Shown here one piece after another: positions 1 to 64,000 of a stretch of 64,000 nt of DNA. The first letter of the stretch is position 1, and the number at the start of each line of letters is the position of its first letter. A model generated the notes under the pieces. It was not told where the DNA came from. It worked only from the letters and a program-made list of their open reading frames with translations, and searched no databases. A program made the position numbers and the translations under genes. This DNA comes from an uncultured virus (IMG/VR IMGVR_UViG_3300042145_000066). Its lineage: Duplodnaviria; Heunggongvirae; Uroviricota; Caudoviricetes. Location of the stretch: the IMG/VR virus record IMGVR_UViG_3300042145_000066. One strand, given 5' to 3'.

Positions 1-30
1 GCCCGGCGACCGCTCCGGGCTGGAGACCTG

Positions 31-234
31 ATGAGTGGCCGCGAGATCCAAGCCGACCTCGGCCCCTGCACCGTCACCCGCCGTCAGCGCCGTGCCGCAG
101 CCGTCCACGTCGCCGACCGGATCGCCGCCGAACACCCGCAACAAACGGTGGCCGAACTCGCGGCCAACCCACTCGTCGCCGCCGGACTCCGCGAACTCCT
201 CAACGCACTCGACCTGAACAAGGAGCAGCCGTGA
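31..234 (+). CDS. Hypothetical phage protein
   Basis: GGAG RBS, GC3-rich codons, stop overlaps next start (GTGA). Confidence 0.65.
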   Translation: MSGREIQADLGPCTVTRRQRRAAAVHVADRIAAEHPQQTVAELAANPLVAAGLRELLNALDLNKEQP

Positions 235-674
235 CCAGCATCCTTCCCCGCCTCCGCGGAACCGGCACCCGCCGCGCCGACGACCGCATCGCCGAACTCC
301 GCGACGACGTAGCCCGCCTCCTCAACTTCAAAGCAGCGTCGGACGACTACTTCGCGATCCTCATGCACGACCGCAACGAGGTCTATGCGGCCTGGCAGTT
401 CGCCGAACACGGCAAGCAGGCAGCCGAGGCGATCGTCATCGACCAGCAGGCACAGATCCGCGACCTCAAGCGGCAGCTGGGCGAGGCCAAGCGCCGCCTG
501 GAGGTCGGTGTTCTCGCCGAGGCGGCAGCCGCGCAGACGCAGGAGCTCGACGTGCGCGCCCTGCAGGAGAAGTTCGCCGACGGGCCGGTCGTCGCCCTCA
601 ACCAGACACCCATGGCCCGGCGTAGCCCCGGCCACGTGCCCGGCTGGGTCAAGGACGAACCCGCCACCACCTGA
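231..674 (+). CDS. Hypothetical coiled-coil phage protein
   Basis: AAGGAG RBS, coupled start, helical composition. Confidence 0.75.
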   Translation: MTSILPRLRGTGTRRADDRIAELRDDVARLLNFKAASDDYFAILMHDRNEVYAAWQFAEHGKQAAEAIVIDQQAQIRDLKRQLGEAKRRLEVGVLAEAAAAQTQELDVRALQEKFADGPVVALNQTPMARRSPGHVPGWVKDEPATT

Positions 675-781
675 CCCGCCGCCGCGCCGGATGTGTAGCG
701 GCCGGCGAGGCGGCGCCCAGCAAGAACCCCGCCCGATGACAGCGAGCGGGGGTCCACCACCAGCATCCCACGGAGAGATTC

Positions 782-1585
782 ATGCCGCAGATCAGCTTCC
801 CGCTCGACAAGGCGCACCAGGCGCTCGACGAGTTCCTCACCGGCAAGGACGCCGTCGACAGCCACGGCAACCGCTACAGCCGCCACATCTACGACGCGAA
901 GGACAACGGCGTCGCCGTCATCCTCAGCGACACCGAGTACCGCACCCTCCTCAACGGCTACCACGCCTGGCAGGACTCCCAAGAGCCGAAGGAGGCCGAG
1001 GACCTGCCGCCCGGCTACCGGCCCTACATTCACTCCCCGAACGCCACCACCGACCGCCTCCTGCCGCACGAGCCTCTCCACCAGCCGCTCGCCCACGCCA
1101 TGTTCCGCAAGCCCTTCGAGGAACTCGACGACACCGAGCAGACCAACGTCACCTACGTGGCCATCACGTGCCTGCTCCGCACCACCCTGGACGCGGACAC
1201 GCAGGGCGCGGTCCCGATCCTGATGTTCAGCCACAACGGCGACGACCCGGAGCCGCGCCAGTTCTGGCAGCTCGCCTACAAGACCGACGTCGACGGCCTG
1301 TTCCTCCGCGCGACCGACAACGGATTCTTCGGCGAGGAGTGGGCGATCGTCACCGGCTCCGGCTGGCGCCTCGCGAAGGGCTGGTGGTCCCGCGACGACG
1401 CGGCGCGGGCGGCAGCGGCCATCGCCCGAGTGCTGCCCTACATCGACTGGATGTCCGCCGCCCCGGACCAGTTCACGGAGAAGTCGCGCAAGGCCCTCGT
1501 GGGGACGGTGCGGCGCTACCACTTCGCGGGCCTGTGTGAGGACCAGCCCGAGCCCGAGCCGCTCACGGCCGAGACGGCCAGCTGA
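782..1585 (+). CDS. Hypothetical phage protein
   Basis: GGAGAG RBS, globular composition, strong codon bias. Confidence 0.8.
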   Translation: MPQISFPLDKAHQALDEFLTGKDAVDSHGNRYSRHIYDAKDNGVAVILSDTEYRTLLNGYHAWQDSQEPKEAEDLPPGYRPYIHSPNATTDRLLPHEPLHQPLAHAMFRKPFEELDDTEQTNVTYVAITCLLRTTLDADTQGAVPILMFSHNGDDPEPRQFWQLAYKTDVDGLFLRATDNGFFGEEWAIVTGSGWRLAKGWWSRDDAARAAAAIARVLPYIDWMSAAPDQFTEKSRKALVGTVRRYHFAGLCEDQPEPEPLTAETAS

Positions 1586-1751
1586 CCCACAGCCACATAG
1601 CCGGCGGCGCGTCGAGCCCCCCTCTCCGCGCCGCCACCCCAGAGCGGCCAGCCCCGCACCCACCCCCCCCCCGGTCGGGGCTGGCCGCTCCCACCCAGCA
1701 CACCCATTTCGCGCAGAACACGCACCTCAGAAGCGAACAGGAGCACCAGAA

Positions 1752-2795
1752 ATGAGCACCGAACTCGTCAAGGCCGAACCCCAGCAGCGTCCGGGGGGCG
1801 CACTCTCCCTCGCCCACATGAGCCCCCAGGAAGCCTGGCGCTTCTCCGAGGCCCTGGCCGGCGCCTCCCTCCTCCCGCAGGAGTACCGCAACAACGCCAG
1901 CTCCGTCCTGTGGGCCATGGAGTACGGCCGCGCCCTCGGCCTGGACGTCGTCACCACCATCACCACCATCCACGTCATCAAGGGCAAGCCCACCCAGTCC
2001 GCCGACCTGATGCTGTCCCGCACCCGCGAAGCCGGACACAAAGTCCGCATCCGGCAGGAGCCGGGCAGTTGCACCGTCAGCATCTGGCGCTCGGACGACC
2101 CGGACTTCGAGAACGTCATCACCTGGACCTACGACGACGCCGTCACCGCAGGGCTGTGCGAGATCAAGAACAACCGGCCCTACTCCCGCAGCCAGAAGGG
2201 CGAAAAGCAGAACTGGGAGAAGTACCCGCGGGCCATGCTGCGGGCCCGCGCCATCTCCGAATGCGTGCGGTCCGCCTGCCCCGAGGTGCTGCACGGCGCC
2301 ATCTACACCGCGGAAGAGCTCGGCGCCCGCGTCGACGACGCCGGCATCCCGCTCGAGGCCGAGGTGCAGCAGCTGCGCCGCGTCGAGCCGGGCCAGGCCG
2401 ACCAGTGGACGACCCCCGCCCCGCAGATCGCCGCCCAGGGCCGCGACTACCTGAACGAGGCCAACGAGGCCGCCGACATGGAGGCCGTCAAGAAGATCTA
2501 CGACGAGGCCAAGGACGACGGGGCCGTAGCCGACTACTTGGCGCAGATCGCCAAGGTCGGCGTCGCCAAGGAGCAGGCGGCCACCAAGGCGGACGACAGC
2601 GTCGTGGACGTCGAAACCGTCGACGAGCCGGTGGACGACCACGCCGCCGCGGTCGCCGAGCTCCGCGCCGCCGCGGTCGCGGCCCGCCTCGAGGACTTCG
2701 ACAGCGGCGCCCGAATGGCCCTCGGCATGCCCATCGACCAGGCCACCCCTGCCGCGATCCGCACCCTCGCCGCGCAAATCCGCCCCGCCGCCTAG
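1752..2795 (+). CDS. RecT/Redbeta-like ssDNA annealing recombinase
   Basis: AGGAG RBS; LLPQEYR..ALGLD..IHVIKGKP..WEKYPRAMLRARAISECVRSACPEVLHG.IYTAEEL pattern. Confidence 0.8.
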   Translation: MSTELVKAEPQQRPGGALSLAHMSPQEAWRFSEALAGASLLPQEYRNNASSVLWAMEYGRALGLDVVTTITTIHVIKGKPTQSADLMLSRTREAGHKVRIRQEPGSCTVSIWRSDDPDFENVITWTYDDAVTAGLCEIKNNRPYSRSQKGEKQNWEKYPRAMLRARAISECVRSACPEVLHGAIYTAEELGARVDDAGIPLEAEVQQLRRVEPGQADQWTTPAPQIAAQGRDYLNEANEAADMEAVKKIYDEAKDDGAVADYLAQIAKVGVAKEQAATKADDSVVDVETVDEPVDDHAAAVAELRAAAVAARLEDFDSGARMALGMPIDQATPAAIRTLAAQIRPAA

Positions 2796-2860
2796 TGACA
2801 CAGCCGGAAGCCGCCCGCGCTCGAATCGCGGGCGGCCCCCAACCCCAGACAGGAAACCAC

Positions 2861-3541
2861 ATGAACCTCAAGGACATCGCGGCCCGCACCGCAGTCCTCA
2901 CCGCCCTCGCCGACGTCATCAACGAAGAACTGAAGACCTCCAAGCGGGAACTCCAGGAAGGCCTCAAGACCGCCAAGGCAGAGACCGGCGCCCAGCAGAT
3001 CGGCATGGAACTCCCCGACGGCCAGGACATCGGCAAGGTGTCCCTTGTCCAGCCCAAGGCCGCCGCCACCATCACCAACCCCGAACTGTTCCTCGCCTGG
3101 GCACGTGAAGTCCGCCCCACCGAGGTCGCCACCCGCCTCGTCACCGAAGTGCGCCCTGCCTGGCAAGCACTCATCCTCAAGCAGATCACCGCCGCCGGAA
3201 CCACCGAATGGGCCGACCCGGACAACGGCGTCATCCACACCGTGCCCGGCGTCGAGCTCCAGGGCCGCGCCGCCTACACGCGGATGACCGTGCCAGACGA
3301 GGGCAAGGCCGCGATCGCCCAGGCGTGGCGCGACCGACGACTTCCCTCACACGTGCTCCCCGCCCTCACGGCCGGCTCGCCAGAGGGCAGCGAGAAGTCG
3401 AGCGAAACCGCAGAGCTTCAGGCCCGGATCGCCGAGCTCGAGAAGCGCACGGCTTGGCTCGACGCACTGGAGGCCGCAGGAGTCGACAACTGGTCCGGCA
3501 TGGAGTACGCGGTCGAGCTGCACAGCGGGGGTGCCGAATGA
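2861..3541 (+). CDS. Conserved actinophage early protein following the recombinase
   Basis: AGGAAA RBS, MNLKDIAARTAVL start, coupled to next gene. Confidence 0.75.
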   Translation: MNLKDIAARTAVLTALADVINEELKTSKRELQEGLKTAKAETGAQQIGMELPDGQDIGKVSLVQPKAAATITNPELFLAWAREVRPTEVATRLVTEVRPAWQALILKQITAAGTTEWADPDNGVIHTVPGVELQGRAAYTRMTVPDEGKAAIAQAWRDRRLPSHVLPALTAGSPEGSEKSSETAELQARIAELEKRTAWLDALEAAGVDNWSGMEYAVELHSGGAE

Positions 3542-4518
3542 GCTGGCACACCGAACCCCTGCTCGGCTTCGACCTCGAGACGACCGGCATCAACGTCGAG
3601 ACCGCGCGCATCGTCACCGCCGCGGCCATCGACTGGAAGCCCGGCGACAGCCTCGACACACTGCCCGATCGCTCCCGCCTGTGGCTCGCCAACCCCGGCA
3701 TCCCGATCCCCGCCGAGGCCACCAAGGTCCACGGCGTCACCAACGAGCAGGCCCGCGCCAACGGCCGGCCCGCCTCCCAGGTCACCGACGAGATCGCCGA
3801 CGTCTTGGCCGCGGCCTTGTCGACCGGCATCCCCGTCGTCGCTATGAACGGCCGCTACGACTTCACCGTCCTCGACCGCGAACTCCGCCGCTACAACCTG
3901 GCCCCCCTGCAGCAGAGGCTCGGCGGCGACACCACGCCCGGCCCGGTCATCGACCCGTACATCCTCGACAAGCAGGCGGACAAGTACCGGCGGGGCTCCC
4001 GCAAGCTCGAGGCCCTCGCCGTCCACTACGGCGTCACCCTGGCCGCCGCCCACCGCGCGGACGCCGACGCGCTCGCCGCCGTCGAGGTGGCCGTCGCCAT
4101 CGGCGAGAAGTTCCCGCAACTCCAAGTCCACCCCGAGCAACTGCACGTCTGGCAGATCCGGTGGGCTGCAGAACAGGCAGCCGGCTTCCAGCAGCACCTG
4201 CGGAAGACCGACCCCTATGCGGTGATCGACGGCGATTGGCCACTGATCCCGCTCACCCCGGAACGGAAGCTGCGCACTGTTGTCGACGAGCTCGCCGAGC
4301 GGTGGGAGCAGATGGCGGGCCCTGCACCGGATCCGAGCGAGGGCCTGTTCGTCGACGAGGTCACGCCCGCGGAGTCGGCGCGGATCGAACGCGCCCACAC
4401 CTACCGCACCGCAGCCTCCGACCTGCGCGACGTACTGCGCACCGGCCGAATCCCGCACCCGCTCATGACCGACGCCGAGCTCGAGCAGCACGGCACACCC
4501 GAGGAAACCGTCTCATGA
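3538..4518 (+). CDS. DnaQ-like DEDDh 3'-5' exonuclease
   Basis: ExoI GFDLETTG, VHGVT, MNGRYDFTVL, AHRADADA motifs. Confidence 0.92.
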   Translation: MSWHTEPLLGFDLETTGINVETARIVTAAAIDWKPGDSLDTLPDRSRLWLANPGIPIPAEATKVHGVTNEQARANGRPASQVTDEIADVLAAALSTGIPVVAMNGRYDFTVLDRELRRYNLAPLQQRLGGDTTPGPVIDPYILDKQADKYRRGSRKLEALAVHYGVTLAAAHRADADALAAVEVAVAIGEKFPQLQVHPEQLHVWQIRWAAEQAAGFQQHLRKTDPYAVIDGDWPLIPLTPERKLRTVVDELAERWEQMAGPAPDPSEGLFVDEVTPAESARIERAHTYRTAASDLRDVLRTGRIPHPLMTDAELEQHGTPEETVS

Positions 4519-4844
4519 CCGCGACAGTGCAGCCCGCCCTCGACGGCAGCGTCCCCAAGTCCCGCACCCAGCAGCGCATCGACGACTACGAGACGTGGGT
4601 CGAGGCCGTCCGCCCCACGTTCGTCGAGATAGCCCGCACCGGACAGCCGTTCCTGTTCTGGAAGGTCGCCCGCGACCACGAACTCCCCGACCCCCCGGAC
4701 CGCGACCACGACTGGGGACGCTTCGCCGCCAGCCTCCACAAAGACGGCGTGACCCGCTGCGACGGCTTCGGCCTCACCCGCGACAAGTCCAGCGTCCGAA
4801 GGTGGCGCGGCACCGTCGCCGCCACGCAGGGGAGGGTCGCGTGA
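4515..4844 (+). CDS. Hypothetical phage protein
   Basis: ATGA coupling, codon bias. Confidence 0.7.
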   Translation: MTATVQPALDGSVPKSRTQQRIDDYETWVEAVRPTFVEIARTGQPFLFWKVARDHELPDPPDRDHDWGRFAASLHKDGVTRCDGFGLTRDKSSVRRWRGTVAATQGRVA

Positions 4845-4972
4845 TGGACCGCTTCAACGACCTGAACCTCTGGTGGCTGTGGCTGGCCGCGGTCGCTGCT
4901 GGAGCCGTCGCAGGCGGCCTCACCGCCGCCGTCAACTGCCTCCTCGACTGGGCCCGCGGGAGGCGGACGTGA
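4844..4972 (+). CDS. Small membrane protein
   Basis: GGAGGG RBS, hydrophobic LWWLWLAAVAAG segment. Confidence 0.55.
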   Translation: MDRFNDLNLWWLWLAAVAAGAVAGGLTAAVNCLLDWARGRRT

Positions 4973-5283
4973 ACCCCGACGTGTACGGCGCCTGGCTCAC
5001 CGCCGGCAACAACCTCCAGCCCATCGGTGACTGGATCGCCGCCCACTGGCTCGGCCTCGCCATGCTCACCGGCGGCCTCACCCTCGTCGCCTGGTCCGTC
5101 CGGAGCTTCATCCGCGCCAGCCACGACGACCAACGCACCCGCAACGACCGCGCCATGGCCCAACGCATCACCCGCACCCAGGACCGGCCCGAACCCGGAC
5201 AGCCCGGCCAGGACCAGCAGCTGCTCCAGCAGTGCCACCAGATCCTCGCCACCACCGACACCACCCGGAAGGAGAAGCCGTGA
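4969..5283 (+). CDS. Small membrane protein
   Basis: GGAGG RBS, one TM segment, coupled. Confidence 0.65.
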   Translation: MNPDVYGAWLTAGNNLQPIGDWIAAHWLGLAMLTGGLTLVAWSVRSFIRASHDDQRTRNDRAMAQRITRTQDRPEPGQPGQDQQLLQQCHQILATTDTTRKEKP

Positions 5284-6098
5284 GCCGCCGCCCCATCCCG
5301 CCGCACGGAAGCGAAGCCCGCTATCAGGGCTGCAAGACCCGGCCGCCATGCCGTTGCCGCACCTGCATCGACGGATGGACCCGCGCCGGCCAACTGCGGC
5401 TCCTCGGCAACCTCTCCGGCCGACCCGCCAAAGTCCCCGCCGAACCCATCACCGCCCACCTTCGCCACCTCGCCGCAGCCGGCATGACCCCCCAGCAGAT
5501 CGCCACCCTCTCCGGCGTCAACGTCACCACCGTCCGCGACCACACCGCCGGCGACTTCCTCACCCTTCGTCGCACAACCGCCGAGAAGCTCCTCGCCGTT
5601 CGTCCCAGCCAGCAGCCCACAGACGGATGGGTGTCCTCGCTCGGCGCCATCCGCCGCTGCCGCGCCCTCTACACCCTCGGCCACGGCGCCAAAGCCATCG
5701 CCGCCGCCCACCCCGACCTGCAACTCCGAACCGTCGAATACATCATCCGCGGCAAACGCCAGCACCTCACCGTCGCCGTCCACAACACGATCTGCGAGGC
5801 CTACCGAAAGCTCTGCCGCGTGGCAGGCACCAGCTCCCAAGCCAAGCTGCGCGCTGCCACGGAGGGCTGGCACGGGCCCCTCGCCTGGGACGACATCGAC
5901 AACCCCACGGCGAAGCCGGAGACCGGCCGCAAGACCCGCGCCAAGGCCGGTATCCGCAAGGTGCACGCCGACCGCGCCCGCGTCGCCGAACTCACCGCCG
6001 CGGGCCGCAGCGCACAGCAGATCGCCGACGAACTCGGCTGCCACAAACGCACCGTCGTCCGCGCCCGCCGCAAGACCGACATGGGGGTCGCCGCATGA
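5280..6098 (+). CDS. Multi-HTH DNA-binding protein with N-terminal Cys cluster
   Basis: HG..RY..C..CRC..C start; HTH-like TPQQIATLSGV and SAQQIADELGCHKRTVVR. Confidence 0.75.
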   Translation: MSRRPIPPHGSEARYQGCKTRPPCRCRTCIDGWTRAGQLRLLGNLSGRPAKVPAEPITAHLRHLAAAGMTPQQIATLSGVNVTTVRDHTAGDFLTLRRTTAEKLLAVRPSQQPTDGWVSSLGAIRRCRALYTLGHGAKAIAAAHPDLQLRTVEYIIRGKRQHLTVAVHNTICEAYRKLCRVAGTSSQAKLRAATEGWHGPLAWDDIDNPTAKPETGRKTRAKAGIRKVHADRARVAELTAAGRSAQQIADELGCHKRTVVRARRKTDMGVAA

Positions 6099-6343
6099 GC
6101 CACTACGCCTGGATGGACCAGGCCCGCTGCGCGGAAACCGACCCCGATCTGTGGATCCGCGACGCCAAAGGCGGCGACAGCGTCACCCCGAAACGCATCT
6201 GCGCGGACTGCCCGGTCCGGCGGCAATGCGAGGCCCACGCCGAAACCCTTCACCGCTTCGACGGGCTCGCCATGCGCGGCATCTGGGGCGGACTCAGCCA
6301 CCGGCAACGCGCCCAACCACACCAGATCGGAGAAGCCGCGTGA
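6095..6343 (+). CDS. WhiB-family transcription factor
   Basis: C..DPDLW...ICADCPVRRQC...GIWGG. Confidence 0.9.
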   Translation: MSHYAWMDQARCAETDPDLWIRDAKGGDSVTPKRICADCPVRRQCEAHAETLHRFDGLAMRGIWGGLSHRQRAQPHQIGEAA

Positions 6344-7524
6344 GCTTCGCACTCTCCTGGGCGCCAAAGCAGCCCGGCATCATCCTCGACCTGTTCGCCG
6401 GCCCCGGCGGCTGGTCAGAGGGCCTCCGCATGATCGGCCTCGCCGATGTCGGCCTGGAGTGGGACGAGGCGGCCTGCAAGACCCGGGCCGCCGCCGGGCA
6501 CACCAGCGTTCGCGTCGACGTGTCTTGCTTCGTCCTCGGCCCGCTGCTCGGCAGGGTGTGGGGCGCCATCTTCTCCCCGCCGTGCACCAAGTTCTCGGCA
6601 GCAGGCAAGCAGTTCGGGCTGAAGGTCATGGGGCTGCTCGCCGAAGGCATCCAGCGCATGTTCCGCGGCGACGACTGCCGTCAGGAACTCCGCGACCAGA
6701 TCTACCCGGCCGCACTCGCCGAGCAGGAGACAGCCAACGCCAAGCGCCGCAAGCCGTGGACGCGCGACAAGGTTGAGGCCGCGGCCCGCGACGACGCGTT
6801 CGTCACCGTCCTCGTCCTTGAGCCAGCCCGGTACCTGCACGCCCTGATCGCGGCCGACGTCAAGGGTGCGATACCGCTGGAGTGGGCGGCGTTCGAGCAG
6901 GTGCCCGGCGTGCTTCCGCTGTGGAAGGTGTACGCCGAAGAACTCCGTCGCCTCGGCTGGAGTGTTTGGACCGGCACCCTCAACGCCGCCAACTACGGGG
7001 TGCCGCAGACCCGTGAGCGCGCCGTGCTCATCGCATCCAGCGTCCGCCGCGTCACCGCACCCGACGCCACCCACGACAAGAACCCGGCCCACGACCTGTT
7101 CGGCGACTGCCTCAAGCCCTGGGTGTCGATGGCCGACGCCATCGGCTGGGGCATGACCCACCGCCCCGCCTTGACGGTGGCGGTCGGCACCGCGGCCGGC
7201 GGCCCGGACCCGTCATGCGTCGGCGGATCCGGCGCCCGCGCCACCCTCTACGGCGAACGCGACGCCGGACGGTGGATCGCATGCCGCCGCATCGTCGACG
7301 CCGCCGACTTGCCCGCGTACCGCGGGGGTCGGCGGGACACCATCCGCGTCACCCCGGAAGACGCCGCACTCCTGCAGACCTTCCCCGGCGGCCACCCATT
7401 CCAGGGGAGCCAGACCAAACGCTACGAGCAGATCGGCAACGCCGTCCCGTGCCTGCTCGCCGAACACGTCATCGCGACCGCGTTCGGCATCCCCATGAGC
7501 CAGACAACCGCAGCCGCCGCCTAG
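6340..7524 (+). CDS. DNA cytosine-5 methyltransferase
   Basis: DLFAGPGG (I), SPPC (IV), FEQV (VI), PQTRER (VIII), QIGNAV (X). Confidence 0.92.
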   Translation: MSFALSWAPKQPGIILDLFAGPGGWSEGLRMIGLADVGLEWDEAACKTRAAAGHTSVRVDVSCFVLGPLLGRVWGAIFSPPCTKFSAAGKQFGLKVMGLLAEGIQRMFRGDDCRQELRDQIYPAALAEQETANAKRRKPWTRDKVEAAARDDAFVTVLVLEPARYLHALIAADVKGAIPLEWAAFEQVPGVLPLWKVYAEELRRLGWSVWTGTLNAANYGVPQTRERAVLIASSVRRVTAPDATHDKNPAHDLFGDCLKPWVSMADAIGWGMTHRPALTVAVGTAAGGPDPSCVGGSGARATLYGERDAGRWIACRRIVDAADLPAYRGGRRDTIRVTPEDAALLQTFPGGHPFQGSQTKRYEQIGNAVPCLLAEHVIATAFGIPMSQTTAAAA

Positions 7525-7554
7525 CCGACCGCGCGCCACACCCGCACATGACAA

Positions 7555-7575
7555 CGGCCCCGCAGTGCGGGGCCG
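7555..7575. terminator. Hairpin between convergent MTase and Phd genes
   Basis: cggccccgc-agt-gcggggccg. Confidence 0.55.
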
Positions 7576-7601
7576 GAGAGGACCGAGGAGGAGAGATGAG
7601 G

Positions 7602-7886
7602 TCAGGTCGAGTCGAGAGCCCGGCGCTTGGCCAGGGCGAGGGCTTCGCCGAGGATGCGCGCCTTGTGCTTCGCATCCGGCGTATCGCCGGTCTCGAGCTC
7701 CTCCACGTACTCGCGGAGCTCCCGGAGCGTGGCGTAGTCCTCGTAGCTGACGATCACGGCCGCTTCCTTGCGGCGGTTAATGAGGATCGTCGGTTCGCCG
7801 GCGAACCGGGCGCGCGCGATCACCTCGCCGAGGACATTGCGGGCCTCAGCGATTTGGTTCCGGTGCACGGTCGGCTTGTCACTCAC
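7602..7886 (-). CDS. Phd/YefM-family antitoxin-like protein (orphan)
   Basis: IAEARNVLGEVIARARFAGEPTILINRRKEAAVIVSYEDY; GTG start 6 nt after TACGCT (leaderless). Confidence 0.85.
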   Translation of the reverse strand: MSDKPTVHRNQIAEARNVLGEVIARARFAGEPTILINRRKEAAVIVSYEDYATLRELREYVEELETGDTPDAKHKARILGEALALAKRRALDST

Positions 7887-7980
7887 AGGCACAGCGTAAC
7901 TGCTGATGGCCAAGACGGTCACGGTAGCTCCCTTAGCTGTTTCGTTCGTAGCGTTCTTAGCTATGATAGCTACGTCAATG
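7887..7980. promoter_or_regulatory. Divergent promoter region with palindromic operator
   Basis: AT-rich; + strand TATGAT (7962-7967) inside TAGCTA-TGA-TAGCTA; - strand GTGACC-18-TACGCT. Confidence 0.55.
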
Positions 7981-8060
7981 GCGCTCCTGCCATGCCGCCC
8001 TGAGGGGCCTGGTTCCGCACGCCCAGAAACCCCAACCAGAACTCTCCGAAGGACCCACAC

Positions 8061-8873
8061 ATGGCCGTCTCAAAGCGCCTCCGCTACGAGATCCTCCGCA
8101 GGGACAACCACGCCTGCCGCTACTGCGGCGCCACGGCGCCCAACGCCAAGCTCGCCGTCGATCACGTCATCCCGCAGTCCCTCGGCGGCAGCGACAAGCC
8201 CGAAAACCTCGTCGCCTCATGCGCCGACTGCAACGCCGGCAAGACCAGCAGCATGCCGAACGCGCAGCCGGTCGCCGACGTTGATCAGGAGACCTTCCGG
8301 CGAGCATCCGAGCTCAAGCAGGCCGAGCTCACGGACCACCTCTGGCGGGGCGGCTACCCGCCCGAGTGGGGGCGTGAGGAAATCGAGCGGCACGCGGCAG
8401 AACTCGCCTGGAACTACGCGTGGGCTGTCGCCAGTAGCGGAGGGAGCCCCAACCAGGATCAGTACGCAGAGTTCCTTGTTCACTGCGCGGCCCTGTTCGA
8501 GGTTGGCCACTCAGCCGCGGAGGTCGTCTGCGCCGCTGCCCAGGCCGGAGCGCAGCTCACCCCTCATCTGTCGTGGGGTCTCGGCGTTACGGACTTGCAG
8601 CACGCCCCCATCTCCGGTGAGCAGTTCAGCCGCATCGACGGCGTGTTCGACAGGTGGCTGCACGTGTGGCGTGAGCAGCAGGCCGCAGAGCCCACTCCCG
8701 AGCAGGTCAATGAATGTCGAGGGCGCCTGATCCTCTGCGCCCGAGACGAGTACAGCCGCGACGAGCTGATGCAGGCCGCACGCTCGGCGGCTTTCGCCGG
8801 CAACCCGGACATCGAGTACTTCGCCTACCACATCGCACGCGAGGCCGAATGCGAGAAGGCGGGTGACCGCTGA
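8061..8873 (+). CDS. HNH endonuclease domain protein
   Basis: LRYEILRRDNHACRYCG..VDHVIP..GG.D...NLVASCADCNAGK. Confidence 0.9.
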   Translation: MAVSKRLRYEILRRDNHACRYCGATAPNAKLAVDHVIPQSLGGSDKPENLVASCADCNAGKTSSMPNAQPVADVDQETFRRASELKQAELTDHLWRGGYPPEWGREEIERHAAELAWNYAWAVASSGGSPNQDQYAEFLVHCAALFEVGHSAAEVVCAAAQAGAQLTPHLSWGLGVTDLQHAPISGEQFSRIDGVFDRWLHVWREQQAAEPTPEQVNECRGRLILCARDEYSRDELMQAARSAAFAGNPDIEYFAYHIAREAECEKAGDR

Positions 8874-9961
8874 TGGCCCGCATCCGCTCCATCAAGCCCG
8901 AGCTGCGCACCTCCATCACGGTGTCAATGTGGCCGCGCGAGGTCCGCTACTGCTTCATCCTGCTCTGGGGCTACCTCGACGACTACGGCCGCGGCGTCGA
9001 CGACGAACTCCTCATCGCCTCCGACTGCTTTCCGCGCGACCGCGACGTCACTCCGGAGGTCGTTGACGGCTGGCTGGAGACCATCGCCGAGTCCGGCCCG
9101 CTGTGCCGCTACGAGGTCGACGGGCGCCGCTACCTGCACGCCCCGAACTGGCGTGAGCACCAGAAGCCGTCACACCCGACCAGGTCGAAGATCCCGCCGT
9201 GCCCCGACGACGAGCCGGACGACTTCAAGAAATGGCGCGAGATCAACCCGCAGCGCCTCCGGAATCGCTCGCGAAAGTCTCGCGAGGGATTCGCGAAGAT
9301 CCCCGAGGCTTCCCCAGGACCCTCCGGGAGCCCCTCCGGAGGGCCTTCCGGAGCCAGTTCTGACGAGCATGGGCATGACGAGACCGGTTCAGGCAAAGCA
9401 GACGCCTACCAGAGTGACCAGAGCGACGAAACCGCAGATCACGCCTGGTACGACGACGCTCCCGAAACTCTCCCGAATTCCTCCGGAGACGCTCCAGAGC
9501 ATTTCGCCCCTGAGCAAGGGAGCAAGGGAGCAAGGGAGCAAGGGAGCAAGGGAGAGGGGGGTGTGGGGGGAAACAGCCGTCGAGAGATCGAGCGGCAGTC
9601 GACTCCGTCCGCCTCCCGGCCTGACGGCCGACCCCCTCTCACCCAACTTCCCGGCGACTTCACTCTCACCGACGCCATGCGCAGCTGGGCCCGCAACACC
9701 TACCCCCACGTCGACGTCGACCACGAGACCCGCAAGTTCATCTCGCACCACCGCGGCGAACAGACCCGCAAGCGCAACTGGTACGAGGCGTGGAAGCGGT
9801 GGATCTCCGACGCCAACCAGTACCGGCTCAAGCACGGCCCCAAGACGAATGTCGTCGACATCGCCTCCGGGCAGCCGCTGCCCGGACCCGACACGAACCT
9901 CGCCGGATGGGGCGCCGTTGCTGCGTCTCTCGCCGCCTACGACTCCGAGGACTCCGCATGA
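8873..9961 (+). CDS. Phage replication initiator (lambda O-like organisation)
   Basis: MARIRSIKPE N-terminus, repeat-rich linker, C-terminal F..H...NW..AWKRW domain. Confidence 0.8.
   Translation: MARIRSIKPELRTSITVSMWPREVRYCFILLWGYLDDYGRGVDDELLIASDCFPRDRDVTPEVVDGWLETIAESGPLCRYEVDGRRYLHAPNWREHQKPSHPTRSKIPPCPDDEPDDFKKWREINPQRLRNRSRKSREGFAKIPEASPGPSGSPSGGPSGASSDEHGHDETGSGKADAYQSDQSDETADHAWYDDAPETLPNSSGDAPEHFAPEQGSKGAREQGSKGEGGVGGNSRREIERQSTPSASRPDGRPPLTQLPGDFTLTDAMRSWARNTYPHVDVDHETRKFISHHRGEQTRKRNWYEAWKRWISDANQYRLKHGPKTNVVDIASGQPLPGPDTNLAGWGAVAASLAAYDSEDSA
9512..9551 (+). repeat. (GAGCAAGG)x5 tandem repeat, probable origin iterons
   Basis: Five exact 8-mers inside the initiator gene, followed by G tracts. 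Confidence 0.85.
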
Positions 9962-10725
9962 ATCCGCGAGAAGCAGCTGAGCTGCTTGGCCACTGCGCCA
10001 TGTTCGACAACCGAAAGCCGTCCCAGGGCGCGGCTATGGCTTGGGCCGCCGCGTTGCAGGACGTTCCGCTCGACCAGGACGCCAAGGCCGCTGTTGCCGC
10101 CTACTACTCGACGCCGCCGAAGGATCCGGACGCGAAGCTGTGGATCCTGCCGCACCACGTCCGCACCCTCCGCTCGAAGATCCGCTCGGCCCGGCTGGAG
10201 AACTTCCAGTACGAGCCGATCGCCGACGAGACGCCTGCCGAGTTCCTGGCCCGCTACAAGGGTCAGGTGCAGGCGATCGCCTCTGGTCGTGTTGCTGCTC
10301 CGTCGGGCGAGTTGGCGCCGCGGAAGGGTGAGCCGCCCCGGGAGCTCATGGCTGGCTTGGCGGACCGCGGCTGGCAGGGCAACCGCATCGTCTCGGACTC
10401 CGAGGACGAGGACCCGGCCGCGGAGCTCGCCGACACGGTCCGCCGTTCCGGCCCGCTGGGTGTCGTGTGCCCGGTGGAGAAGTGCCGGGCGGCGATAGGC
10501 AAGCCCTGCAAGGCCCCGGGCGGCTCCGAGAAGCAGCCGCTGGGGAAGCCGCGCCTGAAGCCGCACAGCGCCCGTGTACGGGCCGCGAGCGGCGCCTCGG
10601 AGGCATCTGCGGACGAGCGGGCCGCGGCAGAGCAGCGGGTCCGGCAGATGTCCGCCCAGCACCTCGCCCGCGAAGCCGCCGACATCCCGGACGCCGTGAT
10701 CGTCGACGAGGAGGCCGCGTCGTGA
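9958..10725 (+). CDS. Putative helicase loader/replication accessory protein with Zn-finger
   Basis: MNPREAAELL..AMFDNR..AWAAAL; CP...C.A.IGKPC....H.AR; follows initiator. Confidence 0.65.
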   Translation: MNPREAAELLGHCAMFDNRKPSQGAAMAWAAALQDVPLDQDAKAAVAAYYSTPPKDPDAKLWILPHHVRTLRSKIRSARLENFQYEPIADETPAEFLARYKGQVQAIASGRVAAPSGELAPRKGEPPRELMAGLADRGWQGNRIVSDSEDEDPAAELADTVRRSGPLGVVCPVEKCRAAIGKPCKAPGGSEKQPLGKPRLKPHSARVRAASGASEASADERAAAEQRVRQMSAQHLAREAADIPDAVIVDEEAAS

Positions 10726-11030
10726 CCGCCGCGGATTGGGAGCCGGAGCTCGAAGACATCAAGGCGATGCGGGCCGAGAACGGCGGCGACTTGCGGGCGT
10801 TCATGCGGCAACAGATCGCCGCCGGCCGGTCGCGTCGGGAGTCGAAGCCGAAGCCCGCGGTGGCGAAGCCGCCCGGTCACCGGCCGGGCGCCTGGCCGAC
10901 TGGCACGTCCCCGCCGGGCCCGCCGCCGGACTGGCAGATCCCGAAGCCCGTCTGGGATGCGGCGGTCCGGCACCACCGCAACACCGAGCACAACCCCGAC
11001 CAGCCCTGCGACTGCGGCAACTGCCCGTAG
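10722..11030 (+). CDS. Hypothetical phage protein
   Basis: GAGGAGG RBS, coupled. Confidence 0.65.
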   Translation: MTAADWEPELEDIKAMRAENGGDLRAFMRQQIAAGRSRRESKPKPAVAKPPGHRPGAWPTGTSPPGPPPDWQIPKPVWDAAVRHHRNTEHNPDQPCDCGNCP

Positions 11031-11050
11031 CCCGACACCGAGGAGAACCA

Positions 11051-11362
11051 ATGAGCTCAGGCCTGACCGTCATGGTCGCCAACCAGCCCGTCCCGCTCGA
11101 CGAATGCGGGTGGCTCCAGCGCCGCCCCTGTGGCTGCATCGTCTCGGCCGTCGTTGCGGTCGTCGGCAGCCGCGTCATCGCCACCGCGCAGCAGGCGCAC
11201 GAGCACCTCAACCGCACGAAGCGGGAACGGACTGCCGCCGAGCGCGACGGCATCACCGTCGCCACCACCGAACTGATCACGATGGCGCACTACCACGAGC
11301 ACATCGGCGCCAACTGGGAGTGCGAGCAGCACGCTGCGGCCAAGACGGAGGTGGCCCGATGA
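11051..11362 (+). CDS. Hypothetical phage protein
   Basis: AGGAG RBS. Confidence 0.65.
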   Translation: MSSGLTVMVANQPVPLDECGWLQRRPCGCIVSAVVAVVGSRVIATAQQAHEHLNRTKRERTAAERDGITVATTELITMAHYHEHIGANWECEQHAAAKTEVAR

Positions 11363-11664
11363 CCCTTCACGCCGGCGCCCCGATGCCCGACTCGCTGCGC
11401 CACTTCATGCGCGCCAAGGCCCACCCCGCCCGCTCCGTGCCCTGCGACCACTGCGGGGTTGCCGCCCACAAGCCGTGCCGGCTGCGTTCCTCCGGTCGGC
11501 TGCTGACCGAGCCGCACCCTCAGCGGATCTCCGCTTGGGCGCAGCTGACGGCTTGCTGCCCGCAGTGCCAGGTCACGCCCGAGGTGCCGTGCCACGAGGA
11601 CGGGCGTGCCCGCACCACGGTCCATGACCGCCGCTACCAGGAAGCCGAGGCCACCGCCGCATGA
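11359..11664 (+). CDS. Double zinc-finger protein
   Basis: Two CxxC..PC..H repeats. Confidence 0.75.
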   Translation: MTLHAGAPMPDSLRHFMRAKAHPARSVPCDHCGVAAHKPCRLRSSGRLLTEPHPQRISAWAQLTACCPQCQVTPEVPCHEDGRARTTVHDRRYQEAEATAA

Positions 11665-12056
11665 CCGCCACCGAGCAGTTCGCCGAGTTCGTCCGCCACC
11701 ACGCCATCAAGGCGGGCTACGACCTCTCCGGCCCCCGCAGTGGCGGCCGTAAGGCTCTCGCCGAAGACACTGGCATCTGCCACGCCAGCATCTGCCGGAT
11801 GCTCAACGGCCAGACGATCCCGGTCGCCGAGAGCCTTGAGAGCTTGGCTGAGGCCGTTGACATTTCCGTCAGCCACCTGCTCGAACTCGCAGGAGTCGTC
11901 AGCCCTGGAGCCCTGACTGACGGCCCGCTACCGGAGATCAAGCCGCTCACGGCAAAGGAGGCAGCTGCGCGGCTCGGTATTCGCCAGCCGCTGCGCGTAG
12001 CGCTGCTGGAGGCCGTCGTCGCGACTCTCCTGACCGACCAGGAGGCCACGCCGTGA
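11661..12056 (+). CDS. XRE-family HTH regulator
   Basis: RKALAEDTGICHASICRMLNGQTIP..ESLESLAEA. Confidence 0.8.
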   Translation: MTATEQFAEFVRHHAIKAGYDLSGPRSGGRKALAEDTGICHASICRMLNGQTIPVAESLESLAEAVDISVSHLLELAGVVSPGALTDGPLPEIKPLTAKEAAARLGIRQPLRVALLEAVVATLLTDQEATP

Positions 12057-12322
12057 AAATCCGCGCCGACATTGCGGCCCTGATCCGCGAGGGCCACACC
12101 AACGCCTCCATCGCCCGACGGCTGCACTGCTGCCGAACCACGGTCGCCGAAGCACGCCGGGCCCTGCGGCTGCCGCCCGCGGATCTCCTCGGCCGGCTGT
12201 ACGCCGAAGCCGTCCCCACCGGCCGCGTCAAGGACTACCGGCCCGACCGTATGCCCACGAGCCCCGCCCAGCAGCAGGCGAACCGGGAGCGGTTGATGGC
12301 CGCACTCCGAGAAGCCGCCTGA
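12053..12322 (+). CDS. HTH protein
   Basis: GHTNASIARRLHCCRTTVAEAR. Confidence 0.7.
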   Translation: MKIRADIAALIREGHTNASIARRLHCCRTTVAEARRALRLPPADLLGRLYAEAVPTGRVKDYRPDRMPTSPAQQQANRERLMAALREAA

Positions 12323-12501
12323 TGCCCCGCCGGTGGCTCCCGCATCCGCCCCGCACCATCCGCCCCCGCACCTGCCCCACCCAACCCCGGTTCGCTTCTG
12401 TCGCCCTCGCCCAGGCCGCCCTGCCCGCCTCCGTCGCCGACACCCGACTCACCGCCACCCCATGCGACCAATGCGGGGGCGCACACCACACCGCACGTTG
12501 A
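12322..12501 (+). CDS. Small hypothetical protein
   Basis: TGATG coupling; CDQCGGAH motif. Confidence 0.4.
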   Translation: MPRRWLPHPPRTIRPRTCPTQPRFASVALAQAALPASVADTRLTATPCDQCGGAHHTAR

Positions 12502-12531
12502 CCGCCCACCAGCCCGCCACAGGAGACCCGA

Positions 12532-13428
12532 ATGACCACCGTTGACCCGCCCACCGAACTCCGCTCGATCAGTTACGGCGGAGGCGTCCAGTCCACCGCC
12601 CTCCTGGTGCTCGCCGCCCAAGGCTGCATCGACTTCCCGCTGTTCGTGTTCTCCAACGTCGGCGACGACAGCGAGCGCGCTGCCACCCTGCGGTACGTCG
12701 AGGAGTACGCCAAGCCCTACGCGGCCGAGCACGGCATCGAACTGGCGGAAGTCCAGCGCGTCCGCCGCGACGGCACGGTCGAGACGCTTCACGGCCGTCT
12801 GACGCGGCCCGGCTCCCGCTCACTGCCGATCCCGGTGCGCATGTCCAACGGGGCGCCCGGAACCCGCTCCTGCACCGCCGACTTCAAGATCAAAGTCGTT
12901 GGGAAGGAACTGAAGCGGAGGGGGGCTACCGCCGGACGCCTGTGCACTGCACATCGCGCCGACCCGGCCAGCGTCAAGTGCAAGGGCCGCAGGTGCGTCG
13001 AGCCCCGGATCGCCACGATCGGCATCGGTATCTCGGTCGACGAGATCACCCGGGCGAACAACCGGATCACCGAACCGCACGAGCGGATCGTGTACCCGCT
13101 CCTCGACCTCGGGCTGCGCCGCATCGACTGCATGCGCATCATCCGCGAAGCCGGACTCCCCGTCCCGCCCAAGAGCAGCTGTTACTTCTGCCCGTTCCAC
13201 CGGCCGGAGACCTGGCACGACATGCGCCGCGAGGAGCCCGAGGAGTTCGAGAAGGCGTGCCAGCTCGAAGAACTCCTCAACGCCCGCCGCGACGAGCTCG
13301 GCAAGGACCACGTCTACCTCACCCGGTTCAACAAGCCGCTGAGGCAGGCGATCCCAGACGGCGTCGACCTGCTCCCGATCTTCGATGAGGCGGACGGGCT
13401 GTGCGACTCCGGCTGGTGCATGACCTGA
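12532..13428 (+). CDS. PAPS reductase-like (PP-loop) protein
   Basis: SYGGGVQS PP-loop, RSCTADFKI, YPLLD, PPKSSCYFCPFH, C-terminal CDSGWC. Confidence 0.85.
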   Translation: MTTVDPPTELRSISYGGGVQSTALLVLAAQGCIDFPLFVFSNVGDDSERAATLRYVEEYAKPYAAEHGIELAEVQRVRRDGTVETLHGRLTRPGSRSLPIPVRMSNGAPGTRSCTADFKIKVVGKELKRRGATAGRLCTAHRADPASVKCKGRRCVEPRIATIGIGISVDEITRANNRITEPHERIVYPLLDLGLRRIDCMRIIREAGLPVPPKSSCYFCPFHRPETWHDMRREEPEEFEKACQLEELLNARRDELGKDHVYLTRFNKPLRQAIPDGVDLLPIFDEADGLCDSGWCMT

Positions 13429-13500
13429 CCGCACCGCCGCCTGACCCCCGCGCCCACCCACACCCGGCCCACTAGACAAGCCGTCAACAAGGAGCCCCAC

Positions 13501-13935
13501 ATGACCACGCTGCACGACGAACTGAACCGGATCGGCTACGACATGCTCACCCGTCGCGTCCGCGCCGCCGAAGACTTCACACGCAACGCCCTGGCGATGA
13601 CCCCGTACACGGGCGAGACCGCCGCCGAGTTCGCCTCCCGGCTCAGGTTCTTCGCCGAGCGCAACCACCCCGAGTTGATCGTCCGACTGGAAGACCACCA
13701 GCGGCAGGAGATCGTGCCCCGCGCCGAGGACTGCGGTTGCGCCCCGGACAGCGCCGGCTACGCGGACGATCACTGTGAGTCGGGCGACGACCTCGAAGAC
13801 CTGTGCGCCCGCCAGCACCTCGGCTTCGTCTGCGCCAGCTGCGTGAACGAAGACGGCAACGGTCCGTCGTGGCGGCCCGACCGCTTCGAGTGGCCCTGCC
13901 CGACGGTGCGCGCCCTCGATGAGCCCACCGCCTGA
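13501..13935 (+). CDS. Hypothetical Cys-containing phage protein
   Basis: AAGGAG RBS; CASC...WPCPTVRAL. Confidence 0.7.
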   Translation: MTTLHDELNRIGYDMLTRRVRAAEDFTRNALAMTPYTGETAAEFASRLRFFAERNHPELIVRLEDHQRQEIVPRAEDCGCAPDSAGYADDHCESGDDLEDLCARQHLGFVCASCVNEDGNGPSWRPDRFEWPCPTVRALDEPTA

Positions 13936-14002
13936 GTACTCGCTCGGTTCCACCCAGCCCCGCGCACAAAACGATCCCTACCCCGTACCTGAGAGGACCC
14001 GC

Positions 14003-14443
14003 ATGGCCAGCCAGCCCACCGGCCAGCAGCTCGACGAGATCACCCGCACTGTCGCCGAAGCCTTCGACCAATTCGAGCAGCCCGAGCAGCGGCAGGCCCG
14101 CTGGGAGAACGCTGCATGGCTGGCCGGGCGCACCGTGGACCGCAACGCCCTGGCCGTCTACATGGCCGTCGCCGACGCCGAGCAGCAGGTCGTCGCCGAC
14201 AGCTGGGCCGCCTCGGTCGCCGCGTCGGACGCCGAGGTCCGCCGACTGCGCGCCGAACTCGACGCCGAGAAGAGCACCCACGCCTTCACACTCCGGCAGC
14301 GCAACAACCGCTCCAAGCGGCTGCTGCACCTGCGTGACCTCGCCAACGCGGGCGACACGGAGGCGCTGTACGCCGCCGCCAGGGACACGCTCGCCGCTTC
14401 GACCCACGACCACGAGCACACCGCGTCCCGTCCGTCTGTCTGA
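14003..14443 (+). CDS. Hypothetical phage protein
   Basis: GAGGA RBS, codon bias. Confidence 0.65.
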   Translation: MASQPTGQQLDEITRTVAEAFDQFEQPEQRQARWENAAWLAGRTVDRNALAVYMAVADAEQQVVADSWAASVAASDAEVRRLRAELDAEKSTHAFTLRQRNNRSKRLLHLRDLANAGDTEALYAAARDTLAASTHDHEHTASRPSV

Positions 14444-14478
14444 TCCGCCTGCCCACCCCACCACCCGAAGAGGACACC

Positions 14479-14706
14479 GTGCCGTACCCGCCCGCCGATG
14501 ACCGGCTCCGCCACCTGCTCGCGCAGGAGATCAACTGTCACGTCGACACGTGGAAGCTCGCGTTCTTCATCGCTGGCTCCATCGTCGACGACCCCGACAT
14601 CCGCACCGAGTTGGAGCGGATCGCCGCCGCCCACGCTGCGGGCCAGCCGTGCGGTGACCGGAACTGCCGCGCCTGCTTCGACGCCGCCGCCGCTCCTGCC
14701 CCGTGA
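14479..14706 (+). CDS. Hypothetical phage protein
   Basis: GAGGA RBS. Confidence 0.6.
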   Translation: MPYPPADDRLRHLLAQEINCHVDTWKLAFFIAGSIVDDPDIRTELERIAAAHAAGQPCGDRNCRACFDAAAAPAP

Positions 14707-14810
14707 TCGCAGACGGCCCGCCCGGGGGCTATCCGGGCGGGCCTGATCGCCAACCTACCCACCCCCGGCTGCCTGTTCGCGGGCAGCCGGTCCATCCGAA
14801 GGGCACGACC

Positions 14811-15674
14811 GTGACCGACCCCCTGACCGGCCCGCAGAAGGCCTACAACGCCGCCCAGTACGAGATGTTCCAGCTCGCCGCCTACGGCCACTGCACCTAC
14901 ACCAACGGCGAGATGCTCACCCGCGAAGGCCAGCGCCAGCAGCGCGACTACAACGACCGCATCACCGCGGCCCGGGAGCAGCTGGAGGCGGCAGTGCTGC
15001 GCCTCGTCGCAGAGAAAGCCGAGACGTTCCGTGGCGACTGGGGCGTGGTCGCTGCCTGGCTGCGCTCACTCGCAGACGACCCGGCGGCGGTCTCGCTGCT
15101 GGCGTGCGAGCCGGACGAAGACGACGACGCCGCTCCTGCTGTTCCTGCCGGGCAGGCGCCCGCCACCGACCGGGCCACGCTGCGGGACCGCATCCGCCGC
15201 GCCGTCTGCGAGGCCGAGGGCTTCGCCTGGGACAGCGACATGCTGGAGCCCGACGAGTACGGCGACCACGCCGACATGGTCCTCAGCGCGCTGATTGGGT
15301 CGGACACCGACTTGCGGCAGGCGATCGACCATCGGGACTACTGGCACGGCGAGGCGATGGCCGCGACGGCGCGGATCATCGAACTGGAACGGAAGCTCGC
15401 CGCCGCCCCCGCCGCCGTGTCTGCCGTGCCGGGGCAGACGGACAGCGAGGCCGTCCAGCACGCACCCGGAGCCGCGGTCCTGTGCCCCGACTGCCGCGCC
15501 AAGGGCCGCTCGGTCTGCATGGCCGACGACGCCCGCGAGGTCGTGCACGGCTGCCCGCCCGACGGCTCCGGCCTCACCCCCTGCTGCGGACGCACCCCGT
15601 TCGAACTCCCGCGCACCGACCGCATCAGCAGCGAGGCACCCGTCACCTGCCCCGGACCCGGAGCCGCGTCGTGA
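14811..15674 (+). CDS. Mosaic hypothetical phage protein
   Basis: GAAGGG RBS, codon bias, short Cys-rich modules. Confidence 0.65.
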   Translation: MTDPLTGPQKAYNAAQYEMFQLAAYGHCTYTNGEMLTREGQRQQRDYNDRITAAREQLEAAVLRLVAEKAETFRGDWGVVAAWLRSLADDPAAVSLLACEPDEDDDAAPAVPAGQAPATDRATLRDRIRRAVCEAEGFAWDSDMLEPDEYGDHADMVLSALIGSDTDLRQAIDHRDYWHGEAMAATARIIELERKLAAAPAAVSAVPGQTDSEAVQHAPGAAVLCPDCRAKGRSVCMADDAREVVHGCPPDGSGLTPCCGRTPFELPRTDRISSEAPVTCPGPGAAS

Positions 15675-15916
15675 CTACCGAGCTCGTCGCGTTCGTTGTC
15701 CTCGTTGTCGCGGTGGCCGCCCCGCTGTGCGGTCACCAAACCCAGCCGTGGCCCCTACGAGGGGCGTGCGCGTGGCTGTACGGGCGCCTGAGGGCCGTTG
15801 GGGTGCCAAATGGGGATCGGGAGCTTTACGCAACCCCCAGAGCCTTACAGAGGCCTTCACGCCCCGCACCGTCCTGGGCGCACACCAACCACCACCGAAC
15901 GGACCAAACCGCATGA
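15671..15916 (+). CDS. Small membrane protein
   Basis: Coupled both ends; N-terminal TM. Confidence 0.5.
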   Translation: MTTELVAFVVLVVAVAAPLCGHQTQPWPLRGACAWLYGRLRAVGVPNGDRELYATPRALQRPSRPAPSWAHTNHHRTDQTA

Positions 15917-16104
15917 CCGACAACTCCGGCCTCGTCCAAGTCGGCTGGTACTGCTGGCGCTGCGAAGGCCTCGTCGAACGCCCCTGCCGCAGCGACAACG
16001 TCCCCGTCTCCGTACCCGCCGACTGGGCCCGCGACATGGAGACAGAGATCCGCCGACTCAGCGAAGAACCCGACAACGTCGACCTCCGAGAGGACCAGCC
16101 GTGA
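15913..16104 (+). CDS. Small Cys-containing protein
   Basis: Coupled; WYCWRC motif. Confidence 0.55.
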   Translation: MTDNSGLVQVGWYCWRCEGLVERPCRSDNVPVSVPADWARDMETEIRRLSEEPDNVDLREDQP

Positions 16105-16496
16105 GTATGTCCGTGACCGAACTCGCCGCGCTTCCCACAGCACCCACCGTCTCCCGCGCCCTCCGCGAGGCCGCCAGCTACGCCGACCAGGGGCTGCATC
16201 AGGCGCTGCGCCGCGCCATGTTCGGGACCACCACCTTCGAAGACTTCGTCGCCACCGTCACCCCGGAGCACGCCATCGCCGAAGGCGTCGCGCTGATCCT
16301 CATCGGCGGCATGGTCGACCCCGAAGTCACCGACCACGGCTGGCCCGACGCCACCTGGGCTGCTGAGCGCTTCGCCCAGCAAGTCGGCCACGCACACCAA
16401 GCACTGACGGGGTGGGCGGCGACCCACACCGCCGAGCAGTTGGCGCACCTCCTCGAAGCCGCCGCCGACCGAGCCAAGGCCATGGAGGTGGCATGA
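16101..16496 (+). CDS. Hypothetical phage protein
   Basis: GAGGA RBS, coupled. Confidence 0.65.
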   Translation: MSMSVTELAALPTAPTVSRALREAASYADQGLHQALRRAMFGTTTFEDFVATVTPEHAIAEGVALILIGGMVDPEVTDHGWPDATWAAERFAQQVGHAHQALTGWAATHTAEQLAHLLEAAADRAKAMEVA

Positions 16497-16627
16497 GAGC
16501 CGCGCTCGCCGCCGCCCGCCTCGCCCCCACCCCCTGGCGGCCCTGGCGCTGCCGCTCCTGCGGCAACCGCCACGACCACCTCCTCTCCATCTGCCCCTAC
16601 ACCGACACCCCACGAGACCAGCGATGA
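16493..16627 (+). CDS. Small Zn-ribbon-like protein
   Basis: GGAGG RBS; CRSCG..CP. Confidence 0.5.
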   Translation: MRAALAAARLAPTPWRPWRCRSCGNRHDHLLSICPYTDTPRDQR

Positions 16628-16731
16628 CCGCCATCGCGATAACCGCGATCGTCGCCCTGACCGTCTTCCTCGCCCTGTTCCTGTGGCTCCTGTACGGGCT
16701 CGCCCGCCTCACCCTCAAGGACCGCCCATGA
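16624..16731 (+). CDS. 35-aa single-TM peptide
   Basis: ATGA coupling both ends; MTAIAITAIVALTVFLALFLWLLYG. Confidence 0.5.
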   Translation: MTAIAITAIVALTVFLALFLWLLYGLARLTLKDRP

Positions 16732-16997
16732 CCGACTGGACCCCGCCCCCGCCCGGCGACACCCGCGAGCAACTCCCCGACCACCTTCTCGCCGCGATCC
16801 GGAGTGTGCTCGGCAAGTACTTCTCCACCGCCTGCCACACCGCGACCGCCTGCCAGGCCGCCGCCTACCGGCACGCCGAACTCGCCGACGAACTCCGCGA
16901 CCAGGCCAAACGGCTGCACACCCGGTGCCGGACCAATCAGAAATTCACCGGGCAACTCTGCGTCTGCGGCTGCCACACCATCGAGGAGCGGCCGTGA
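16728..16997 (+). CDS. Hypothetical Cys/His protein
   Basis: AAGGA RBS; STACH...CR...CVCGCH. Confidence 0.65.
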   Translation: MTDWTPPPPGDTREQLPDHLLAAIRSVLGKYFSTACHTATACQAAAYRHAELADELRDQAKRLHTRCRTNQKFTGQLCVCGCHTIEERP

Positions 16998-17152
16998 CCG
17001 TCGACCAACTGGCCCCCGACTGCGAACCCGCCTGGGACCTGGACGACGCCACCTACGTGGACTACCGGGACCGCGATCTCCTCGGCCAGCACGCCACCGC
17101 CCACCAGATCGTCACCGCCACCACCGTCACCCACGACGGGAGCTACCTGTGA
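16994..17152 (+). CDS. Small hypothetical protein
   Basis: GAGGAG RBS, coupled. Confidence 0.5.
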   Translation: MTVDQLAPDCEPAWDLDDATYVDYRDRDLLGQHATAHQIVTATTVTHDGSYL

Positions 17153-17358
17153 CCGACCGCCCCGACCTCGTCCGCTTCGCCCGCCGTTTCACCATCCGGC
17201 ACCCCGACCGGGCCGACATCCACGGCGTCGCATTCCCGTCCGGGACCGTGCTGTACGACCAGCCCGGCGTAGGGCTCGAAGCCGCCACCAGCATCGGATA
17301 CGTCCGCGACTTCACGCCCGACGCCACCATCCACTGGGCCGACCAGGAGCAGCCGTGA
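17149..17358 (+). CDS. Small hypothetical protein
   Basis: GGGAG RBS, coupled. Confidence 0.55.
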   Translation: MTDRPDLVRFARRFTIRHPDRADIHGVAFPSGTVLYDQPGVGLEAATSIGYVRDFTPDATIHWADQEQP

Positions 17359-17519
17359 CCACCCCCGCGAAACGCCGGCCGCAAGCCCGCACACTCCTCG
17401 CCGACCGCTACCCCGAACAGGTGCCGGCCATCGTCATCGAACGCGCGTTGATGCGCATGACCGCCGCCGACGCCCGACGCGAACGGGTGGACGCCCGACG
17501 GAAGGGAGGGGCGACGTGA
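17355..17519 (+). CDS. Small hypothetical protein
   Basis: AGGAG RBS, coupled both ends. Confidence 0.5.
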   Translation: MTTPAKRRPQARTLLADRYPEQVPAIVIERALMRMTAADARRERVDARRKGGAT

Positions 17520-17815
17520 CCGGACGCCGGCCTAACGGGCACGCCCTGAAACCCAACCAGCGTGAACGCGCCCTCCGCGACGCCACCATCGACAACCTGC
17601 TGCAGCGCGCCCTTCGCGGCGTGTTGACCATCCCCGAGGCTGCCGTCCTCGCCGAGTACTGGCGGGAGGAACAGCGCATCGGGGAGAAGACCAGGCGCCG
17701 GCTCACCGACACCACCCGGGCATTGGAGCGCCACCGGGCCGCCGCGGATGCGGAGATACGGCGGCTGGAGCAGCAGGTCGCCGAACTCACCGACCAGCAG
17801 CAGGAGGCAGCATGA
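17516..17815 (+). CDS. Coiled-coil hypothetical protein
   Basis: GGAGG RBS, coupled. Confidence 0.6.
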   Translation: MTGRRPNGHALKPNQRERALRDATIDNLLQRALRGVLTIPEAAVLAEYWREEQRIGEKTRRRLTDTTRALERHRAAADAEIRRLEQQVAELTDQQQEAA

Positions 17816-18351
17816 ACACTCAGCCGACAGAACACTGCGGCAACATCTCACCCGGCCCTCTCGGATACCGCAGCGAATGCGTCCTCCGGCCTGGCCACTC
17901 AGGCAGCCACGCCGACGACCAGAGCGGCCGCTGGTGGGCCGCCCCCGCCCGGACAACCCCGGACAACCCCGCCGCCAGTAACGACGCGGCGGACAACCCG
18001 CTGCAGCAGCAGATCGCCGCCGCTCTGCAGCGATACGCGGCCGAACAAGGCACGCCCGACGCCGGAGTCTCCGTGCTCGAAGCGCTCGGCTACCACGTCA
18101 TGGGCGTCGGCTACTCGCTGGAACGCGCCGAAGCCGCCATCGCCCGTGTACAGGCCGCCGCCGACCAGCTGCACCGTGCCGTCCTCAACGCCGATGGTGT
18201 GCCACTGACCGCCTACGACCGCGGCGTCGACACCGCCATCCGCCGAATCCGCGCCGCCCTCGACGAACCGGCCGACGGTGGCGGGCCCAGCGTGCGGGAG
18301 GCGGCAGCCGATGACCGGCGCTGGTGGGGCGGCGAGAAGGCAGGCGAGTAG
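17812..18351 (+). CDS. Mosaic hypothetical phage protein
   Basis: AGGAGG RBS, coupled. Confidence 0.65.
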   Translation: MNTQPTEHCGNISPGPLGYRSECVLRPGHSGSHADDQSGRWWAAPARTTPDNPAASNDAADNPLQQQIAAALQRYAAEQGTPDAGVSVLEALGYHVMGVGYSLERAEAAIARVQAAADQLHRAVLNADGVPLTAYDRGVDTAIRRIRAALDEPADGGGPSVREAAADDRRWWGGEKAGE

Positions 18352-18473
18352 CACCTCGGTGTGCGCTCTCGACCACGGAGAAGCGGGACTAGCGCGCAAA
18401 CCCCCGCCCGCCACGTTAGGGCGCTACGCTCGGAACCACTGGTTATGGGATTCATGAAGTCTGGGGTCAGGGT

Positions 18474-18758
18474 ATGAGCGGCGAAACGTGGACCATCGAA
18501 CGCATCCGTGACGCCCTCGGCAACCCTGCCCTCGCCTCCCGCTTCCTCGGCGAGATCAACCGGGCGCCGGCGCACGAGCTCCTCGCCGTGTTCGCCCGCT
18601 GGGAGCGCATCGCGAAAGACACCGTCGCCGCCGTGGAACGCGGCCGGGAGATCGCAGCCGCGGAGGCCCTCGGGGAAGAGCCGGCCGGGGAGTGGATCGA
18701 CGGCACGGACCGTATCCAGCGGGTAGCTCAGCGAATCCATGCACAAGGCGCCGCCTGA
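18474..18758 (+). CDS. Putative antitoxin
   Basis: Small acidic helical protein (WTIERIRDAL...FLGEINRAP) directly upstream of a RelE-like gene. Confidence 0.6.
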   Translation: MSGETWTIERIRDALGNPALASRFLGEINRAPAHELLAVFARWERIAKDTVAAVERGREIAAAEALGEEPAGEWIDGTDRIQRVAQRIHAQGAA

Positions 18759-18775
18759 CCTGATTGGCTGGCCGG

Positions 18776-19021
18776 GTGTACGAGCTGCGCTACGACCCGA
18801 CCATCGAAGCCGTGTGGGACTCCCTGCCCGACCAGGCCCGCGACGAATTCGACCGCGCCCTCCTCGACGCCTGCCAAGACCCCTACGGGACGACCGATCC
18901 TTACGGCATCGACGACGGGGTCACCCGCACCCTCGTACTCCAGCGCACCGTCGCCGTCCTCCTGATCAGTCACGCGCCGCGCAAGATCGTCCGCATTCTG
19001 CAGATCACCCACCTCGGGTGA
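18776..19021 (+). CDS. Putative RelE/ParE-fold toxin
   Basis: YELRY.P...AVWDSLP..AR.EF..AL...DPY...RTL....VRILQITHLG layout, about 80 aa. Confidence 0.6.
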   Translation: MYELRYDPTIEAVWDSLPDQARDEFDRALLDACQDPYGTTDPYGIDDGVTRTLVLQRTVAVLLISHAPRKIVRILQITHLG

Positions 19022-19030
19022 GCGCCAAGA

Positions 19031-19059
19031 AGCCCCCGACCGCAACCGTCGGTCGGGGG
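19031..19059. terminator. Bidirectional intrinsic terminator
   Basis: agcccccgaccg...cggtcgggggct between convergent genes. Confidence 0.7.
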
Positions 19060-19074
19060 CTCCTTCGCGTGCGG

Positions 19075-19863
19075 CTACGCGGCGCCGTCGAGCGGCAGCT
19101 GTAGCGGCCCCTCACCCCCCAGTCGACGGTGGAGGTACCGCAGGCCCTGAACCGTCACCCGGATCTGCTTCGACAGCGTCGGCTCGCCCGTGTGCGGATG
19201 GTTGTATGAGGTGGCCCGCTCGACCAGGTGGGCCGCGTGCTTCGCGTAGGGCACACCGTTGCGGTCGATCATCTCGAACTCGCGGATCGAGCGTAGCAGG
19301 CGGTTCTGGCCGGTCGAGATCGCGGTGTCACGGTTCAGGATGTGCGCGGCATCGCGCAGGCTGTAGTCGCCCGACGCGGAGGCGAGAACATCCCACGCCT
19401 GCGCCGCCGGCTCCAACTCCCGGACCTTCGACTCCAGCTGCTTGTTCTCGCGGACCTTGTCGAGGAGATGGACCAGTGCCTCCTCGTAGTCCTGGGGGAG
19501 GGCGGGGGCGGCTTGGGAGGTGGGCTCGGCCGAGTAGGAGCCGGTCTCGCGGATCTCCCGGAGGATCGCCTTCACGCGAGCTTTGATCGCCTTGGCGCCG
19601 GGGAGAGTGCTGCGGAAGATGAGCTCCCACATGCCGTCCTCGTAGATGACAGCGAGCCGCTGCCTACCTCCAGGGGTTTCGGCCAGGGCGAAACCCTTCT
19701 CAACGTCGTCCAGCAGGTCGAGCGCGTTCTTGGTCTGTCGGTAACCCATGGACTTCGCGAAGTCCGCGGCTACGGAGTACGGGGTGCCGTCTTCGGTGAG
19801 CCCGAAGCGGATGTCCGCCCCGGAGACGTCGAACACCGCGAGGGTGCTCGGGGGTGGGACCAT
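19075..19863 (-). CDS. BRO-N / Ant(KilAC) phage antirepressor
   Basis: IYEDGMWELIFRSTLPGAKAIK..ILREIRETGSY; LPQDYEEAL; YSLRDAAHIL..TGQNRL..VTVQGLRYL. Confidence 0.9.
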   Translation of the reverse strand: MVPPPSTLAVFDVSGADIRFGLTEDGTPYSVAADFAKSMGYRQTKNALDLLDDVEKGFALAETPGGRQRLAVIYEDGMWELIFRSTLPGAKAIKARVKAILREIRETGSYSAEPTSQAAPALPQDYEEALVHLLDKVRENKQLESKVRELEPAAQAWDVLASASGDYSLRDAAHILNRDTAISTGQNRLLRSIREFEMIDRNGVPYAKHAAHLVERATSYNHPHTGEPTLSKQIRVTVQGLRYLHRRLGGEGPLQLPLDGAA

Positions 19864-19959
19864 GGGCGTGGTCTCCGTTCTGTAGACACAGCGGATTGAT
19901 CGACTGGGCCCGCCCTGGACCGCCAAGTACCGGGCGGGCCCGCCGCATCTCACGGTAGC

Positions 19960-20044
19960 CCGTTCGGGGGCATCTCGCTACTAACTAGGGGCAACTAGGG
20001 GCGACTGTCTAGCTTCATGTGCCCCGAGTTGCCATACTGAGAGC
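19960..20044. promoter_or_regulatory. Divergent promoter/operator region
   Basis: AACTAGGGGC direct repeats, GGGGCA/TGCCCC boxes, CATACT -10 six nt before ATG 20045 (leaderless). Confidence 0.55.
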
Positions 20045-20473
20045 ATGACCACCGACCCGGCCTTCGACTTCCCGCGGCTCGCTGAACTCGCACGCAAGCG
20101 GCGGGCCGAACTCGGGCTCGCCCTCACAGACCACAACGCCAAACGCGGCGACATCTCCAAGCACACGTGGCAGCGCGTCGAAAAGGCCATGCCGATCCGC
20201 CAGACCAACTACGTGAAGATCGACCGAATGCTCCTATGGGGGCCCGGCAGCTGCATCCGCGTTCTCGAAGGAGGCGACCCGTGGCTGCCCAGAAATGACG
20301 CCGAGGTGCGGGGTGCGCAGAACGCCCCAGCCGCCCAGGAAGACGTCGAGGGTCGAGCGCGGGATGTCGTCCAGTTGGCGATCATTGCCACAGCCAAAGG
20401 CACCACCGCCGAACAGATCCGCGAGATCAGTGACCGAGTCGTCCAGGATCTGCGGGAGCGCGGAATCATCTAA
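20045..20473 (+). CDS. XRE-like HTH repressor
   Basis: RLAELARKRRAELGL...ISKHTWQRVEK...NYVKIDRMLLWGPGS. Confidence 0.75.
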   Translation: MTTDPAFDFPRLAELARKRRAELGLALTDHNAKRGDISKHTWQRVEKAMPIRQTNYVKIDRMLLWGPGSCIRVLEGGDPWLPRNDAEVRGAQNAPAAQEDVEGRARDVVQLAIIATAKGTTAEQIREISDRVVQDLRERGII

Positions 20474-20481
20474 GGGCAACA

Positions 20482-20521
20482 CGAAAGGCGCCCCCGGCCA
20501 CATGGCCGGGGGCGCCTTTCG
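20482..20521. terminator. Bidirectional intrinsic terminator
   Basis: cgaaaggcgcccccggcca..tggccgggggcgcctttcg perfect stem. Confidence 0.85.
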
Positions 20522-20530
20522 CGTGTCCGC

Positions 20531-22018
20531 CTATTTCCCGTACTGCCAGCCGCTGCCGGTCCCCCGGTACTCCGAGACCGGGATCGGCTGGACGCCCTCC
20601 CGCATCCTCGCGCGGTAGAGCAGTCCGTGCAGGTGGTCGACCTCGTGCATCACGAGCCGGGCCATGCCCCGCTCGAAGATGGTGATCCGCTCGGTGCCGT
20701 CGATGTCGACGTGCTCGACGCTGATCGCCAGCGGTCGGGGGACCTTGCCGCGGACGTCGAAGAAGCTCAGGCAGCCTTCGTACTGCTCGTCCGTCTCGGG
20801 TGACTCTTCGACGATGCGCGGGTTGAACAGGGTGATCAGTTGGCCGTCGGGGGAGCGGACGATGGCGGCGGCCCGGTCGATGCCGATCTGCGTGGCGGCG
20901 ACGCCCATGCCCTTGCCGAAGACGTGCACTTGCGAGGCGCGTTCGGCTGCGGAGACCAGCTCAGCGACCACTCGGCGGGCATCCTCGGCCTCGGTCGGCA
21001 GGTCGAAGGTGCGGGCCGTCTTGGTGAGGATCGGGTCGCCCTCTTGGACGATGCCGACGGCACGCATCCTCTCGCTCGCGGTCGCTTCGGGCTCCAGTAC
21101 CTGCAATGCATCCTCCTGGTTTGGGCGGGTTCGGAACTTCCATTCAAGCCGATAACGGGCATGCAGCGGGGGGTCTTCGGTAGACCAGGAGAAGATGCGC
21201 CGGCCGTCCTCTTCGGTGCGGCGGATCGCGGTGCGGAACGGCATCGCCTCGGCGGTCATGCTCGTCTCGGTGCCCCACGTCACAGGGTCGAGCTCGGCGG
21301 GGAAGTCGAGGCGGACGCTCATGCGTTGCGTCGGTAGGCGTACCGCGCGCTGGAACCAAGATCCCCACTTGTCGTCTCCGACGGTGTAGCTGTACTCCAG
21401 CCAGACGGACTCGCCGGGGTAGAGCGGGTACTGGCCGAAGAGCAGCCACAGCTCCTTGAAGGCGTCCCGGTCGTGTTTCACTCGCCATGTCAACGGCTCG
21501 CCGTCGATCGAGGCACTGAGGCCGATCTCCTCCCACGTCAGCGGATGATCGCGGTAGTGCTGGTTCGACCGCTCGGGGTCTCCCGGGTAGCGGTCCACGG
21601 AGATCCGGATCAGGTAGCGGGTCACCGGGTCGGGGGAGTCGTTGTACAGCCGGCGCCGCTGAGTGGCCCGGTAGCTGTGACCGTCGTAGTGGAGCGTCGT
21701 GTCCTCGTGCTCGACGATCAGGCTCGTCGCATGCGAGTCCTCGCCGTTCGACGCCGGGTGCGCCGTCGGGGCCGGGCGCCCTTGGGATTCCAGCTCCCGG
21801 AACGCGCGGCGCAGTGCCCCGCCAGCGTTCAGGACGTTGTCGGCCTGGTTGGCGAAGGCTGCCGACGGCGTGAGCTGGCCCCCCTCGACCTTCGAGACGT
21901 AGGAGGGCGTGTAGCCGACCTTGCTGGCGAGAGCGGACTGCGAGAGCCCTCGCACGTCGCGCCAGTACTTCAGCTCAGCGATGAACGCCTCGGCTGCTGC
22001 CTGCTGCTGCTCGGGCAT
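20531..22018 (-). CDS. XRE-HTH / beta-rich domain / peptide deformylase fusion
   Basis: N-term LSQSALASKVGYTPSYVSKVEGG; C-term PDF motifs GMGVAATQ, EGCLS, HEVDHLHG. Confidence 0.9.
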   Translation of the reverse strand: MPEQQQAAAEAFIAELKYWRDVRGLSQSALASKVGYTPSYVSKVEGGQLTPSAAFANQADNVLNAGGALRRAFRELESQGRPAPTAHPASNGEDSHATSLIVEHEDTTLHYDGHSYRATQRRRLYNDSPDPVTRYLIRISVDRYPGDPERSNQHYRDHPLTWEEIGLSASIDGEPLTWRVKHDRDAFKELWLLFGQYPLYPGESVWLEYSYTVGDDKWGSWFQRAVRLPTQRMSVRLDFPAELDPVTWGTETSMTAEAMPFRTAIRRTEEDGRRIFSWSTEDPPLHARYRLEWKFRTRPNQEDALQVLEPEATASERMRAVGIVQEGDPILTKTARTFDLPTEAEDARRVVAELVSAAERASQVHVFGKGMGVAATQIGIDRAAAIVRSPDGQLITLFNPRIVEESPETDEQYEGCLSFFDVRGKVPRPLAISVEHVDIDGTERITIFERGMARLVMHEVDHLHGLLYRARMREGVQPIPVSEYRGTGSGWQYGK

Positions 22019-22153
22019 GGCTCCCCTGCCTGTGCCTGTGATTGAGCTATGAGTGATCGACTCTCAGGCTGTAATCACGGGAGCCACCTGACCTTTCCTG
22101 TAACTCGGAAGGAGGTGGCCCGGTGTCGATGCAGCCTGAGAGCCCAGAACGGC

Positions 22154-22402
22154 TTACGAATCACCGCCTGATGCCTGCTCGCGTGCAGCGTCGATTTCGT
22201 CAGCAATCTTCCGCGCCCACTCCCGGCTGTACGGGGTGTGCTCGGCGATCGCAGTCAGGGGCACGCCGGCCGCTCGCGCATCCGCAACCAGCTCGTCTAG
22301 GCGCTTCCGGCTCGCCTCATGGGCGGCCGTGGCGCGGTCGAGCTTGCGCAGCCATGGCTGTCTGTCGCGGTCATCGAGGAGCTTCTCGGGCCTTCCTGTC
22401 AT
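22154..22402 (-). CDS. Small HTH regulator divergent from transfer operon (Kor-like position)
   Basis: ARAAGVPLTAIAEHTPYSREWARKI. Confidence 0.7.
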   Translation of the reverse strand: MTGRPEKLLDDRDRQPWLRKLDRATAAHEASRKRLDELVADARAAGVPLTAIAEHTPYSREWARKIADEIDAAREQASGGDS

Positions 22403-22424
22403 ACCGCGCATCGTCTCACGGCTG

Positions 22425-22560
22425 GCCGCCAACTGAATAGGCGCCCCGCCTCAAGATTCACTGCCAACTGTGTTGCACTCAGGGCCCGGGTCGTGCACTA
22501 TGGAACTGCCAACAAACTTGGCGGTCCCGCCCGGTGCTCCAACACCGGAACGGGACCTAG
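22425..22560. promoter_or_regulatory. Transfer-operon promoter with operator repeats and leader hairpin
   Basis: GCCAAC x3; GCCAA-N5-TTGGC; TTGCAC-17-CACTAT; hairpin ggtcccg..ccggtgctccaacaccgg..cgggacc. Confidence 0.55.
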
Positions 22561-22590
22561 GTGCGACCCCTGCGAGAGAGGGAATCGACC

Positions 22591-23052
22591 ATGACCACAA
22601 CCGTACCCCAGCCCAACACGGGCACCGTTCACCCCTTCCCGGCGGTCAAGCCGGGCTACCGTCTGGTGCCCGCACTGATCGGCACCCGGAAGAGCGCGCA
22701 CACCGCGTGGATCCCCTGCCCGGCTTGGTGCTCGGGCGGCCACCTCGACGCCCCGACGATGTTCGAGGACATCACGCACACGTCGGCGTCCGAGGACGTG
22801 GGGATCTCCAGCTTCCTCAAGCCGGACGGCTCGCTGCTCATGTACGCAATGCTGCAGGCCGACCCGGCGTCGACGGACGAGCGGCTGCGTCAGGCGCACA
22901 TCGGCATTGAGGCCGGCGACATGCCGGAGTACCACACGCCGGACATGGCGGAGGCGTTCGCCGACGACCTGGAGCGGTTCGCGTCGCAGCTGCGCCGCCT
23001 TGCGGCCACCGCCCGTCTGCACAACGAGCACGCAGCGGCGGTGGCGGCATGA
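22591..23052 (+). CDS. Hypothetical protein (CPxWC..H motif, DUF6907-like)
   Basis: PCPAWCSGGH...DITH; TPDMAEAFADDL. Confidence 0.7.
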   Translation: MTTTVPQPNTGTVHPFPAVKPGYRLVPALIGTRKSAHTAWIPCPAWCSGGHLDAPTMFEDITHTSASEDVGISSFLKPDGSLLMYAMLQADPASTDERLRQAHIGIEAGDMPEYHTPDMAEAFADDLERFASQLRRLAATARLHNEHAAAVAA

Positions 23053-23360
23053 GCACCCCGGTCACCAACCCCGTGATCGCGGAGCAGCACCGTATCGAGC
23101 GCGTCGTCGCCGGCCTCCGGAATGGCGAGTCGACGGTCATCAATGGCACCCCGGTCACCGCGATCAGCCTGTCTGTGGCGGAGGCACTGACCCGCCACGA
23201 GATCGCCTCGCAGCGCACGGCCGAGCTGTCCGGGCTGATGGACTCCCGTGACCTGTCGCCGGCCGAGTTCGGGTCGCTGGAGCTGGCGCAGGACACGATG
23301 CGCCAGGCCCGTGCCACCCTCTCCGCTGCCGGTCACCTGGACCTGATCGGGGCCGCGTGA
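23049..23360 (+). CDS. Hypothetical protein
   Basis: Coupled ATGA/GTGA. Confidence 0.65.
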   Translation: MSTPVTNPVIAEQHRIERVVAGLRNGESTVINGTPVTAISLSVAEALTRHEIASQRTAELSGLMDSRDLSPAEFGSLELAQDTMRQARATLSAAGHLDLIGAA

Positions 23361-23728
23361 TGGCTGACGACCACAGCAAGACGAAGGACGAGCTTCCCCA
23401 GCGTCCTCGTGGCGGGCACCCGTACCGGACGGCTGAGCTTCCGCCGCTGCCGAGGAACACACGTTCCCGCCGCCGCATCCTCCGCGTGCGGGGCTGGCTG
23501 GTCGCTGTGGCTGCCGTTGCTGCGTTCGCCGCGACCGCCTGCCAGCCCGCCCAGGGCCCGGCGGGGAAGGTGATCGACCGGGACAAGACGTACTGGTCGG
23601 CGACGAAGCAGTGGACGTACAGGCTGACCGTCCGCAAGCCCGACGGCGCTGAGGTCGACTTCCGTGTGAAGCGTGCCGTGTACCGGTCCTGCTCCGAGGG
23701 TGCTGCCTACCCGAGGTGTGCTTCGTGA
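23357..23728 (+). CDS. Putative lipoprotein/secreted protein
   Basis: Hydrophobic stretch ending ATAC; YRSC..G.YPRC. Confidence 0.55.
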   Translation: MMADDHSKTKDELPQRPRGGHPYRTAELPPLPRNTRSRRRILRVRGWLVAVAAVAAFAATACQPAQGPAGKVIDRDKTYWSATKQWTYRLTVRKPDGAEVDFRVKRAVYRSCSEGAAYPRCAS

Positions 23729-23914
23729 GCACCGCCGACTACGAACGCCTGCTCCGCAAGCTCCGCGAGACGAACCACCGCAGCGAGCACCCGACCCGCT
23801 GACCCCCAAGCCGCCGCGTCGGCGGAGAAATCCGATCCCCCACGGCACCCGCCGGCGCGGCTCCCACTTCGCACCACCCATCCATCCCGGCATGACCAAC
23901 CGAGGAGATCAGCC

Positions 23915-24142
23915 ATGCCCGAGAACACCACCCCCCAGCCGACCCACCACTACGTCCTCACGCTGCAGATGCAGCAGCGTTCCTCGACGGCCGTCGCGAC
24001 CTTCACCGCGGCCGTGACCCCGCCTGCCGGATGGACCCGGGAGCAGTTCTACAAGGGGCTCTACACGGAACTGACCACGAAGTACGAGCACCTGGCCGGG
24101 GCAAACACACTCTTCTTCGCCCTGGAACCGAACCAGCTCTAA
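23915..24142 (+). CDS. Small conserved mobile-element protein
   Basis: AGGAG RBS; HHYVLTLQ...LFFALEPNQL. Confidence 0.7.
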   Translation: MPENTTPQPTHHYVLTLQMQQRSSTAVATFTAAVTPPAGWTREQFYKGLYTELTTKYEHLAGANTLFFALEPNQL

Positions 24143-24183
24143 GCCTCCACACCCACATCCCACTGCATTCGAAAGGCACCCCC

Positions 24184-24414
24184 ATGTCTCCGTTCCTGTT
24201 CTCTGCCGACTTCGCCGTCACCGAACTCGGCCGCAAGGCCCGCGCCGCTACCACGGTCGCTGAGGTGTCCGTGCTGTCCATCAGCGACTTGTTCGCCGTC
24301 TACGGTGCCGCGGTAGCGAGGGGCGACACGGTGCGGGTGGCGGAGATCCGCCTCGGCGCCGACCCGGAGCTGCTGGCCGCACTCGACGGCTTCGACTACC
24401 CGGCCGCCGCGTGA
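24184..24414 (+). CDS. Small hypothetical protein
   Basis: GAAAGG RBS. Confidence 0.55.
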   Translation: MSPFLFSADFAVTELGRKARAATTVAEVSVLSISDLFAVYGAAVARGDTVRVAEIRLGADPELLAALDGFDYPAAA

Positions 24415-24581
24415 TGGCCGACCGTCAGCCGTCGGTGGATGACGTGGTTGCGGCCGGGGCGTGCGGTAAGTCCCCGGAGCTGATCGCCGCTGTCCGCGCG
24501 TTCTGGTCGGACCCGCAGCGGCAGGCCGAGGCGGCGGCGGCGCGGGAAGACCACCAGGCCCGGCCGACGGCAGCCACCTGA
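24414..24581 (+). CDS. Small hypothetical protein
   Basis: TGATG coupling, followed by hairpin. Confidence 0.45.
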   Translation: MADRQPSVDDVVAAGACGKSPELIAAVRAFWSDPQRQAEAAAAREDHQARPTAAT

Positions 24582-24722
24582 GCCGCCGGGCGGCGGCACA
24601 TTCCCCCAGCCGCCGCCCGGCATCCCTGGCCCTGCCGGAAGCCGCATCGCCTACATCCCCCGGTGCGGCGCCCAGCACGACCAGCACCCACCCCACCAAC
24701 TAACCCGGAAGGACACCCGCCC

Positions 24723-24947
24723 ATGGCACGCAAGGTCCACGTCACCCACATCCAGACCTCCGCCGACCGAGCAGCCGGAAACACCGGCGAGTCCTACAGC
24801 GAACACGTCGCCGCAGCCGACGACCGCCGCCGCAAGGAAGCCGCCGACGCCAAGGAGAAGTCCCGCAGCGACAAGACCTACGGCCTCGCCCTCGACGGCA
24901 GCGGCACCTACACGCCGGCGCCCAGGTGGCCCTGGATCCGCCGCTGA
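24723..24947 (+). CDS. Small hypothetical protein
   Basis: GAAGGA RBS. Confidence 0.6.
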   Translation: MARKVHVTHIQTSADRAAGNTGESYSEHVAAADDRRRKEAADAKEKSRSDKTYGLALDGSGTYTPAPRWPWIRR

Positions 24948-24983
24948 CCGGCTGCCGCCCCGACCATCCCCGAGAGGAATCCG

Positions 24984-25280
24984 ATGCGCCCGTATCTGAT
25001 CACCGCGAAGCCTGGCCGGCTCCATCGTGCCGCCTCCTGGGCTGGCCGGTGGGCGCTGAAGTCCCTCGCCCTGGCCGTGATGGCCGTCCTCGGCACGGTC
25101 GTGCTCGTCGTGCGATGCGCCAGGCCGGTCATCAACTACACCGCAACCCGGGCGGCCTGGCTGGAGCTGTGGGCGGCGTCGGTGACCGGGATCGGCCCGG
25201 TCGGGGCGGCCGTCGGCTCCGGCCTGACCGACGAGTTCATCCGCGAATTCCACAAGGCGCGCACCGGCGCACCCGCCTAG
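24984..25280 (+). CDS. Small membrane protein (Spd-like)
   Basis: GAGGA RBS; TM segment. Confidence 0.65.
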   Translation: MRPYLITAKPGRLHRAASWAGRWALKSLALAVMAVLGTVVLVVRCARPVINYTATRAAWLELWAASVTGIGPVGAAVGSGLTDEFIREFHKARTGAPA

Positions 25281-25293
25281 AGAGGAGCCCGTC

Positions 25294-25563
25294 ATGGGCT
25301 GGCTGACCCCGAAGTACCCGAAGTCTGACACCCCCGGCGCCACCACCCCCGCTCCGGCGCCTAGGCGTGAGCGTCGCGCCACCACACGGCAGCCGGTCGA
25401 TCACAGCAGCATCGGCGAGTCCGACATCCGCGAGTACGAGCGCCGCGGCTGGAAGGTCGAGCGCCGCTCCCGGCACGTCATCGTCGAGCGGACAACCGAG
25501 ACCGGCGGCAGCGAGATGCGGTCCTTCACCGTCCTCGGCAACGGCCGCTACGGGAAGCGGTGA
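25294..25563 (+). CDS. Hypothetical protein
   Basis: GAGGAG RBS. Confidence 0.6.
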   Translation: MGWLTPKYPKSDTPGATTPAPAPRRERRATTRQPVDHSSIGESDIREYERRGWKVERRSRHVIVERTTETGGSEMRSFTVLGNGRYGKR

Positions 25564-25568
25564 CCCGC

Positions 25569-25781
25569 ATGCCGATCACGTTCCGCAAGAGCTTCCGGAT
25601 CCTGCCCGGGGTCCGCTTGAACATCAACCGCAAGTCGTGGTCGATCACGGTCGGGGCTCGCAAGGGGCCGACGTGGACGCGGAGTTCGACCGGCCGCGAC
25701 ACCTTCTCCGCCGATCTCCCCGGCGGCTTCGGCTACCGCACCACCCGCACCCGACGCACCCGACGCAGCCGAGAGGGCTGA
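25569..25781 (+). CDS. DUF4236-like protein
   Basis: FRKSFRILPGVRLNINRKSWSITVG...LPGG.GYR. Confidence 0.75.
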   Translation: MPITFRKSFRILPGVRLNINRKSWSITVGARKGPTWTRSSTGRDTFSADLPGGFGYRTTRTRRTRRSREG

Positions 25782-25783
25782 TC

Positions 25784-25981
25784 ATGCGCTTCCTGTACGA
25801 ACTCTTCGCCGCCTTCCCGGCCCTGGTTGCTGGGCTGACCGTCGGCAACGTCGTCGCTTCCCTGGACGCCCCGTTCCCGTGGCCGCTGCTCGCGGCGCTC
25901 GCCGTGACCCTCGGTGCCGTGTACGTCCTCGACAACCTGATCGACACCCTCGTCGCCCACCGCGCCGCACGCCGCGGCTGA
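25784..25981 (+). CDS. Two-TM small membrane protein
   Basis: GAGGG RBS, hydrophobic. Confidence 0.65.
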   Translation: MRFLYELFAAFPALVAGLTVGNVVASLDAPFPWPLLAALAVTLGAVYVLDNLIDTLVAHRAARRG

Positions 25982-26003
25982 CCCGAAAGGACACCGAACC
26001 GCC

Positions 26004-27383
26004 ATGACCGCCAGCCCGCCGAAGGCCAACGGCAGCACCAGGCCGCGCACGCCCCTGCAGTTCGCGGACTGGCGCATCACGCCCGACCCCGCAGTCGAGG
26101 AACAGGGCAGCCCCCAGCCCGAGCCGGCCACCACGCCGGACCTGATCGCTGAGGCGCAGGCCGAGGCCATCCGCGCACAGGCGTGGGCCGACGCCGAGAA
26201 GGAGCGACTCGCCGCCGAGGCGAAGAAGGAAGCCGACCTCAAGCTCGCCGCCGCCGAGGCTGAGGCGATCCGCGTCAAGGCAGAGGAGGAGGCCCGCAAG
26301 CAGAAGATCGCCAACGACAAGGCTGAGGCCCGCGCCCGCGAGGAGCAGGAGGCACGCGAGACCCGCATCGCCAAGCTCAAGCGTCAGCGCGAAGACGAGG
26401 AGCGCGCCGCCCGCGAGGCTGAGAAGCAGGCCGCTGCCGAGGATCAAGCCGAGGCAGCGAAGGCCGCCGAGGTCGCTGCTGCCGAGGAGCAATGGCGGCA
26501 GTACGCACTGCGGTTCTACGCCGTCTGCTCTGTCGTTGCCCTGCCGGTACAGGTGGCGGCGTTCTACAACCCGAACGCCCTCTGGCTGATGGCCGCTCCG
26601 CTCATGCTCGAAGGCGGTGCGTGGGTCGTCCTTAAGGGCGCTAAGGCTGCTGCAGCGGACCACCGCCCGCATTGGCACTACCGGCTCATCGCCTGGGTGC
26701 TCGCGTTCATCGCCGCGGCCATCAACCTGTGGCACGGCCTCCACGCCTTCGACCCCGCCACCGCGATCGGCACCGCCTTCGCGTCCATTGCCGGCCCCGG
26801 CGTGTACGACCTTCACGAGCACGGCCAGATCCGCAAGCGGGATGGCGTACCCACCCGCCGGGAGCGGAAGGCCGCCGAGAAGGCGGCCAAGGAAGAGGTC
26901 AAGCAGAAGGCGGCCGAGGAGGCGCGGGAGCGCGCCGAGAAGGAGGCCGCAGACGCGGCCGCCGAGGAGGCTCGCAAGACGCTCGCCGAGGACCGACAGC
27001 GAGAGTTCGAGGACGTCTGGTCCGAGGCCGTGAAGATCGCTGCCGCGGTCGGATCGACAACCGACGACAGCGCCGTGTGGGTCCGCGCCTACCGCAACAT
27101 CAAGGGCTGCGACCCGGGCGAGTCGATCGAGTCCATCACCGCCCGCCGGGCCGCCGAGAAGCGCGTCCAAGCAGCCCTCACCGGCACCCCCGTCAACACC
27201 CTCAGCAAGACCAGGTCGTCGCAGGTCGATCAACAAATGCCTGCCCGGCCGCGCCGTGGTCACGCAGGGGGCCCGAAGGTGCGCGGAGTGCGACGTCCGA
27301 ACGACACCCAGCGGTACAGCAGCGGAGCCCGCAACCAGATGGCTGTGGCGGCCAAGAACAGCACGCGTAAGGAGTCGAAGTGA
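26004..27383 (+). CDS. SpdB-like (DUF2637-like) multi-TM coiled-coil spreading protein
   Basis: EAK-rich coiled coils flanking four TM helices, upstream of TraB. Confidence 0.7.
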   Translation: MTASPPKANGSTRPRTPLQFADWRITPDPAVEEQGSPQPEPATTPDLIAEAQAEAIRAQAWADAEKERLAAEAKKEADLKLAAAEAEAIRVKAEEEARKQKIANDKAEARAREEQEARETRIAKLKRQREDEERAAREAEKQAAAEDQAEAAKAAEVAAAEEQWRQYALRFYAVCSVVALPVQVAAFYNPNALWLMAAPLMLEGGAWVVLKGAKAAAADHRPHWHYRLIAWVLAFIAAAINLWHGLHAFDPATAIGTAFASIAGPGVYDLHEHGQIRKRDGVPTRRERKAAEKAAKEEVKQKAAEEARERAEKEAADAAAEEARKTLAEDRQREFEDVWSEAVKIAAAVGSTTDDSAVWVRAYRNIKGCDPGESIESITARRAAEKRVQAALTGTPVNTLSKTRSSQVDQQMPARPRRGHAGGPKVRGVRRPNDTQRYSSGARNQMAVAAKNSTRKESK

Positions 27384-27886
27384 CCGCGTCGGAGATAGGC
27401 GTCACCTATGTGCTCACCCACCCGGATTTCAAGTCCGTGAAGGTCGGCGTCACCACCTACGGCTCGCGCCGACGGCGCGACCTGTGGCGTCGGCAAGGGT
27501 GGCTTCCGTACAAGGAACTTCGGTCCGCATCCAAGCCCCTCGCCGAGACGGTCGAGCAAGGAGTCCTACTCCACCTTCGACACGGGCTCGGCATCCCGAT
27601 CCACCTGACGCCTGACCTCATGGCCGAGGGATGGACCGAGACTGTCAGTGCTCGACTAATGAGTCCCGAGGCGGTCTGGGATCTTGTCTGCCTCGAAGGT
27701 GCTGCACTGCAGTTGAGCCCCTCGGTCGGCACCTTCAAGCCGCTGTCGCATCGACCTCCGAAGCACTACCGACGCACCAAGGGCGACACCCCCAAGTACC
27801 ACCCGATCGCTCGCCTGTTGGCCAGCGAAGAGCGCCGAGTGATGCCCAAGTCGACCAAGAATACCCGCCAGAAGGACCCGTCATGA
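27380..27886 (+). CDS. GIY-YIG/T5orf172-like nuclease
   Basis: TYVL.H....VKVGVT....RR....GW...AETVEQ.VL...GWTETV. Confidence 0.6.
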   Translation: MTASEIGVTYVLTHPDFKSVKVGVTTYGSRRRRDLWRRQGWLPYKELRSASKPLAETVEQGVLLHLRHGLGIPIHLTPDLMAEGWTETVSARLMSPEAVWDLVCLEGAALQLSPSVGTFKPLSHRPPKHYRRTKGDTPKYHPIARLLASEERRVMPKSTKNTRQKDPS

Positions 27887-29886
27887 GCCTCGATCAGCAC
27901 CCCGACTTCCCCGCCGGCTGGGACGACAGCAAGGTGATCCCGGGCGAGCTGTACGTGCCCGACGACCTGTCCGGCGAGGACATCGCGCCCGGCATCGTCG
28001 TCCCCTACGAGCACCGTCCGCCCGTCCTGTCGAGGGCGGGCGGGGCGACCATGGTTGCCGCCGCAGCGACCGGCCGGGCGTGCGGGCTGACCGCCCGCTG
28101 GTTCTTCACCGGCGCCGCCTCCGTGTCCGTCCTCGGCTGGCGGTACATCCGCGCCCACGACCTCCAAGAAGTCCTCGGCGGCATGTCGAAGGGCGCCGAC
28201 TGGAACAAGGTCGACATCGTCCGTAAGCGGCGTTGGAAGTTCCTCGGCTGGGCGGCCGGCGTCACCGCCGGGCTGAACCTGGCCGGCTGGTGGGCGCTCG
28301 TGAAGTACGCGGGCATGACCGCCCTCGACTACTCGTGGATGATCCCGCCCGCCCTCACCGCCACCGTCATCGCCACGGCGGTCACCGCCTACGGCCGCTA
28401 CCGGGCCAACAATCCCGGCCTCGCACCCGAGCAGTTCATCGCCGAGCAGGACGACCCCAACAGTGACGAGCCGTTCCCGTTGGCCCTCGCCCAGACGCCC
28501 GACCGGGTCGAGGAGTGCGTGTCCCGGGCTCTCGCCTACGAAGGCATCGGCACCCGCGCGGTGCGGGCGCTCGGTTTCCACGGCAAGTTCTGGGAGATCG
28601 ACGTCGTCCTCAAGGGCGCAACCCCCGGCAAGGTCAACGCGGTCGCCGACCAGCTGGACGTCCACTTCAACATCAAGCACGGCGGCACCCTCGTCGACCC
28701 CGACCCGATGCAGTCCGCCCACATCGTCATGCGCCTCGTCACCGGCAACCCGTTCGAGGACATGCCCAAGCCCGTCGTCCACGCCCCGAACAGCCTCGAC
28801 ATCTCCGACCCGCACAACTTCGGCCGCTGCATGGACAGCTCGTCGCTCGACCTGGTCCTCGAAGGCCTGCGGATCCTCGTCATCGGCGTATCCGGCGCGG
28901 CCAAGTCCACCGGCGTGCTCCGCGACCTGGCGGAGGTCGTCACCGCCTGCCACAACGCGATCGGCCTCGACCTCGACCCGGTCAAGGACGGGCTTCGCGA
29001 GTTCGACGGCGTCATGGCCACCCCGCCGATCCGCGGCAACAAGGCGTGCGAGGAGTGGCTCGGCTACCTGGTGAAGATGGCCAAGGCCCGCAACACGGTC
29101 CGCAACCGGCTCAACATGGGCGACACCTGGGTCGCCACCCGCGACCATCCGGCGATCTTCCCGTTCGTCGACGAGTTCATCTACCTCAGCCCGGCCGCGA
29201 AGGAGCTCTTCATCGAACTCCTCCGCCTGGCCAAGCAGTCCGGGATCTATCCGGTAGCCGCGGGGCAGGACGCAACCTCGGATGCGATGGGTGATGCGAT
29301 CGCCGACTCGTTCACCCTGCAGATCATGCTGGCTTCCCGGTGGGACGACATCCGCATCGTCTTCGGCCAGGGCGCTGCCGCGAAGGGCTTCCGTCCCGAC
29401 CGGCTGGTGCCCGCCCAGAACAAGGACATCAAGAACGACGCTGGCCAGTCGTACATCAAGGGACCGGGCCTGGACCGGCCGCTGCTGTACGGGTGGAACG
29501 AGCACAGCCGCGACGGCATCAAGCGGGCGGTCGAGGACCGCAAGGCCGCGGGCCGGCCGTGGTTCGACCGGGACACGCTGCAGGCGGCCGGGCTGCTGCA
29601 TCTCATGGACGGCGGCTCGGGGGAGAAGCTCATCCCCGGTGACCGGCAGATCGTCGTCGACGCGATCGAGGTCATGGCTGCGACCGGGGTGGAGCGGATC
29701 CGGCCCGAGCCGCTCGCCGAGGCGCTTGTCGGTCTCAACCCGGAGCTCTACGGCGACCTCACGGCAGCCGAACTGCGGAAGCTCCTCCGGGAGGTCGGAG
29801 TCGGTGCACCAGTGCCGATCGGGGACATCGACGGGCTGAAGAACCCGCGCGGCTACAAGCTCGAAGCCCTGACCGTTTTGACCTAG
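27883..29886 (+). CDS. FtsK/SpoIIIE-family conjugative DNA translocase (TraB-like)
   Basis: N-terminal TMs; Walker A GVSGAAKS; Walker B FVDEF; LLRLAKQSGI..VAAGQ; C-terminal wHTH-like region ending NPRGYK. Confidence 0.8.
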   Translation: MSLDQHPDFPAGWDDSKVIPGELYVPDDLSGEDIAPGIVVPYEHRPPVLSRAGGATMVAAAATGRACGLTARWFFTGAASVSVLGWRYIRAHDLQEVLGGMSKGADWNKVDIVRKRRWKFLGWAAGVTAGLNLAGWWALVKYAGMTALDYSWMIPPALTATVIATAVTAYGRYRANNPGLAPEQFIAEQDDPNSDEPFPLALAQTPDRVEECVSRALAYEGIGTRAVRALGFHGKFWEIDVVLKGATPGKVNAVADQLDVHFNIKHGGTLVDPDPMQSAHIVMRLVTGNPFEDMPKPVVHAPNSLDISDPHNFGRCMDSSSLDLVLEGLRILVIGVSGAAKSTGVLRDLAEVVTACHNAIGLDLDPVKDGLREFDGVMATPPIRGNKACEEWLGYLVKMAKARNTVRNRLNMGDTWVATRDHPAIFPFVDEFIYLSPAAKELFIELLRLAKQSGIYPVAAGQDATSDAMGDAIADSFTLQIMLASRWDDIRIVFGQGAAAKGFRPDRLVPAQNKDIKNDAGQSYIKGPGLDRPLLYGWNEHSRDGIKRAVEDRKAAGRPWFDRDTLQAAGLLHLMDGGSGEKLIPGDRQIVVDAIEVMAATGVERIRPEPLAEALVGLNPELYGDLTAAELRKLLREVGVGAPVPIGDIDGLKNPRGYKLEALTVLT

Positions 29887-29894
29887 AAGGTCCA

Positions 29895-30047
29895 CTGCTC
29901 GCGGGGTGCTCGGCACTGCTCGACCGCAGGTCACAGCTGCTCGACCAGGTGCTCGCCCAACTGCTCGCCGAAATCCCGAGCACCCCGCGAGCAGCTGTCT
30001 GAGCGGCTCTGACCTGCGGTCGAGCACCAGCGAGCACCCACCGAGCA
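29895..30047. repeat. clt-like locus: 6x TGCTCG plus 5x inverted CGAGCA, two interleaved long inverted repeats
   Basis: 19-bp IR 29895-29913/29976-29994; 17-bp IR 29917-29933/30010-30026; immediately after traB stop. Confidence 0.8.
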
Positions 30048-30093
30048 CTTCACAAACCACCATAAACCGATCACCCGCCCGAGGAGCCCGATC

Positions 30094-30867
30094 ATGGCCG
30101 CGAAGACGTCGACCGCCCGCAAGCGGACCACCGCGCGCCGCAAAACCGCCACCCGCGCCCGCCACCCCGCAACCCGCGTCAAAATCCCCCGCCGCGGCCC
30201 ACTCCACGCCCGCCTCAGCAGCTGGCTCGTCCTCCGCGTCATCGTCCCCGCGGTCACCGATCACCGCGACGTCGTCCGCTCCCGCAAGGACGCCGCCATC
30301 CTCCGTGCCACCCACCAGGGCTGCCCCAAGTGCCACGGCAACGGACAGATCTTCACCAAGGGCAAAGACGGATCCTTCACCGGCTCCAAGCCCTGCCCCG
30401 CACCCGCCACCAAACAGAAAGTGTCCCGCTGGGAGATCAACAAAGCCGCCCGCAGCATCGACAAAAACACCGGCCTCATCGGCTGGGCCTGCCCCTGCGG
30501 CAAGAAAGAAAAGCCCCGCTACCGCGACGCCAAACTCGCCACCAAAGCCCTGCGCACCCACGAACGTCAGAAGCACGGCGGCAAGTCCGTCGGCGGCGCC
30601 TGGTACGCCCAGACCACCGACGCCAGCGCGCAGGCCGGCCAGAAGCAGGCCGAGCCCGTGCCGTCCAAAGTAGTCACCGACTCCGGCCTCACCGACGAAC
30701 AGTGGGTCAAAAAGAACAAGAAGATCCACCCCGGCAAAGCCATAGCCCAAGGCAAGTGCTGGATGTGCGCCGGAGAAGGCAAACTCCACGGCGCATTCGG
30801 CGGCGAACAGATCCTCGCCGTCTGCCCCACCTGTACCGGCAACGGCAAAGCCCCGATCGCAGCCTAG
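30094..30867 (+). CDS. Basic protein with DnaJ-type CxxCxGxG zinc fingers
   Basis: CPKCHGNG, CWMCAGEG, CPTCTGNG; WACPCG..HERQKH. Confidence 0.75.
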   Translation: MAAKTSTARKRTTARRKTATRARHPATRVKIPRRGPLHARLSSWLVLRVIVPAVTDHRDVVRSRKDAAILRATHQGCPKCHGNGQIFTKGKDGSFTGSKPCPAPATKQKVSRWEINKAARSIDKNTGLIGWACPCGKKEKPRYRDAKLATKALRTHERQKHGGKSVGGAWYAQTTDASAQAGQKQAEPVPSKVVTDSGLTDEQWVKKNKKIHPGKAIAQGKCWMCAGEGKLHGAFGGEQILAVCPTCTGNGKAPIAA

Positions 30868-30885
30868 AAAGGAACCCAAGCCGCC

Positions 30886-31401
30886 ATGACCATCCTGCCC
30901 GAGCCGCCCGCCGCCCCCGCGGCCGGGCAGGCCCACATCCCGCTCACCGACGCCGTCATCAGCGCCGCCATCGACGACGCCATCGAGAAGGCGAAGAAGC
31001 ACGGCACCACGCCTCAAGTCGTCATCGGCAACACGCCGCCCGCCGCCCAGCCCGACAGCCGGATCGTCCCCCAATGGGCCGTCGGTATCGCCGTCGCCTC
31101 CATCGGCGTCGGTGCCGGAGTCACCGGCCTGGGCTGCGCCGCCTGGCTCGTACTCAAGGGCATGTCCCTGGTGATCCACAGCCTGGAGTCCGTGACCCTG
31201 CTCGGAGTCCTGGCGGTCGCTACCCCGTTCGCCGGGTTCGCCATGACCGCCACCGCCATCGGCTGCCTCATCAGCAAAGCCAAGAAGGCCACCATGCCCG
31301 AGGTCAACAACCACACCTACACCGGCAACGTCTACCAGCAGCACACCGAGACGAACAGCCGCAGCATCTGGAACAAGAACACCAACCAGCCGTACCCGTA
31401 A
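30886..31401 (+). CDS. Spd-like membrane protein
   Basis: AAAGGA RBS; two TM segments, Pro-rich N-terminus. Confidence 0.7.
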   Translation: MTILPEPPAAPAAGQAHIPLTDAVISAAIDDAIEKAKKHGTTPQVVIGNTPPAAQPDSRIVPQWAVGIAVASIGVGAGVTGLGCAAWLVLKGMSLVIHSLESVTLLGVLAVATPFAGFAMTATAIGCLISKAKKATMPEVNNHTYTGNVYQQHTETNSRSIWNKNTNQPYP

Positions 31402-31411
31402 AGGAGACCCC

Positions 31412-31855
31412 GTGCCCGCCGCCACCGACCCGCAGTTACGCGACCACCTCGCCGCGCTCACCGGGCAGATCGCCCGCTGCGACAGCAAGGCCGCCCTGCT
31501 CCTCGCCCTCACCGGCACCAGCCTCGCCGGCGCACTGTCCGTCGCCGCCACCACCCGCCCCGGACCGGCTGTACTCGCCGTCGGCGGCGTCGGCGCCGCA
31601 CTCCTCCTCGCGGCCACCCTGCTGCTCCTCGCCGTCGTCCGCCCCAACCTCGGCGGTCCCGGCTGGCCGCGCTGGCCCGAGATGAACGACGAGCAACTCC
31701 GGGAGGCCCTGGGCGGCGGGCAGCGCCTGGACGAGGCGCGCACCCTTGCCGCGCTCGCCCGCCGCAAGTTCGAACGCGTCCGCACCGCAGTCGACTGCGC
31801 CCGCGCCGGCATCACGCTCCTCGCGACAGCCGCCGCAGTAGCCGTCACCGCATAG
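31412..31855 (+). CDS. Pycsar-effector-like (DUF5706) TM protein
   Basis: IARCDSKAALLL...LLAVVRP.L...LAALARRKF. Confidence 0.75.
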   Translation: MPAATDPQLRDHLAALTGQIARCDSKAALLLALTGTSLAGALSVAATTRPGPAVLAVGGVGAALLLAATLLLLAVVRPNLGGPGWPRWPEMNDEQLREALGGGQRLDEARTLAALARRKFERVRTAVDCARAGITLLATAAAVAVTA

Positions 31856-31895
31856 CCGACACCCCACGACCAACAAGAGAACCGAGGAGAACCCC

Positions 31896-32114
31896 ATGTG
31901 CCAGAGCACACCCACCACCAGCTACGGCTACGAACTGCGCCCCGGCGACGAAGCTGCCCCGGACGACACCCCGGTCTGCTGCGGCGACGACATGACCGGC
32001 AAGGACACCGGTGACGGCTACCGCGACTGGACGTGCGGCGACTGCGGAACCGTCGTCACGGTCGACCAGGAAGCCGAGATGGTCTTCGACAACCGCGAGA
32101 AGCAGCCCGCCTGA
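31896..32114 (+). CDS. Small Zn-ribbon protein
   Basis: GAGGAG RBS; PVCCG...WTCGDCG. Confidence 0.65.
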   Translation: MCQSTPTTSYGYELRPGDEAAPDDTPVCCGDDMTGKDTGDGYRDWTCGDCGTVVTVDQEAEMVFDNREKQPA

Positions 32115-32309
32115 TCAGCCCGCACCGTTAGGCCCCGGCCCACCAGCCGGGGCCTTCGTCGTGGGCACCGCGCGTGCGATCCAGCCCCGGCCTGTGCCCG
32201 CGGTCGGCAGGATCGTCGGCCGCGCACCCAACGCCGCACACAGGCGATCCAACGCATCCTGGCAGGCCTGTTCGGTGTCCGCCCTCACCATGTACGACAG
32301 TTCGCCCAT
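32115..32309 (-). CDS. Small hypothetical protein
   Basis: MGELSYMVRADTEQACQDALDRLC..GRGWIARA. Confidence 0.5.
   Translation of the reverse strand: MGELSYMVRADTEQACQDALDRLCAALGARPTILPTAGTGRGWIARAVPTTKAPAGGPGPNGAG
32130..32156 (+). terminator. Hairpin ending the transfer operon
   Basis: aggccccggc-ccacca-gccggggcctt. Confidence 0.5.
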
Positions 32310-32443
32310 GAGTTGAGTGTGGCGGCCGGCGTGGGGGAGTGAGACCCCTTCGAGGGAAGACGGGGATCCAGGCCGTTCGGCGTGCAACCATCCACCGTCT
32401 TTACGTGTCCTTCACATTCACAGCACACTTCCCTGGGGGGACC

Positions 32444-33058
32444 ATGGACCAGCAGTACCCGCAGCAGCCCCAACAGCCCAACTGGGGGCAGCAGCCCACA
32501 CAGCCCGGCTACGGCTACCCGCCCCAGCAGCCCTACGGGCAGCCGCCGTTCCAGCCGCAGCCGCCGAAGAAGCGCAACGTCGGCAAAATCATCGGCATCA
32601 CCGCGAGCGTGTTCGTCGGCCTCATCGTCATCGGCGCCATCGCCGGAGGTGGAAACGACTCCGCCAAGGACGACAGCAGCAAGGACAAGGCGGTCGCCGC
32701 CACCAGCGACAAGCCCAAGGCCGCGGCCGAAGAGCCCGCCACGGACGACAAGCCCGCCGAAAAGCCGGCCGAGGACAAGAGCCAGGCCGAGCAGTTCAAG
32801 GACTGCGTCAACAAGTCCGGCACCGCACCCGAGAAGACGGCCGTCGGCCACGTCACCAAGGTGACCGGCGCCGACAAGAACAACGACATCCTCGACGCCG
32901 CCGAGGTCTTCACCGACTTCAAGGGCGGGTTCATGAGCGAGAACAACGGTGACGCGAAGCTGATCGCGTCGGCGTTCGCGTCCTGCTACGAGTCGAAGAA
33001 CGGGCTCGTCACCGTGTACGGATCCGACGGCGACATGATCTCCAACGGCAACTACTAG
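32444..33058 (+). CDS. Single-TM membrane protein with Gln/Pro-rich cytoplasmic tail (moron)
   Basis: QQP repeats, KKR+TM, extracytoplasmic domain with two Cys; own terminator. Confidence 0.85.
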   Translation: MDQQYPQQPQQPNWGQQPTQPGYGYPPQQPYGQPPFQPQPPKKRNVGKIIGITASVFVGLIVIGAIAGGGNDSAKDDSSKDKAVAATSDKPKAAAEEPATDDKPAEKPAEDKSQAEQFKDCVNKSGTAPEKTAVGHVTKVTGADKNNDILDAAEVFTDFKGGFMSENNGDAKLIASAFASCYESKNGLVTVYGSDGDMISNGNY

Positions 33059-33072
33059 CCCACCCCAGGGAG

Positions 33073-33104
33073 AGGCCCGGTCGTCCCCGTGGACGGCCGG
33101 GCCT
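33073..33104. terminator. Intrinsic terminator
   Basis: aggcccggtcgtcc-ccgt-ggacggccgggcct. Confidence 0.7.
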
Positions 33105-33107
33105 TCC

Positions 33108-33296
33108 TCACTTCCGGCGCGGTTGGTTCAGCGCTGCAAGGAAGTCCTCGGCGTAGCGCTCGTCGGCGCCCGGTGGGAGCTCAACCCAGCCGGGTGACAG
33201 GATCACGGGCCCCTCGCCGGGGTGAAGAGGCGGGCGCTCTGGCATCGTGCCGCCGCTGCGGCGGAAGAGGCGGCGAAGGTGACGGGTCAGGCTCAT
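33108..33296 (-). CDS. Small hypothetical protein
   Basis: GGAGA RBS on - strand, converges on terminator. Confidence 0.4.
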   Translation of the reverse strand: MSLTRHLRRLFRRSGGTMPERPPLHPGEGPVILSPGWVELPPGADERYAEDFLAALNQPRRK

Positions 33297-33414
33297 GCCG
33301 CAAGTCTCCCAGACGCCCGCCACTGTGCCGTCGGCCCCGAGTGTCAACCCCTCATGCCACCATTGGCTCAAAGGTTGACTGCTTCCCCGTACCACCGCCG
33401 AGGAGAGCTGAGCC

Positions 33415-34188
33415 GTGAACGACCGCACCCCGAAGCCATGCCCCGGCCCCTGCAACAACGCCTGGAGGCGCGCCGCTGCCGCTGCCGCAGAGGATGGCGC
33501 CGAGAACTACATCAGCCCCGCCTGGGGTCAGCCCGTCCAGTGCTACGGCTGCGTTGACCGCGGACACGCCCAGCTCACCGAACTCCCCGAACTCCTGACA
33601 GCCGTTCACCTCGAAGCGCTCTACGGGACGCCCGCGAAACTCACCGGAACGATCGGCCGGGTCGGCGCACCTGTCTGGCCAGGGCAGGCATCCCGGCTCC
33701 TCCTCGACCGCATCCTCGGAGAAATGGAGGAGCTCGCCAGCGACATCCGAGACCTCCGCGGACTCAACGTGCCGGCGCCCCTATTCGGCCTCAACCAGAT
33801 AGCCCGAGCCCGGGCAACCGGCAGCACCCAACCCGCCCAAGAAGGCCGCCGCATCACCGACGCGGTCGCCCTGCTCGGCGCCCACTGGGAATGGGTCATG
33901 CAGCATCACCCCGCCGCAGCAGAACCCCACGACCGCGACAACGCGAACCCCGGCGGACAGGTCGCAGGCTGGCACCGGTCCGCGCAGGTCTTCACCAGCC
34001 ACAACAACCCGCGCGTCCAGATGGCAGCCCCGTGCCCGCGCTGCCAGTTGAAGACCCTTGCCCACAGCAACGGCGAGTCGTACATCTCCTGCCGCAACCC
34101 CGAATGCGAAGTCCTACTGTCCCGCGAGGAGTACGACGAGCGCACCAAGCAGATAGCGAACGCGATCATCATCGATCACGCCGCTTGA
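33415..34188 (+). CDS. Zn-finger phage protein, probable late regulator (Q-like position)
   Basis: CPGPC, CYGC, PCPRC...CRNPEC; directly upstream of promoter plus hairpin. Confidence 0.7.
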   Translation: MNDRTPKPCPGPCNNAWRRAAAAAAEDGAENYISPAWGQPVQCYGCVDRGHAQLTELPELLTAVHLEALYGTPAKLTGTIGRVGAPVWPGQASRLLLDRILGEMEELASDIRDLRGLNVPAPLFGLNQIARARATGSTQPAQEGRRITDAVALLGAHWEWVMQHHPAAAEPHDRDNANPGGQVAGWHRSAQVFTSHNNPRVQMAAPCPRCQLKTLAHSNGESYISCRNPECEVLLSREEYDERTKQIANAIIIDHAA

Positions 34189-34270
34189 CCGTGATCGCGT
34201 TTTGTGTCAGATTTCTGCACGGACCACTATGTCCACGGCAGGCCCCGCAGTCACACGACGCGGGGCCTTT
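34185..34270 (+). promoter_or_regulatory. Putative late promoter followed by terminator
   Basis: TTGACC-17-CAGATT then aggccccgc..gcggggccttt. Confidence 0.6.
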
Positions 34271-34295
34271 GGCATACCCGAGGGGGTGGCTAACC

Positions 34296-34517
34296 GTGGT
34301 CGAACTCGACGGGGACCTCACCCGCAAGACCTGGACCGTCCCCGAAGCCGCTGAAGCAGCAGGCGTTGGACGAGACGTCATCTACCAGTGGAAGCGCCGA
34401 GGCAAGCTCAAGCCCGTCAACCCCGGCCGCGGACGCCCCCGATTCCGCGCCCTCGACGTGTTGAAGGCCGAAGCCTCCACGCGTGAACGGGCTGGCCGAT
34501 CAGCCTTGGCCGCCTGA
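34296..34517 (+). CDS. MerR/excisionase-like HTH protein
   Basis: TVPEAAEAAGVGRDVIYQWKRRGKL...RFRALDV. Confidence 0.8.
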   Translation: MVELDGDLTRKTWTVPEAAEAAGVGRDVIYQWKRRGKLKPVNPGRGRPRFRALDVLKAEASTRERAGRSALAA

Positions 34518-34632
34518 ACCCCTGCGCGCGGTGGCAGTTGCGCAGGACGGCCCTCGAAGCGCTCCGCGCTCGGGCCACCGTCCGCCCGGCCCTGGGGAGG
34601 CGCCGGGCGGACACAAACCCCAGGGGGTGTCG

Positions 34633-34839
34633 ATGGGCGATCGTGCTGTCTTCGCGCCGCGCGAACCGTCGCAGCGCAAGTCGACGTGGATGGACCGTCA
34701 AGGCGCGGCCTACTGGATCGGCTACGCGGTGAACGAACCTCGGGACTTCGCCTACTGTGCACCTCGCCGTATCGCCTGCCGCCTCTTCGGATGGCACAAC
34801 GTCACCTGCCGAGGACGTCTCGACCACCCACGCCGATAG
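34633..34839 (+). CDS. Hypothetical protein
   Basis: AGGGGG RBS; CRLFGWH. Confidence 0.5.
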   Translation: MGDRAVFAPREPSQRKSTWMDRQGAAYWIGYAVNEPRDFAYCAPRRIACRLFGWHNVTCRGRLDHPRR

Positions 34840-34849
34840 AGGAGGCGTG

Positions 34850-35110
34850 ATGCCGGACGCGATCTACCGCTACGAGATCCCCGTCGATGACCGCTGGCAT
34901 CCGCTGCAGCTCTCCGGGCGGATCGTGCACGTCGGCTGCCGCAACATGCACGCAGTCGAAGTCTGGGCCATCCACACCGGCGACCCCGTCGAGACCCGCA
35001 GCTTCCGCGTCTACGGCACCGGGCACCCGCTACCGCCCGACGTCCAGCACATCGGCACCGCCATCGCACCCGGCGGGCAACTCGTCTGGCACCTGCTCGA
35101 AACCGCATAG
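34850..35110 (+). CDS. Conserved small phage protein
   Basis: GGAGG RBS; FRVYGTGHP...HIGTA...LVWHL. Confidence 0.75.
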   Translation: MPDAIYRYEIPVDDRWHPLQLSGRIVHVGCRNMHAVEVWAIHTGDPVETRSFRVYGTGHPLPPDVQHIGTAIAPGGQLVWHLLETA

Positions 35111-35215
35111 CCCGGGGCTGGCCGCTCACTCCGAGCCCCGATCGTCCCGCCGCCCAACCATCCCCCCGTCACGGGCGGCGGGACCCCAACACGTCACGCC
35201 AGGAGGGCAGTAGTC

Positions 35216-35605
35216 ATCGCTGACAACATCACGGACGTCGCCGAGAGTCTGCTGCTGAACTGGCTGCACGGCGTCGGCACACCCACCCGCCCGACGACCC
35301 CGCTCAAGGTCGCTCTGGTCACCGCCAACGGATCCGACAGTGCGGCCGGGACCGAGGTGACCGGCGGCAGCTATGCCCGGCAGGACATCACTCTCACCTC
35401 GTCCACCGGCGGTTCCGGGGTCTCCAACGACGCCGACATCCTGTTCACCGGCATGCCCGCCTGCACGGTCGTCGGCATTGAGATCTACGACTCCGCAGGT
35501 ACGCCCGTCCGGCTCTGGCACGGGGCGCTCGCGTCGAGCAAGACGCTCGCTGCCAACGATGAGTTCAAACTGGCTGCCGGAGACGTCGATCTACTTCTCC
35601 AGTGA
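35216..35605 (+). CDS. Virion structural/fibre-associated protein, copy 1 (probable ATC start)
   Basis: Colinear with 36906..37292 from the first codon; AGGAGG 9 nt upstream of ATC. Confidence 0.75.
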   Translation: MADNITDVAESLLLNWLHGVGTPTRPTTPLKVALVTANGSDSAAGTEVTGGSYARQDITLTSSTGGSGVSNDADILFTGMPACTVVGIEIYDSAGTPVRLWHGALASSKTLAANDEFKLAAGDVDLLLQ

Positions 35606-35616
35606 GGTGAGCCCCG

Positions 35617-36612
35617 GTGCCCACCTTCGGTGAGCTCGTCGACGACTTCGAGGACGACGTCCTCAACGCCACCCTCTGGTCGGGCAGCTATGGCGACCCC
35701 GACGAGGTCGGCGGCCAGGCTCGCATCCCCTGCACCACCGGATACGCCGGGCTGAAGAGCGCGTCGACCTACACGCTCACCGCCAGCCAGCTCGTCATCC
35801 GCCTCCACGCACCCGAACCCGGCGGGGCCACCTCGTCCGCGGCCAGCGTCCTCGTCCTCTCCAGCGTCGGCGGCACCGACGCCGGCTTCATCGTCGACTC
35901 CGCCCAAACCGCGGTCGGCCTCTACTTGCGCGAGGGCTACGCCGACGGTGGCGCCGTCTTCCTCACCTACAGCTCGACGGATCACGCCTGGCTGCGGTTC
36001 CGGGAAGACGCCGGCACCCTCTACTGGGACACGTCCCCGGATGGCATCGACTGGACGAATCAGCGCACCGCCACCACCCCCGCCTGGGCTGCGGACACCA
36101 CGCTCGCCTTCCTCATCGAGGGCCATCGCGACGCCGGCACCAACGACTTCATCCTGGTCGACAGCGTCAACGCGCCGCCCGGACAGACGGTCAGCGGCAC
36201 GGCAAGCCTCACCGCGGACGGCAGTGCGACCGCCGTCGGCACCCTGCGGGCCGTCGGGGCGGCCGACTTCACCGCTACGGGCACGCTCGCCGCGGCAGGC
36301 ATCCGGCGGCAGCTCGGGGCGACGGTCCTCGACGCGACCTCGGCAGCAACGGTGGTCGGCGCGCTGCGGGCCCGCGGCGCAGCAGACTTCGTCGGCGACA
36401 GCATGCTCACCGCGGCAGCCATCAGGCAGGCGACAGGCACAGCAGCAGCCACGGCCAGCGGCGTCCTCGCGGCGGCCGGCGTCCGCACCGCACGAGGCGC
36501 AGCCACCCTGACCGCGTCCGGGACCATGACCGTCGCTGAGGCTGCCATCGACCTCGGTGTCACCGTCGGAGCCCCATCCCTGGCGTGGGAGGTCGGCGCC
36601 CCATGGCTGTGA
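35617..36612 (+). CDS. Virion appendage protein, lectin-like N-domain plus Ala/Thr repeats, copy 1
   Basis: Paralog of 37304..38419 (DHAWLRFRE..LYWDTSPDG.DWTN.RT). Confidence 0.75.
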   Translation: MPTFGELVDDFEDDVLNATLWSGSYGDPDEVGGQARIPCTTGYAGLKSASTYTLTASQLVIRLHAPEPGGATSSAASVLVLSSVGGTDAGFIVDSAQTAVGLYLREGYADGGAVFLTYSSTDHAWLRFREDAGTLYWDTSPDGIDWTNQRTATTPAWAADTTLAFLIEGHRDAGTNDFILVDSVNAPPGQTVSGTASLTADGSATAVGTLRAVGAADFTATGTLAAAGIRRQLGATVLDATSAATVVGALRARGAADFVGDSMLTAAAIRQATGTAAATASGVLAAAGVRTARGAATLTASGTMTVAEAAIDLGVTVGAPSLAWEVGAPWL

Positions 36613-36896
36613 TCCCCGCGTCCAGCACCGAGTACCTGCACGTTCCTGTCACCGCCACCCCCGCCGGTACCGACCTCGACGGCGTCCCCGTAAAGATCGC
36701 CGTAGTCGCCCACCGCACCAACCCCGCCGACAGCGAATGGCGGACCGCCAGCTGGGACAACGGCGCAGCCCGACTCCTCATCGGCCCCGACACCGACACC
36801 GAACTCGCCGCAGGCGACTACCGGGTGTGGATTCACATCGACCCACCCGGCGCCGAAGCCATCGTCCGTAGATCAGGCATCCTCAGCGTCACGTAA
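36603..36896 (+). CDS. Small beta-sandwich virion protein
   Basis: GGGAGG RBS; ARLLIGP..LAAGDYRVW. Confidence 0.7.
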   Translation: MAVIPASSTEYLHVPVTATPAGTDLDGVPVKIAVVAHRTNPADSEWRTASWDNGAARLLIGPDTDTELAAGDYRVWIHIDPPGAEAIVRRSGILSVT

Positions 36897-36905
36897 GGAG
36901 GCCTG

Positions 36906-37292
36906 ATGGCCGACGCATTGACCAACACCGCGGAGAATCTGACGCTCGACTGGGTCCTCGGAGTCGGGACACCGACACGCCCCACAACGCCCCTCCAAGT
37001 CGCCCTGGTCACGGCGAACGGCACCGACACGACCGCGGGCACGGAGGTGACCGGCGGCTCCTACGCCCGCCAGGACCTCACCGTCGCCGCCGCCGTCAAC
37101 GGCGCCACCAGCAACTCAGCGGACCTCGTCTTCGCCGGGATGCCGGCCGCAACGGTGGTCGGGGTGGAGATCTGGGACGACGCCGGCACCCCCGTCCGGC
37201 TCTGGTACGGGGCACTCACCGCATCCAGGACCGTCGCCGCAGGGGACGAGCTTCGACTGACCGCCGGATCCCTGGCCCTGTCCATCGCATAG
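36906..37292 (+). CDS. Virion structural/fibre-associated protein, copy 2
   Basis: AAGGAGG RBS; GTEVTGGSYARQ..N.ADL.F..MPA.TV..VEI.D. Confidence 0.8.
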   Translation: MADALTNTAENLTLDWVLGVGTPTRPTTPLQVALVTANGTDTTAGTEVTGGSYARQDLTVAAAVNGATSNSADLVFAGMPAATVVGVEIWDDAGTPVRLWYGALTASRTVAAGDELRLTAGSLALSIA

Positions 37293-37303
37293 GGGAGGGC
37301 AGT

Positions 37304-38419
37304 ATGCCGTCCCTGTCGACCCTCCAGGACAATTTCAACGACTCGGTGATCGCTCCGGACTGGGGAAACTCCTACGGCGGCGTCTCCGAGTCCGGTGGAA
37401 AGGCTCACGTACCGTGCGGTACGGGCTATGCGGGGTACCAGACCGCCTACTCGTGGACCCTCGCCGGAGCGTCGTTCTTCGTCGCCGTCACCACCGTCCC
37501 CGCCGCATCCACCGCGACCGAGGCCTACGCGTCGGTGTTCGTCAACCACCCGGACATCGCCACGAACGGCACCCGCATCGGATACGTGATCAACACGGTG
37601 AGTGGGCAACTGCGGTGCAAGAACGACGTCGGCTACTTCGACGCCGGGGCAGTCGACCTCACCTACTCGGCCGTCGACCACAAGTTCCTCCGCATCCGCG
37701 AGGACGGCACCAACGTCTACTGGGACACCTCGCCAGACGGCACCACCTGGACCAACCGGCGCACGCTCGCCACCCCCGCCTGGATCACGACCTCCGTCGA
37801 CACCTGCGCCCTCGACCTGTCCGCGCACCGCGACGCCGGCACCCCCGACGAAGCGCAGTACGACCTCGCCAACACCCTCTCCGACGGCGCCGTCTACACC
37901 GCTACAGCCGCCCTCACCGTCGACAGCGCGCTCACCGCCGCCGCGGTCCTGTCCGCAGCCGCCGCATCAGCGCTCACCGCAGACAGCGCCCTCACCGGCG
38001 ACCTAGCCGTGTCCGCGCACGCAGCCGCCAACCTGGCCGCCGACGCCACCCTCATCGCCGACGCCGCCAGCACCGAAATCCCGGAGGTGGCGGAATTGGC
38101 TGCCGGAGACTGGGACCTGCGCATCGAGCAGGGCAGCACGTTCGTCCAGACGTACACCGTCACCGACGCCGGCTTCAGCTGGGCAGGCTGGTCCGCCCGC
38201 GCACAGATCCGGTCCGCGCCCGCCGACTCCGGTGACCTCATGCTCGACCTCACCCCCTACCTGTCGATCATCGGTGCCGCGATCCGTCTCGCCATCCCCG
38301 CCGCCCAGACGGAGACCCTCACCCGCAACGGCGTGTGGGACCTGGAAATGGTGTCTGGCTCCACCGTCGTCCGCCTCCTCAACGGCCGTGCGGTCGTCTC
38401 CCTGGAGGTCACGCGGTGA
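37304..38419 (+). CDS. Virion appendage protein copy 2 with C-terminal BppU-like adaptor domain
   Basis: Paralog N-domain; C-term DLRIEQGSTF..W.ARAQIR..GVWDLE..RLLNG...EVTR. Confidence 0.75.
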   Translation: MPSLSTLQDNFNDSVIAPDWGNSYGGVSESGGKAHVPCGTGYAGYQTAYSWTLAGASFFVAVTTVPAASTATEAYASVFVNHPDIATNGTRIGYVINTVSGQLRCKNDVGYFDAGAVDLTYSAVDHKFLRIREDGTNVYWDTSPDGTTWTNRRTLATPAWITTSVDTCALDLSAHRDAGTPDEAQYDLANTLSDGAVYTATAALTVDSALTAAAVLSAAAASALTADSALTGDLAVSAHAAANLAADATLIADAASTEIPEVAELAAGDWDLRIEQGSTFVQTYTVTDAGFSWAGWSARAQIRSAPADSGDLMLDLTPYLSIIGAAIRLAIPAAQTETLTRNGVWDLEMVSGSTVVRLLNGRAVVSLEVTR

Positions 38420-41382
38420 AGATCCTGGTTGAGGGCGAGTCCCCGGCGAACAGCGTCAACGTCACAGGCGGCCAGCAGTCGAGGGTCATCGAGGTCAACA
38501 CCGGATCGGTGTTCTCCGTCAACGGCCAGGCCGGGAACGTCCAGCTCACCGGGCTCATCGGCTGGAAGAACGTCACCCTCGCCCCCTACGGCGCGGCCGG
38601 CAACGGGACCATCGACGACACCGCGGCCATTCAGGCTGCGATCGACGCCTGCCAGCCGGGCGGCGTCGTCTACCTGCCCCGCGGCGTCTACAAGACGACC
38701 GCCACCCTCGACCTGAAGAACGGCGTCAGCCTGAAGGGCGACCACGCCAACCTGATGGTTGGGCCGGGCATGGACGCCGCCGACTATCCCTGCTACATCC
38801 AGCCGGCCGCCCCGTTCACCGGCACCTCGGTCATTCAGATCATCGGCGACGCCGACGGCACCCACCCCGACATCTCCGGTGAGCAGCGCATCACCGACCT
38901 GATGCTCGACGGCTCCCAGCTCGGCGGCAGCAGCATCGACGGCCTGTATGCCCGCGGGAACGTGCAGAACGTCGTCCTCGACAACGTCACCGTCCGGCAG
39001 ATGCCGAACAACGGGATCGTGACGGCCAGTCGCGGCGACGGCACCTACCCGTACTCGTGGCGCCTCCACCACGTCATGGTCGACAACTGCCACGCCAACG
39101 GCATCCTCCTCACCGGCTGCACCGACGTCACCCTCGACGACGTGCAGGTCATCGGCTGCTGGGGGCAGGGCCTCGTCCTGGAAAACTGCACCAACGGCCA
39201 GCTCCTGTCCTGCCGCGCCGAATGGAACGGTTCGCACGGCTACCACATCACCGGCGCGTGGGGTGACTGGGCAGGCTCCGGCGGCATGCAGATCACCGGC
39301 TGCCAAACCGACCGCAACGGCCAGCACGGCATGCTGATCGACGCCACCGGCAACACGCCGCTCCTCGTCACCGGGCTGCAGACCCGCCGCGACGGCCGCA
39401 ACGGCGGAGACGGCGGCGGAGGCTTCGCCGGCCTCGCCATCATCAACGCCACCGTGCCCGTCACCATCGACGGCGTCACCTGCTACCCCGGCGTCGACGA
39501 CGGAGGCGGCACCACCAACAGCCCCCAGTACGGGGCGCGCTTCTCCGGGTCGACCACGGTCATGCTGGACAACGCGATCCTCCACGCCGACACCGCCGGC
39601 CTCCTGGACGACGGCACCAACACGCTCGTCTCCTACGGCGCCAACCTCGTCACCGTGGCCGGGGACACCACCGAGACCGTCCGCACCCTGACCAACCCGT
39701 ACCGGGGCATGGTCGCCGCCCGGTACGTCGTCGCCAACAACGCCAGCGCACGAGAGAAGGCGCGCGCCGACTACCTGTGCGACGGGGTTGCGGACCAGGT
39801 GCAGATCCAGGCCGCGATCGACGCCGTCCAGGCGGAGGGCGGCGGCATCGTCCAGCTGTCCCCGGGCGCCTTCAGCATCGCCGCCACGATCGAGGTCAAT
39901 GGCACCCTCGACGAGAACGACCCGCGCACCGTCACCCTCAAGGGCTGCGGCCAGCAGGTCACCGAACTCACCGTCGCCTCCGGCGTCGTCGGCATCACCA
40001 TCTCCGACTGGGCGCAGATCCACCTCGCCGACCTCGGTCTGTTCATCTCCGGCGCCGGGATCGGCATCAAGTCGATCGGCGTCAACGACGTTGGCGACAA
40101 CAACAACGTCAGCTTCTGGCACTCCAGCTTCCGCAACCTGCGGATCAACGGCGGCTTCAACGCCAGCTCCACCACCTGGGGCATGGAACTCGGCATGCCG
40201 TGGCGTTCGGTCTTCGAGAACATCGAGATCGAAGGCTGCCGCAACGGCATCAAGGTCATCAACGACGCGACCATGCAGAACGCAGGCGACTGCGTCTTCA
40301 GCAGGTTCTTCGTCGAGATCGTCGGCACAGGCGGCTACGCCCTCTACATCGACAGCGTCGACGGCAACTGCAACCAGAACACGTGGATCGACTTCGAAGC
40401 CGGAGCCAACTCCACCGGCTGCACCGGCATCTGGCTCGGCGGCACCGCTGGCACCGCGTCGCAGAGGTTCATCGGCAACCTGAACCTTGAGCAGTTCCAG
40501 ACGCTGGTCAACGTCGCCAACGGCAACTCGAACACGTTCGACTGCAACTACGTCACCTGTGACACCGGGGGCTCCGCCAACAAGGGCTTCGTCACCGGGG
40601 CGAACAGCTACAACAACGTCTTCCGGGCGATGTACTTCAACATCGCATCCAGCGACACCGTGAAGGTCATCGAAGACGCGAACACCACGAGCAACGCGCC
40701 GAACATCTTCGAGCGCATCAGGCTGGAGAACAACACCAGCGGCACGGTGACCTACTCGAAGACGACGTCCACCGTCTTCCGTGACATCACGACCTTCAAC
40801 ACCGGCAACACCCTGCCGGCCGGGCTCCTGCAGTACCCGCTGAGCGTCGTCAACAGTCCGGCGTTCCGCCCCGACGACCACGGCCTGATCACCTGGACCG
40901 ACGCGCCGACCGGTCTATCCGGCGCCGGGTTCGGGCTGACCGCGGGGCAGGTCTACCTGTCCAAGTTCAAGATCGTGGACCGGTCAACAGTCGTCAGCAA
41001 CATCAAGTACTACCTGACCGTCGCCCAAGCCGGCGGCACCGCAGGGCAGAACTTCGTCGGCCTCTACAACAGCTCCGGCACTCTGCTCATCGCCTCCGCA
41101 GACCAGACCACGAACTTCTCCACCACCGGAGAAAAGACCGCGGCCATCACGCCGCAGACACTCGCGGTCGGCAGCTACTACGTCGCGTTCCTCGCCAACC
41201 ACACCACCACAGCGCCCAGCGTGGCAGGAGGCGGCGGCAACTCCGGCCTCAACAACGTCGGCCTCACCGCCGGAACCGGACGCTTCCTCAACACCAGCGC
41301 AGGCAACACCGCGCTTCCCGCCTCCATCACGCTGGCCAGCCAGAGCCTCAACACAGCTAGCCGCTGGGCCGGACTCACCTAA
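38416..41382 (+). CDS. Tailspike-like protein with two pectate-lyase-3/beta-helix domains
   Basis: YGAAGNGTIDDTAAIQAAID..VYLPRGVY and CDGVADQVQIQAAID..IVQLSPGAF; Asn/Gly-rich repeats. Confidence 0.85.
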   Translation: MKILVEGESPANSVNVTGGQQSRVIEVNTGSVFSVNGQAGNVQLTGLIGWKNVTLAPYGAAGNGTIDDTAAIQAAIDACQPGGVVYLPRGVYKTTATLDLKNGVSLKGDHANLMVGPGMDAADYPCYIQPAAPFTGTSVIQIIGDADGTHPDISGEQRITDLMLDGSQLGGSSIDGLYARGNVQNVVLDNVTVRQMPNNGIVTASRGDGTYPYSWRLHHVMVDNCHANGILLTGCTDVTLDDVQVIGCWGQGLVLENCTNGQLLSCRAEWNGSHGYHITGAWGDWAGSGGMQITGCQTDRNGQHGMLIDATGNTPLLVTGLQTRRDGRNGGDGGGGFAGLAIINATVPVTIDGVTCYPGVDDGGGTTNSPQYGARFSGSTTVMLDNAILHADTAGLLDDGTNTLVSYGANLVTVAGDTTETVRTLTNPYRGMVAARYVVANNASAREKARADYLCDGVADQVQIQAAIDAVQAEGGGIVQLSPGAFSIAATIEVNGTLDENDPRTVTLKGCGQQVTELTVASGVVGITISDWAQIHLADLGLFISGAGIGIKSIGVNDVGDNNNVSFWHSSFRNLRINGGFNASSTTWGMELGMPWRSVFENIEIEGCRNGIKVINDATMQNAGDCVFSRFFVEIVGTGGYALYIDSVDGNCNQNTWIDFEAGANSTGCTGIWLGGTAGTASQRFIGNLNLEQFQTLVNVANGNSNTFDCNYVTCDTGGSANKGFVTGANSYNNVFRAMYFNIASSDTVKVIEDANTTSNAPNIFERIRLENNTSGTVTYSKTTSTVFRDITTFNTGNTLPAGLLQYPLSVVNSPAFRPDDHGLITWTDAPTGLSGAGFGLTAGQVYLSKFKIVDRSTVVSNIKYYLTVAQAGGTAGQNFVGLYNSSGTLLIASADQTTNFSTTGEKTAAITPQTLAVGSYYVAFLANHTTTAPSVAGGGGNSGLNNVGLTAGTGRFLNTSAGNTALPASITLASQSLNTASRWAGLT

Positions 41383-41431
41383 CCCGCATCCTCGACCGCG
41401 CCTCGGCGCCCACACCGATAGGAGGGCCGCC

Positions 41432-41764
41432 GTGCCCCGCACCAACATCGCCGCCACCCAGGCCAGCCGCGCCGGGACCGTGCTGCCCACCGCAACGGCG
41501 GGCGACGTAGCCAACGGCAACTACACGGCCAACGACGGCCGCGTCGTTCTCATCGTGAAGAACACCAACGCGTCGTCCACGGCCCGCACCCTCACCGTGC
41601 AGACCGTGCGCTCCATCGACGGGCTCACCAACCCGGTCCGCTCCGAGTCCATTCCCGCAGGGGAAACCCAGGTGTTCGGGCCGTTCGATCCCGTCGACTA
41701 CGGCAGCACGCTCGCCTACAACGCCGACAACGCCGAACTCACCTTCAACGTCATCCGCGTCTGA
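41432..41764 (+). CDS. Small virion structural protein
   Basis: AGGAGG RBS; NDGRV.L.VKN..IPAGE...FGPF. Confidence 0.7.
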   Translation: MPRTNIAATQASRAGTVLPTATAGDVANGNYTANDGRVVLIVKNTNASSTARTLTVQTVRSIDGLTNPVRSESIPAGETQVFGPFDPVDYGSTLAYNADNAELTFNVIRV

Positions 41765-41943
41765 TGGCCGACTCGGTCCACGTCTATCCGATCGGTGACC
41801 TTGTCGAGCACGACGTGGAAAACGGCGAGTCCTGCGTCTGCGGGCCCACGTCGAAGCCGGTCAAGCGCGAAGACGGATCCGTCGGCTGGGTGGTCACACA
41901 CCATTCGCTCGACGGACGCGAACTGGCCGAGCCCCCGCACTGA
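41764..41943 (+). CDS. Small Cys/His protein
   Basis: HVYPIGDLVEH..CVCGP..HHSLDGRE; coupled. Confidence 0.6.
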   Translation: MADSVHVYPIGDLVEHDVENGESCVCGPTSKPVKREDGSVGWVVTHHSLDGRELAEPPH

Positions 41944-41974
41944 CCCGCACTCAACCCGCAGTGAGGCAACCCGC

Positions 41975-42364
41975 ATGCCCCGTATCCAGATCCTCGAACT
42001 CCCCGAAGGCGCCGGAGACGACCGGCCGCCGTTCGTACTCGTCGTCGACCAAGTGGACGGAGACGCCGCGGAGGCCATTGCCAACGCTGGCCTGACCACA
42101 GCCGAACTGATCGGCGCTCGCGCAGTCCTCGTCTTCGAAGAGACCATCGACATTCCCGCTAACGACGTACCGCTCGACGCCGACGGCAACCCGCTCTTTC
42201 TCAAGATGCACGTCGAGGGCGAGTTCGAGACGTTCCGTGCTCAGGTCCAGGATGAGATCGCCAAAGCGCAGGCCGCAGTCACGCGCGCCGTACAAGACGC
42301 ACGGCGAGTTGCCGTCAGCGAGGATTCAACCGGGCGTCCGGCGCATCCCGAGGGGGCCTCGTGA
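41975..42364 (+). CDS. Hypothetical phage protein
   Basis: GAGG RBS; RIQILELP..PPFVLVVDQ. Confidence 0.7.
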   Translation: MPRIQILELPEGAGDDRPPFVLVVDQVDGDAAEAIANAGLTTAELIGARAVLVFEETIDIPANDVPLDADGNPLFLKMHVEGEFETFRAQVQDEIAKAQAAVTRAVQDARRVAVSEDSTGRPAHPEGAS

Positions 42365-42507
42365 GCACCATCGTCTGCCCGCTCTGTGGCAACGCCGTCC
42401 GTTCCTGGTGGAAGACCACGCTGCACCCTGGGTGCTCGCTCTACTGGGCATGGGAGCGAAATCGTCGGCTAGCGGACGCCATGCCGATCCTGCGGCGCAC
42501 GCCATGA
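42361..42507 (+). CDS. Small hypothetical protein
   Basis: Coupled both ends; CPLCG. Confidence 0.4.
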   Translation: MSTIVCPLCGNAVRSWWKTTLHPGCSLYWAWERNRRLADAMPILRRTP

Positions 42508-42842
42508 GCGGCGGCGCCTACGACTACCTGCACGAAGTCTGCGACCTCGAAGACATCCAGGCCAAGCAGCATCATCTCGCCGCCATGGCCGAACGCCTCG
42601 CCGGTCTCGGCTACGCGGCAGACGCTGCAGCCGAAACCGAAGAACTCCTCGTCCTCTTCCGGCAATGGCAGATCCGCGCAGGCGTCCGAATCACCCGCCT
42701 GGAGAAGATCTGGAAGGCAGTCGAGTGGTGGGACTCGCACGACTGGAACGAAGCCCGCGTACACGAAGCGCTCGCCGAATACCGGGCCGACGCACTGCCA
42801 CCGCGCACAGTTGAAGCTCAGTCCATGAACGAGCCGTCCTGA
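42504..42842 (+). CDS. Hypothetical phage protein
   Basis: MSGGAYDYL start; WKAVEWWDS. Confidence 0.7.
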   Translation: MSGGAYDYLHEVCDLEDIQAKQHHLAAMAERLAGLGYAADAAAETEELLVLFRQWQIRAGVRITRLEKIWKAVEWWDSHDWNEARVHEALAEYRADALPPRTVEAQSMNEPS

Positions 42843-43003
42843 CGCCGCTCGTGACGCGACCGCATGAGCCTGCACTGCGGACAGTTTCGCAGGAACACCG
42901 GCTTCACTAGCCAAGCAAGCGTGAACAGATACAGCGTGTGACGCCCCATCCGGGCAATCCACGCCATCGTGCACGTTCGGCAATCACGGCACCCACTGGC
43001 CAT
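42818..43003 (-). CDS. Small Cys-rich membrane peptide
   Basis: GCRDCRTC-TM-CPQC..H..RR.DGSF. Confidence 0.5.
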   Translation of the reverse strand: MASGCRDCRTCTMAWIARMGRHTLYLFTLAWLVKPVFLRNCPQCRLMRSRHERRQDGSFMD

Positions 43004-43074
43004 CAGGCACACCACCACCCTCAGGACACCCCCGGTCCCAGGACCGGCACCGTAGCGCACGGCAGGTGACGGAC

Positions 43075-43470
43075 GTGACCAGACGCGCAATGTCTATCTG
43101 CTCCACACCAGGCTGCCCCGAGTACACGGCAGGCGGACGCTGCACCGACTGCCAGGCCAAGGCGGAGCGGCGACGTGGCAGCGCATCCCAGCGCGGCTAC
43201 GGAGCCAAGCACCGCAACACCTTCCGTGCCGCCGTGCTCGCCCGAGACCCGCACTGCGTGTGCACCGAGGTCAGTCACGGACACGGCGAGACCTGCGGGC
43301 GGCCCAGCCAGCATGCCGACCATCACCCGACGAGCCGTCGTGAGCTCGCGTCTGCTGGCCTCGATCCCGACGACCCGCGGCACGGTCGAGGCCTATGCCA
43401 CAACTGCCACTCCAAGGAGACCGCCGCCGCCCCCGGCCAGGCCGGCGGGTGGGCAGCCCGACAGGGGTGA
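43075..43470 (+). CDS. Packaging-associated HNH endonuclease
   Basis: CSTPGCP..GRC..SASQRGYG..ADHHP..GRGLCHNCHSKET; precedes terminase. Confidence 0.85.
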   Translation: MTRRAMSICSTPGCPEYTAGGRCTDCQAKAERRRGSASQRGYGAKHRNTFRAAVLARDPHCVCTEVSHGHGETCGRPSQHADHHPTSRRELASAGLDPDDPRHGRGLCHNCHSKETAAAPGQAGGWAARQG

Positions 43471-43559
43471 CGGCAGCGGCGTGGGCAGCATCGGGTCGCC
43501 ACGGTCGGGCCTGAGGCTGCCAAGGCGGCGCCGAGACGGCTGCGGGCGACGTTCAGGTC

Positions 43560-43846
43560 GTCGACGCAAGTCGATCGAGCACTGATACGTGATCAATCCG
43601 TTCCGCGGCGCAAGATGAGATCGGAATTGATCACGGAAAACGATCACGATCAAGATCCTCGCGCGCGCACGCACACGTGCGCACCCGGGGGCACGCCCGC
43701 GCGGGCGCGCGCCTGCGGGACCGCCGGGGAGGGCCCTAGATGGTGCCCCAAGATCAGAACTTCCCCGTTGATCTTCAGCGGGGTCCGCTGACGCGCAAGG
43801 CGCCGGCGCATCACGTCGCGCAACGCGGCAAGTTGGAGTGATCGAT
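43560..43846. other. Putative cos/packaging region
   Basis: Non-coding gap between HNH and TerS; GATC cluster, GC palindromes. Confidence 0.55.
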
Positions 43847-44311
43847 ATGCCGAAGGGTGGAGCACGCGCACGATCCGGTCCCGCACCCGACCCGAACGCG
43901 CTGCGGCGTGACCGGGACGCCGGCGAGTGGACAGTCCTGCCTGCTGAAGGCCGCCAGGGCGCAACGCCCGACTGGCCGTTGAGCGAGCAGAGCATCCGCG
44001 AAGCCGAGCTGTGGGAAGCCTTGTGGCTGAAGCCGCAGGCCATCATGTGGGAGCGGTTCGGGCAGGAGCTTGAGGTGGCGCTGTATGTGCGGCGCTTTTC
44101 CGAGGCCGAGCTGATGGACTCGCGGGTGAACCTGTCGACGCTGGTCCGGCAGATGGCTGATTCGCTTGGTCTGACGACGCCCGGTATGCGGGCGAACCGG
44201 TGGCGGGTCACGCCCGAGGAGCAGGAGCCGCGTCCAGTGTCGCGACGCGGGCCGGCGAGGCCTCCGTCTGCGCGGTCGCGGCTGAAGGTCGTTCCCGGTG
44301 ACGGAGACTGA
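43847..44311 (+). CDS. Terminase small subunit
   Basis: GGARARSGPAPDP..LW.KPQA.MW..LGLT.PG...NRW; upstream of TerL. Confidence 0.8.
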   Translation: MPKGGARARSGPAPDPNALRRDRDAGEWTVLPAEGRQGATPDWPLSEQSIREAELWEALWLKPQAIMWERFGQELEVALYVRRFSEAELMDSRVNLSTLVRQMADSLGLTTPGMRANRWRVTPEEQEPRPVSRRGPARPPSARSRLKVVPGDGD

Positions 44312-45914
44312 GTTCGTCGTCGACTTCCCCACCCTGTGGGTGGCTTGCGACTGGATCGAGCACCACTGCGTCGTGCCGGACGGCTTCCGCAAGGGCGAGT
44401 CGTTCCAGATGTACGACTGGCAGCTGTGGTGCACGGCGAACTTCTACCGGATTAGACCGCATGCTTCCGTGGGCCAATTGGCGCCGGCGTTTCACTACCG
44501 CCGCGCGCAGTGCGTGGCTCCTCAGAAGACCGGAAAGGGCCCGTGGACTGCGGCGATCTGCGCGAACGAGGGCGTCGGTCCGGCGGTGTTCAATGGCTGG
44601 GCGCGCGGCGGTGAGGTGTACGACTGCCGGGACTGGGGCTGTGGCTGCGGCTGGCTGTACGAGTACGAGCCTGGCGAGCCGATGGCCCGCCCATGGCCGA
44701 CACCGCTGGTGCAGATCACCGCATTCTCCGAGGAGCAGACGGACAACGTCTATCGCCCCCTGCAAGCGATGATCCGGTACGGCCCGCTGGGCGAGCTGAT
44801 GCGGGTCGGGGAGCAGTTCATTCGCCTCCCGAACGACGGCCGCATCGACGTCGTGACGTCTTCGGCGCAGTCCCGCCTCGGTAACCCGGTCACCTTCGTC
44901 CTGCAGGACGAGACGGGCCTGTGGACGGTGGGGAACAAGATGACCCGGGTGGCGGAGACGCAGCGTCGTGGCGCGGCCGGCATGGGCGGCCGGACGATGG
45001 AGACCACCAACTGCTGGGACCCGTCTGAGGAGTCGGTGGCGCAGCGCACCGCGGAGGCGAAGGTCAAGGACATCTTCCGCCTGCACAGGGTGCCGCCTGC
45101 GTCGCTGTCGTACAAGAACAAGGCGGAGCGCCGCCGCATCCACCGCTACGTGTACGCGGGTTCGACGCACGTGGATCTCGACGCGATCGAGGCCGAGGCG
45201 GCGGAGCTGCTGGAGCGGGATCCGGAGCAGGCGGAGCGGTTCTTCGGGAACCGGGTCGTGTACGGCTCGGGATCGTGGATGAACGGCGACGCCTGGGATG
45301 CCCTGGCCGAGCCGCGCGAGGTGCCGGACGGTACGGATGTAGTGGCTGGCTTCGATGGTTCGGACATTGACGACTGGACGGCGCTGCGCCTGGAGACACT
45401 GGACGGCTACCAGTTCACCCCGACCTATGGGCCGGACGAACTGCCGACGGTGTGGAACCCGGCGGACTACGGCGGGCAGGTGCCGCGCCTGGAGGTGACG
45501 GCCGCGATCGACGAGGTGTTCACCCGGTACAACGTGCTGCGGCTATACGCGGACCCGCCGTACTGGGAGTCGGAGATCGATGCAGCTGCGGAGAAGTACG
45601 GCGAGAAGCGAGTGCTGCGCTGGTACACATACCGCACCGTTCAGATGCACGCGGCTGCTGAACGCCTGCTGACGGATGTCACGAAGTCGGATGCCGCGTT
45701 CCGGCATGACGGCTGCGGTACGACGGCCGTGCACATGCGGAACGCCCGGAAGGCGGCACGTGCTGGGGGTCGTTACGTGCTAGCCAAGGCGTCCCCGACG
45801 CAGAAGATCGACGCGGCGATTCCGAGCATCCTCGCCCATGAGGCGGCCGGTGACGCGATGGCGGCTGGTCAGGCGAAGCCGAAGAAGAAGTCGAAGATGC
45901 TGGTTCTGCGGTGA
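44298..45914 (+). CDS. terL: Terminase large subunit
   Basis: Walker A PQKTGKG, Walker B VLQDE, nuclease GFDGS..DD, KIDAA. Confidence 0.93.
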   Translation: MTETEFVVDFPTLWVACDWIEHHCVVPDGFRKGESFQMYDWQLWCTANFYRIRPHASVGQLAPAFHYRRAQCVAPQKTGKGPWTAAICANEGVGPAVFNGWARGGEVYDCRDWGCGCGWLYEYEPGEPMARPWPTPLVQITAFSEEQTDNVYRPLQAMIRYGPLGELMRVGEQFIRLPNDGRIDVVTSSAQSRLGNPVTFVLQDETGLWTVGNKMTRVAETQRRGAAGMGGRTMETTNCWDPSEESVAQRTAEAKVKDIFRLHRVPPASLSYKNKAERRRIHRYVYAGSTHVDLDAIEAEAAELLERDPEQAERFFGNRVVYGSGSWMNGDAWDALAEPREVPDGTDVVAGFDGSDIDDWTALRLETLDGYQFTPTYGPDELPTVWNPADYGGQVPRLEVTAAIDEVFTRYNVLRLYADPPYWESEIDAAAEKYGEKRVLRWYTYRTVQMHAAAERLLTDVTKSDAAFRHDGCGTTAVHMRNARKAARAGGRYVLAKASPTQKIDAAIPSILAHEAAGDAMAAGQAKPKKKSKMLVLR

Positions 45915-45927
45915 GGCGAGGTGAGCT

Positions 45928-47373
45928 GTGGAGCGCACCGAGCTGGAGTGGCTGAAGCATCTGATCGCGTGCCATGACAAGGAGAAGCGTGAGCTGGAGC
46001 GGCTGAACTCCTTCTATGAGGGGACTCAGCCGCTCTCCTATATGGCGCCGGAGTTGCAGCGGGAGCTCGAGGAGTCGGTCCGCCAAGTGGTCATCAACTG
46101 GCCGCGCCTGGTGGTCGACTCCATCGAGGAGCGCCTCGATGTGGAGGGGTTCCGTTTCCCGGGCGAGGCGGAGGCCGACGCCGAGTTGTGGCGGATCTGG
46201 CAGGCCAACGATCTGGACGAGCAGTCACAGCAGGGGCATCTGGACGCCCTGGTGATGCGGCGCGCGTATGTGGTGGTCGGCTCGAACGACGAGGACCCGG
46301 CTACGCCGATCGTTACTGTCGAGTCAGCGTTGGACGTTTATGCGGAGCATGATCCGCGAACGCGCCAGGTGGCTGCCGCGGTGAAGCGGTGGCGTGAGGG
46401 CGAGGGCCCGTCGGCGGTCGATCACGCGACGTTGTATCTGCCCGACGCGACGATCTGGTGGGTGAAGGACAGCGGCGAGTGGGTTGAGGATCCCGATTTC
46501 CCTCGCGATGACCACGGCATGGATGCGGTGCCGGTGGAGGTGCTGGCGAATCGTCCGCGCCTGAAGTGTGCTGACGGGACGAGCGAGTTGGCGGATGTGA
46601 TTCCGCTGTCGGATGCCGCCTGCAAGATCGCCACCGACATGATGGTCAGTGCCGAGTACCATGCCACGCCGCGTCGCGTGGCGTTCGGGTTCGGCGAGGA
46701 GGACTTCGTCGATGAGCAGGGGCGCAGGCTCAGCGCGTTCAGCCGGATCATCGGCCGGATGTGGGCGACGGAGAAGAACCGCAAGGACGATGGCGCCGAT
46801 GTGGTGCAGTTTCCCGAGACGTCGCTCACCAACTTCCATTCGACGCTGGAGCAGTTGGCGAAACTCGTTGCCTCCTTGTCCGGTCTGCCGCCGTACTTCC
46901 TTGGTCAGTCAACTGCGAATCCGGCGTCGGCGGACGCGATCCGCTCGTCGGAGGCCCGGCTGGTGAAGCGGGCGGAGCGCAAGCAGCGGGCGTGGGGTGG
47001 CGCGTGGGAGCGCGTCATGAGGCTGGTGATCCGCGTTCGCGACGGAGCGTGGAACGGGGACGCCCGGGCGTTGGAGACGATCTGGCGGGATGCGTCGACA
47101 CCTACGGTGGCGCAGGCCGCGGATGCGGCGGTGAAGAAGTTCCAGGCGAAGATCGTGCCGTTGCGGCAGACCCGCGAAGACCTTGGCTACACGCAGGCGC
47201 AGATCGCTCGCATGGAGGAGCAGGACGAAGAGGCTGCGCGCGCGGTGATGCAGCGCCTTGCGGGCGGCGACGTGATCCCGCTGTTCGGACCGAAGCCGGA
47301 CGCGACAGCCGAGGACCTACCGCCGGACCTGGCGGCTGAGATGGCTGGGGTTGCTGGTGGCGACACCGGCTGA
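45928..47373 (+). CDS. Portal protein (SPP1 gp6-like)
   Basis: NWPRLVVDS.EERL..GF; IWQANDLD; NPASADAIR. Confidence 0.92.
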   Translation: MERTELEWLKHLIACHDKEKRELERLNSFYEGTQPLSYMAPELQRELEESVRQVVINWPRLVVDSIEERLDVEGFRFPGEAEADAELWRIWQANDLDEQSQQGHLDALVMRRAYVVVGSNDEDPATPIVTVESALDVYAEHDPRTRQVAAAVKRWREGEGPSAVDHATLYLPDATIWWVKDSGEWVEDPDFPRDDHGMDAVPVEVLANRPRLKCADGTSELADVIPLSDAACKIATDMMVSAEYHATPRRVAFGFGEEDFVDEQGRRLSAFSRIIGRMWATEKNRKDDGADVVQFPETSLTNFHSTLEQLAKLVASLSGLPPYFLGQSTANPASADAIRSSEARLVKRAERKQRAWGGAWERVMRLVIRVRDGAWNGDARALETIWRDASTPTVAQAADAAVKKFQAKIVPLRQTREDLGYTQAQIARMEEQDEEAARAVMQRLAGGDVIPLFGPKPDATAEDLPPDLAAEMAGVAGGDTG

Positions 47374-48343
47374 GCTCGGGCGGACCCGCTACGCGCAGGT
47401 GTCGACGATGATTCGGGCAATCGTCACGCAGATTCAGCAGATCTGGCGCGGAATGTCGGCGGAGTCAATCGAGGAAGATCTGCTTGGGCAGGCGGGCGCG
47501 GAAATCACCGAGGCTGTAGTTCAGGGCCAGTTGTCGGTGGCGGATGCGGCGCAGACGTATATCGCCGCGCAGATGGCGGCCCAGGGCGGGTCGGCGCTGG
47601 CGGAGGCCGCTCTGGTTGCGTCGGCTTTTGCGGGCATCGCCCCGGACGGGGGGTCGTTGGAGACGCTGTTGTTCCTGCCGGCGATCGGCGTGCGGCGGCG
47701 GCTCGCGGCGGGAATGGTGCCGGAGGAGGCGATGCTGGGCGGACTCGCTGACATGGCCCGGTATGCATCCACGGCGATCAGTGATTCGGCTCGCTCTGCC
47801 GATCAGGTGAGCATGGCGGCGAACCGGTCCTGTGTCGCCTACGTGCGGATCGTGCAGCTGCCTGCGTGTTCTCGCTGCATCATCCTGTCGGGCCAGATGT
47901 ACAGCTACAGCACTGGGTTCCTGCGGCATCCCTCGTGTGACTGCGTAACTGCTCCACTTCGCGAGCATGAGTGGCCGGACGTTCCGACGCCGCAGCAGTT
48001 GTTCGACCGCATGCCGGCGGCCGATCAGCGCAGGGTGTTCACGAACGCCGGGGCGCGTGCGATCAACTCGGGCGCGGATATCGGGCAGGTGGTGAACGCC
48101 CGTCGCGGCATGTCGACGGCACACCTGTTCGGCCGCGATCTTCAGGTGACGTCGGAGGGGACGACGCGGCGCGGCTTGTACGGCAGGCGCATGCGTCGCG
48201 CCGGCGGGGAGTTCATCCGCGTACCGGGCCAGCGCTATTCCCGGGTTACGGCCCCGCGCCTCATGCCCGAGGAAATCTTTCGGATAGCCGACGGCCGCAA
48301 CGAGCAGATCAGCCTGCTCTGGCGCAACGGCTATCTGTCGTAG
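47357..48343 (+). CDS. Minor head / capsid maturation (MuF-like) protein
   Basis: ACSRC..L...FLRHPSCDC after portal. Confidence 0.75.
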   Translation: MATPAELGRTRYAQVSTMIRAIVTQIQQIWRGMSAESIEEDLLGQAGAEITEAVVQGQLSVADAAQTYIAAQMAAQGGSALAEAALVASAFAGIAPDGGSLETLLFLPAIGVRRRLAAGMVPEEAMLGGLADMARYASTAISDSARSADQVSMAANRSCVAYVRIVQLPACSRCIILSGQMYSYSTGFLRHPSCDCVTAPLREHEWPDVPTPQQLFDRMPAADQRRVFTNAGARAINSGADIGQVVNARRGMSTAHLFGRDLQVTSEGTTRRGLYGRRMRRAGGEFIRVPGQRYSRVTAPRLMPEEIFRIADGRNEQISLLWRNGYLS

Positions 48344-48403
48344 ACCGCTCAACCATGGGGTGCCGCAATGGCCCCCTTTCGCCATGCACACGAAAGAGAC
48401 GCA

Positions 48404-49147
48404 ATGTCTGACTTGATGACGGCGCCGGCAACCGGCGTCACCTGGTTCAAGCTCACCCGGCACGACGACCCCGATCCTGCACCTGAGCAGCCCCCCGAGC
48501 CTGCCGCGGACCCGGATCCCGAGCCGCTCGCCGACCCCGAGCCTGACCCGGCGGATCCTGCCGACCCGGAGCCGGACCCTGAGGGTGCGGACAAGCTCGG
48601 AGACGCCGGCAAGAAGGCCCTGGACGCCATGAAGGCGGAGAAGGCGGCGGCGAAGAAGGAGGCAGCCGAGGAGCGGCGCAAGGCCGCAGCCCTGGCAAAG
48701 AAGGTCCAGGAGTTCGAGGACGAGAAGAAGTCCGAACTGGAAAAGGCCGCGTCGAAGGCGGAACGCGCGCAGGAACAGGCCACGAAGGCGGTCGCCCGCG
48801 CAGTGCAGGCCGAGGTCAAGGCCGCAGCGCGGGAGCAGTTCGCCGACGCAGGTGATGCCGTGGACGTCCTTATGCGAGACCCCAGTAAGTACGTGGACGA
48901 CTCCGGAGATATCGACACCGAGGCCATCGAGGCCGACCTGGCGGACCTGCTGGAACGCAAGCCTCACTGGGCCAAGCAGCAACCGACGCCGGAGCCTGCG
49001 GTCGAACCGGCCGCGGCCAGGCCTCGGCCGAAACCCGACCCCAGCCAGGGCCCGCGGCCTCCCGTCCCGGCGACTGACTTCCTGAACGCCTCCAAGGAGG
49101 ACGTTGCGAAGGAGCTCGCGAAGTACGGCTACAGGCAGCGCTCGTGA
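48404..49147 (+). CDS. Capsid scaffolding protein with cleavable leader
   Basis: DP/EP-rich region, LGDAGKKALDAMK coiled coil; leader WFKLTRH. Confidence 0.85.
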   Translation: MSDLMTAPATGVTWFKLTRHDDPDPAPEQPPEPAADPDPEPLADPEPDPADPADPEPDPEGADKLGDAGKKALDAMKAEKAAAKKEAAEERRKAAALAKKVQEFEDEKKSELEKAASKAERAQEQATKAVARAVQAEVKAAAREQFADAGDAVDVLMRDPSKYVDDSGDIDTEAIEADLADLLERKPHWAKQQPTPEPAVEPAAARPRPKPDPSQGPRPPVPATDFLNASKEDVAKELAKYGYRQRS

Positions 49148-49332
49148 TCGAAGTCCGTGCCCGGCTGGGCGACGGACTCACCTCCATTGAGGTGTCCGGA
49201 CACGAGGGTCACGCCGAGGACAGCCGCGTCTGCGCCGCCATCACGGCCATCACGCAAACCGCTCTGCTGGGCCTGGAGCAATACGCCCTGCAGTACCCGG
49301 ACCTCGTGTCCGTAGAAATCACCGAGGAGTAG
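49144..49332 (+). CDS. prp: Phage-encoded Prp-family ribosomal-processing cysteine protease (62 aa)
   Basis: IEVSGHEGH....VCAAITAITQT.LLGL matches the Prp GH / VCA catalytic His-Cys signature. Confidence 0.75.
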   Translation: MIEVRARLGDGLTSIEVSGHEGHAEDSRVCAAITAITQTALLGLEQYALQYPDLVSVEITEE

Positions 49333-49334
49333 GA

Positions 49335-50675
49335 ATGACCATCACCATGACCGCGGCCCGCCCGCGGATGAACGTCCAGCGGCGCACGGCCCGGCCGTGG
49401 TTCCGCCTCGACCGGCACGCCGGGGTGCGTGCGGCGCTGCCCGCGGGCATCCAGGCGATGCTGCAGAACGGCATGCTCGACCGGGTGTTCCGGGACGCGC
49501 TCGTGCCGAACTTCCTGTTCCCGCAGATCGCGGACTCGGAGCCGTGGATGGGCGGCCTGGGTGACACCAAGACGTTCACCCGCAAGGGCCTGCTGGCGCC
49601 GGTGACGACCCCGGTGACGGGTTCGGATCCGTCGGCGGCGACGTACTCGATCGAGCAGTGGTCCGTCACCATGGACCAGTACGCGAACTCGATGGACACC
49701 AACATGCTCGGCTCCGCGATGGCGCTGGCCAGCAAGTTCCTCGCGGACATCGAGAACCTTGGCATCAACGCCGGTCAGACCATCAACCAGGTCGCCCGGA
49801 ATAAGCTGTACAAGGCGTACTCGGGTGGCCGCACCTGGGCGACCGCGGCAGCTACGTCGGACACCAGCATCGTGGTGGAGTCCACGAATGGCTTCGAGAC
49901 TGTCATGGTCAACGGCGTCCCGACTGCGGTGTCCGCGTCGAATCCGCTGGCCGTCACGATCGACGGCGTCGCGAACACGGTGACCGGCGTCAACACCGGC
50001 ACCAAGACCCTCACTCTGGGCACCGCGCGCGTGGACGTGGTCGGCGACTACGTGGTGGCCGCGAACGCCCCGGTCAGTGTCCGGGCGACCGGCGACAGCG
50101 CGTTCGACCTGTCCAGCTCGAACGTGGTGACGTTCGCAAACTTCCGTGCGGCCGTGGCCCGGCTGCGGAAGATGGCGGTGCCCACGGTCGGCGGCTACTA
50201 CGTCGCCCACATCGACCCCGACACCGAGGCCCAGCTGTTCGCCGACTCGGACTTCAAGCAGGCCCTGCAGGGCCGGGTCGACTCGCCGATCTACACCGAT
50301 CTGTCGATCGGCCGGTTCGCGGGCATCGACTGGGTCCGCAACCTGGAGGCTCCGGTCATCACGAACGGCGGCTCGGCAGGCACGCTGACGGTGCACCGGC
50401 CGATCGTGCTCGGGGCGAACGCGCTGATGGCAGCCCCGTTCGAGGGCACCAACAACCTCCTCGCCGGAACCGGCGTCGAGGACGTGCCGGAGATCCGCAC
50501 CATCGCCGCTGCGCCGGCTGTCGACGTCACTCTGCTGGTACGTCCGGCGCAGGACCGTCTGCAGCAGGTCATCTCGTCCACCTGGTCATGGGTGGGCGAC
50601 TTCGGTGTTCCCTCCGATGCGGGCACGGGCGACGCGGCGCTGTACAAGCGCGGCGTGGTCATCGAGCACGCCTGA
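49335..50675 (+). CDS. Major capsid protein with cleavable leader
   Basis: Position and size; YYVAHIDP, IGRFAGID; leader WFRLDRH. Confidence 0.85.
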   Translation: MTITMTAARPRMNVQRRTARPWFRLDRHAGVRAALPAGIQAMLQNGMLDRVFRDALVPNFLFPQIADSEPWMGGLGDTKTFTRKGLLAPVTTPVTGSDPSAATYSIEQWSVTMDQYANSMDTNMLGSAMALASKFLADIENLGINAGQTINQVARNKLYKAYSGGRTWATAAATSDTSIVVESTNGFETVMVNGVPTAVSASNPLAVTIDGVANTVTGVNTGTKTLTLGTARVDVVGDYVVAANAPVSVRATGDSAFDLSSSNVVTFANFRAAVARLRKMAVPTVGGYYVAHIDPDTEAQLFADSDFKQALQGRVDSPIYTDLSIGRFAGIDWVRNLEAPVITNGGSAGTLTVHRPIVLGANALMAAPFEGTNNLLAGTGVEDVPEIRTIAAAPAVDVTLLVRPAQDRLQQVISSTWSWVGDFGVPSDAGTGDAALYKRGVVIEHA

Positions 50676-50681
50676 CCGTCT

Positions 50682-50713
50682 CCCGCCGGCGCGGCCGATG
50701 CCGCGTCGGCGGG
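50682..50713 (+). terminator. Hairpin after capsid gene
   Basis: cccgccggcgcggc..gccgcgtcggcggg. Confidence 0.5.
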
Positions 50714-50735
50714 ATTCCCGAGGAGGAGCACAGAC

Positions 50736-51104
50736 ATGCGCGTGCGCGTGCTGAAGACAGTCAGGGCGTACTGGAACTACGAGGTGCGCGACTTCCCGCC
50801 CGAGTCGGAGTTCGACGGCGACCTAGCCCGGCATCTCGCGGCGAATGCCCCCGCGGACACGGTGGAAGTCCTCGAAGCGGATCCCGAGCCGGAGGCCAAG
50901 GACCCTGACGCGGACGGTGGTGAGGATGGGGCGCCTGCCGAGCTGGACATCGACGGAACGGCGCAGGCCGTGCTGGCCTGGGTCGGGGAAGACCCGGATC
51001 GTGCCGCCGAGGCGCTGGCCGCGGAGCAGGCGAAGGACAAGCCGCGGTCGACGCTGGTGAAGCAGCTGGAGAAGCTCGCCGACTCCGACGAGGGCGACGA
51101 GTAG
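50736..51104 (+). CDS. Head-associated protein
   Basis: GAGGAG RBS; VLAWVG.D..RA..AL.AE...KPRSTL. Confidence 0.7.
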   Translation: MRVRVLKTVRAYWNYEVRDFPPESEFDGDLARHLAANAPADTVEVLEADPEPEAKDPDADGGEDGAPAELDIDGTAQAVLAWVGEDPDRAAEALAAEQAKDKPRSTLVKQLEKLADSDEGDE

Positions 51105-51119
51105 CCAGGAGGGGGCGCC

Positions 51120-51749
51120 ATGTCCCTGCCCAACCTGGCTACGGTCGCTGACCTGGAAGCCTACGCGCAGCGGGGGCCGCTGGATTCTGACACTGCGGAC
51201 CTCTCACTGCGTATCGCCTCGGCGGCCATCCGCCGCTACACCCGCCAGACCATCAGCTTCGTCGCGAACGAGACGGTCGTTCTGGAGGGCGGGGAGCGGG
51301 TGCTGAAGCTCCCACAGCGGCCTGCCGTGGTGAACAACGCCTACCCGCTGACCGTGGTGGAGATTCCCGACGGATCCGGGACCGAACTGCCGGCCGTCGA
51401 GGAGCGGGACTTCATCCGCCAGGGATCCGAGTTGCAGCGCGGTCAGCCCTACTATGTGCCGACGCGCACAATGGGCTGGCCGTGGGGTCGCCCGTTGGGT
51501 ATCTGGGCAGACCGGGTGCGGGTGACGTACTCGCACGGCTACGCGGAGATTCCCGACGACATCGTGGGTGTCTGCCTGGATCTGGCTGCGGCAACTCTGG
51601 CGAACCCGAACCGGCTGCGCTCGGAGCAGGTCGGCGGCATCTCCATCACGCACACGGTGGAGACATTCGGAACCGGCTCCCTCACCACGGATCACCGGAA
51701 GACCCTGCGCGAATTCCGGCGCACCACCGGGTCGGTGACGCTGCGGTGA
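51120..51749 (+). CDS. Head-to-tail adaptor
   Basis: LATVADL...RVTYSHGY..IPDDI..NP..LRSEQVG. Confidence 0.8.
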   Translation: MSLPNLATVADLEAYAQRGPLDSDTADLSLRIASAAIRRYTRQTISFVANETVVLEGGERVLKLPQRPAVVNNAYPLTVVEIPDGSGTELPAVEERDFIRQGSELQRGQPYYVPTRTMGWPWGRPLGIWADRVRVTYSHGYAEIPDDIVGVCLDLAAATLANPNRLRSEQVGGISITHTVETFGTGSLTTDHRKTLREFRRTTGSVTLR

Positions 51750-52090
51750 GCATTCTCTACCTGCAGTCGGTGACGGTCGTCCGACCGGCCCAGACCGAGG
51801 ACGACTACCACAACATCAAGCTGGACTACGGCGACGCCGCAACCCGCATCCCCGTGTCCGGCGTCAACGTGCAGCCGTTCGGCGGCAGCAACGAAGACAC
51901 CGACGACCGACAGGTCACGGTGACCGGCTGGCGCCTGTACACGCCACGCGGCCGGGATCTGGACCTGCGGGAGACAGACCGCATCGAGTTCGACGGCCTG
52001 GTCCTGCAGGTGACAGGCAAGGTAGCCCGCTGGCCGGCTCCGGGCGGAGGCGTCCACCACGTCGAGGCAGACCTTCGGGAGGTGGACTGA
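51746..52090 (+). CDS. Head-to-tail stopper
   Basis: VTVVRP..NVQP..WRLYTP..DRIEFDG..HHVEA.L. Confidence 0.8.
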   Translation: MSILYLQSVTVVRPAQTEDDYHNIKLDYGDAATRIPVSGVNVQPFGGSNEDTDDRQVTVTGWRLYTPRGRDLDLRETDRIEFDGLVLQVTGKVARWPAPGGGVHHVEADLREVD

Positions 52091-52464
52091 TGGCGTCCAC
52101 ACAGTTCCGGTACGTGCCGAACCCGCGCATGTTCCAGGAACTCGCCCGCTCGCCCGGTATGCGGGAAGCGCTGAAGGGGCCCGCGGACCGGGGGGCTGAT
52201 GTGGGCCGCGCAATCGCCCCGAAGTACACGGGCCCCACCTACGACCCGGCTGTGCAACGTAACGCCGAGTACGCAGCCAGCATCTACTCGGCGGCATCCC
52301 TGCAGCCGAACGGCTGGCGTGCCGAGTTCGGTGCCACGGCCGACTGGTGGGGGCAGGTCGAGTTCGGGTCCGGCCGTCCGGCAACCACACAGGACAGGCC
52401 GCAGGGCGGCTACTCCCCGAAGACACGCGTCCTCGGGCGTGCCCTGGACGCATTGAGGAGTTGA
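52090..52464 (+). CDS. Neck protein (HK97 gp10-like)
   Basis: VEFGS...RVLGRALDAL; synteny. Confidence 0.7.
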   Translation: MASTQFRYVPNPRMFQELARSPGMREALKGPADRGADVGRAIAPKYTGPTYDPAVQRNAEYAASIYSAASLQPNGWRAEFGATADWWGQVEFGSGRPATTQDRPQGGYSPKTRVLGRALDALRS

Positions 52465-52685
52465 TGATGCCCCGCATCAGGCTGGCTTACTGGCATTCCG
52501 GACACGCGCCGGGCGACGAGATCGACGTCACGGATGCTGAACTGGCGGCGTTGCAGCGTGACGGGCGCGTCGCCGAGGTCCTCGGAGGTGGCAACGGCAG
52601 TCCGCCGCCACCGAGCGTGTCCGTCGAGATCAATGAGCCCGTCGAGCCCTCGGCGCCGCCAGAGACGGGGCGTAAGCGGCGATGA
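52464..52685 (+). CDS. Small virion protein
   Basis: GAGGAG RBS; PGDEIDVTD.E...L.RDGR. Confidence 0.6.
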   Translation: MMPRIRLAYWHSGHAPGDEIDVTDAELAALQRDGRVAEVLGGGNGSPPPPSVSVEINEPVEPSAPPETGRKRR

Positions 52686-53101
52686 CCCTGCCCGTCGTAC
52701 CCATGCCGGACGTGGAGCAGGTCGTCGTCGACTACCTGCTGCCGCCCCGCTTGCCGGCGGGGACATTCGTCGGCACCGAGTGGCCGCCGAACCTGACATC
52801 CCGCCTCACGGACGGCGTAGTTGCGGTATCGCATGGCGGCGGGGGCACGCGCTTGAAGACTGTCACCGCCGACCGCACCGTCGACATCGACATTCTGGCC
52901 GCAACCAAGAAGCAAGCCCGCGATCTCGCCGCCGACGTGTCCGCGCAGCTGATCGCTGCCGAGGGCACGGTGCAACCAGGTGCCCGCATCTATGGCGTCG
53001 AGGAGACCAGCATCGTCTGGCTCCCCTACAGGCCGTCCGCTGAGACGGACCCGATCCCGCGGTACGTGCTCGTGATGAGCCTCGTGCTCCGCCCCGCGTA
53101 A
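52682..53101 (+). CDS. Tail terminator
   Basis: PDVEQVVVDYL..VDID..ARDLA..RY; precedes MTP. Confidence 0.75.
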   Translation: MTLPVVPMPDVEQVVVDYLLPPRLPAGTFVGTEWPPNLTSRLTDGVVAVSHGGGGTRLKTVTADRTVDIDILAATKKQARDLAADVSAQLIAAEGTVQPGARIYGVEETSIVWLPYRPSAETDPIPRYVLVMSLVLRPA

Positions 53102-53177
53102 CCCAACCCGCACTCCTCCTTTCCGTTTCACCCGCCGGCGAGCGCTGCGCGGGTCCTCGCCATGCCTGGAGGCATTC

Positions 53178-53738
53178 GTGGCGCTCAACGCTGACAACGT
53201 GCGCGTTGGTCTGAACGGCAACATCTACATGGCCCCCAAGGGCACAACAGCCCCGACCGATCTCGACACCGCATGGGCTGCGGCCTGGCTCGACCTGGGG
53301 TTCATGTCGGATGACGGCGTGTCCCTGGAGTACTCGACGGACGTCGAGGACATCAACGCATGGCAGTCCCTGTCCCCGGTCCGCCGCGTCCTCACCTCGG
53401 TGGACATGACGATGGGCTTCACCGCGATCGAGCTGAAGACGCGGACGGTGACCGCCTACTTCCCCGGCGCCACCATGACCGACGTCAGCGGCACCGTGCA
53501 CAAGCTCGACATCCCGTCCGCGCCCGGCCCGCAAGAGTTCGCGTTCGGCCTCGAATGGGTCGACGGCACCGTCAAGAACCGGCTCATCATTCCGCGCGGC
53601 GAGATCACCGACCGGGGTGCAATCACCGTCGGACGCTCCGAAGCCGTCGCCCTGGAGATGACCGTCTCCGCCTACGCCACCAGCGCTCCCGAGCTCGCCA
53701 CCTGGCTGTCCAACGACGAGGCCTGGTCTGCGGCGTAA
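53178..53738 (+). CDS. Major tail protein
   Basis: YMAPKGT.AP..W.DLGFMSDDGV..I.AWQ. Confidence 0.9.
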   Translation: MALNADNVRVGLNGNIYMAPKGTTAPTDLDTAWAAAWLDLGFMSDDGVSLEYSTDVEDINAWQSLSPVRRVLTSVDMTMGFTAIELKTRTVTAYFPGATMTDVSGTVHKLDIPSAPGPQEFAFGLEWVDGTVKNRLIIPRGEITDRGAITVGRSEAVALEMTVSAYATSAPELATWLSNDEAWSAA

Positions 53739-53816
53739 CCCCTCTGCTCCCGGCAGGCGTGCCATGCGGGTCGCGTCTGCCGGGCCCCAACCCGCTACAC
53801 CCGCAAGGAGAACCAC

Positions 53817-54158
53817 GTGACCACCAGCAAGAAGCCCACGACCGGAGCGACGGAAGTCGTCTCCCTTGACGCGCTCGCCAAGCAGCGCCGCGACGCCCTG
53901 CCCAAGCCGACACCCTATGAACTCTTCGGCGTGACGTTCACGATGCCGCCCGTCAAGAGCCTCCCCATGGACCTGCAAGAACGCATCGGCTCCTTGGAGA
54001 ACGGCTACGGCGTCATGGTCGAAGCCCTCGGCCGCAGCAAGGTCGACGAGATGGTGAAGGCCGGCTTCACCCTCGGCGACCTGGAAGTCATCGCCGAGGA
54101 CTGGCAGCGGCGCAACGGCGTCGAGCCGGGGGAATCCCAGGCCTCGCCCGTTTCCTGA
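53817..54158 (+). CDS. Tail assembly chaperone (G)
   Basis: Between MTP and TMP; ends near slippery GGGGGAA. Confidence 0.85.
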   Translation: MTTSKKPTTGATEVVSLDALAKQRRDALPKPTPYELFGVTFTMPPVKSLPMDLQERIGSLENGYGVMVEALGRSKVDEMVKAGFTLGDLEVIAEDWQRRNGVEPGESQASPVS

Positions 54159-54577
54159 GGGAGCACGGCGAGGCCGTCGAGTGGGACATCGCCCGCTACT
54201 GGCCGGGCCGGTCCCTTCTGGAACTGCACCGCGGGGAGATGTCGTGGCGTGAGCTGCGGGTCTTCCTCAAGTTCCTGCCACCCGAGAGTGCGACCGCTCG
54301 GGCGGTCCGCGGGTCGACTGTGGAAGATGACGCGTGGACCCTGGACCGGCAGCTCCTGGCGAGCGCCGTGGACGCGATCCGCGAGAACACGTTCGCCGCG
54401 GTCAAGCTGCACGGCGACCCGAAGAAGACCAAACGCCTCAAGCCGCCTGACCCTATCGAACGTCCCGGCGTCGAAGTCCGCCGCAAGAAGTCCAACGTCA
54501 TCCGCTTCGGAGGGCGCCACGGCTCCGGCGCCGATCAGCTGGCGCCCCTCTTCGGGGGCCATGCCGCGAACCAGTAA
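53817..54577 (+). CDS. Tail assembly chaperone (GT) via -1 frameshift at 54128-54134
   Basis: G GGG GAA; -1 frame is open from there to 54577 (LARFLREHGEAVEWDIARYW..). Confidence 0.8.
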
Positions 54578-54589
54578 CGGGGGTGCGCG

Positions 54590-57500
54590 GTGGCCACTGG
54601 CGGTGTCCTTGTCGGACGTGGATACGTCTCCATCCGGCCCGAGTTCGAAGGCGACTGGTCCAACCAGGTCGGCACCCGCGCCGCCCGCGCCGGCAAGTCC
54701 GGCGCGGGCGCCTTCTCGAAGGCGTTCAGCGGCGGCCTCAAGGGGCTTGGAGCCCTGGCCGGGGTGGCGATCGGCGCGAACCTGTCGTCGGCCGCCGCCG
54801 GCGCCGCAGCCCTGGCGCCAGCGCTCACCACTGCTGGCGCGGCTGCGGGCGCTTTGAAGTTGGGCCTGTCCGGCGTGGGGGAGGCGTTCAAGCAGGCGTT
54901 CGCGGACTCCAGCTCCCAGGCTTCGTCGGCAGCGTCGGCCACGCGCGCAGTGGAGTCGGCGCAGCGCGGCCTGGCGAACGCGCAGCGCGCGCTGTCGCAA
55001 GCCCGGGTTGATGCGGCGAAGCGGGTCAAGGACGCCCAGGAAGAAGTGGCGGACGCCGAGCGGGATCTGGCGGACGCCCAGCGCGACGCCCGCGACGTGC
55101 AGGGCGAGCTGAACGATGCCCGACGCGAGGCGGCCCGCGCCCTACAGGACATGAACCAGCGGCTCGCCGAGTCCCACCTCGACGAGCGTGAAGCCGTCCT
55201 GCGCCTGAAGGAGGCAGAGGAAGAACTCAAAGCTGCCCAGTTGAAGCCCGGCGTCAAGCCAGAGGATCTGGAGGAGCTTCAGATCCGCTACGAGCGGGCC
55301 AAGCTCAACCTCACCGAACAGCGCACCGAGACGAACCGGCTCGCTGAGGACACGAAGAAGGCCAACAAGGCCGGCGTGGACGGCAGTGAGCAAGTGCTCT
55401 CCGTCAAGGAGCGCATCGCCGACGCCAACCGAAACGTCGCCGACAAGGAGCGTGCCCTCGCCGCCGCACAGGCGGGAGTGGATGAGGCGCGCGCGGACGG
55501 CGCCCGGCAGATCGAGGACGCTCAGCGAGCCGTAGCCGATGCCGCAGCCGCGGTAGCCGACGCCCAGGCCGCTGCAGCGGCACAGGCATCCAAGTTCGAC
55601 CAGGCCATGGCCAAGCTGGCGCCGAACGCCCGCTCGTTCGTCAACGCCGTGCGAGGCCTGGCGCCCGCATGGACGGACATGCGCTTGTCCGTGCAGAACC
55701 GGCTGTTCGAGGGCCTCGACTCCACCGTCACCACACTCGGCCAGACCACGATCCCCATCCTGCAGCGGCAGCTCACCGCCACCGCAGGCGTGTGGAACGC
55801 CATGGCCAAGAACGCGGCCGGCGCTGTCACCGAGATGGCCAAGACGGGGATGCTCGACCAGATTCTCGCCGGGGCGACCGCGAACCTGAAGGTGTTCGAG
55901 AAGGCGCCGGGCCAGCTGGTCACCGCATGGGGCCAGTTGGCCGTGGCAGCTCAGCCTGCCTTCAACGCCCTCCTCACCCAGATGGCGGGCGCCATCACCT
56001 CGTTCACTGACGGCATCGCGAAGAGTTTCGCGTCGGGCGGCCTGGAAGAGGCCATAACCACCGCGTTCGGGATCCTCAGCCAGTTCGGAACGCTGCTCGG
56101 CAACGTCCTCGGCGTCGTCTCTCAGATCTTCAAAGCGGCGAGTGATGCGGGCGGGCAGATCGTCGGCTCGCTTGCCGCCGTGTTCGGTGAACTCCGCCGC
56201 GTGCTGGCAACCGATGAGATGCAGGCCCAGATGCGCAGCCTGTTCGCATCGGTCGCGCAGATCGTCTCCGCGATCGTCCCGATCTTCGGGGCGGTCGTCC
56301 AGGCCGTCGTGCCCCTGCTCGCGGCGATCGCCCAGCCCATCGCCCAGCTCGCCACCGTGCTCGGCCCGGTGCTGCAACAGCTGGCCACCACGCTCGGTGC
56401 GGCACTGCTCCCGATCGTGCAGGCCCTCGGGCCCGTGCTGGTCACCGTGGGCACAGCAATCGTGCAGCTCGTACAGGCCGTAACGCCGCTGCTGCAGCCC
56501 ATCGCGGACCTGATCAGTGGCGTGATCAACGCGCTCGCGCCAGCGCTGACACCGATCGTCAACGTCGTCTCCAGCCTTGTCGGTGTCCTGATCGGACCGT
56601 TGACGCAGATCGTGCAGGTCCTCACCCCGGTCCTGCAGATCCTCGGTGATGTCATCACCCAGGTCTTCGAGGCCCTGGAGCCGATGCTTGCACCGCTGGT
56701 CACGCTGATCGGGCAGGCCGCACAGTTGATCGCGAACGTGTTCGCGGTGGCGCTCGCCCAGCTCATGACCGTCCTGACGCCACTCATCGACGTTGGGCTG
56801 CTGCTCGTCGAGACCGTGTTCGCCGCGCTGGAGCCGCTACTCCCGGTGATCAGCGAAGCGCTCAAGGCGGTAGGCAGCGCCCTGCTGTCCATGCTGCCCG
56901 CACTGTCCGGGTTCGCCGACGCGGGCGTAGCCCTGGTCGAAGGCCTCGCCCCGCTCATCCCGATCGGCGTCCAACTCGTCACGACCGTGCTGGATGCGCT
57001 GCTTCCAGTTCTGCCCACCGTGGCGGACGCGTTCGTTGCGATCTCCACCGCCTTGCTGGGCATCGTCGGCCCACTCGCCGAAATGGCGGGCACCATCGCT
57101 GCGGTCCTGGCGCCGATCCTCGCGGACATCGCCCCCATCTTGGGGGACTTCGTCGGCCTGCTCGCAAACACGCTCGCACAGGTGCTGCCGCCACTGACCA
57201 CCGCCTTGCTGTCGCTGGTGACTGCGTTCGCACCGCTGCTGCCGGTGTTCGGTGAACTCGTCGGCATGGTGCTGGAGATGGCGGGCGGCGTGCTCGTACA
57301 GCTGCTGCCGTCGCTGATGCAGCTCGTGCAGGCCGGAGTGAGTCTGGCCCTCGCTCTGCTGCCGATCCTGCCGCCCCTGGCGCAGCTCGTCGGTCTGGTC
57401 CTGGAGCTCGCCATCAACGTGCTGAGCTGGCTCCTTCCGCCGCTGCTCAGCTTTGCCGGCTTCCTTGTCGGCCAGCTCGCTTCCGCACTGTCCACGGCGA

Positions 57501-60301
57501 TCGGCTGGATATCCGGCATCGTCACCGCGATCGCCGGTCTCGTGTCGTGGGTGACCAACCGCCTGGGGCCTGCGTTCACGTGGCTCCGCGACAAGGTCGT
57601 GATCCCTGCCTGGGAGGGCATCAGGGGGGCCGTCGCTACCGCTTGGGGATGGATCAAGACCAATGTCCTGATCCCGATCCGGACGTTCTTCACTCAGACC
57701 GTTCCGGGCTGGGGCACGACTCTGAGGACCAGGGTGGTCGGCGCATGGAGAGGGATGCGCGACGGCATCTCCAGCTCCTGGGACTGGATCAAGCAGCGGG
57801 TGCTGTACCCGATCCGCGACTTCTTCACGAAGACAGTTCCCGGGTGGGGAACGTCCTTGAAGAACAAACTCGTCGAGGCGTTCGACTTCGCCCGCAAGGG
57901 CATCAAAACAGCCTGGGACAAGATCAAGAAGATTGCCCGGGACCCGATCCAGTACGTCGTCGACATCGTCTACAACAAGGGAATCAGGGGAGTTTGGAAC
58001 AAGGTCGCCACAGCGTTCGGCGCCGATCCGCTCAAGGAATTCAAGTTCGCCCGAGGCGGCATCATGCCCGGCTACACGCCCGGGCGGGACGTGCACCGCT
58101 TCCTCTCGCCGACCGGCGGGGCGCTCGAACTCAGCGGCGGCGAGGCCATCATGCGGCCCGAGTTCACCCGCGGCGCCGGCGCTGGCTTCGTCAACTACTT
58201 CAACCGGATCGCCAAGTCCCACGGCGCGCAAGGCGTCAAGTCGGCCCTGGCCCCGGTGTTCGGCGGCAACCCAACCACCCCCACCGACCGGTCCCTTCGC
58301 TACGCCAACGGCGGCGTGGTGCAGCGGTTCGCGGACGGCGGGATCTTCGGATGGATCAAGTCAGCAGGCGCCGCCGTTGCGGGCGCCGGCTCGGCTGCCT
58401 GGAACGGCATCAAGAAGGGCGCCAAGTGGCTGTCCGACACCCTTGAGGCCTCCGCGCGGGCGGGCGTGACGAACGTCGTCGACCCCCTGCTGCGCAACTT
58501 CCCCGGCATGGACACCGGCTTCGGGCGCATGATCCGCAAGATTCCCAACCGGATCATCGACGCCCTGTTCGGCTACAGCAAGAAGGCCGACGAGAAGGGC
58601 GCTGGTGGGATCGGCGGGCCGCGGATCCAGGCAGCGCTCCGCTGGGCGAAGACCCAAAACGGCAAGCCGTACCAGTGGGGTGGCAATGGCAAGCCATCCT
58701 GGGACTGCCTTACGCTTGCCTCCGTGATTACTACCCCTGAGGGACACACGGAACTTCGAGACCTGCATCCCGGCATGCAGGTGATGGCCTATCAGGACGG
58801 GAAGCTCGTCTCATCCAAGGTGCTGGCGAAGTGGAACACTGGCGAGCAGGAGCTGTTCAAGGTCCGCACCCGAAACCGGTCCATCCGCGCAACTGCTGGG
58901 CACAGAGTCCTCGTTGCCGCACCCCTCAGCCGGCCGATGGCCGACACGGACGAGCGCGTCTCGATGGCCAGGTGGGGCACCACCTGGAAGCACGTCCGCG
59001 ACCTCACGTCCTCCGATTACCTGGTCACCTACACGGGGTCCCCGAAGAAGGGTGGAGAGGAAGTACCGGAAGACCTGGCCTGGTTGATGGGTCTCTGGCT
59101 CGCTGACGGCAGCGTCCACGCCAGCGGCGGCATCCGGATCTGTGTCTACAGCGACCTCGCAGAGAAGGCCATGTCCGTGCTCCGCCAGCATGCCCCGGAC
59201 CGTAAGGTGTCCCACCATCCCCGCCACGGCGTCATGGTCAGCGACATTCAGCGTGCGCGGTGGATGATGCGGAACGGCTTCTGCGGTAAGTCCCACGAGC
59301 GCAGTGTGCCGCCCATCGTCATGGAGTGGAGCGAGCGCGCGCAGACGGCCTTCCTGAACGGGTACGCCGACGGCGATGGCTCCTACAAGAACGGGGGCAC
59401 CTTCGGAACTGCGCAGCTCATCACCTACAAGGCCACTTCCCGCGTACTGATCGAAGGCATCCGGGAGATGCACCTCCGGCGCGGTGACCGCGTTACCGTC
59501 ACTCGCACGGAGGCTCGGAGCAAGGACATCTTCATCGGCGGCAAGAAGATCCAGAACGCCCGGCCCCTTCACAGTATCGACGCAACCCCCGGCAGGGGCG
59601 CTACGCAGAGCACGGGCGCTGGGCATCGCCCTGGACTGCTGCGCCTCGTTGAGCAGTTGCGGGCCGAGAACATGTCGGTCCAAAAGGTACTTTCCGTCGA
59701 GCCTGACGGCGTCGAGGAAACGTGGGACATCGAGGTTGAGGACTCTCACTCGTTCGTCTCCGACGGCCTGATTAGCCACAACTGCTCAGGTCTCGTATCC
59801 GCCATCGAGAGCGTGATCCGCGGGCAGAAACCGCACCGCCGCTGGTCAACACACGCATTCAGTGGGAAGACCGCGCCGCCCGGGTGGGTGTACCACGGCA
59901 ACTCGGCGTTCAAGGTCGGAATCACGAACGCGGGTGTCGGCCACACCGCGGGCACGCTGGGCAAGACGAACGTGGAGTCCCGGGGCGGCGATGGGGTCGT
60001 CATCGGTAAGGGCGCCCGTGGCTACAACAGCCGTCTCTTCGGGAGCTGGTACGGCTTCCAGCCCGGCAAGTATGACGCGGGCGGCTGGCTGGGGCCGGGG
60101 CAGGTCGGCGTCAACCAGTTGCGCCAACCCGAGGCGGTTCTCACCCCTGGCCAGTGGCAGACCATGACCACCCTCGCTGATCGGGCGACGGACCCGGTGG
60201 TGGTGGAGATCCACACGAGGGATCAGGCGCTCGCCGAGTTCATCGACGTGCGAGTACACCGCAACAACCGCGAACTGGTGGCAGTCCTGAACGCGAGCTG
60301 A
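54590..60301 (+). CDS. Tape measure protein with C-terminal NlpC/P60-type domain interrupted by an intein
   Basis: 1903 aa, coiled coil plus amphipathic repeats; GKPYQWGG..WD|intein|CSG..GHT. Confidence 0.93.
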   Translation: MATGGVLVGRGYVSIRPEFEGDWSNQVGTRAARAGKSGAGAFSKAFSGGLKGLGALAGVAIGANLSSAAAGAAALAPALTTAGAAAGALKLGLSGVGEAFKQAFADSSSQASSAASATRAVESAQRGLANAQRALSQARVDAAKRVKDAQEEVADAERDLADAQRDARDVQGELNDARREAARALQDMNQRLAESHLDEREAVLRLKEAEEELKAAQLKPGVKPEDLEELQIRYERAKLNLTEQRTETNRLAEDTKKANKAGVDGSEQVLSVKERIADANRNVADKERALAAAQAGVDEARADGARQIEDAQRAVADAAAAVADAQAAAAAQASKFDQAMAKLAPNARSFVNAVRGLAPAWTDMRLSVQNRLFEGLDSTVTTLGQTTIPILQRQLTATAGVWNAMAKNAAGAVTEMAKTGMLDQILAGATANLKVFEKAPGQLVTAWGQLAVAAQPAFNALLTQMAGAITSFTDGIAKSFASGGLEEAITTAFGILSQFGTLLGNVLGVVSQIFKAASDAGGQIVGSLAAVFGELRRVLATDEMQAQMRSLFASVAQIVSAIVPIFGAVVQAVVPLLAAIAQPIAQLATVLGPVLQQLATTLGAALLPIVQALGPVLVTVGTAIVQLVQAVTPLLQPIADLISGVINALAPALTPIVNVVSSLVGVLIGPLTQIVQVLTPVLQILGDVITQVFEALEPMLAPLVTLIGQAAQLIANVFAVALAQLMTVLTPLIDVGLLLVETVFAALEPLLPVISEALKAVGSALLSMLPALSGFADAGVALVEGLAPLIPIGVQLVTTVLDALLPVLPTVADAFVAISTALLGIVGPLAEMAGTIAAVLAPILADIAPILGDFVGLLANTLAQVLPPLTTALLSLVTAFAPLLPVFGELVGMVLEMAGGVLVQLLPSLMQLVQAGVSLALALLPILPPLAQLVGLVLELAINVLSWLLPPLLSFAGFLVGQLASALSTAIGWISGIVTAIAGLVSWVTNRLGPAFTWLRDKVVIPAWEGIRGAVATAWGWIKTNVLIPIRTFFTQTVPGWGTTLRTRVVGAWRGMRDGISSSWDWIKQRVLYPIRDFFTKTVPGWGTSLKNKLVEAFDFARKGIKTAWDKIKKIARDPIQYVVDIVYNKGIRGVWNKVATAFGADPLKEFKFARGGIMPGYTPGRDVHRFLSPTGGALELSGGEAIMRPEFTRGAGAGFVNYFNRIAKSHGAQGVKSALAPVFGGNPTTPTDRSLRYANGGVVQRFADGGIFGWIKSAGAAVAGAGSAAWNGIKKGAKWLSDTLEASARAGVTNVVDPLLRNFPGMDTGFGRMIRKIPNRIIDALFGYSKKADEKGAGGIGGPRIQAALRWAKTQNGKPYQWGGNGKPSWDCLTLASVITTPEGHTELRDLHPGMQVMAYQDGKLVSSKVLAKWNTGEQELFKVRTRNRSIRATAGHRVLVAAPLSRPMADTDERVSMARWGTTWKHVRDLTSSDYLVTYTGSPKKGGEEVPEDLAWLMGLWLADGSVHASGGIRICVYSDLAEKAMSVLRQHAPDRKVSHHPRHGVMVSDIQRARWMMRNGFCGKSHERSVPPIVMEWSERAQTAFLNGYADGDGSYKNGGTFGTAQLITYKATSRVLIEGIREMHLRRGDRVTVTRTEARSKDIFIGGKKIQNARPLHSIDATPGRGATQSTGAGHRPGLLRLVEQLRAENMSVQKVLSVEPDGVEETWDIEVEDSHSFVSDGLISHNCSGLVSAIESVIRGQKPHRRWSTHAFSGKTAPPGWVYHGNSAFKVGITNAGVGHTAGTLGKTNVESRGGDGVVIGKGARGYNSRLFGSWYGFQPGKYDAGGWLGPGQVGVNQLRQPEAVLTPGQWQTMTTLADRATDPVVVEIHTRDQALAEFIDVRVHRNNRELVAVLNAS
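58706..59782 (+). mobile_element. Intein (359 aa) with LAGLIDADG homing endonuclease
   Basis: Starts CLT, block B ATAGHRVL, LMGLWLADG and FLNGYADGDG, block F TWDIEV, ends SHN followed by C. Confidence 0.95.
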
Positions 60302-60311
60302 GGAGGTCTCT

Positions 60312-62540
60312 GTGGCGATCCCCGGGAACTTCCTCAGCTCGTCGACAGAGTCGATGGACCCGGCCATCACCGGCTGGGTCCAGAAGCTCAACTGCACGCT
60401 GCTGAAGGGCATCGGCGGCAGGAACGGCGACGGCTGCCTCGCCGTCAAGAGCGTGGCGGCGGGGGAGATGCAGGCCCGCACCGTCTCCTCCTACGACATC
60501 ACCCCGGGTGTGACCTACGAGGTGTTCGCGGATACGGCCGGGGTGTCGTCGGAGCGGATCGGCATCCGCTGGATGTCGAACACCGCCACCGAGCTGAGCG
60601 TCACCTGGTCGGCGACGACGACGGGATCCTCCCCGTCGTGGCACCGGGTGAGCGTGGCTGGCGTGGCCCCGGTGGGGGCGACGAAAGCCCAGGTGCTGCT
60701 GTCGTCGACCGAGGCGGGCGCGCTGGTCTCCCACTACTGGGAGAACGTCTACCTCGGGCTTCCGATCCGCACGACCGGCAACCTGCTGGATTTCAACACC
60801 GAATCCACCGAGGTCGACCCGACTGGCTGGGGTGCGGTCGTCAACGCCACGGTCTCCCGGCAGGTGCCGGTGGTGTCGTGGGCTGTAGACAACTATCTGG
60901 CCGGCGGGCACATGCTGGCCATGACCGCGGTCGCGGCCGGTAACGCATCCGTGCTGGCGGTGGCCCGGCCGACGGTGACACCGGGCACCGAGTATCTGGC
61001 CTACGCCTATCTGAACCCGCCGACCCTGTCAGCCACGGCATGGATTGAGCTGCGCTTCTACGATGGCGCCGGCAATCAGATCGCCGCCCAGCGCAGCACG
61101 CTGGCGCAGCCGGGCACGGGCGTGTACCGGCAGCGAGCCTCGATGGTCGCCCCGGCGAACGCCGCCACCTGCTCGGTCGCGGCCGGCCTGGACTCCGCAT
61201 CGGCGGGGCAGGTGCTGCGCCTGGAGTCGGTCGTCGTCATCGTGGCACCGAAAGCCCAGACCGGCTCGGTCGTGCTGTATGCCGACTCCAGCTTCGAGCA
61301 GGGCATCGCCGGGTGGACCGTCGCCTCGGGTGTGGCAACGCTCGCCCGCACCACACCGTGGGGACTGTCCTCGTTCGACGGCTCGTACTCGCTCGCCGTC
61401 ACCTCCGCGACGGCCACCGCGTCGACACTGCGCTCGGCAAAGTTCCCGGTCGTCGAGGGCGTGAACTGGCGGGTGCAGGCGCTGGCGCACCCTGCGGCTG
61501 GCACCTGGGCGAGCGCGCTGATCCGCGTCCGCTGGTACAACGCGGCCAACGTCGACCTCGGCGCTTCCGCTGGAACCGCCTACTCGCTGCCAGGTTCCTC
61601 CTGGTACGTGCTGCCGTCGGATGCGACAGCGCCGGCGGGCGCGACGCAAGCGTCGGTGGAGCTCGTGGCCACCGCCTCGGCGACGTCGAGTGTGCTGCAC
61701 GTCGACCAGGTTGTGCTGTGGGAGGTGCTGCCGCAGACCGCCGTCGAGGGCTTCGACGCCAGCGGGTACGCCCTGCTCACGTTGCGGGAGCTGCCGGTCG
61801 ACGGCTACTCGATCAGCGTGTACCGGGTCGGGCAGGACGGCGCCCGCACCCTGGTCCGCGGCTCGGCGGGGCTGATCGACCGGCAGCCCATCACCTCGGA
61901 TCTGATGCTGATCGAGGACCATGAGGCGCCGTTCGGGACAGAGTTCTACTACCGGATCGAGATCTACGAACCTGACGGTGACCTCGCCTCAACCCGTTCG
62001 TCGGCGTCCGTGACGCTGACCATCGCGGACATCAACACGAGCTGGTTGAAGGACCCTGGGAACCCGCAGCGGAACCTGTTGGTCATGGTGGAGACGGCTC
62101 CGGACTGGACTCGGCCGATCGAGCAGGCCGCCCACGTGGTGCGGGGGCGCCGCAACAAGGTCGTGCTCTCAGGCCGCAGGCAGGGCCTGGAGGGTGACCT
62201 CGTCATCCGTACCCGATCCGATGAGGAACGCAAGGCGCTGCACTTGCTCCTCGACGACGGCAACGTCCTTTTGTGGCAGGCCAGCCCCGACATGGGTGTC
62301 GACGACATGTACGTCAACGTCGGGCAAGTCCCCGAAGGCCGCGTCGCGAAGCTCGCCCAGGATCAATGGCGGGCGTGGACGCTGCCCCTCGTCGAGGCGG
62401 ACATGCCGGTCACCACCGGCATCAACGGACCCGCGGGCAGGACGTGGCAGGACGTCGTCACCGAGTTCGCCACCTGCGCCGACCTGCTCACCGTGTACGC
62501 CACCAGCGAGGATCTGCTGCTCGACCGCCGAATGGGGTGA
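60312..62540 (+). CDS. Minor tail (distal tail-like) protein with three carbohydrate-binding-like repeats
   Basis: Three repeats ending V.GVAP.GAT.A; C-term WLKDPG.P.RN. Confidence 0.8.
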   Translation: MAIPGNFLSSSTESMDPAITGWVQKLNCTLLKGIGGRNGDGCLAVKSVAAGEMQARTVSSYDITPGVTYEVFADTAGVSSERIGIRWMSNTATELSVTWSATTTGSSPSWHRVSVAGVAPVGATKAQVLLSSTEAGALVSHYWENVYLGLPIRTTGNLLDFNTESTEVDPTGWGAVVNATVSRQVPVVSWAVDNYLAGGHMLAMTAVAAGNASVLAVARPTVTPGTEYLAYAYLNPPTLSATAWIELRFYDGAGNQIAAQRSTLAQPGTGVYRQRASMVAPANAATCSVAAGLDSASAGQVLRLESVVVIVAPKAQTGSVVLYADSSFEQGIAGWTVASGVATLARTTPWGLSSFDGSYSLAVTSATATASTLRSAKFPVVEGVNWRVQALAHPAAGTWASALIRVRWYNAANVDLGASAGTAYSLPGSSWYVLPSDATAPAGATQASVELVATASATSSVLHVDQVVLWEVLPQTAVEGFDASGYALLTLRELPVDGYSISVYRVGQDGARTLVRGSAGLIDRQPITSDLMLIEDHEAPFGTEFYYRIEIYEPDGDLASTRSSASVTLTIADINTSWLKDPGNPQRNLLVMVETAPDWTRPIEQAAHVVRGRRNKVVLSGRRQGLEGDLVIRTRSDEERKALHLLLDDGNVLLWQASPDMGVDDMYVNVGQVPEGRVAKLAQDQWRAWTLPLVEADMPVTTGINGPAGRTWQDVVTEFATCADLLTVYATSEDLLLDRRMG

Positions 62541-62543
62541 CCG

Positions 62544-63635
62544 ATGTACCCCGTCACGGACCGCTTCCTGCCGCGGCTCGCCGAGTCGCACCGGGTGGCC
62601 ACGCAGGTGCAGCTGTTCCTGAACGACGGCCGCGTCCTCGACCTGGAGCACACGGGCGGCTCGGTGCCGGTGGACCGGGCCCAGGCGATACGCCGCACCT
62701 GCTCCGTGACCGTCGCTGACCCGTCGCTGATCCCGCGAACGCCCGCCGACGAACTCGCCACCTACGGCGCACAGCTGCGGATCGCCCGCGGCGTCGAATA
62801 CGGAGACGGCAGCCGCGAGCTGGTACCACTCGGGGTGTTCAGGCTCGACAGCGTCGACGGCGACGTCGACGCAGGCCCCGTCACCCTGCAAGGCAAGGAC
62901 CGGTCCGCGATCGTCGCCGACGACAAATTCACCGAGCCATACCTGGCGAGCGGCACGGTGGTCGGTGCGATCACCGGGCTGATCCAGCGCAGCATCCCAA
63001 CCGCCGACGTCATCTCGACGATCGTCGACGCCCCCATCGGCTCCCGAGCCTTCGATGTCGAAGCCGATCCGTGGGCCGGGGCGCAGGAGATCGCAGCCGC
63101 AGCCGGCGCCGAGGTGTACTGCAACGCCGACGGCGTGTTCGTCATCAGCGCGCTGCCGAACCTGCTGACCGCGACTCCGGTGTGGGCGATCGAGGCGACT
63201 GAGGGCGGCGTCTACATCTCCGCCAACCGGGCCATGACGCTGGACGGAGTCCACAACGGCGTGCTCGCGCGGGGCGAGAACACGGCGGAGAACGTGCCGC
63301 CCGTCAGCTATCTCGCGACCGACAACGACCCGAACTCGCCGACCTACTGGGGTGGCCCGATCGGCCGGCGGCCGAAGTTCATCTCCTCCAGCGCCTACAC
63401 CAGCCTCAACGCAGTCACGCAGGCCGCGAACGCGGAGCTGGCCAAGGCCAAGGCGCCGAACGCATCCGGTGACATCAGCTCCCTGCCGAACCCGGCGCTC
63501 GAACCCGGCGACGTCGTTCGGGTGATGCACGCCGACGGCAGCCGCGAACTCCACCAAGTCGCCTCGATCTCCGTGCCGCTCGACGAGGGCGGCAGCTTTC
63601 CGATCGCCACAATCAGCGCCAAGGAGGACGCGTGA
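62544..63635 (+). CDS. Minor tail / baseplate hub protein (DUF5047-like)
   Basis: GGSV.VDR...RRTC; VPLGVFR; PNPALEPGDVV. Confidence 0.85.
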   Translation: MYPVTDRFLPRLAESHRVATQVQLFLNDGRVLDLEHTGGSVPVDRAQAIRRTCSVTVADPSLIPRTPADELATYGAQLRIARGVEYGDGSRELVPLGVFRLDSVDGDVDAGPVTLQGKDRSAIVADDKFTEPYLASGTVVGAITGLIQRSIPTADVISTIVDAPIGSRAFDVEADPWAGAQEIAAAAGAEVYCNADGVFVISALPNLLTATPVWAIEATEGGVYISANRAMTLDGVHNGVLARGENTAENVPPVSYLATDNDPNSPTYWGGPIGRRPKFISSSAYTSLNAVTQAANAELAKAKAPNASGDISSLPNPALEPGDVVRVMHADGSRELHQVASISVPLDEGGSFPIATISAKEDA

Positions 63636-64000
63636 CACGGTCCGGCCACGGCATCAACCGCGACCTCGTCGCCGCCGTCGAACGCAAAGCCCGCCGCACC
63701 GGCGAACAGGCACCCTCGGTGCGCGGCTCCGACTGGCGCACTGCCATCGTCACCGCCGTCAACACGGACGGAACCGTCGAAGCAGACGGCCTCACCTGGC
63801 GACGGGCCGAGACCTACCAGGCGCCGGCCGTGGGCGACGTCATCGTCGTCAGCCAGTCCAGCAACGGCAACCTCATCGCCCTGGGCCGGAACGCCGGAAC
63901 GACGGCACCCAGCGGCGCCTGGACAGCCGTCCCTCTCGCGGCAGGCTTTACCACGCCGCATGGCGCGTTCGGCGCGGCCGAATATCGGCTGATCACCTCC
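63632..64000 (+). CDS. Minor tail protein (truncated by window end)
   Basis: AAGGAGG RBS; AIVTAVNTDGTV..Y.APAVGDV. Confidence 0.7.
   Translation, partial: MTRSGHGINRDLVAAVERKARRTGEQAPSVRGSDWRTAIVTAVNTDGTVEADGLTWRRAETYQAPAVGDVIVVSQSSNGNLIALGRNAGTTAPSGAWTAVPLAAGFTTPHGAFGAAEYRLITS

Follow-up and report, generated by a model that had tools for sequence, protein, structure and literature searches.

A putative TraB–SpdB2–clt-like DNA transfer cassette as a probable integral part of temperate Streptomyces siphophages

The closest described systems are the conjugation loci of Streptomyces plasmids and the plasmid-phages; the pFP1 locus was reportedly characterised by Zhang et al. in 2008 (AEM 74:3368), and pFP4 and pZL12 are said to have been described by Chen et al. 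in 2012 (Plasmid 68:170) and Zhong et al. in 2010 (J Bacteriol 192:3747), respectively. In the theta-type plasmid pFP1 (NC_006912.1), a DUF2637/SpdB2-like gene lies upstream of tra, a repeat array with forward and then reverse copies starts right after the tra stop codon, and a gene for a 258-aa basic zinc-ribbon protein follows. For pSVH1 (NC_007431.1), a 12.6-kb rolling-circle plasmid, excerpts from Thoma et al. 2015 (PMC4447253) describe a tra-spd operon comprising TraR, SpdB2, Orf108, TraB and clt; in the excerpts, this paper and PMC3583192 cite Vogelmann et al. 2011. The gene order there is GntR, small genes, SpdB2, orf108, TraB, clt and the next gene, with short repeats directly after traB. 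The Thoma et al. excerpts also propose that SpdB2 homologues on actinophages might aid the spread of phage DNA. The plasmid-phages pZL12 and pFP4, which PMC3583192 also summarises, propagate, conjugate and form infective particles according to passages in PMC4170104.

The DNA analysed here (the window, 64,000 nt of an 81-kb contig, ~17 kb of which lies outside it) comes from a Streptomyces siphophage or prophage and represents a temperate tailed phage. Its G+C content is 65–72% in each 2-kb bin. Pfam searches of 77 window ORFs identified early genes (RecT, exonuclease, C5 methylase and HNH), followed by the putative transfer module and then by TerS, TerL, portal, tail tube, tape measure and minor tail genes. 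The conserved part of the module, at 24984–30867, is a co-oriented cassette between the early and late phage genes, comprising genes for a membrane protein of 98 aa, an SpdB2 homologue and a TraB-like translocase, then a repeat array and the gene for a basic zinc-ribbon protein, colinear with the pSVH1 tra-spd genes and also matching the order in pFP1. The coordinates and gene content given in the original prediction, which proposed that a tailed phage had domesticated a TraB-type module, were correct. We favour the reading, with a probability of about 0.6, that this is a TraB–SpdB2–clt cassette of the pFP1/pSVH1 kind for dsDNA transfer or spread, and an integral, selected part of a temperate Streptomyces siphophage family.

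The translocase gene (27883–29886, + strand) encodes 667 aa, with the motifs GVSGAAKS at residues 335–342 and FVDEF at residues 428–432. No match above threshold was obtained in Pfam (PF01580) or NCBIfam; the protein matched PHROG 12531 (phrog_12531, ‘FtsK/SpoIIIE-like’) at 4.8e-70, and its family profile matched FtsK in the PDB at 1.6e-17. The AlphaFold model (pLDDT 84.4) retrieved FtsK motor domains in Foldseek (E 9e-16, about 1e-15; TM 0.64), in agreement with the FtsK/SpoIIIE ATPase originally proposed. It has three long N-terminal helices (residues 56–89, 104–142 and 150–175), predicted to anchor the protein in the membrane (residues 56–175; 28048–28407, + strand). The closest named relative is pFP1 Tra (BLASTP, 30% identity, E 4e-54), which differs in having an N-terminal FtsK-gamma domain. 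pSVH1 TraB is remote and detectable only at profile level, where hhalign of the translocase family profile gave a probability of 99.2 (E 9.6e-20, 405 columns) across the motor and C-terminal domain, supporting the suspected TraB relationship.

Among 87 sequences, residues K341, R403, D430 and E431 are invariant. The translocase ORF is intact in all 16 loci (663–681 aa), and a median dN/dS of 0.34 over 105 pairs indicates that the protein is under purifying selection. The Walker A motif (28885–28908, + strand) is deviant, with Ala replacing the P-loop Gly before Lys, a position at which Gly is near-universal. The form G-x-S-G-[AS]-A-K-[ST] is found in 113 of 120 close homologues and at 15 of the 16 loci and is fixed across the clade of prophages; GK is retained in the Tra proteins of plasmids (canonical GGPGSGKS in pFP1 and GEPGAGKS in pSVH1). 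This substitution could change or abolish ATP binding.

The C-terminal domain (residues 586–667; 29638–29883, + strand; pLDDT 87.9) is aligned by hhalign with the C-terminal end of pSVH1 TraB, and the best 50 VIA matches listed were almost all winged-helix domains (Z 5.0–6.2), making it the candidate repeat-recognition domain. Right after the gene, where a repeat locus had been noticed, there is indeed a clt-like array of 152 bp (29896–30047, unstranded) containing 11 of the window's 105 TGCTCG/CGAGCA copies. No other 6-mer cluster in the window is as dense (the runner-up has 8 copies). The array consists of six TGCTCG and then five CGAGCA, which enclose the inverted pair CCGCAGGTCA / TGACCTGCGG. 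The inner pair of the pFP1 array, CCGCAGGTCA...TGACCTGCG, is the same as that of the window, and the TGACCTGCG element is shared by the clt region of pSVH1; the repeat words differ, being CTCTAC in pFP1 and the 8-bp GACCCGGA in pSVH1.

Copy offsets are identical in the 14 closer related loci, while the word differs by class and changes as a block between relatives: TGCTCG at 8 loci (the window included), TGCTCA at 6, and CCCTCG and CGTCTA at one each. For 13 related sequences (7 TGCTCG and 6 TGCTCA loci), translocase residues 586–667 were 76.9% identical within a class and 61.2% between classes, a difference reached by 1 of 1716 labelings. Residues 1–585 did not separate by repeat class at the same loci, nor did the 257-aa zinc-ribbon protein, with differences of −0.2 for residues 1–90 and 0.4 for residues 91–257 (observed values reached by 814 and 562 of the 1716 labelings, respectively). 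Thus, in these alignments, only the translocase C-terminal domain among the parts compared tracks the repeat word. At sequence level, this co-variation denotes a coupling of array and C-terminal domain, not binding.

The SpdB2-like integral membrane protein (459 aa; 26004–27383, + strand) matches pSVH1 SpdB2 (BLASTP, E 4e-14 over 211 aa) and the pFP1 DUF2637 protein (E 2e-15); tblastn found it in 22 Streptomyces plasmids, annotated as SpdB2 or DUF2637, and the gene is present at 14 of 15 related loci. It had been described as a four-TM coiled-coil protein: the charged, coiled-coil-like N- and C-terminal regions are there, but the hydropathy scan gives three clear TM segments, with a TM core at residues ~167–275. 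The other core genes encode the 98-aa single-TM protein (24984–25280, + strand; hydrophobic segment at residues 28–46), present in 15/15 related loci at 44–90% identity, and the 257-aa protein (30094–30867, + strand; 15/15 loci), which has zinc-ribbon motifs of the form CxxCxGxG and a basic N-terminus rich in Arg and Lys. The latter has a sub-threshold Pfam match to DnaJ_CXXCXGXG and weakly matches the 258-aa pFP1 protein (E 2e-4). A two-TM protein of ~65 aa, recognised by its hydrophobic segments (25784–25981, + strand; start inferred from an internal ATG of the 25367–25981 frame), lies in a frame with tblastn matches in 10/15 loci. The 168-aa ORF between the SpdB2-like and TraB-like genes (27380–27886, + strand) is matched at only one of 15 loci, the SpdB2-like ORF mostly abutting the TraB start elsewhere, and falls outside the conserved cassette. 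No PADLOC model matches the core genes.

Accessory genes flank the cassette. The first co-oriented gene encodes a DUF6907 protein (22561–23052, + strand; Pfam 9e-27), with tblastn homologues in 4/15 loci, adjoining a GntR regulator in L024 and L025. Downstream are a 171-aa membrane protein (30886–31401, + strand; hydrophobic segments, phrog_19266 5e-11; 5/15 loci) and a PycTM-family small membrane protein (31412–31855, + strand; Pfam PycTM 8.6e-11, PADLOC PycTM 1.1e-9), the latter found at 2/15 loci, upstream of the cassette there. The hydropathy scan bore out the small membrane proteins, and the DUF5706-like gene of the original prediction corresponds to the PycTM-family gene. A proposed divergent HTH regulator with operators is weakly supported: the 92-aa ORF (22154–22432, − strand) is a doubtful small HTH protein with a weak GC3 coding score, a marginal phrog_686 match (‘HTH DNA binding protein’, E 8.8e-4) and no homologue at any of the 15 related loci, and three copies of an CTGCCAAC-like word lie at 22423–22512. 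No GntR-type TraR or NUDIX gene was found among the 77 window ORFs by Pfam, a difference from pFP1, with its divergent GntR regulator, and from pSVH1, with its GntR TraR.

A survey of relatives found the cassette in 15/15 related loci at the same place, ahead of phage late genes, with ORFs intact and dN/dS ~0.34. These relatives include phages with a terminase only 32% identical, and at eight loci (L003, L004, L006, L007, L008, L017, L020 and L024) the cassette is followed by terminase, portal or tail-fibre genes. Chromosomal copies of the cassette exist in S. tuirus, strain cg28 and NBC_01590; that of S. tuirus lies in a prophage of ~82 kb, which has a single tyrosine integrase at its end and a NUDIX gene upstream of the cassette. 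Pif-like NUDIX genes or GntR/UTRA regulators, described as AICE hallmarks in an excerpt of PMC2440964, lie upstream in 7/9 relatives checked, a set made up of eight loci and S. tuirus. Kromp, the closest isolated phage, lacks the cassette, which is therefore dispensable for the phage.

Since the phage carries a plasmid-type pump, its partner and docking repeats, its DNA may pass between hyphae without virions. We infer the timing of expression, ATP-driven pumping and cell-to-cell movement of phage DNA, and, by analogy with TraB, ring assembly. The prophage would excise and begin replicating, whereupon the membrane-anchored translocase would assemble as a ring, its C-terminal winged-helix domains docking on the ~11-repeat array just 3′ of the gene that encodes it. 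Phage dsDNA would then be pumped across membranes by the FtsK-type motor, presumably driven by ATP and assisted by the pore-forming SpdB2-like protein and the small membrane proteins. DNA entering adjacent hyphal compartments or contacting hyphae would there replicate lytically or integrate.

A narrower version of this reading, which we regard as unlikely, has the cassette act within one mycelium during lytic growth, moving phage DNA through cross-walls into adjacent compartments and enlarging the infected zone, with no transfer between separate mycelia. Co-orientation between early and late genes suggests lytic-phase expression; the occurrence of a solitary translocase homologue in large Streptomyces phages (see below) and the proposal for actinophage SpdB2 homologues cited above also favour it. 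Against this, the PMC4447253 excerpts state that the same plasmid TraB performs both primary transfer and spread, so sequence cannot tell the two apart, and the Pif-like NUDIX and GntR genes of some relatives are tied to donor-recipient control in AICEs, according to the PMC2440964 excerpt. It is improbable that the translocase is catalytically crippled and that the cassette instead serves in DNA anchoring, exclusion or defence against plasmids or phages, or that the repeats are bound by something other than the translocase, for instance the 257-aa zinc-ribbon protein. The fixed deviant P-loop and the retention of the zinc-ribbon protein beside the array in 15/15 loci would fit, but the invariant K341, D430, E431 and R403 together with the dN/dS of ~0.34 argue that the ATPase works, no co-variation with repeat class is seen for the 257-aa protein, and PADLOC does not match the core genes.

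Chromosomal residence in three strains and the FtsK/SpoIIIE motor fold raise the question of a function in cis for prophage or host rather than in phage spread, either SpoIIIE/SffA-like clearing or segregation of DNA at sporulation septa or Hfr-like mobilisation of the host chromosome from an integrated clt. This is quite improbable, as the recognition words are clustered beside the gene in clt fashion, not dispersed like polar guide motifs, the cassette has an SpdB2 partner and the gene order of plasmids, and specificity switching between phages fits self-recognition by a mobile element. Homology of the parts to plasmid and AICE transfer genes, and the lack of the cassette in Kromp, could also point to an independent AICE or integrated plasmid, a mere passenger in the phage. 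In or beside 22–33 kb, Pfam searches of the 77 ORFs detected neither integrase nor Rep nor ParA, and no direct repeats >12 bp flank the cassette, which by these searches is not a nested AICE. Its G+C equals that of the rest of the window, its position is the same in 15/15 relatives, even those with divergent terminases, and the S. tuirus prophage has one integrase, at its end, all of which makes a passenger very improbable. The reported lack of an integrase is a window-edge effect, since the S. tuirus tyrosine integrase lies ~6 kb beyond the tail genes.

Homologues annotated ‘FtsK-like DNA translocase’ occur in Streptomyces phages of ~120–135 kb (Evy, Jay2Jay, Coruscant, Naboo and others), with similarity in the TM and motor regions (33–38% identity, 89 records) and membership of the same PHROG 12531. 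There the gene stands alone amid tRNA genes (Evy gene 106) and has a canonical P-loop; no phage match to the SpdB2-like protein was found, nor a repeat cluster within 13 kb. Publications on these phages merely mention the presence of the gene. The plasmid pFP1 differs from the phage in encoding a MobF relaxase, ParA and integrases and in having no phage genes. pFP4 (NC_017833.1) shares with our phage the presence, on one replicon, of structural genes of a phage alongside a transfer locus of the plasmid type, encoding TerS, TerL, portal, capsid, tape measure, GntR, DUF2637, FtsK/SpoIIIE and a tyrosine integrase. Its Tra is barely similar to the translocase (BLASTP E 0.024), its DUF2637 protein has no BLAST match with the SpdB2-like protein of the window, and it has ParA and primase-polymerase plasmid functions, none of which Pfam found among the 77 window ORFs. 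The domesticated TraB-type module of the original prediction is supported by its parts, plasmid order and conservation, but the dual-route phage is not a new idea, with pZL12 and pFP4 as precedents already in print. In contrast to pFP4 with its plasmid functions, the S. tuirus prophage sits in the host chromosome, and relative to the plasmid-phages it is this chromosomally integrating form that is novel.

GC3-based gene calling combined with Pfam and PHROG scans gave the window, which takes in 64 kb of an 81,007-bp contig (17 kb of the contig lie outside it), a siphophage layout. Its G+C content of 65-72% per 2-kb bin fits Streptomyces, and its structural genes share 70.7% DNA identity with those of Streptomyces phage Kromp. 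Early genes for RecT, an exonuclease, a C5 methylase and an HNH nuclease (1-19 kb) precede a minus-strand antirepressor and XRE-HTH/peptide-deformylase fusion (19-22 kb) and the putative transfer module (22-32 kb). DNA-binding and MerR/Xis-like genes lie 3′ of the module, before the fibre and tailspike genes (35-41 kb), and the remainder, up to the window end, encodes TerS, TerL, portal, scaffold, capsid, tail tube, tape measure and minor tail proteins.

The fusion (20531-22018, minus strand; 495 aa) joins an N-terminal XRE-type HTH to a C-terminal peptide deformylase (Pfam 2.6e-31), an odd architecture for a repressor, and borders the module on its upstream side, in the reverse orientation. 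A tRNA-Trp call at 21759-21848 is antisense within the deformylase gene and was taken as a false positive. The fibre/tailspike region (35357-41382) comprises two Gp80-like fibre genes, two phrog_14065 paralogues and a 1015-aa pectate-lyase-fold tailspike, placed upstream of the terminase genes and separate from the main tail gene block. The tape measure gene (54590-60301, 1903 aa) contains an intein (Pfam Intein_splicing, residues 1395-1731) holding a LAGLIDADG homing-endonuclease domain (LAGLIDADG_3, 1585-1642); in a relative from S. tuirus our own gene call gives a shorter tape measure ORF of 1187 aa. In the early region, a repeat-rich patch at 9400-9560 falls within ORF 8873-9961 (362 aa, no Pfam family), with CTCCCGAA-like copies at 9459-9495, then a G-run, and a perfect 8-bp tandem of GAGCAAGG (5.4 copies) at 9512-9554; this is possibly an iteron origin inside a replication-initiator gene. 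Across 19.9-34.6 kb a sigma-70 promoter scan returned no promoters and a terminator scan four terminator-like sites, fewer than expected from shuffled sequence, both scans being uninformative for Streptomyces.

At the heart of the module is a cassette (24984-30867) encoding a 98-aa membrane protein, an SpdB2-like protein, a TraB-like translocase and a 257-aa protein, with a repeat array between the last two. We collected 15 related loci, six from genomes and nine from IMG/VR, which represent 14 distinct relatives since L023 duplicates L005. The original prediction had proposed a survey of related prophages for the module: the core cassette was found in 15 of 15 loci, eight of them with phage genes downstream. 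All the loci encode the 98-aa protein, the translocase and the 257-aa protein, and 14 have the SpdB2-like gene, a 481-aa ORF taking its place in L006. Fibre or tailspike genes follow the cassette in four loci (L003, L006, L017 and L024) and a terminase in another four (L004, L007, L008 and L020, the last with portal and scaffold too). Clustering at 90% identity puts the family at 120 protein clusters or more. None of the four core genes is present in Kromp, which marks the cassette as an exchangeable rather than an essential phage module.

The translocase (27883-29886, 667 aa) carries the ATPase motifs quoted in the original prediction and matches PHROG 12531, “FtsK/SpoIIIE-like protein”, at 4.8e-70. 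Pfam FtsK_SpoIIIE (PF01580) gave no match to it at E ≤ 0.01, let alone at the gathering score, and of 32 relatives and comparators scanned 11 gave sub-threshold matches only. NCBIfam had no match for the core cassette genes, the translocase included, and PADLOC returned nothing for them. Searched exhaustively with HMMER, 1.84 billion representatives yielded only 185 relatives at E ≤ 0.001, and the translocase thus belongs to a narrow, divergent clade. A profile built from 71 members matched FtsK motor domains (1.6e-17), EccC and the conjugation coupling protein TcpA in the PDB, where a single-sequence phmmer search found nothing meaningful. Comparison with TraB of the Streptomyces plasmid pSVH1 by hhalign aligned translocase residues 233-667 with TraB residues 330-765 over 405 columns, reaching both C-termini (probability 99.2, E 9.6e-20), a homology that holds at profile level only.

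The AlphaFold model of the translocase (pLDDT 84.4) comprises a confident core (200-570) and a separate C-terminal domain (586-667). FtsK motor chains took all ten top places in the Foldseek search (E 9e-16 to 3e-14, TM 0.62-0.69). Three long N-terminal helices (56-89, 104-142 and 150-175) are predicted to form a membrane anchor; they fell below a strict hydropathy cut-off. Folded alone, the C-terminal domain reached a pLDDT of 87.9, and its 50 best matches listed in VIA were almost exclusively winged-helix domains (Z 5.0-6.2). Foldseek gave no match for this domain at E ≤ 0.001, the best being the wHTH of Rex (E 0.05). A winged-helix fold is therefore supported, at modest scores, by the predicted structure.

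The PROSITE P-loop pattern demands glycine at a position where the translocase has alanine: its Walker A motif (28885-28908) reads GVSGAAKS and does not match the canonical GxxGxGK[ST]. The form G-x-S-G-[AS]-A-K-[ST] recurs in 113 of 120 close homologues (the other seven fell outside the search pattern), and 15 of 16 loci have it. Gly-Lys is found in the P-loops of the Tra proteins of pFP1, pSVH1 and the plasmid-phage pFP4. Of 100 distant relatives, 63 were off pattern, and 32 of the remaining 37 also have Gly-Lys. Alanine for glycine before the lysine is fixed across the prophage clade and absent from the plasmid Tra proteins. The ATPase probably works despite this substitution, as 87 sequences share K341, R403, D430 and E431 without exception. 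None of the 16 translocase ORFs is disrupted, and the median dN/dS is 0.34 (105 pairs, 15 sequences).

The 459-aa product of the gene at 26004-27383 matches SpdB2 of pSVH1 (BLASTP E 4e-14, 30% identity over 211 aa) and the DUF2637 protein of pFP1 (E 2e-15). A tblastn search with it detected SpdB2/DUF2637 genes on 22 Streptomyces plasmids, including the annotated “SpdB2 protein” of pSVH1; the Pfam DUF2637 profile did not match it at E ≤ 0.01, and the phage collection held no record matching it. SpdB2 is described as having four transmembrane helices and an N-terminal coiled coil (PMC4447253). In the 459-aa protein three segments, with a plausible fourth, exceed or approach the hydropathy cut-off, and long charged Ala/Glu/Lys stretches flank the membrane part on both sides.

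Gene order resembles that of the plasmids. In pSVH1 a minus-strand GntR gene is followed by small genes, SpdB2, orf108, TraB, repeats and the next gene; in pFP1 the order is GntR (minus strand), small genes, DUF2637, Tra, repeats and a 258-aa gene; and in the window small membrane genes, the SpdB2-like gene, a 168-aa insert, the TraB-like gene, repeats and the 257-aa gene. The 257-aa protein is basic at its N-terminus, contains CxxCxGxG motifs and falls in an unnamed ESM Atlas cluster; it weakly matches the pFP1 258-aa gene at the same position (E 2e-4). The 168-aa ORF (27380-27886), wedged between the SpdB2-like and TraB-like genes, has no Pfam or PHROG family and a homologue in one of 15 relatives; those two genes abut in most loci, and the ORF looks like a recent insertion. 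Farther downstream, 31412-31855 encodes a lone PycTM-family membrane protein that has a Pycsar effector-like TM domain and no cyclase in its vicinity; homologues lie upstream of the cassette in L007 (L007:6292-6738) and L008.

Directly 3′ of the translocase stop codon, where the original prediction had noted a repeat locus, is a clt-like array (29896-30047) of six TGCTCG followed by five CGAGCA. These 11 copies, among 105 in the whole window, form its densest 6-mer cluster, the runner-up having eight. CTGCTCG as such is over-represented in the window (49 copies, 21.6 expected, with no strand bias among the matches listed), which probably reflects codon usage. Copy offsets from the stop codon are identical in the 14 closer loci, and the repeat word falls into classes: TGCTCG in eight loci (the window included), TGCTCA in six, CCCTCG in L024 and CGTCTA in L025. 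The pFP1 array has the same forward-then-reverse layout with the word CTCTAC, and it shares the inner inverted pair CCGCAGGTCA...TGACCTGCG, located at 29918-29930 and 30008-30020 in the window and at about 27700-27820 in pFP1 (L002). In pSVH1 (L016) a single TGACCTGCG copy (8283-8292) comes after the GACCCGGA repeats in the clt region. On sequence grounds, the pair appears to be a cis element common to the phage cassette and pFP1, with one copy in pSVH1.

The repeat word changes together with the C-terminal domain of the translocase. The comparison took in seven TGCTCG and six TGCTCA loci; the duplicate L023 did not enter it, nor did the singletons L024 and L025. Identity over residues 586-667 was 76.9% within a class versus 61.2% between classes, a difference reached by one of 1716 labelings in an exact relabeling test. 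For translocase residues 1-200, 200-400 and 400-585 and both halves of the 257-aa protein, within- and between-class identity differed by at most one point, and 253 to 1284 of the 1716 labelings reached the observed difference. Linkage alone would have dragged along the gene beyond the array, which does not co-vary with the repeat word; the coupling is specific to the C-terminal domain. The singletons also differ in this domain: L024 has NPNGY where all others have NPRGY, and the domain of L025 is only 28% identical to that of the window. In this small and related sample the repeat array and the C-terminal domain are coupled, which makes the domain a candidate for binding the array. A cognate clt consists of clustered short repeats beside, or overlapping, the 3′ end of tra that the C-terminal domain recognises. 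Present, positionally conserved and co-varying only with the C-terminal domain, the array has the properties expected of a cognate clt-type site. Differing by one base per copy at fixed positions, the wHTH/repeat classes would make a clean system for studying how TraB-type proteins read a loading site.

A nested AICE carried as a passenger is a very unlikely explanation of the cassette, since neither an integrase nor a Rep gene lies in or beside it and no direct repeat longer than 12 bp was found flanking the module. Pfam scans of the 77 window ORFs revealed no integrase, Rep or ParA in the 64 kb, and module G+C resembles that of the rest of the window. The original prediction, which had seen no integrase, Rep or flanking att repeat, thus stands in that the cassette has none of its own and no separate AICE was found. 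The S. tuirus relative (L013), whose portal is 92% identical and which is collinear with window positions 6-64 kb, is a prophage of ~82 kb that is flanked by host genes at either end and has one tyrosine integrase. This integrase sits beyond the lysis gene, accounting for the absence of one from the window. The border zones of that prophage contained no shared word of 14 bases or more and no tRNA genes. Its early region has an IS-type transposase (rve core and HTH, L013:14197-15447) and a SocA/Panacea antitoxin-like gene, neither of which is in the window. As to regulators, no GntR-type repressor (TraR/KorA, kil-kor) was found among the 77 window ORFs and no NUDIX gene in the window, and the divergent HTH regulator of the original prediction proved weak and not conserved among relatives. 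GntR+UTRA regulators lie upstream of the cassette in two of eight related loci scanned (L024 and L025), taking the place of the minus-strand NUDIX genes that L005, L007, L018, L019, L020 and the S. tuirus prophage (L013:10028-10522) have there and that resemble Pif of pSAM2. Both gene types are hallmarks of AICEs, in which KorSA (GntR) and Pif (Nudix) are reported to act in transfer control (PMC2440964).

Two other roles are possible: septal segregation or mobilisation of the chromosome, and anchoring or exclusion by a crippled ATPase. Both fit a clustered, self-specific repeat site less well. The best reading of the cassette is a plasmid-type TraB/SpdB2/clt machine belonging to a Streptomyces phage. 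The original observation is upheld as a whole and its interpretation in part: the TraB/SpdB2/clt identity is borne out by homology, gene order and the array, and the HTH regulator is not. Such a machine would carry phage dsDNA, once excised and replicating, through the membranes of hyphae, be it inside a single mycelium, from one mycelium to another or in both ways, which the sequence does not distinguish. At roughly one chance in three, we propose that these elements are widespread, chromosomally integrating Streptomyces “conjugative prophages” which, once induced, would use TraB-SpdB2, with its Ala P-loop, to move their own dsDNA from hypha to hypha free of virions and independently of receptors. 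Exchangeable wHTH and repeat cassettes, of at least four classes, would serve as private “address labels” against cross-mobilisation among co-resident phages and plasmids.

If the cassette works, these temperate phages would have a second route of spread without receptor, virion or lysis, changing the view of phage host range, resistance and gene flow in mycelial antibiotic producers. AICE surveys such as PMC3218068 use Pfam FtsK_SpoIIIE (PF01580) as a criterion; this clade escapes it, and such elements are therefore probably under-counted.

The surprise is limited by the plasmid-phages pZL12 and pFP4, experimental precedents of the concept. Like the window, they are single elements that bear both phage structural genes and a tra locus; the pFP4 record has phage structural genes beside GntR, DUF2637 and FtsK/SpoIIIE genes. 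Streptomyces plasmid-phages are described as propagating and conjugating as episomes and also forming infective particles (PMC4170104, citing pFP4). Autonomous plasmid maintenance genes (Rep, ParA) were not found in the 64 kb of the 81-kb contig that the window covers, and the S. tuirus relative is chromosomally integrated. The pFP4 Tra protein is almost unrelated to the translocase (E 0.024). Thoma et al. (2015, PMC4447253) suggest that SpdB2 homologues on actinophages might assist the dissemination of phage DNA. For isolated Streptomyces phages, papers do no more than record FtsK-like genes, and the literature searched gave no description of a TraB-carrying integrated prophage family with this cassette. 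A Streptomyces phage with a plasmid-type transfer locus is thus already known; the chromosomally integrating form is new, as are the TraB lineage evading PF01580, the clade-wide deviant P-loop and the natural classes in which repeat word and winged helix change together.
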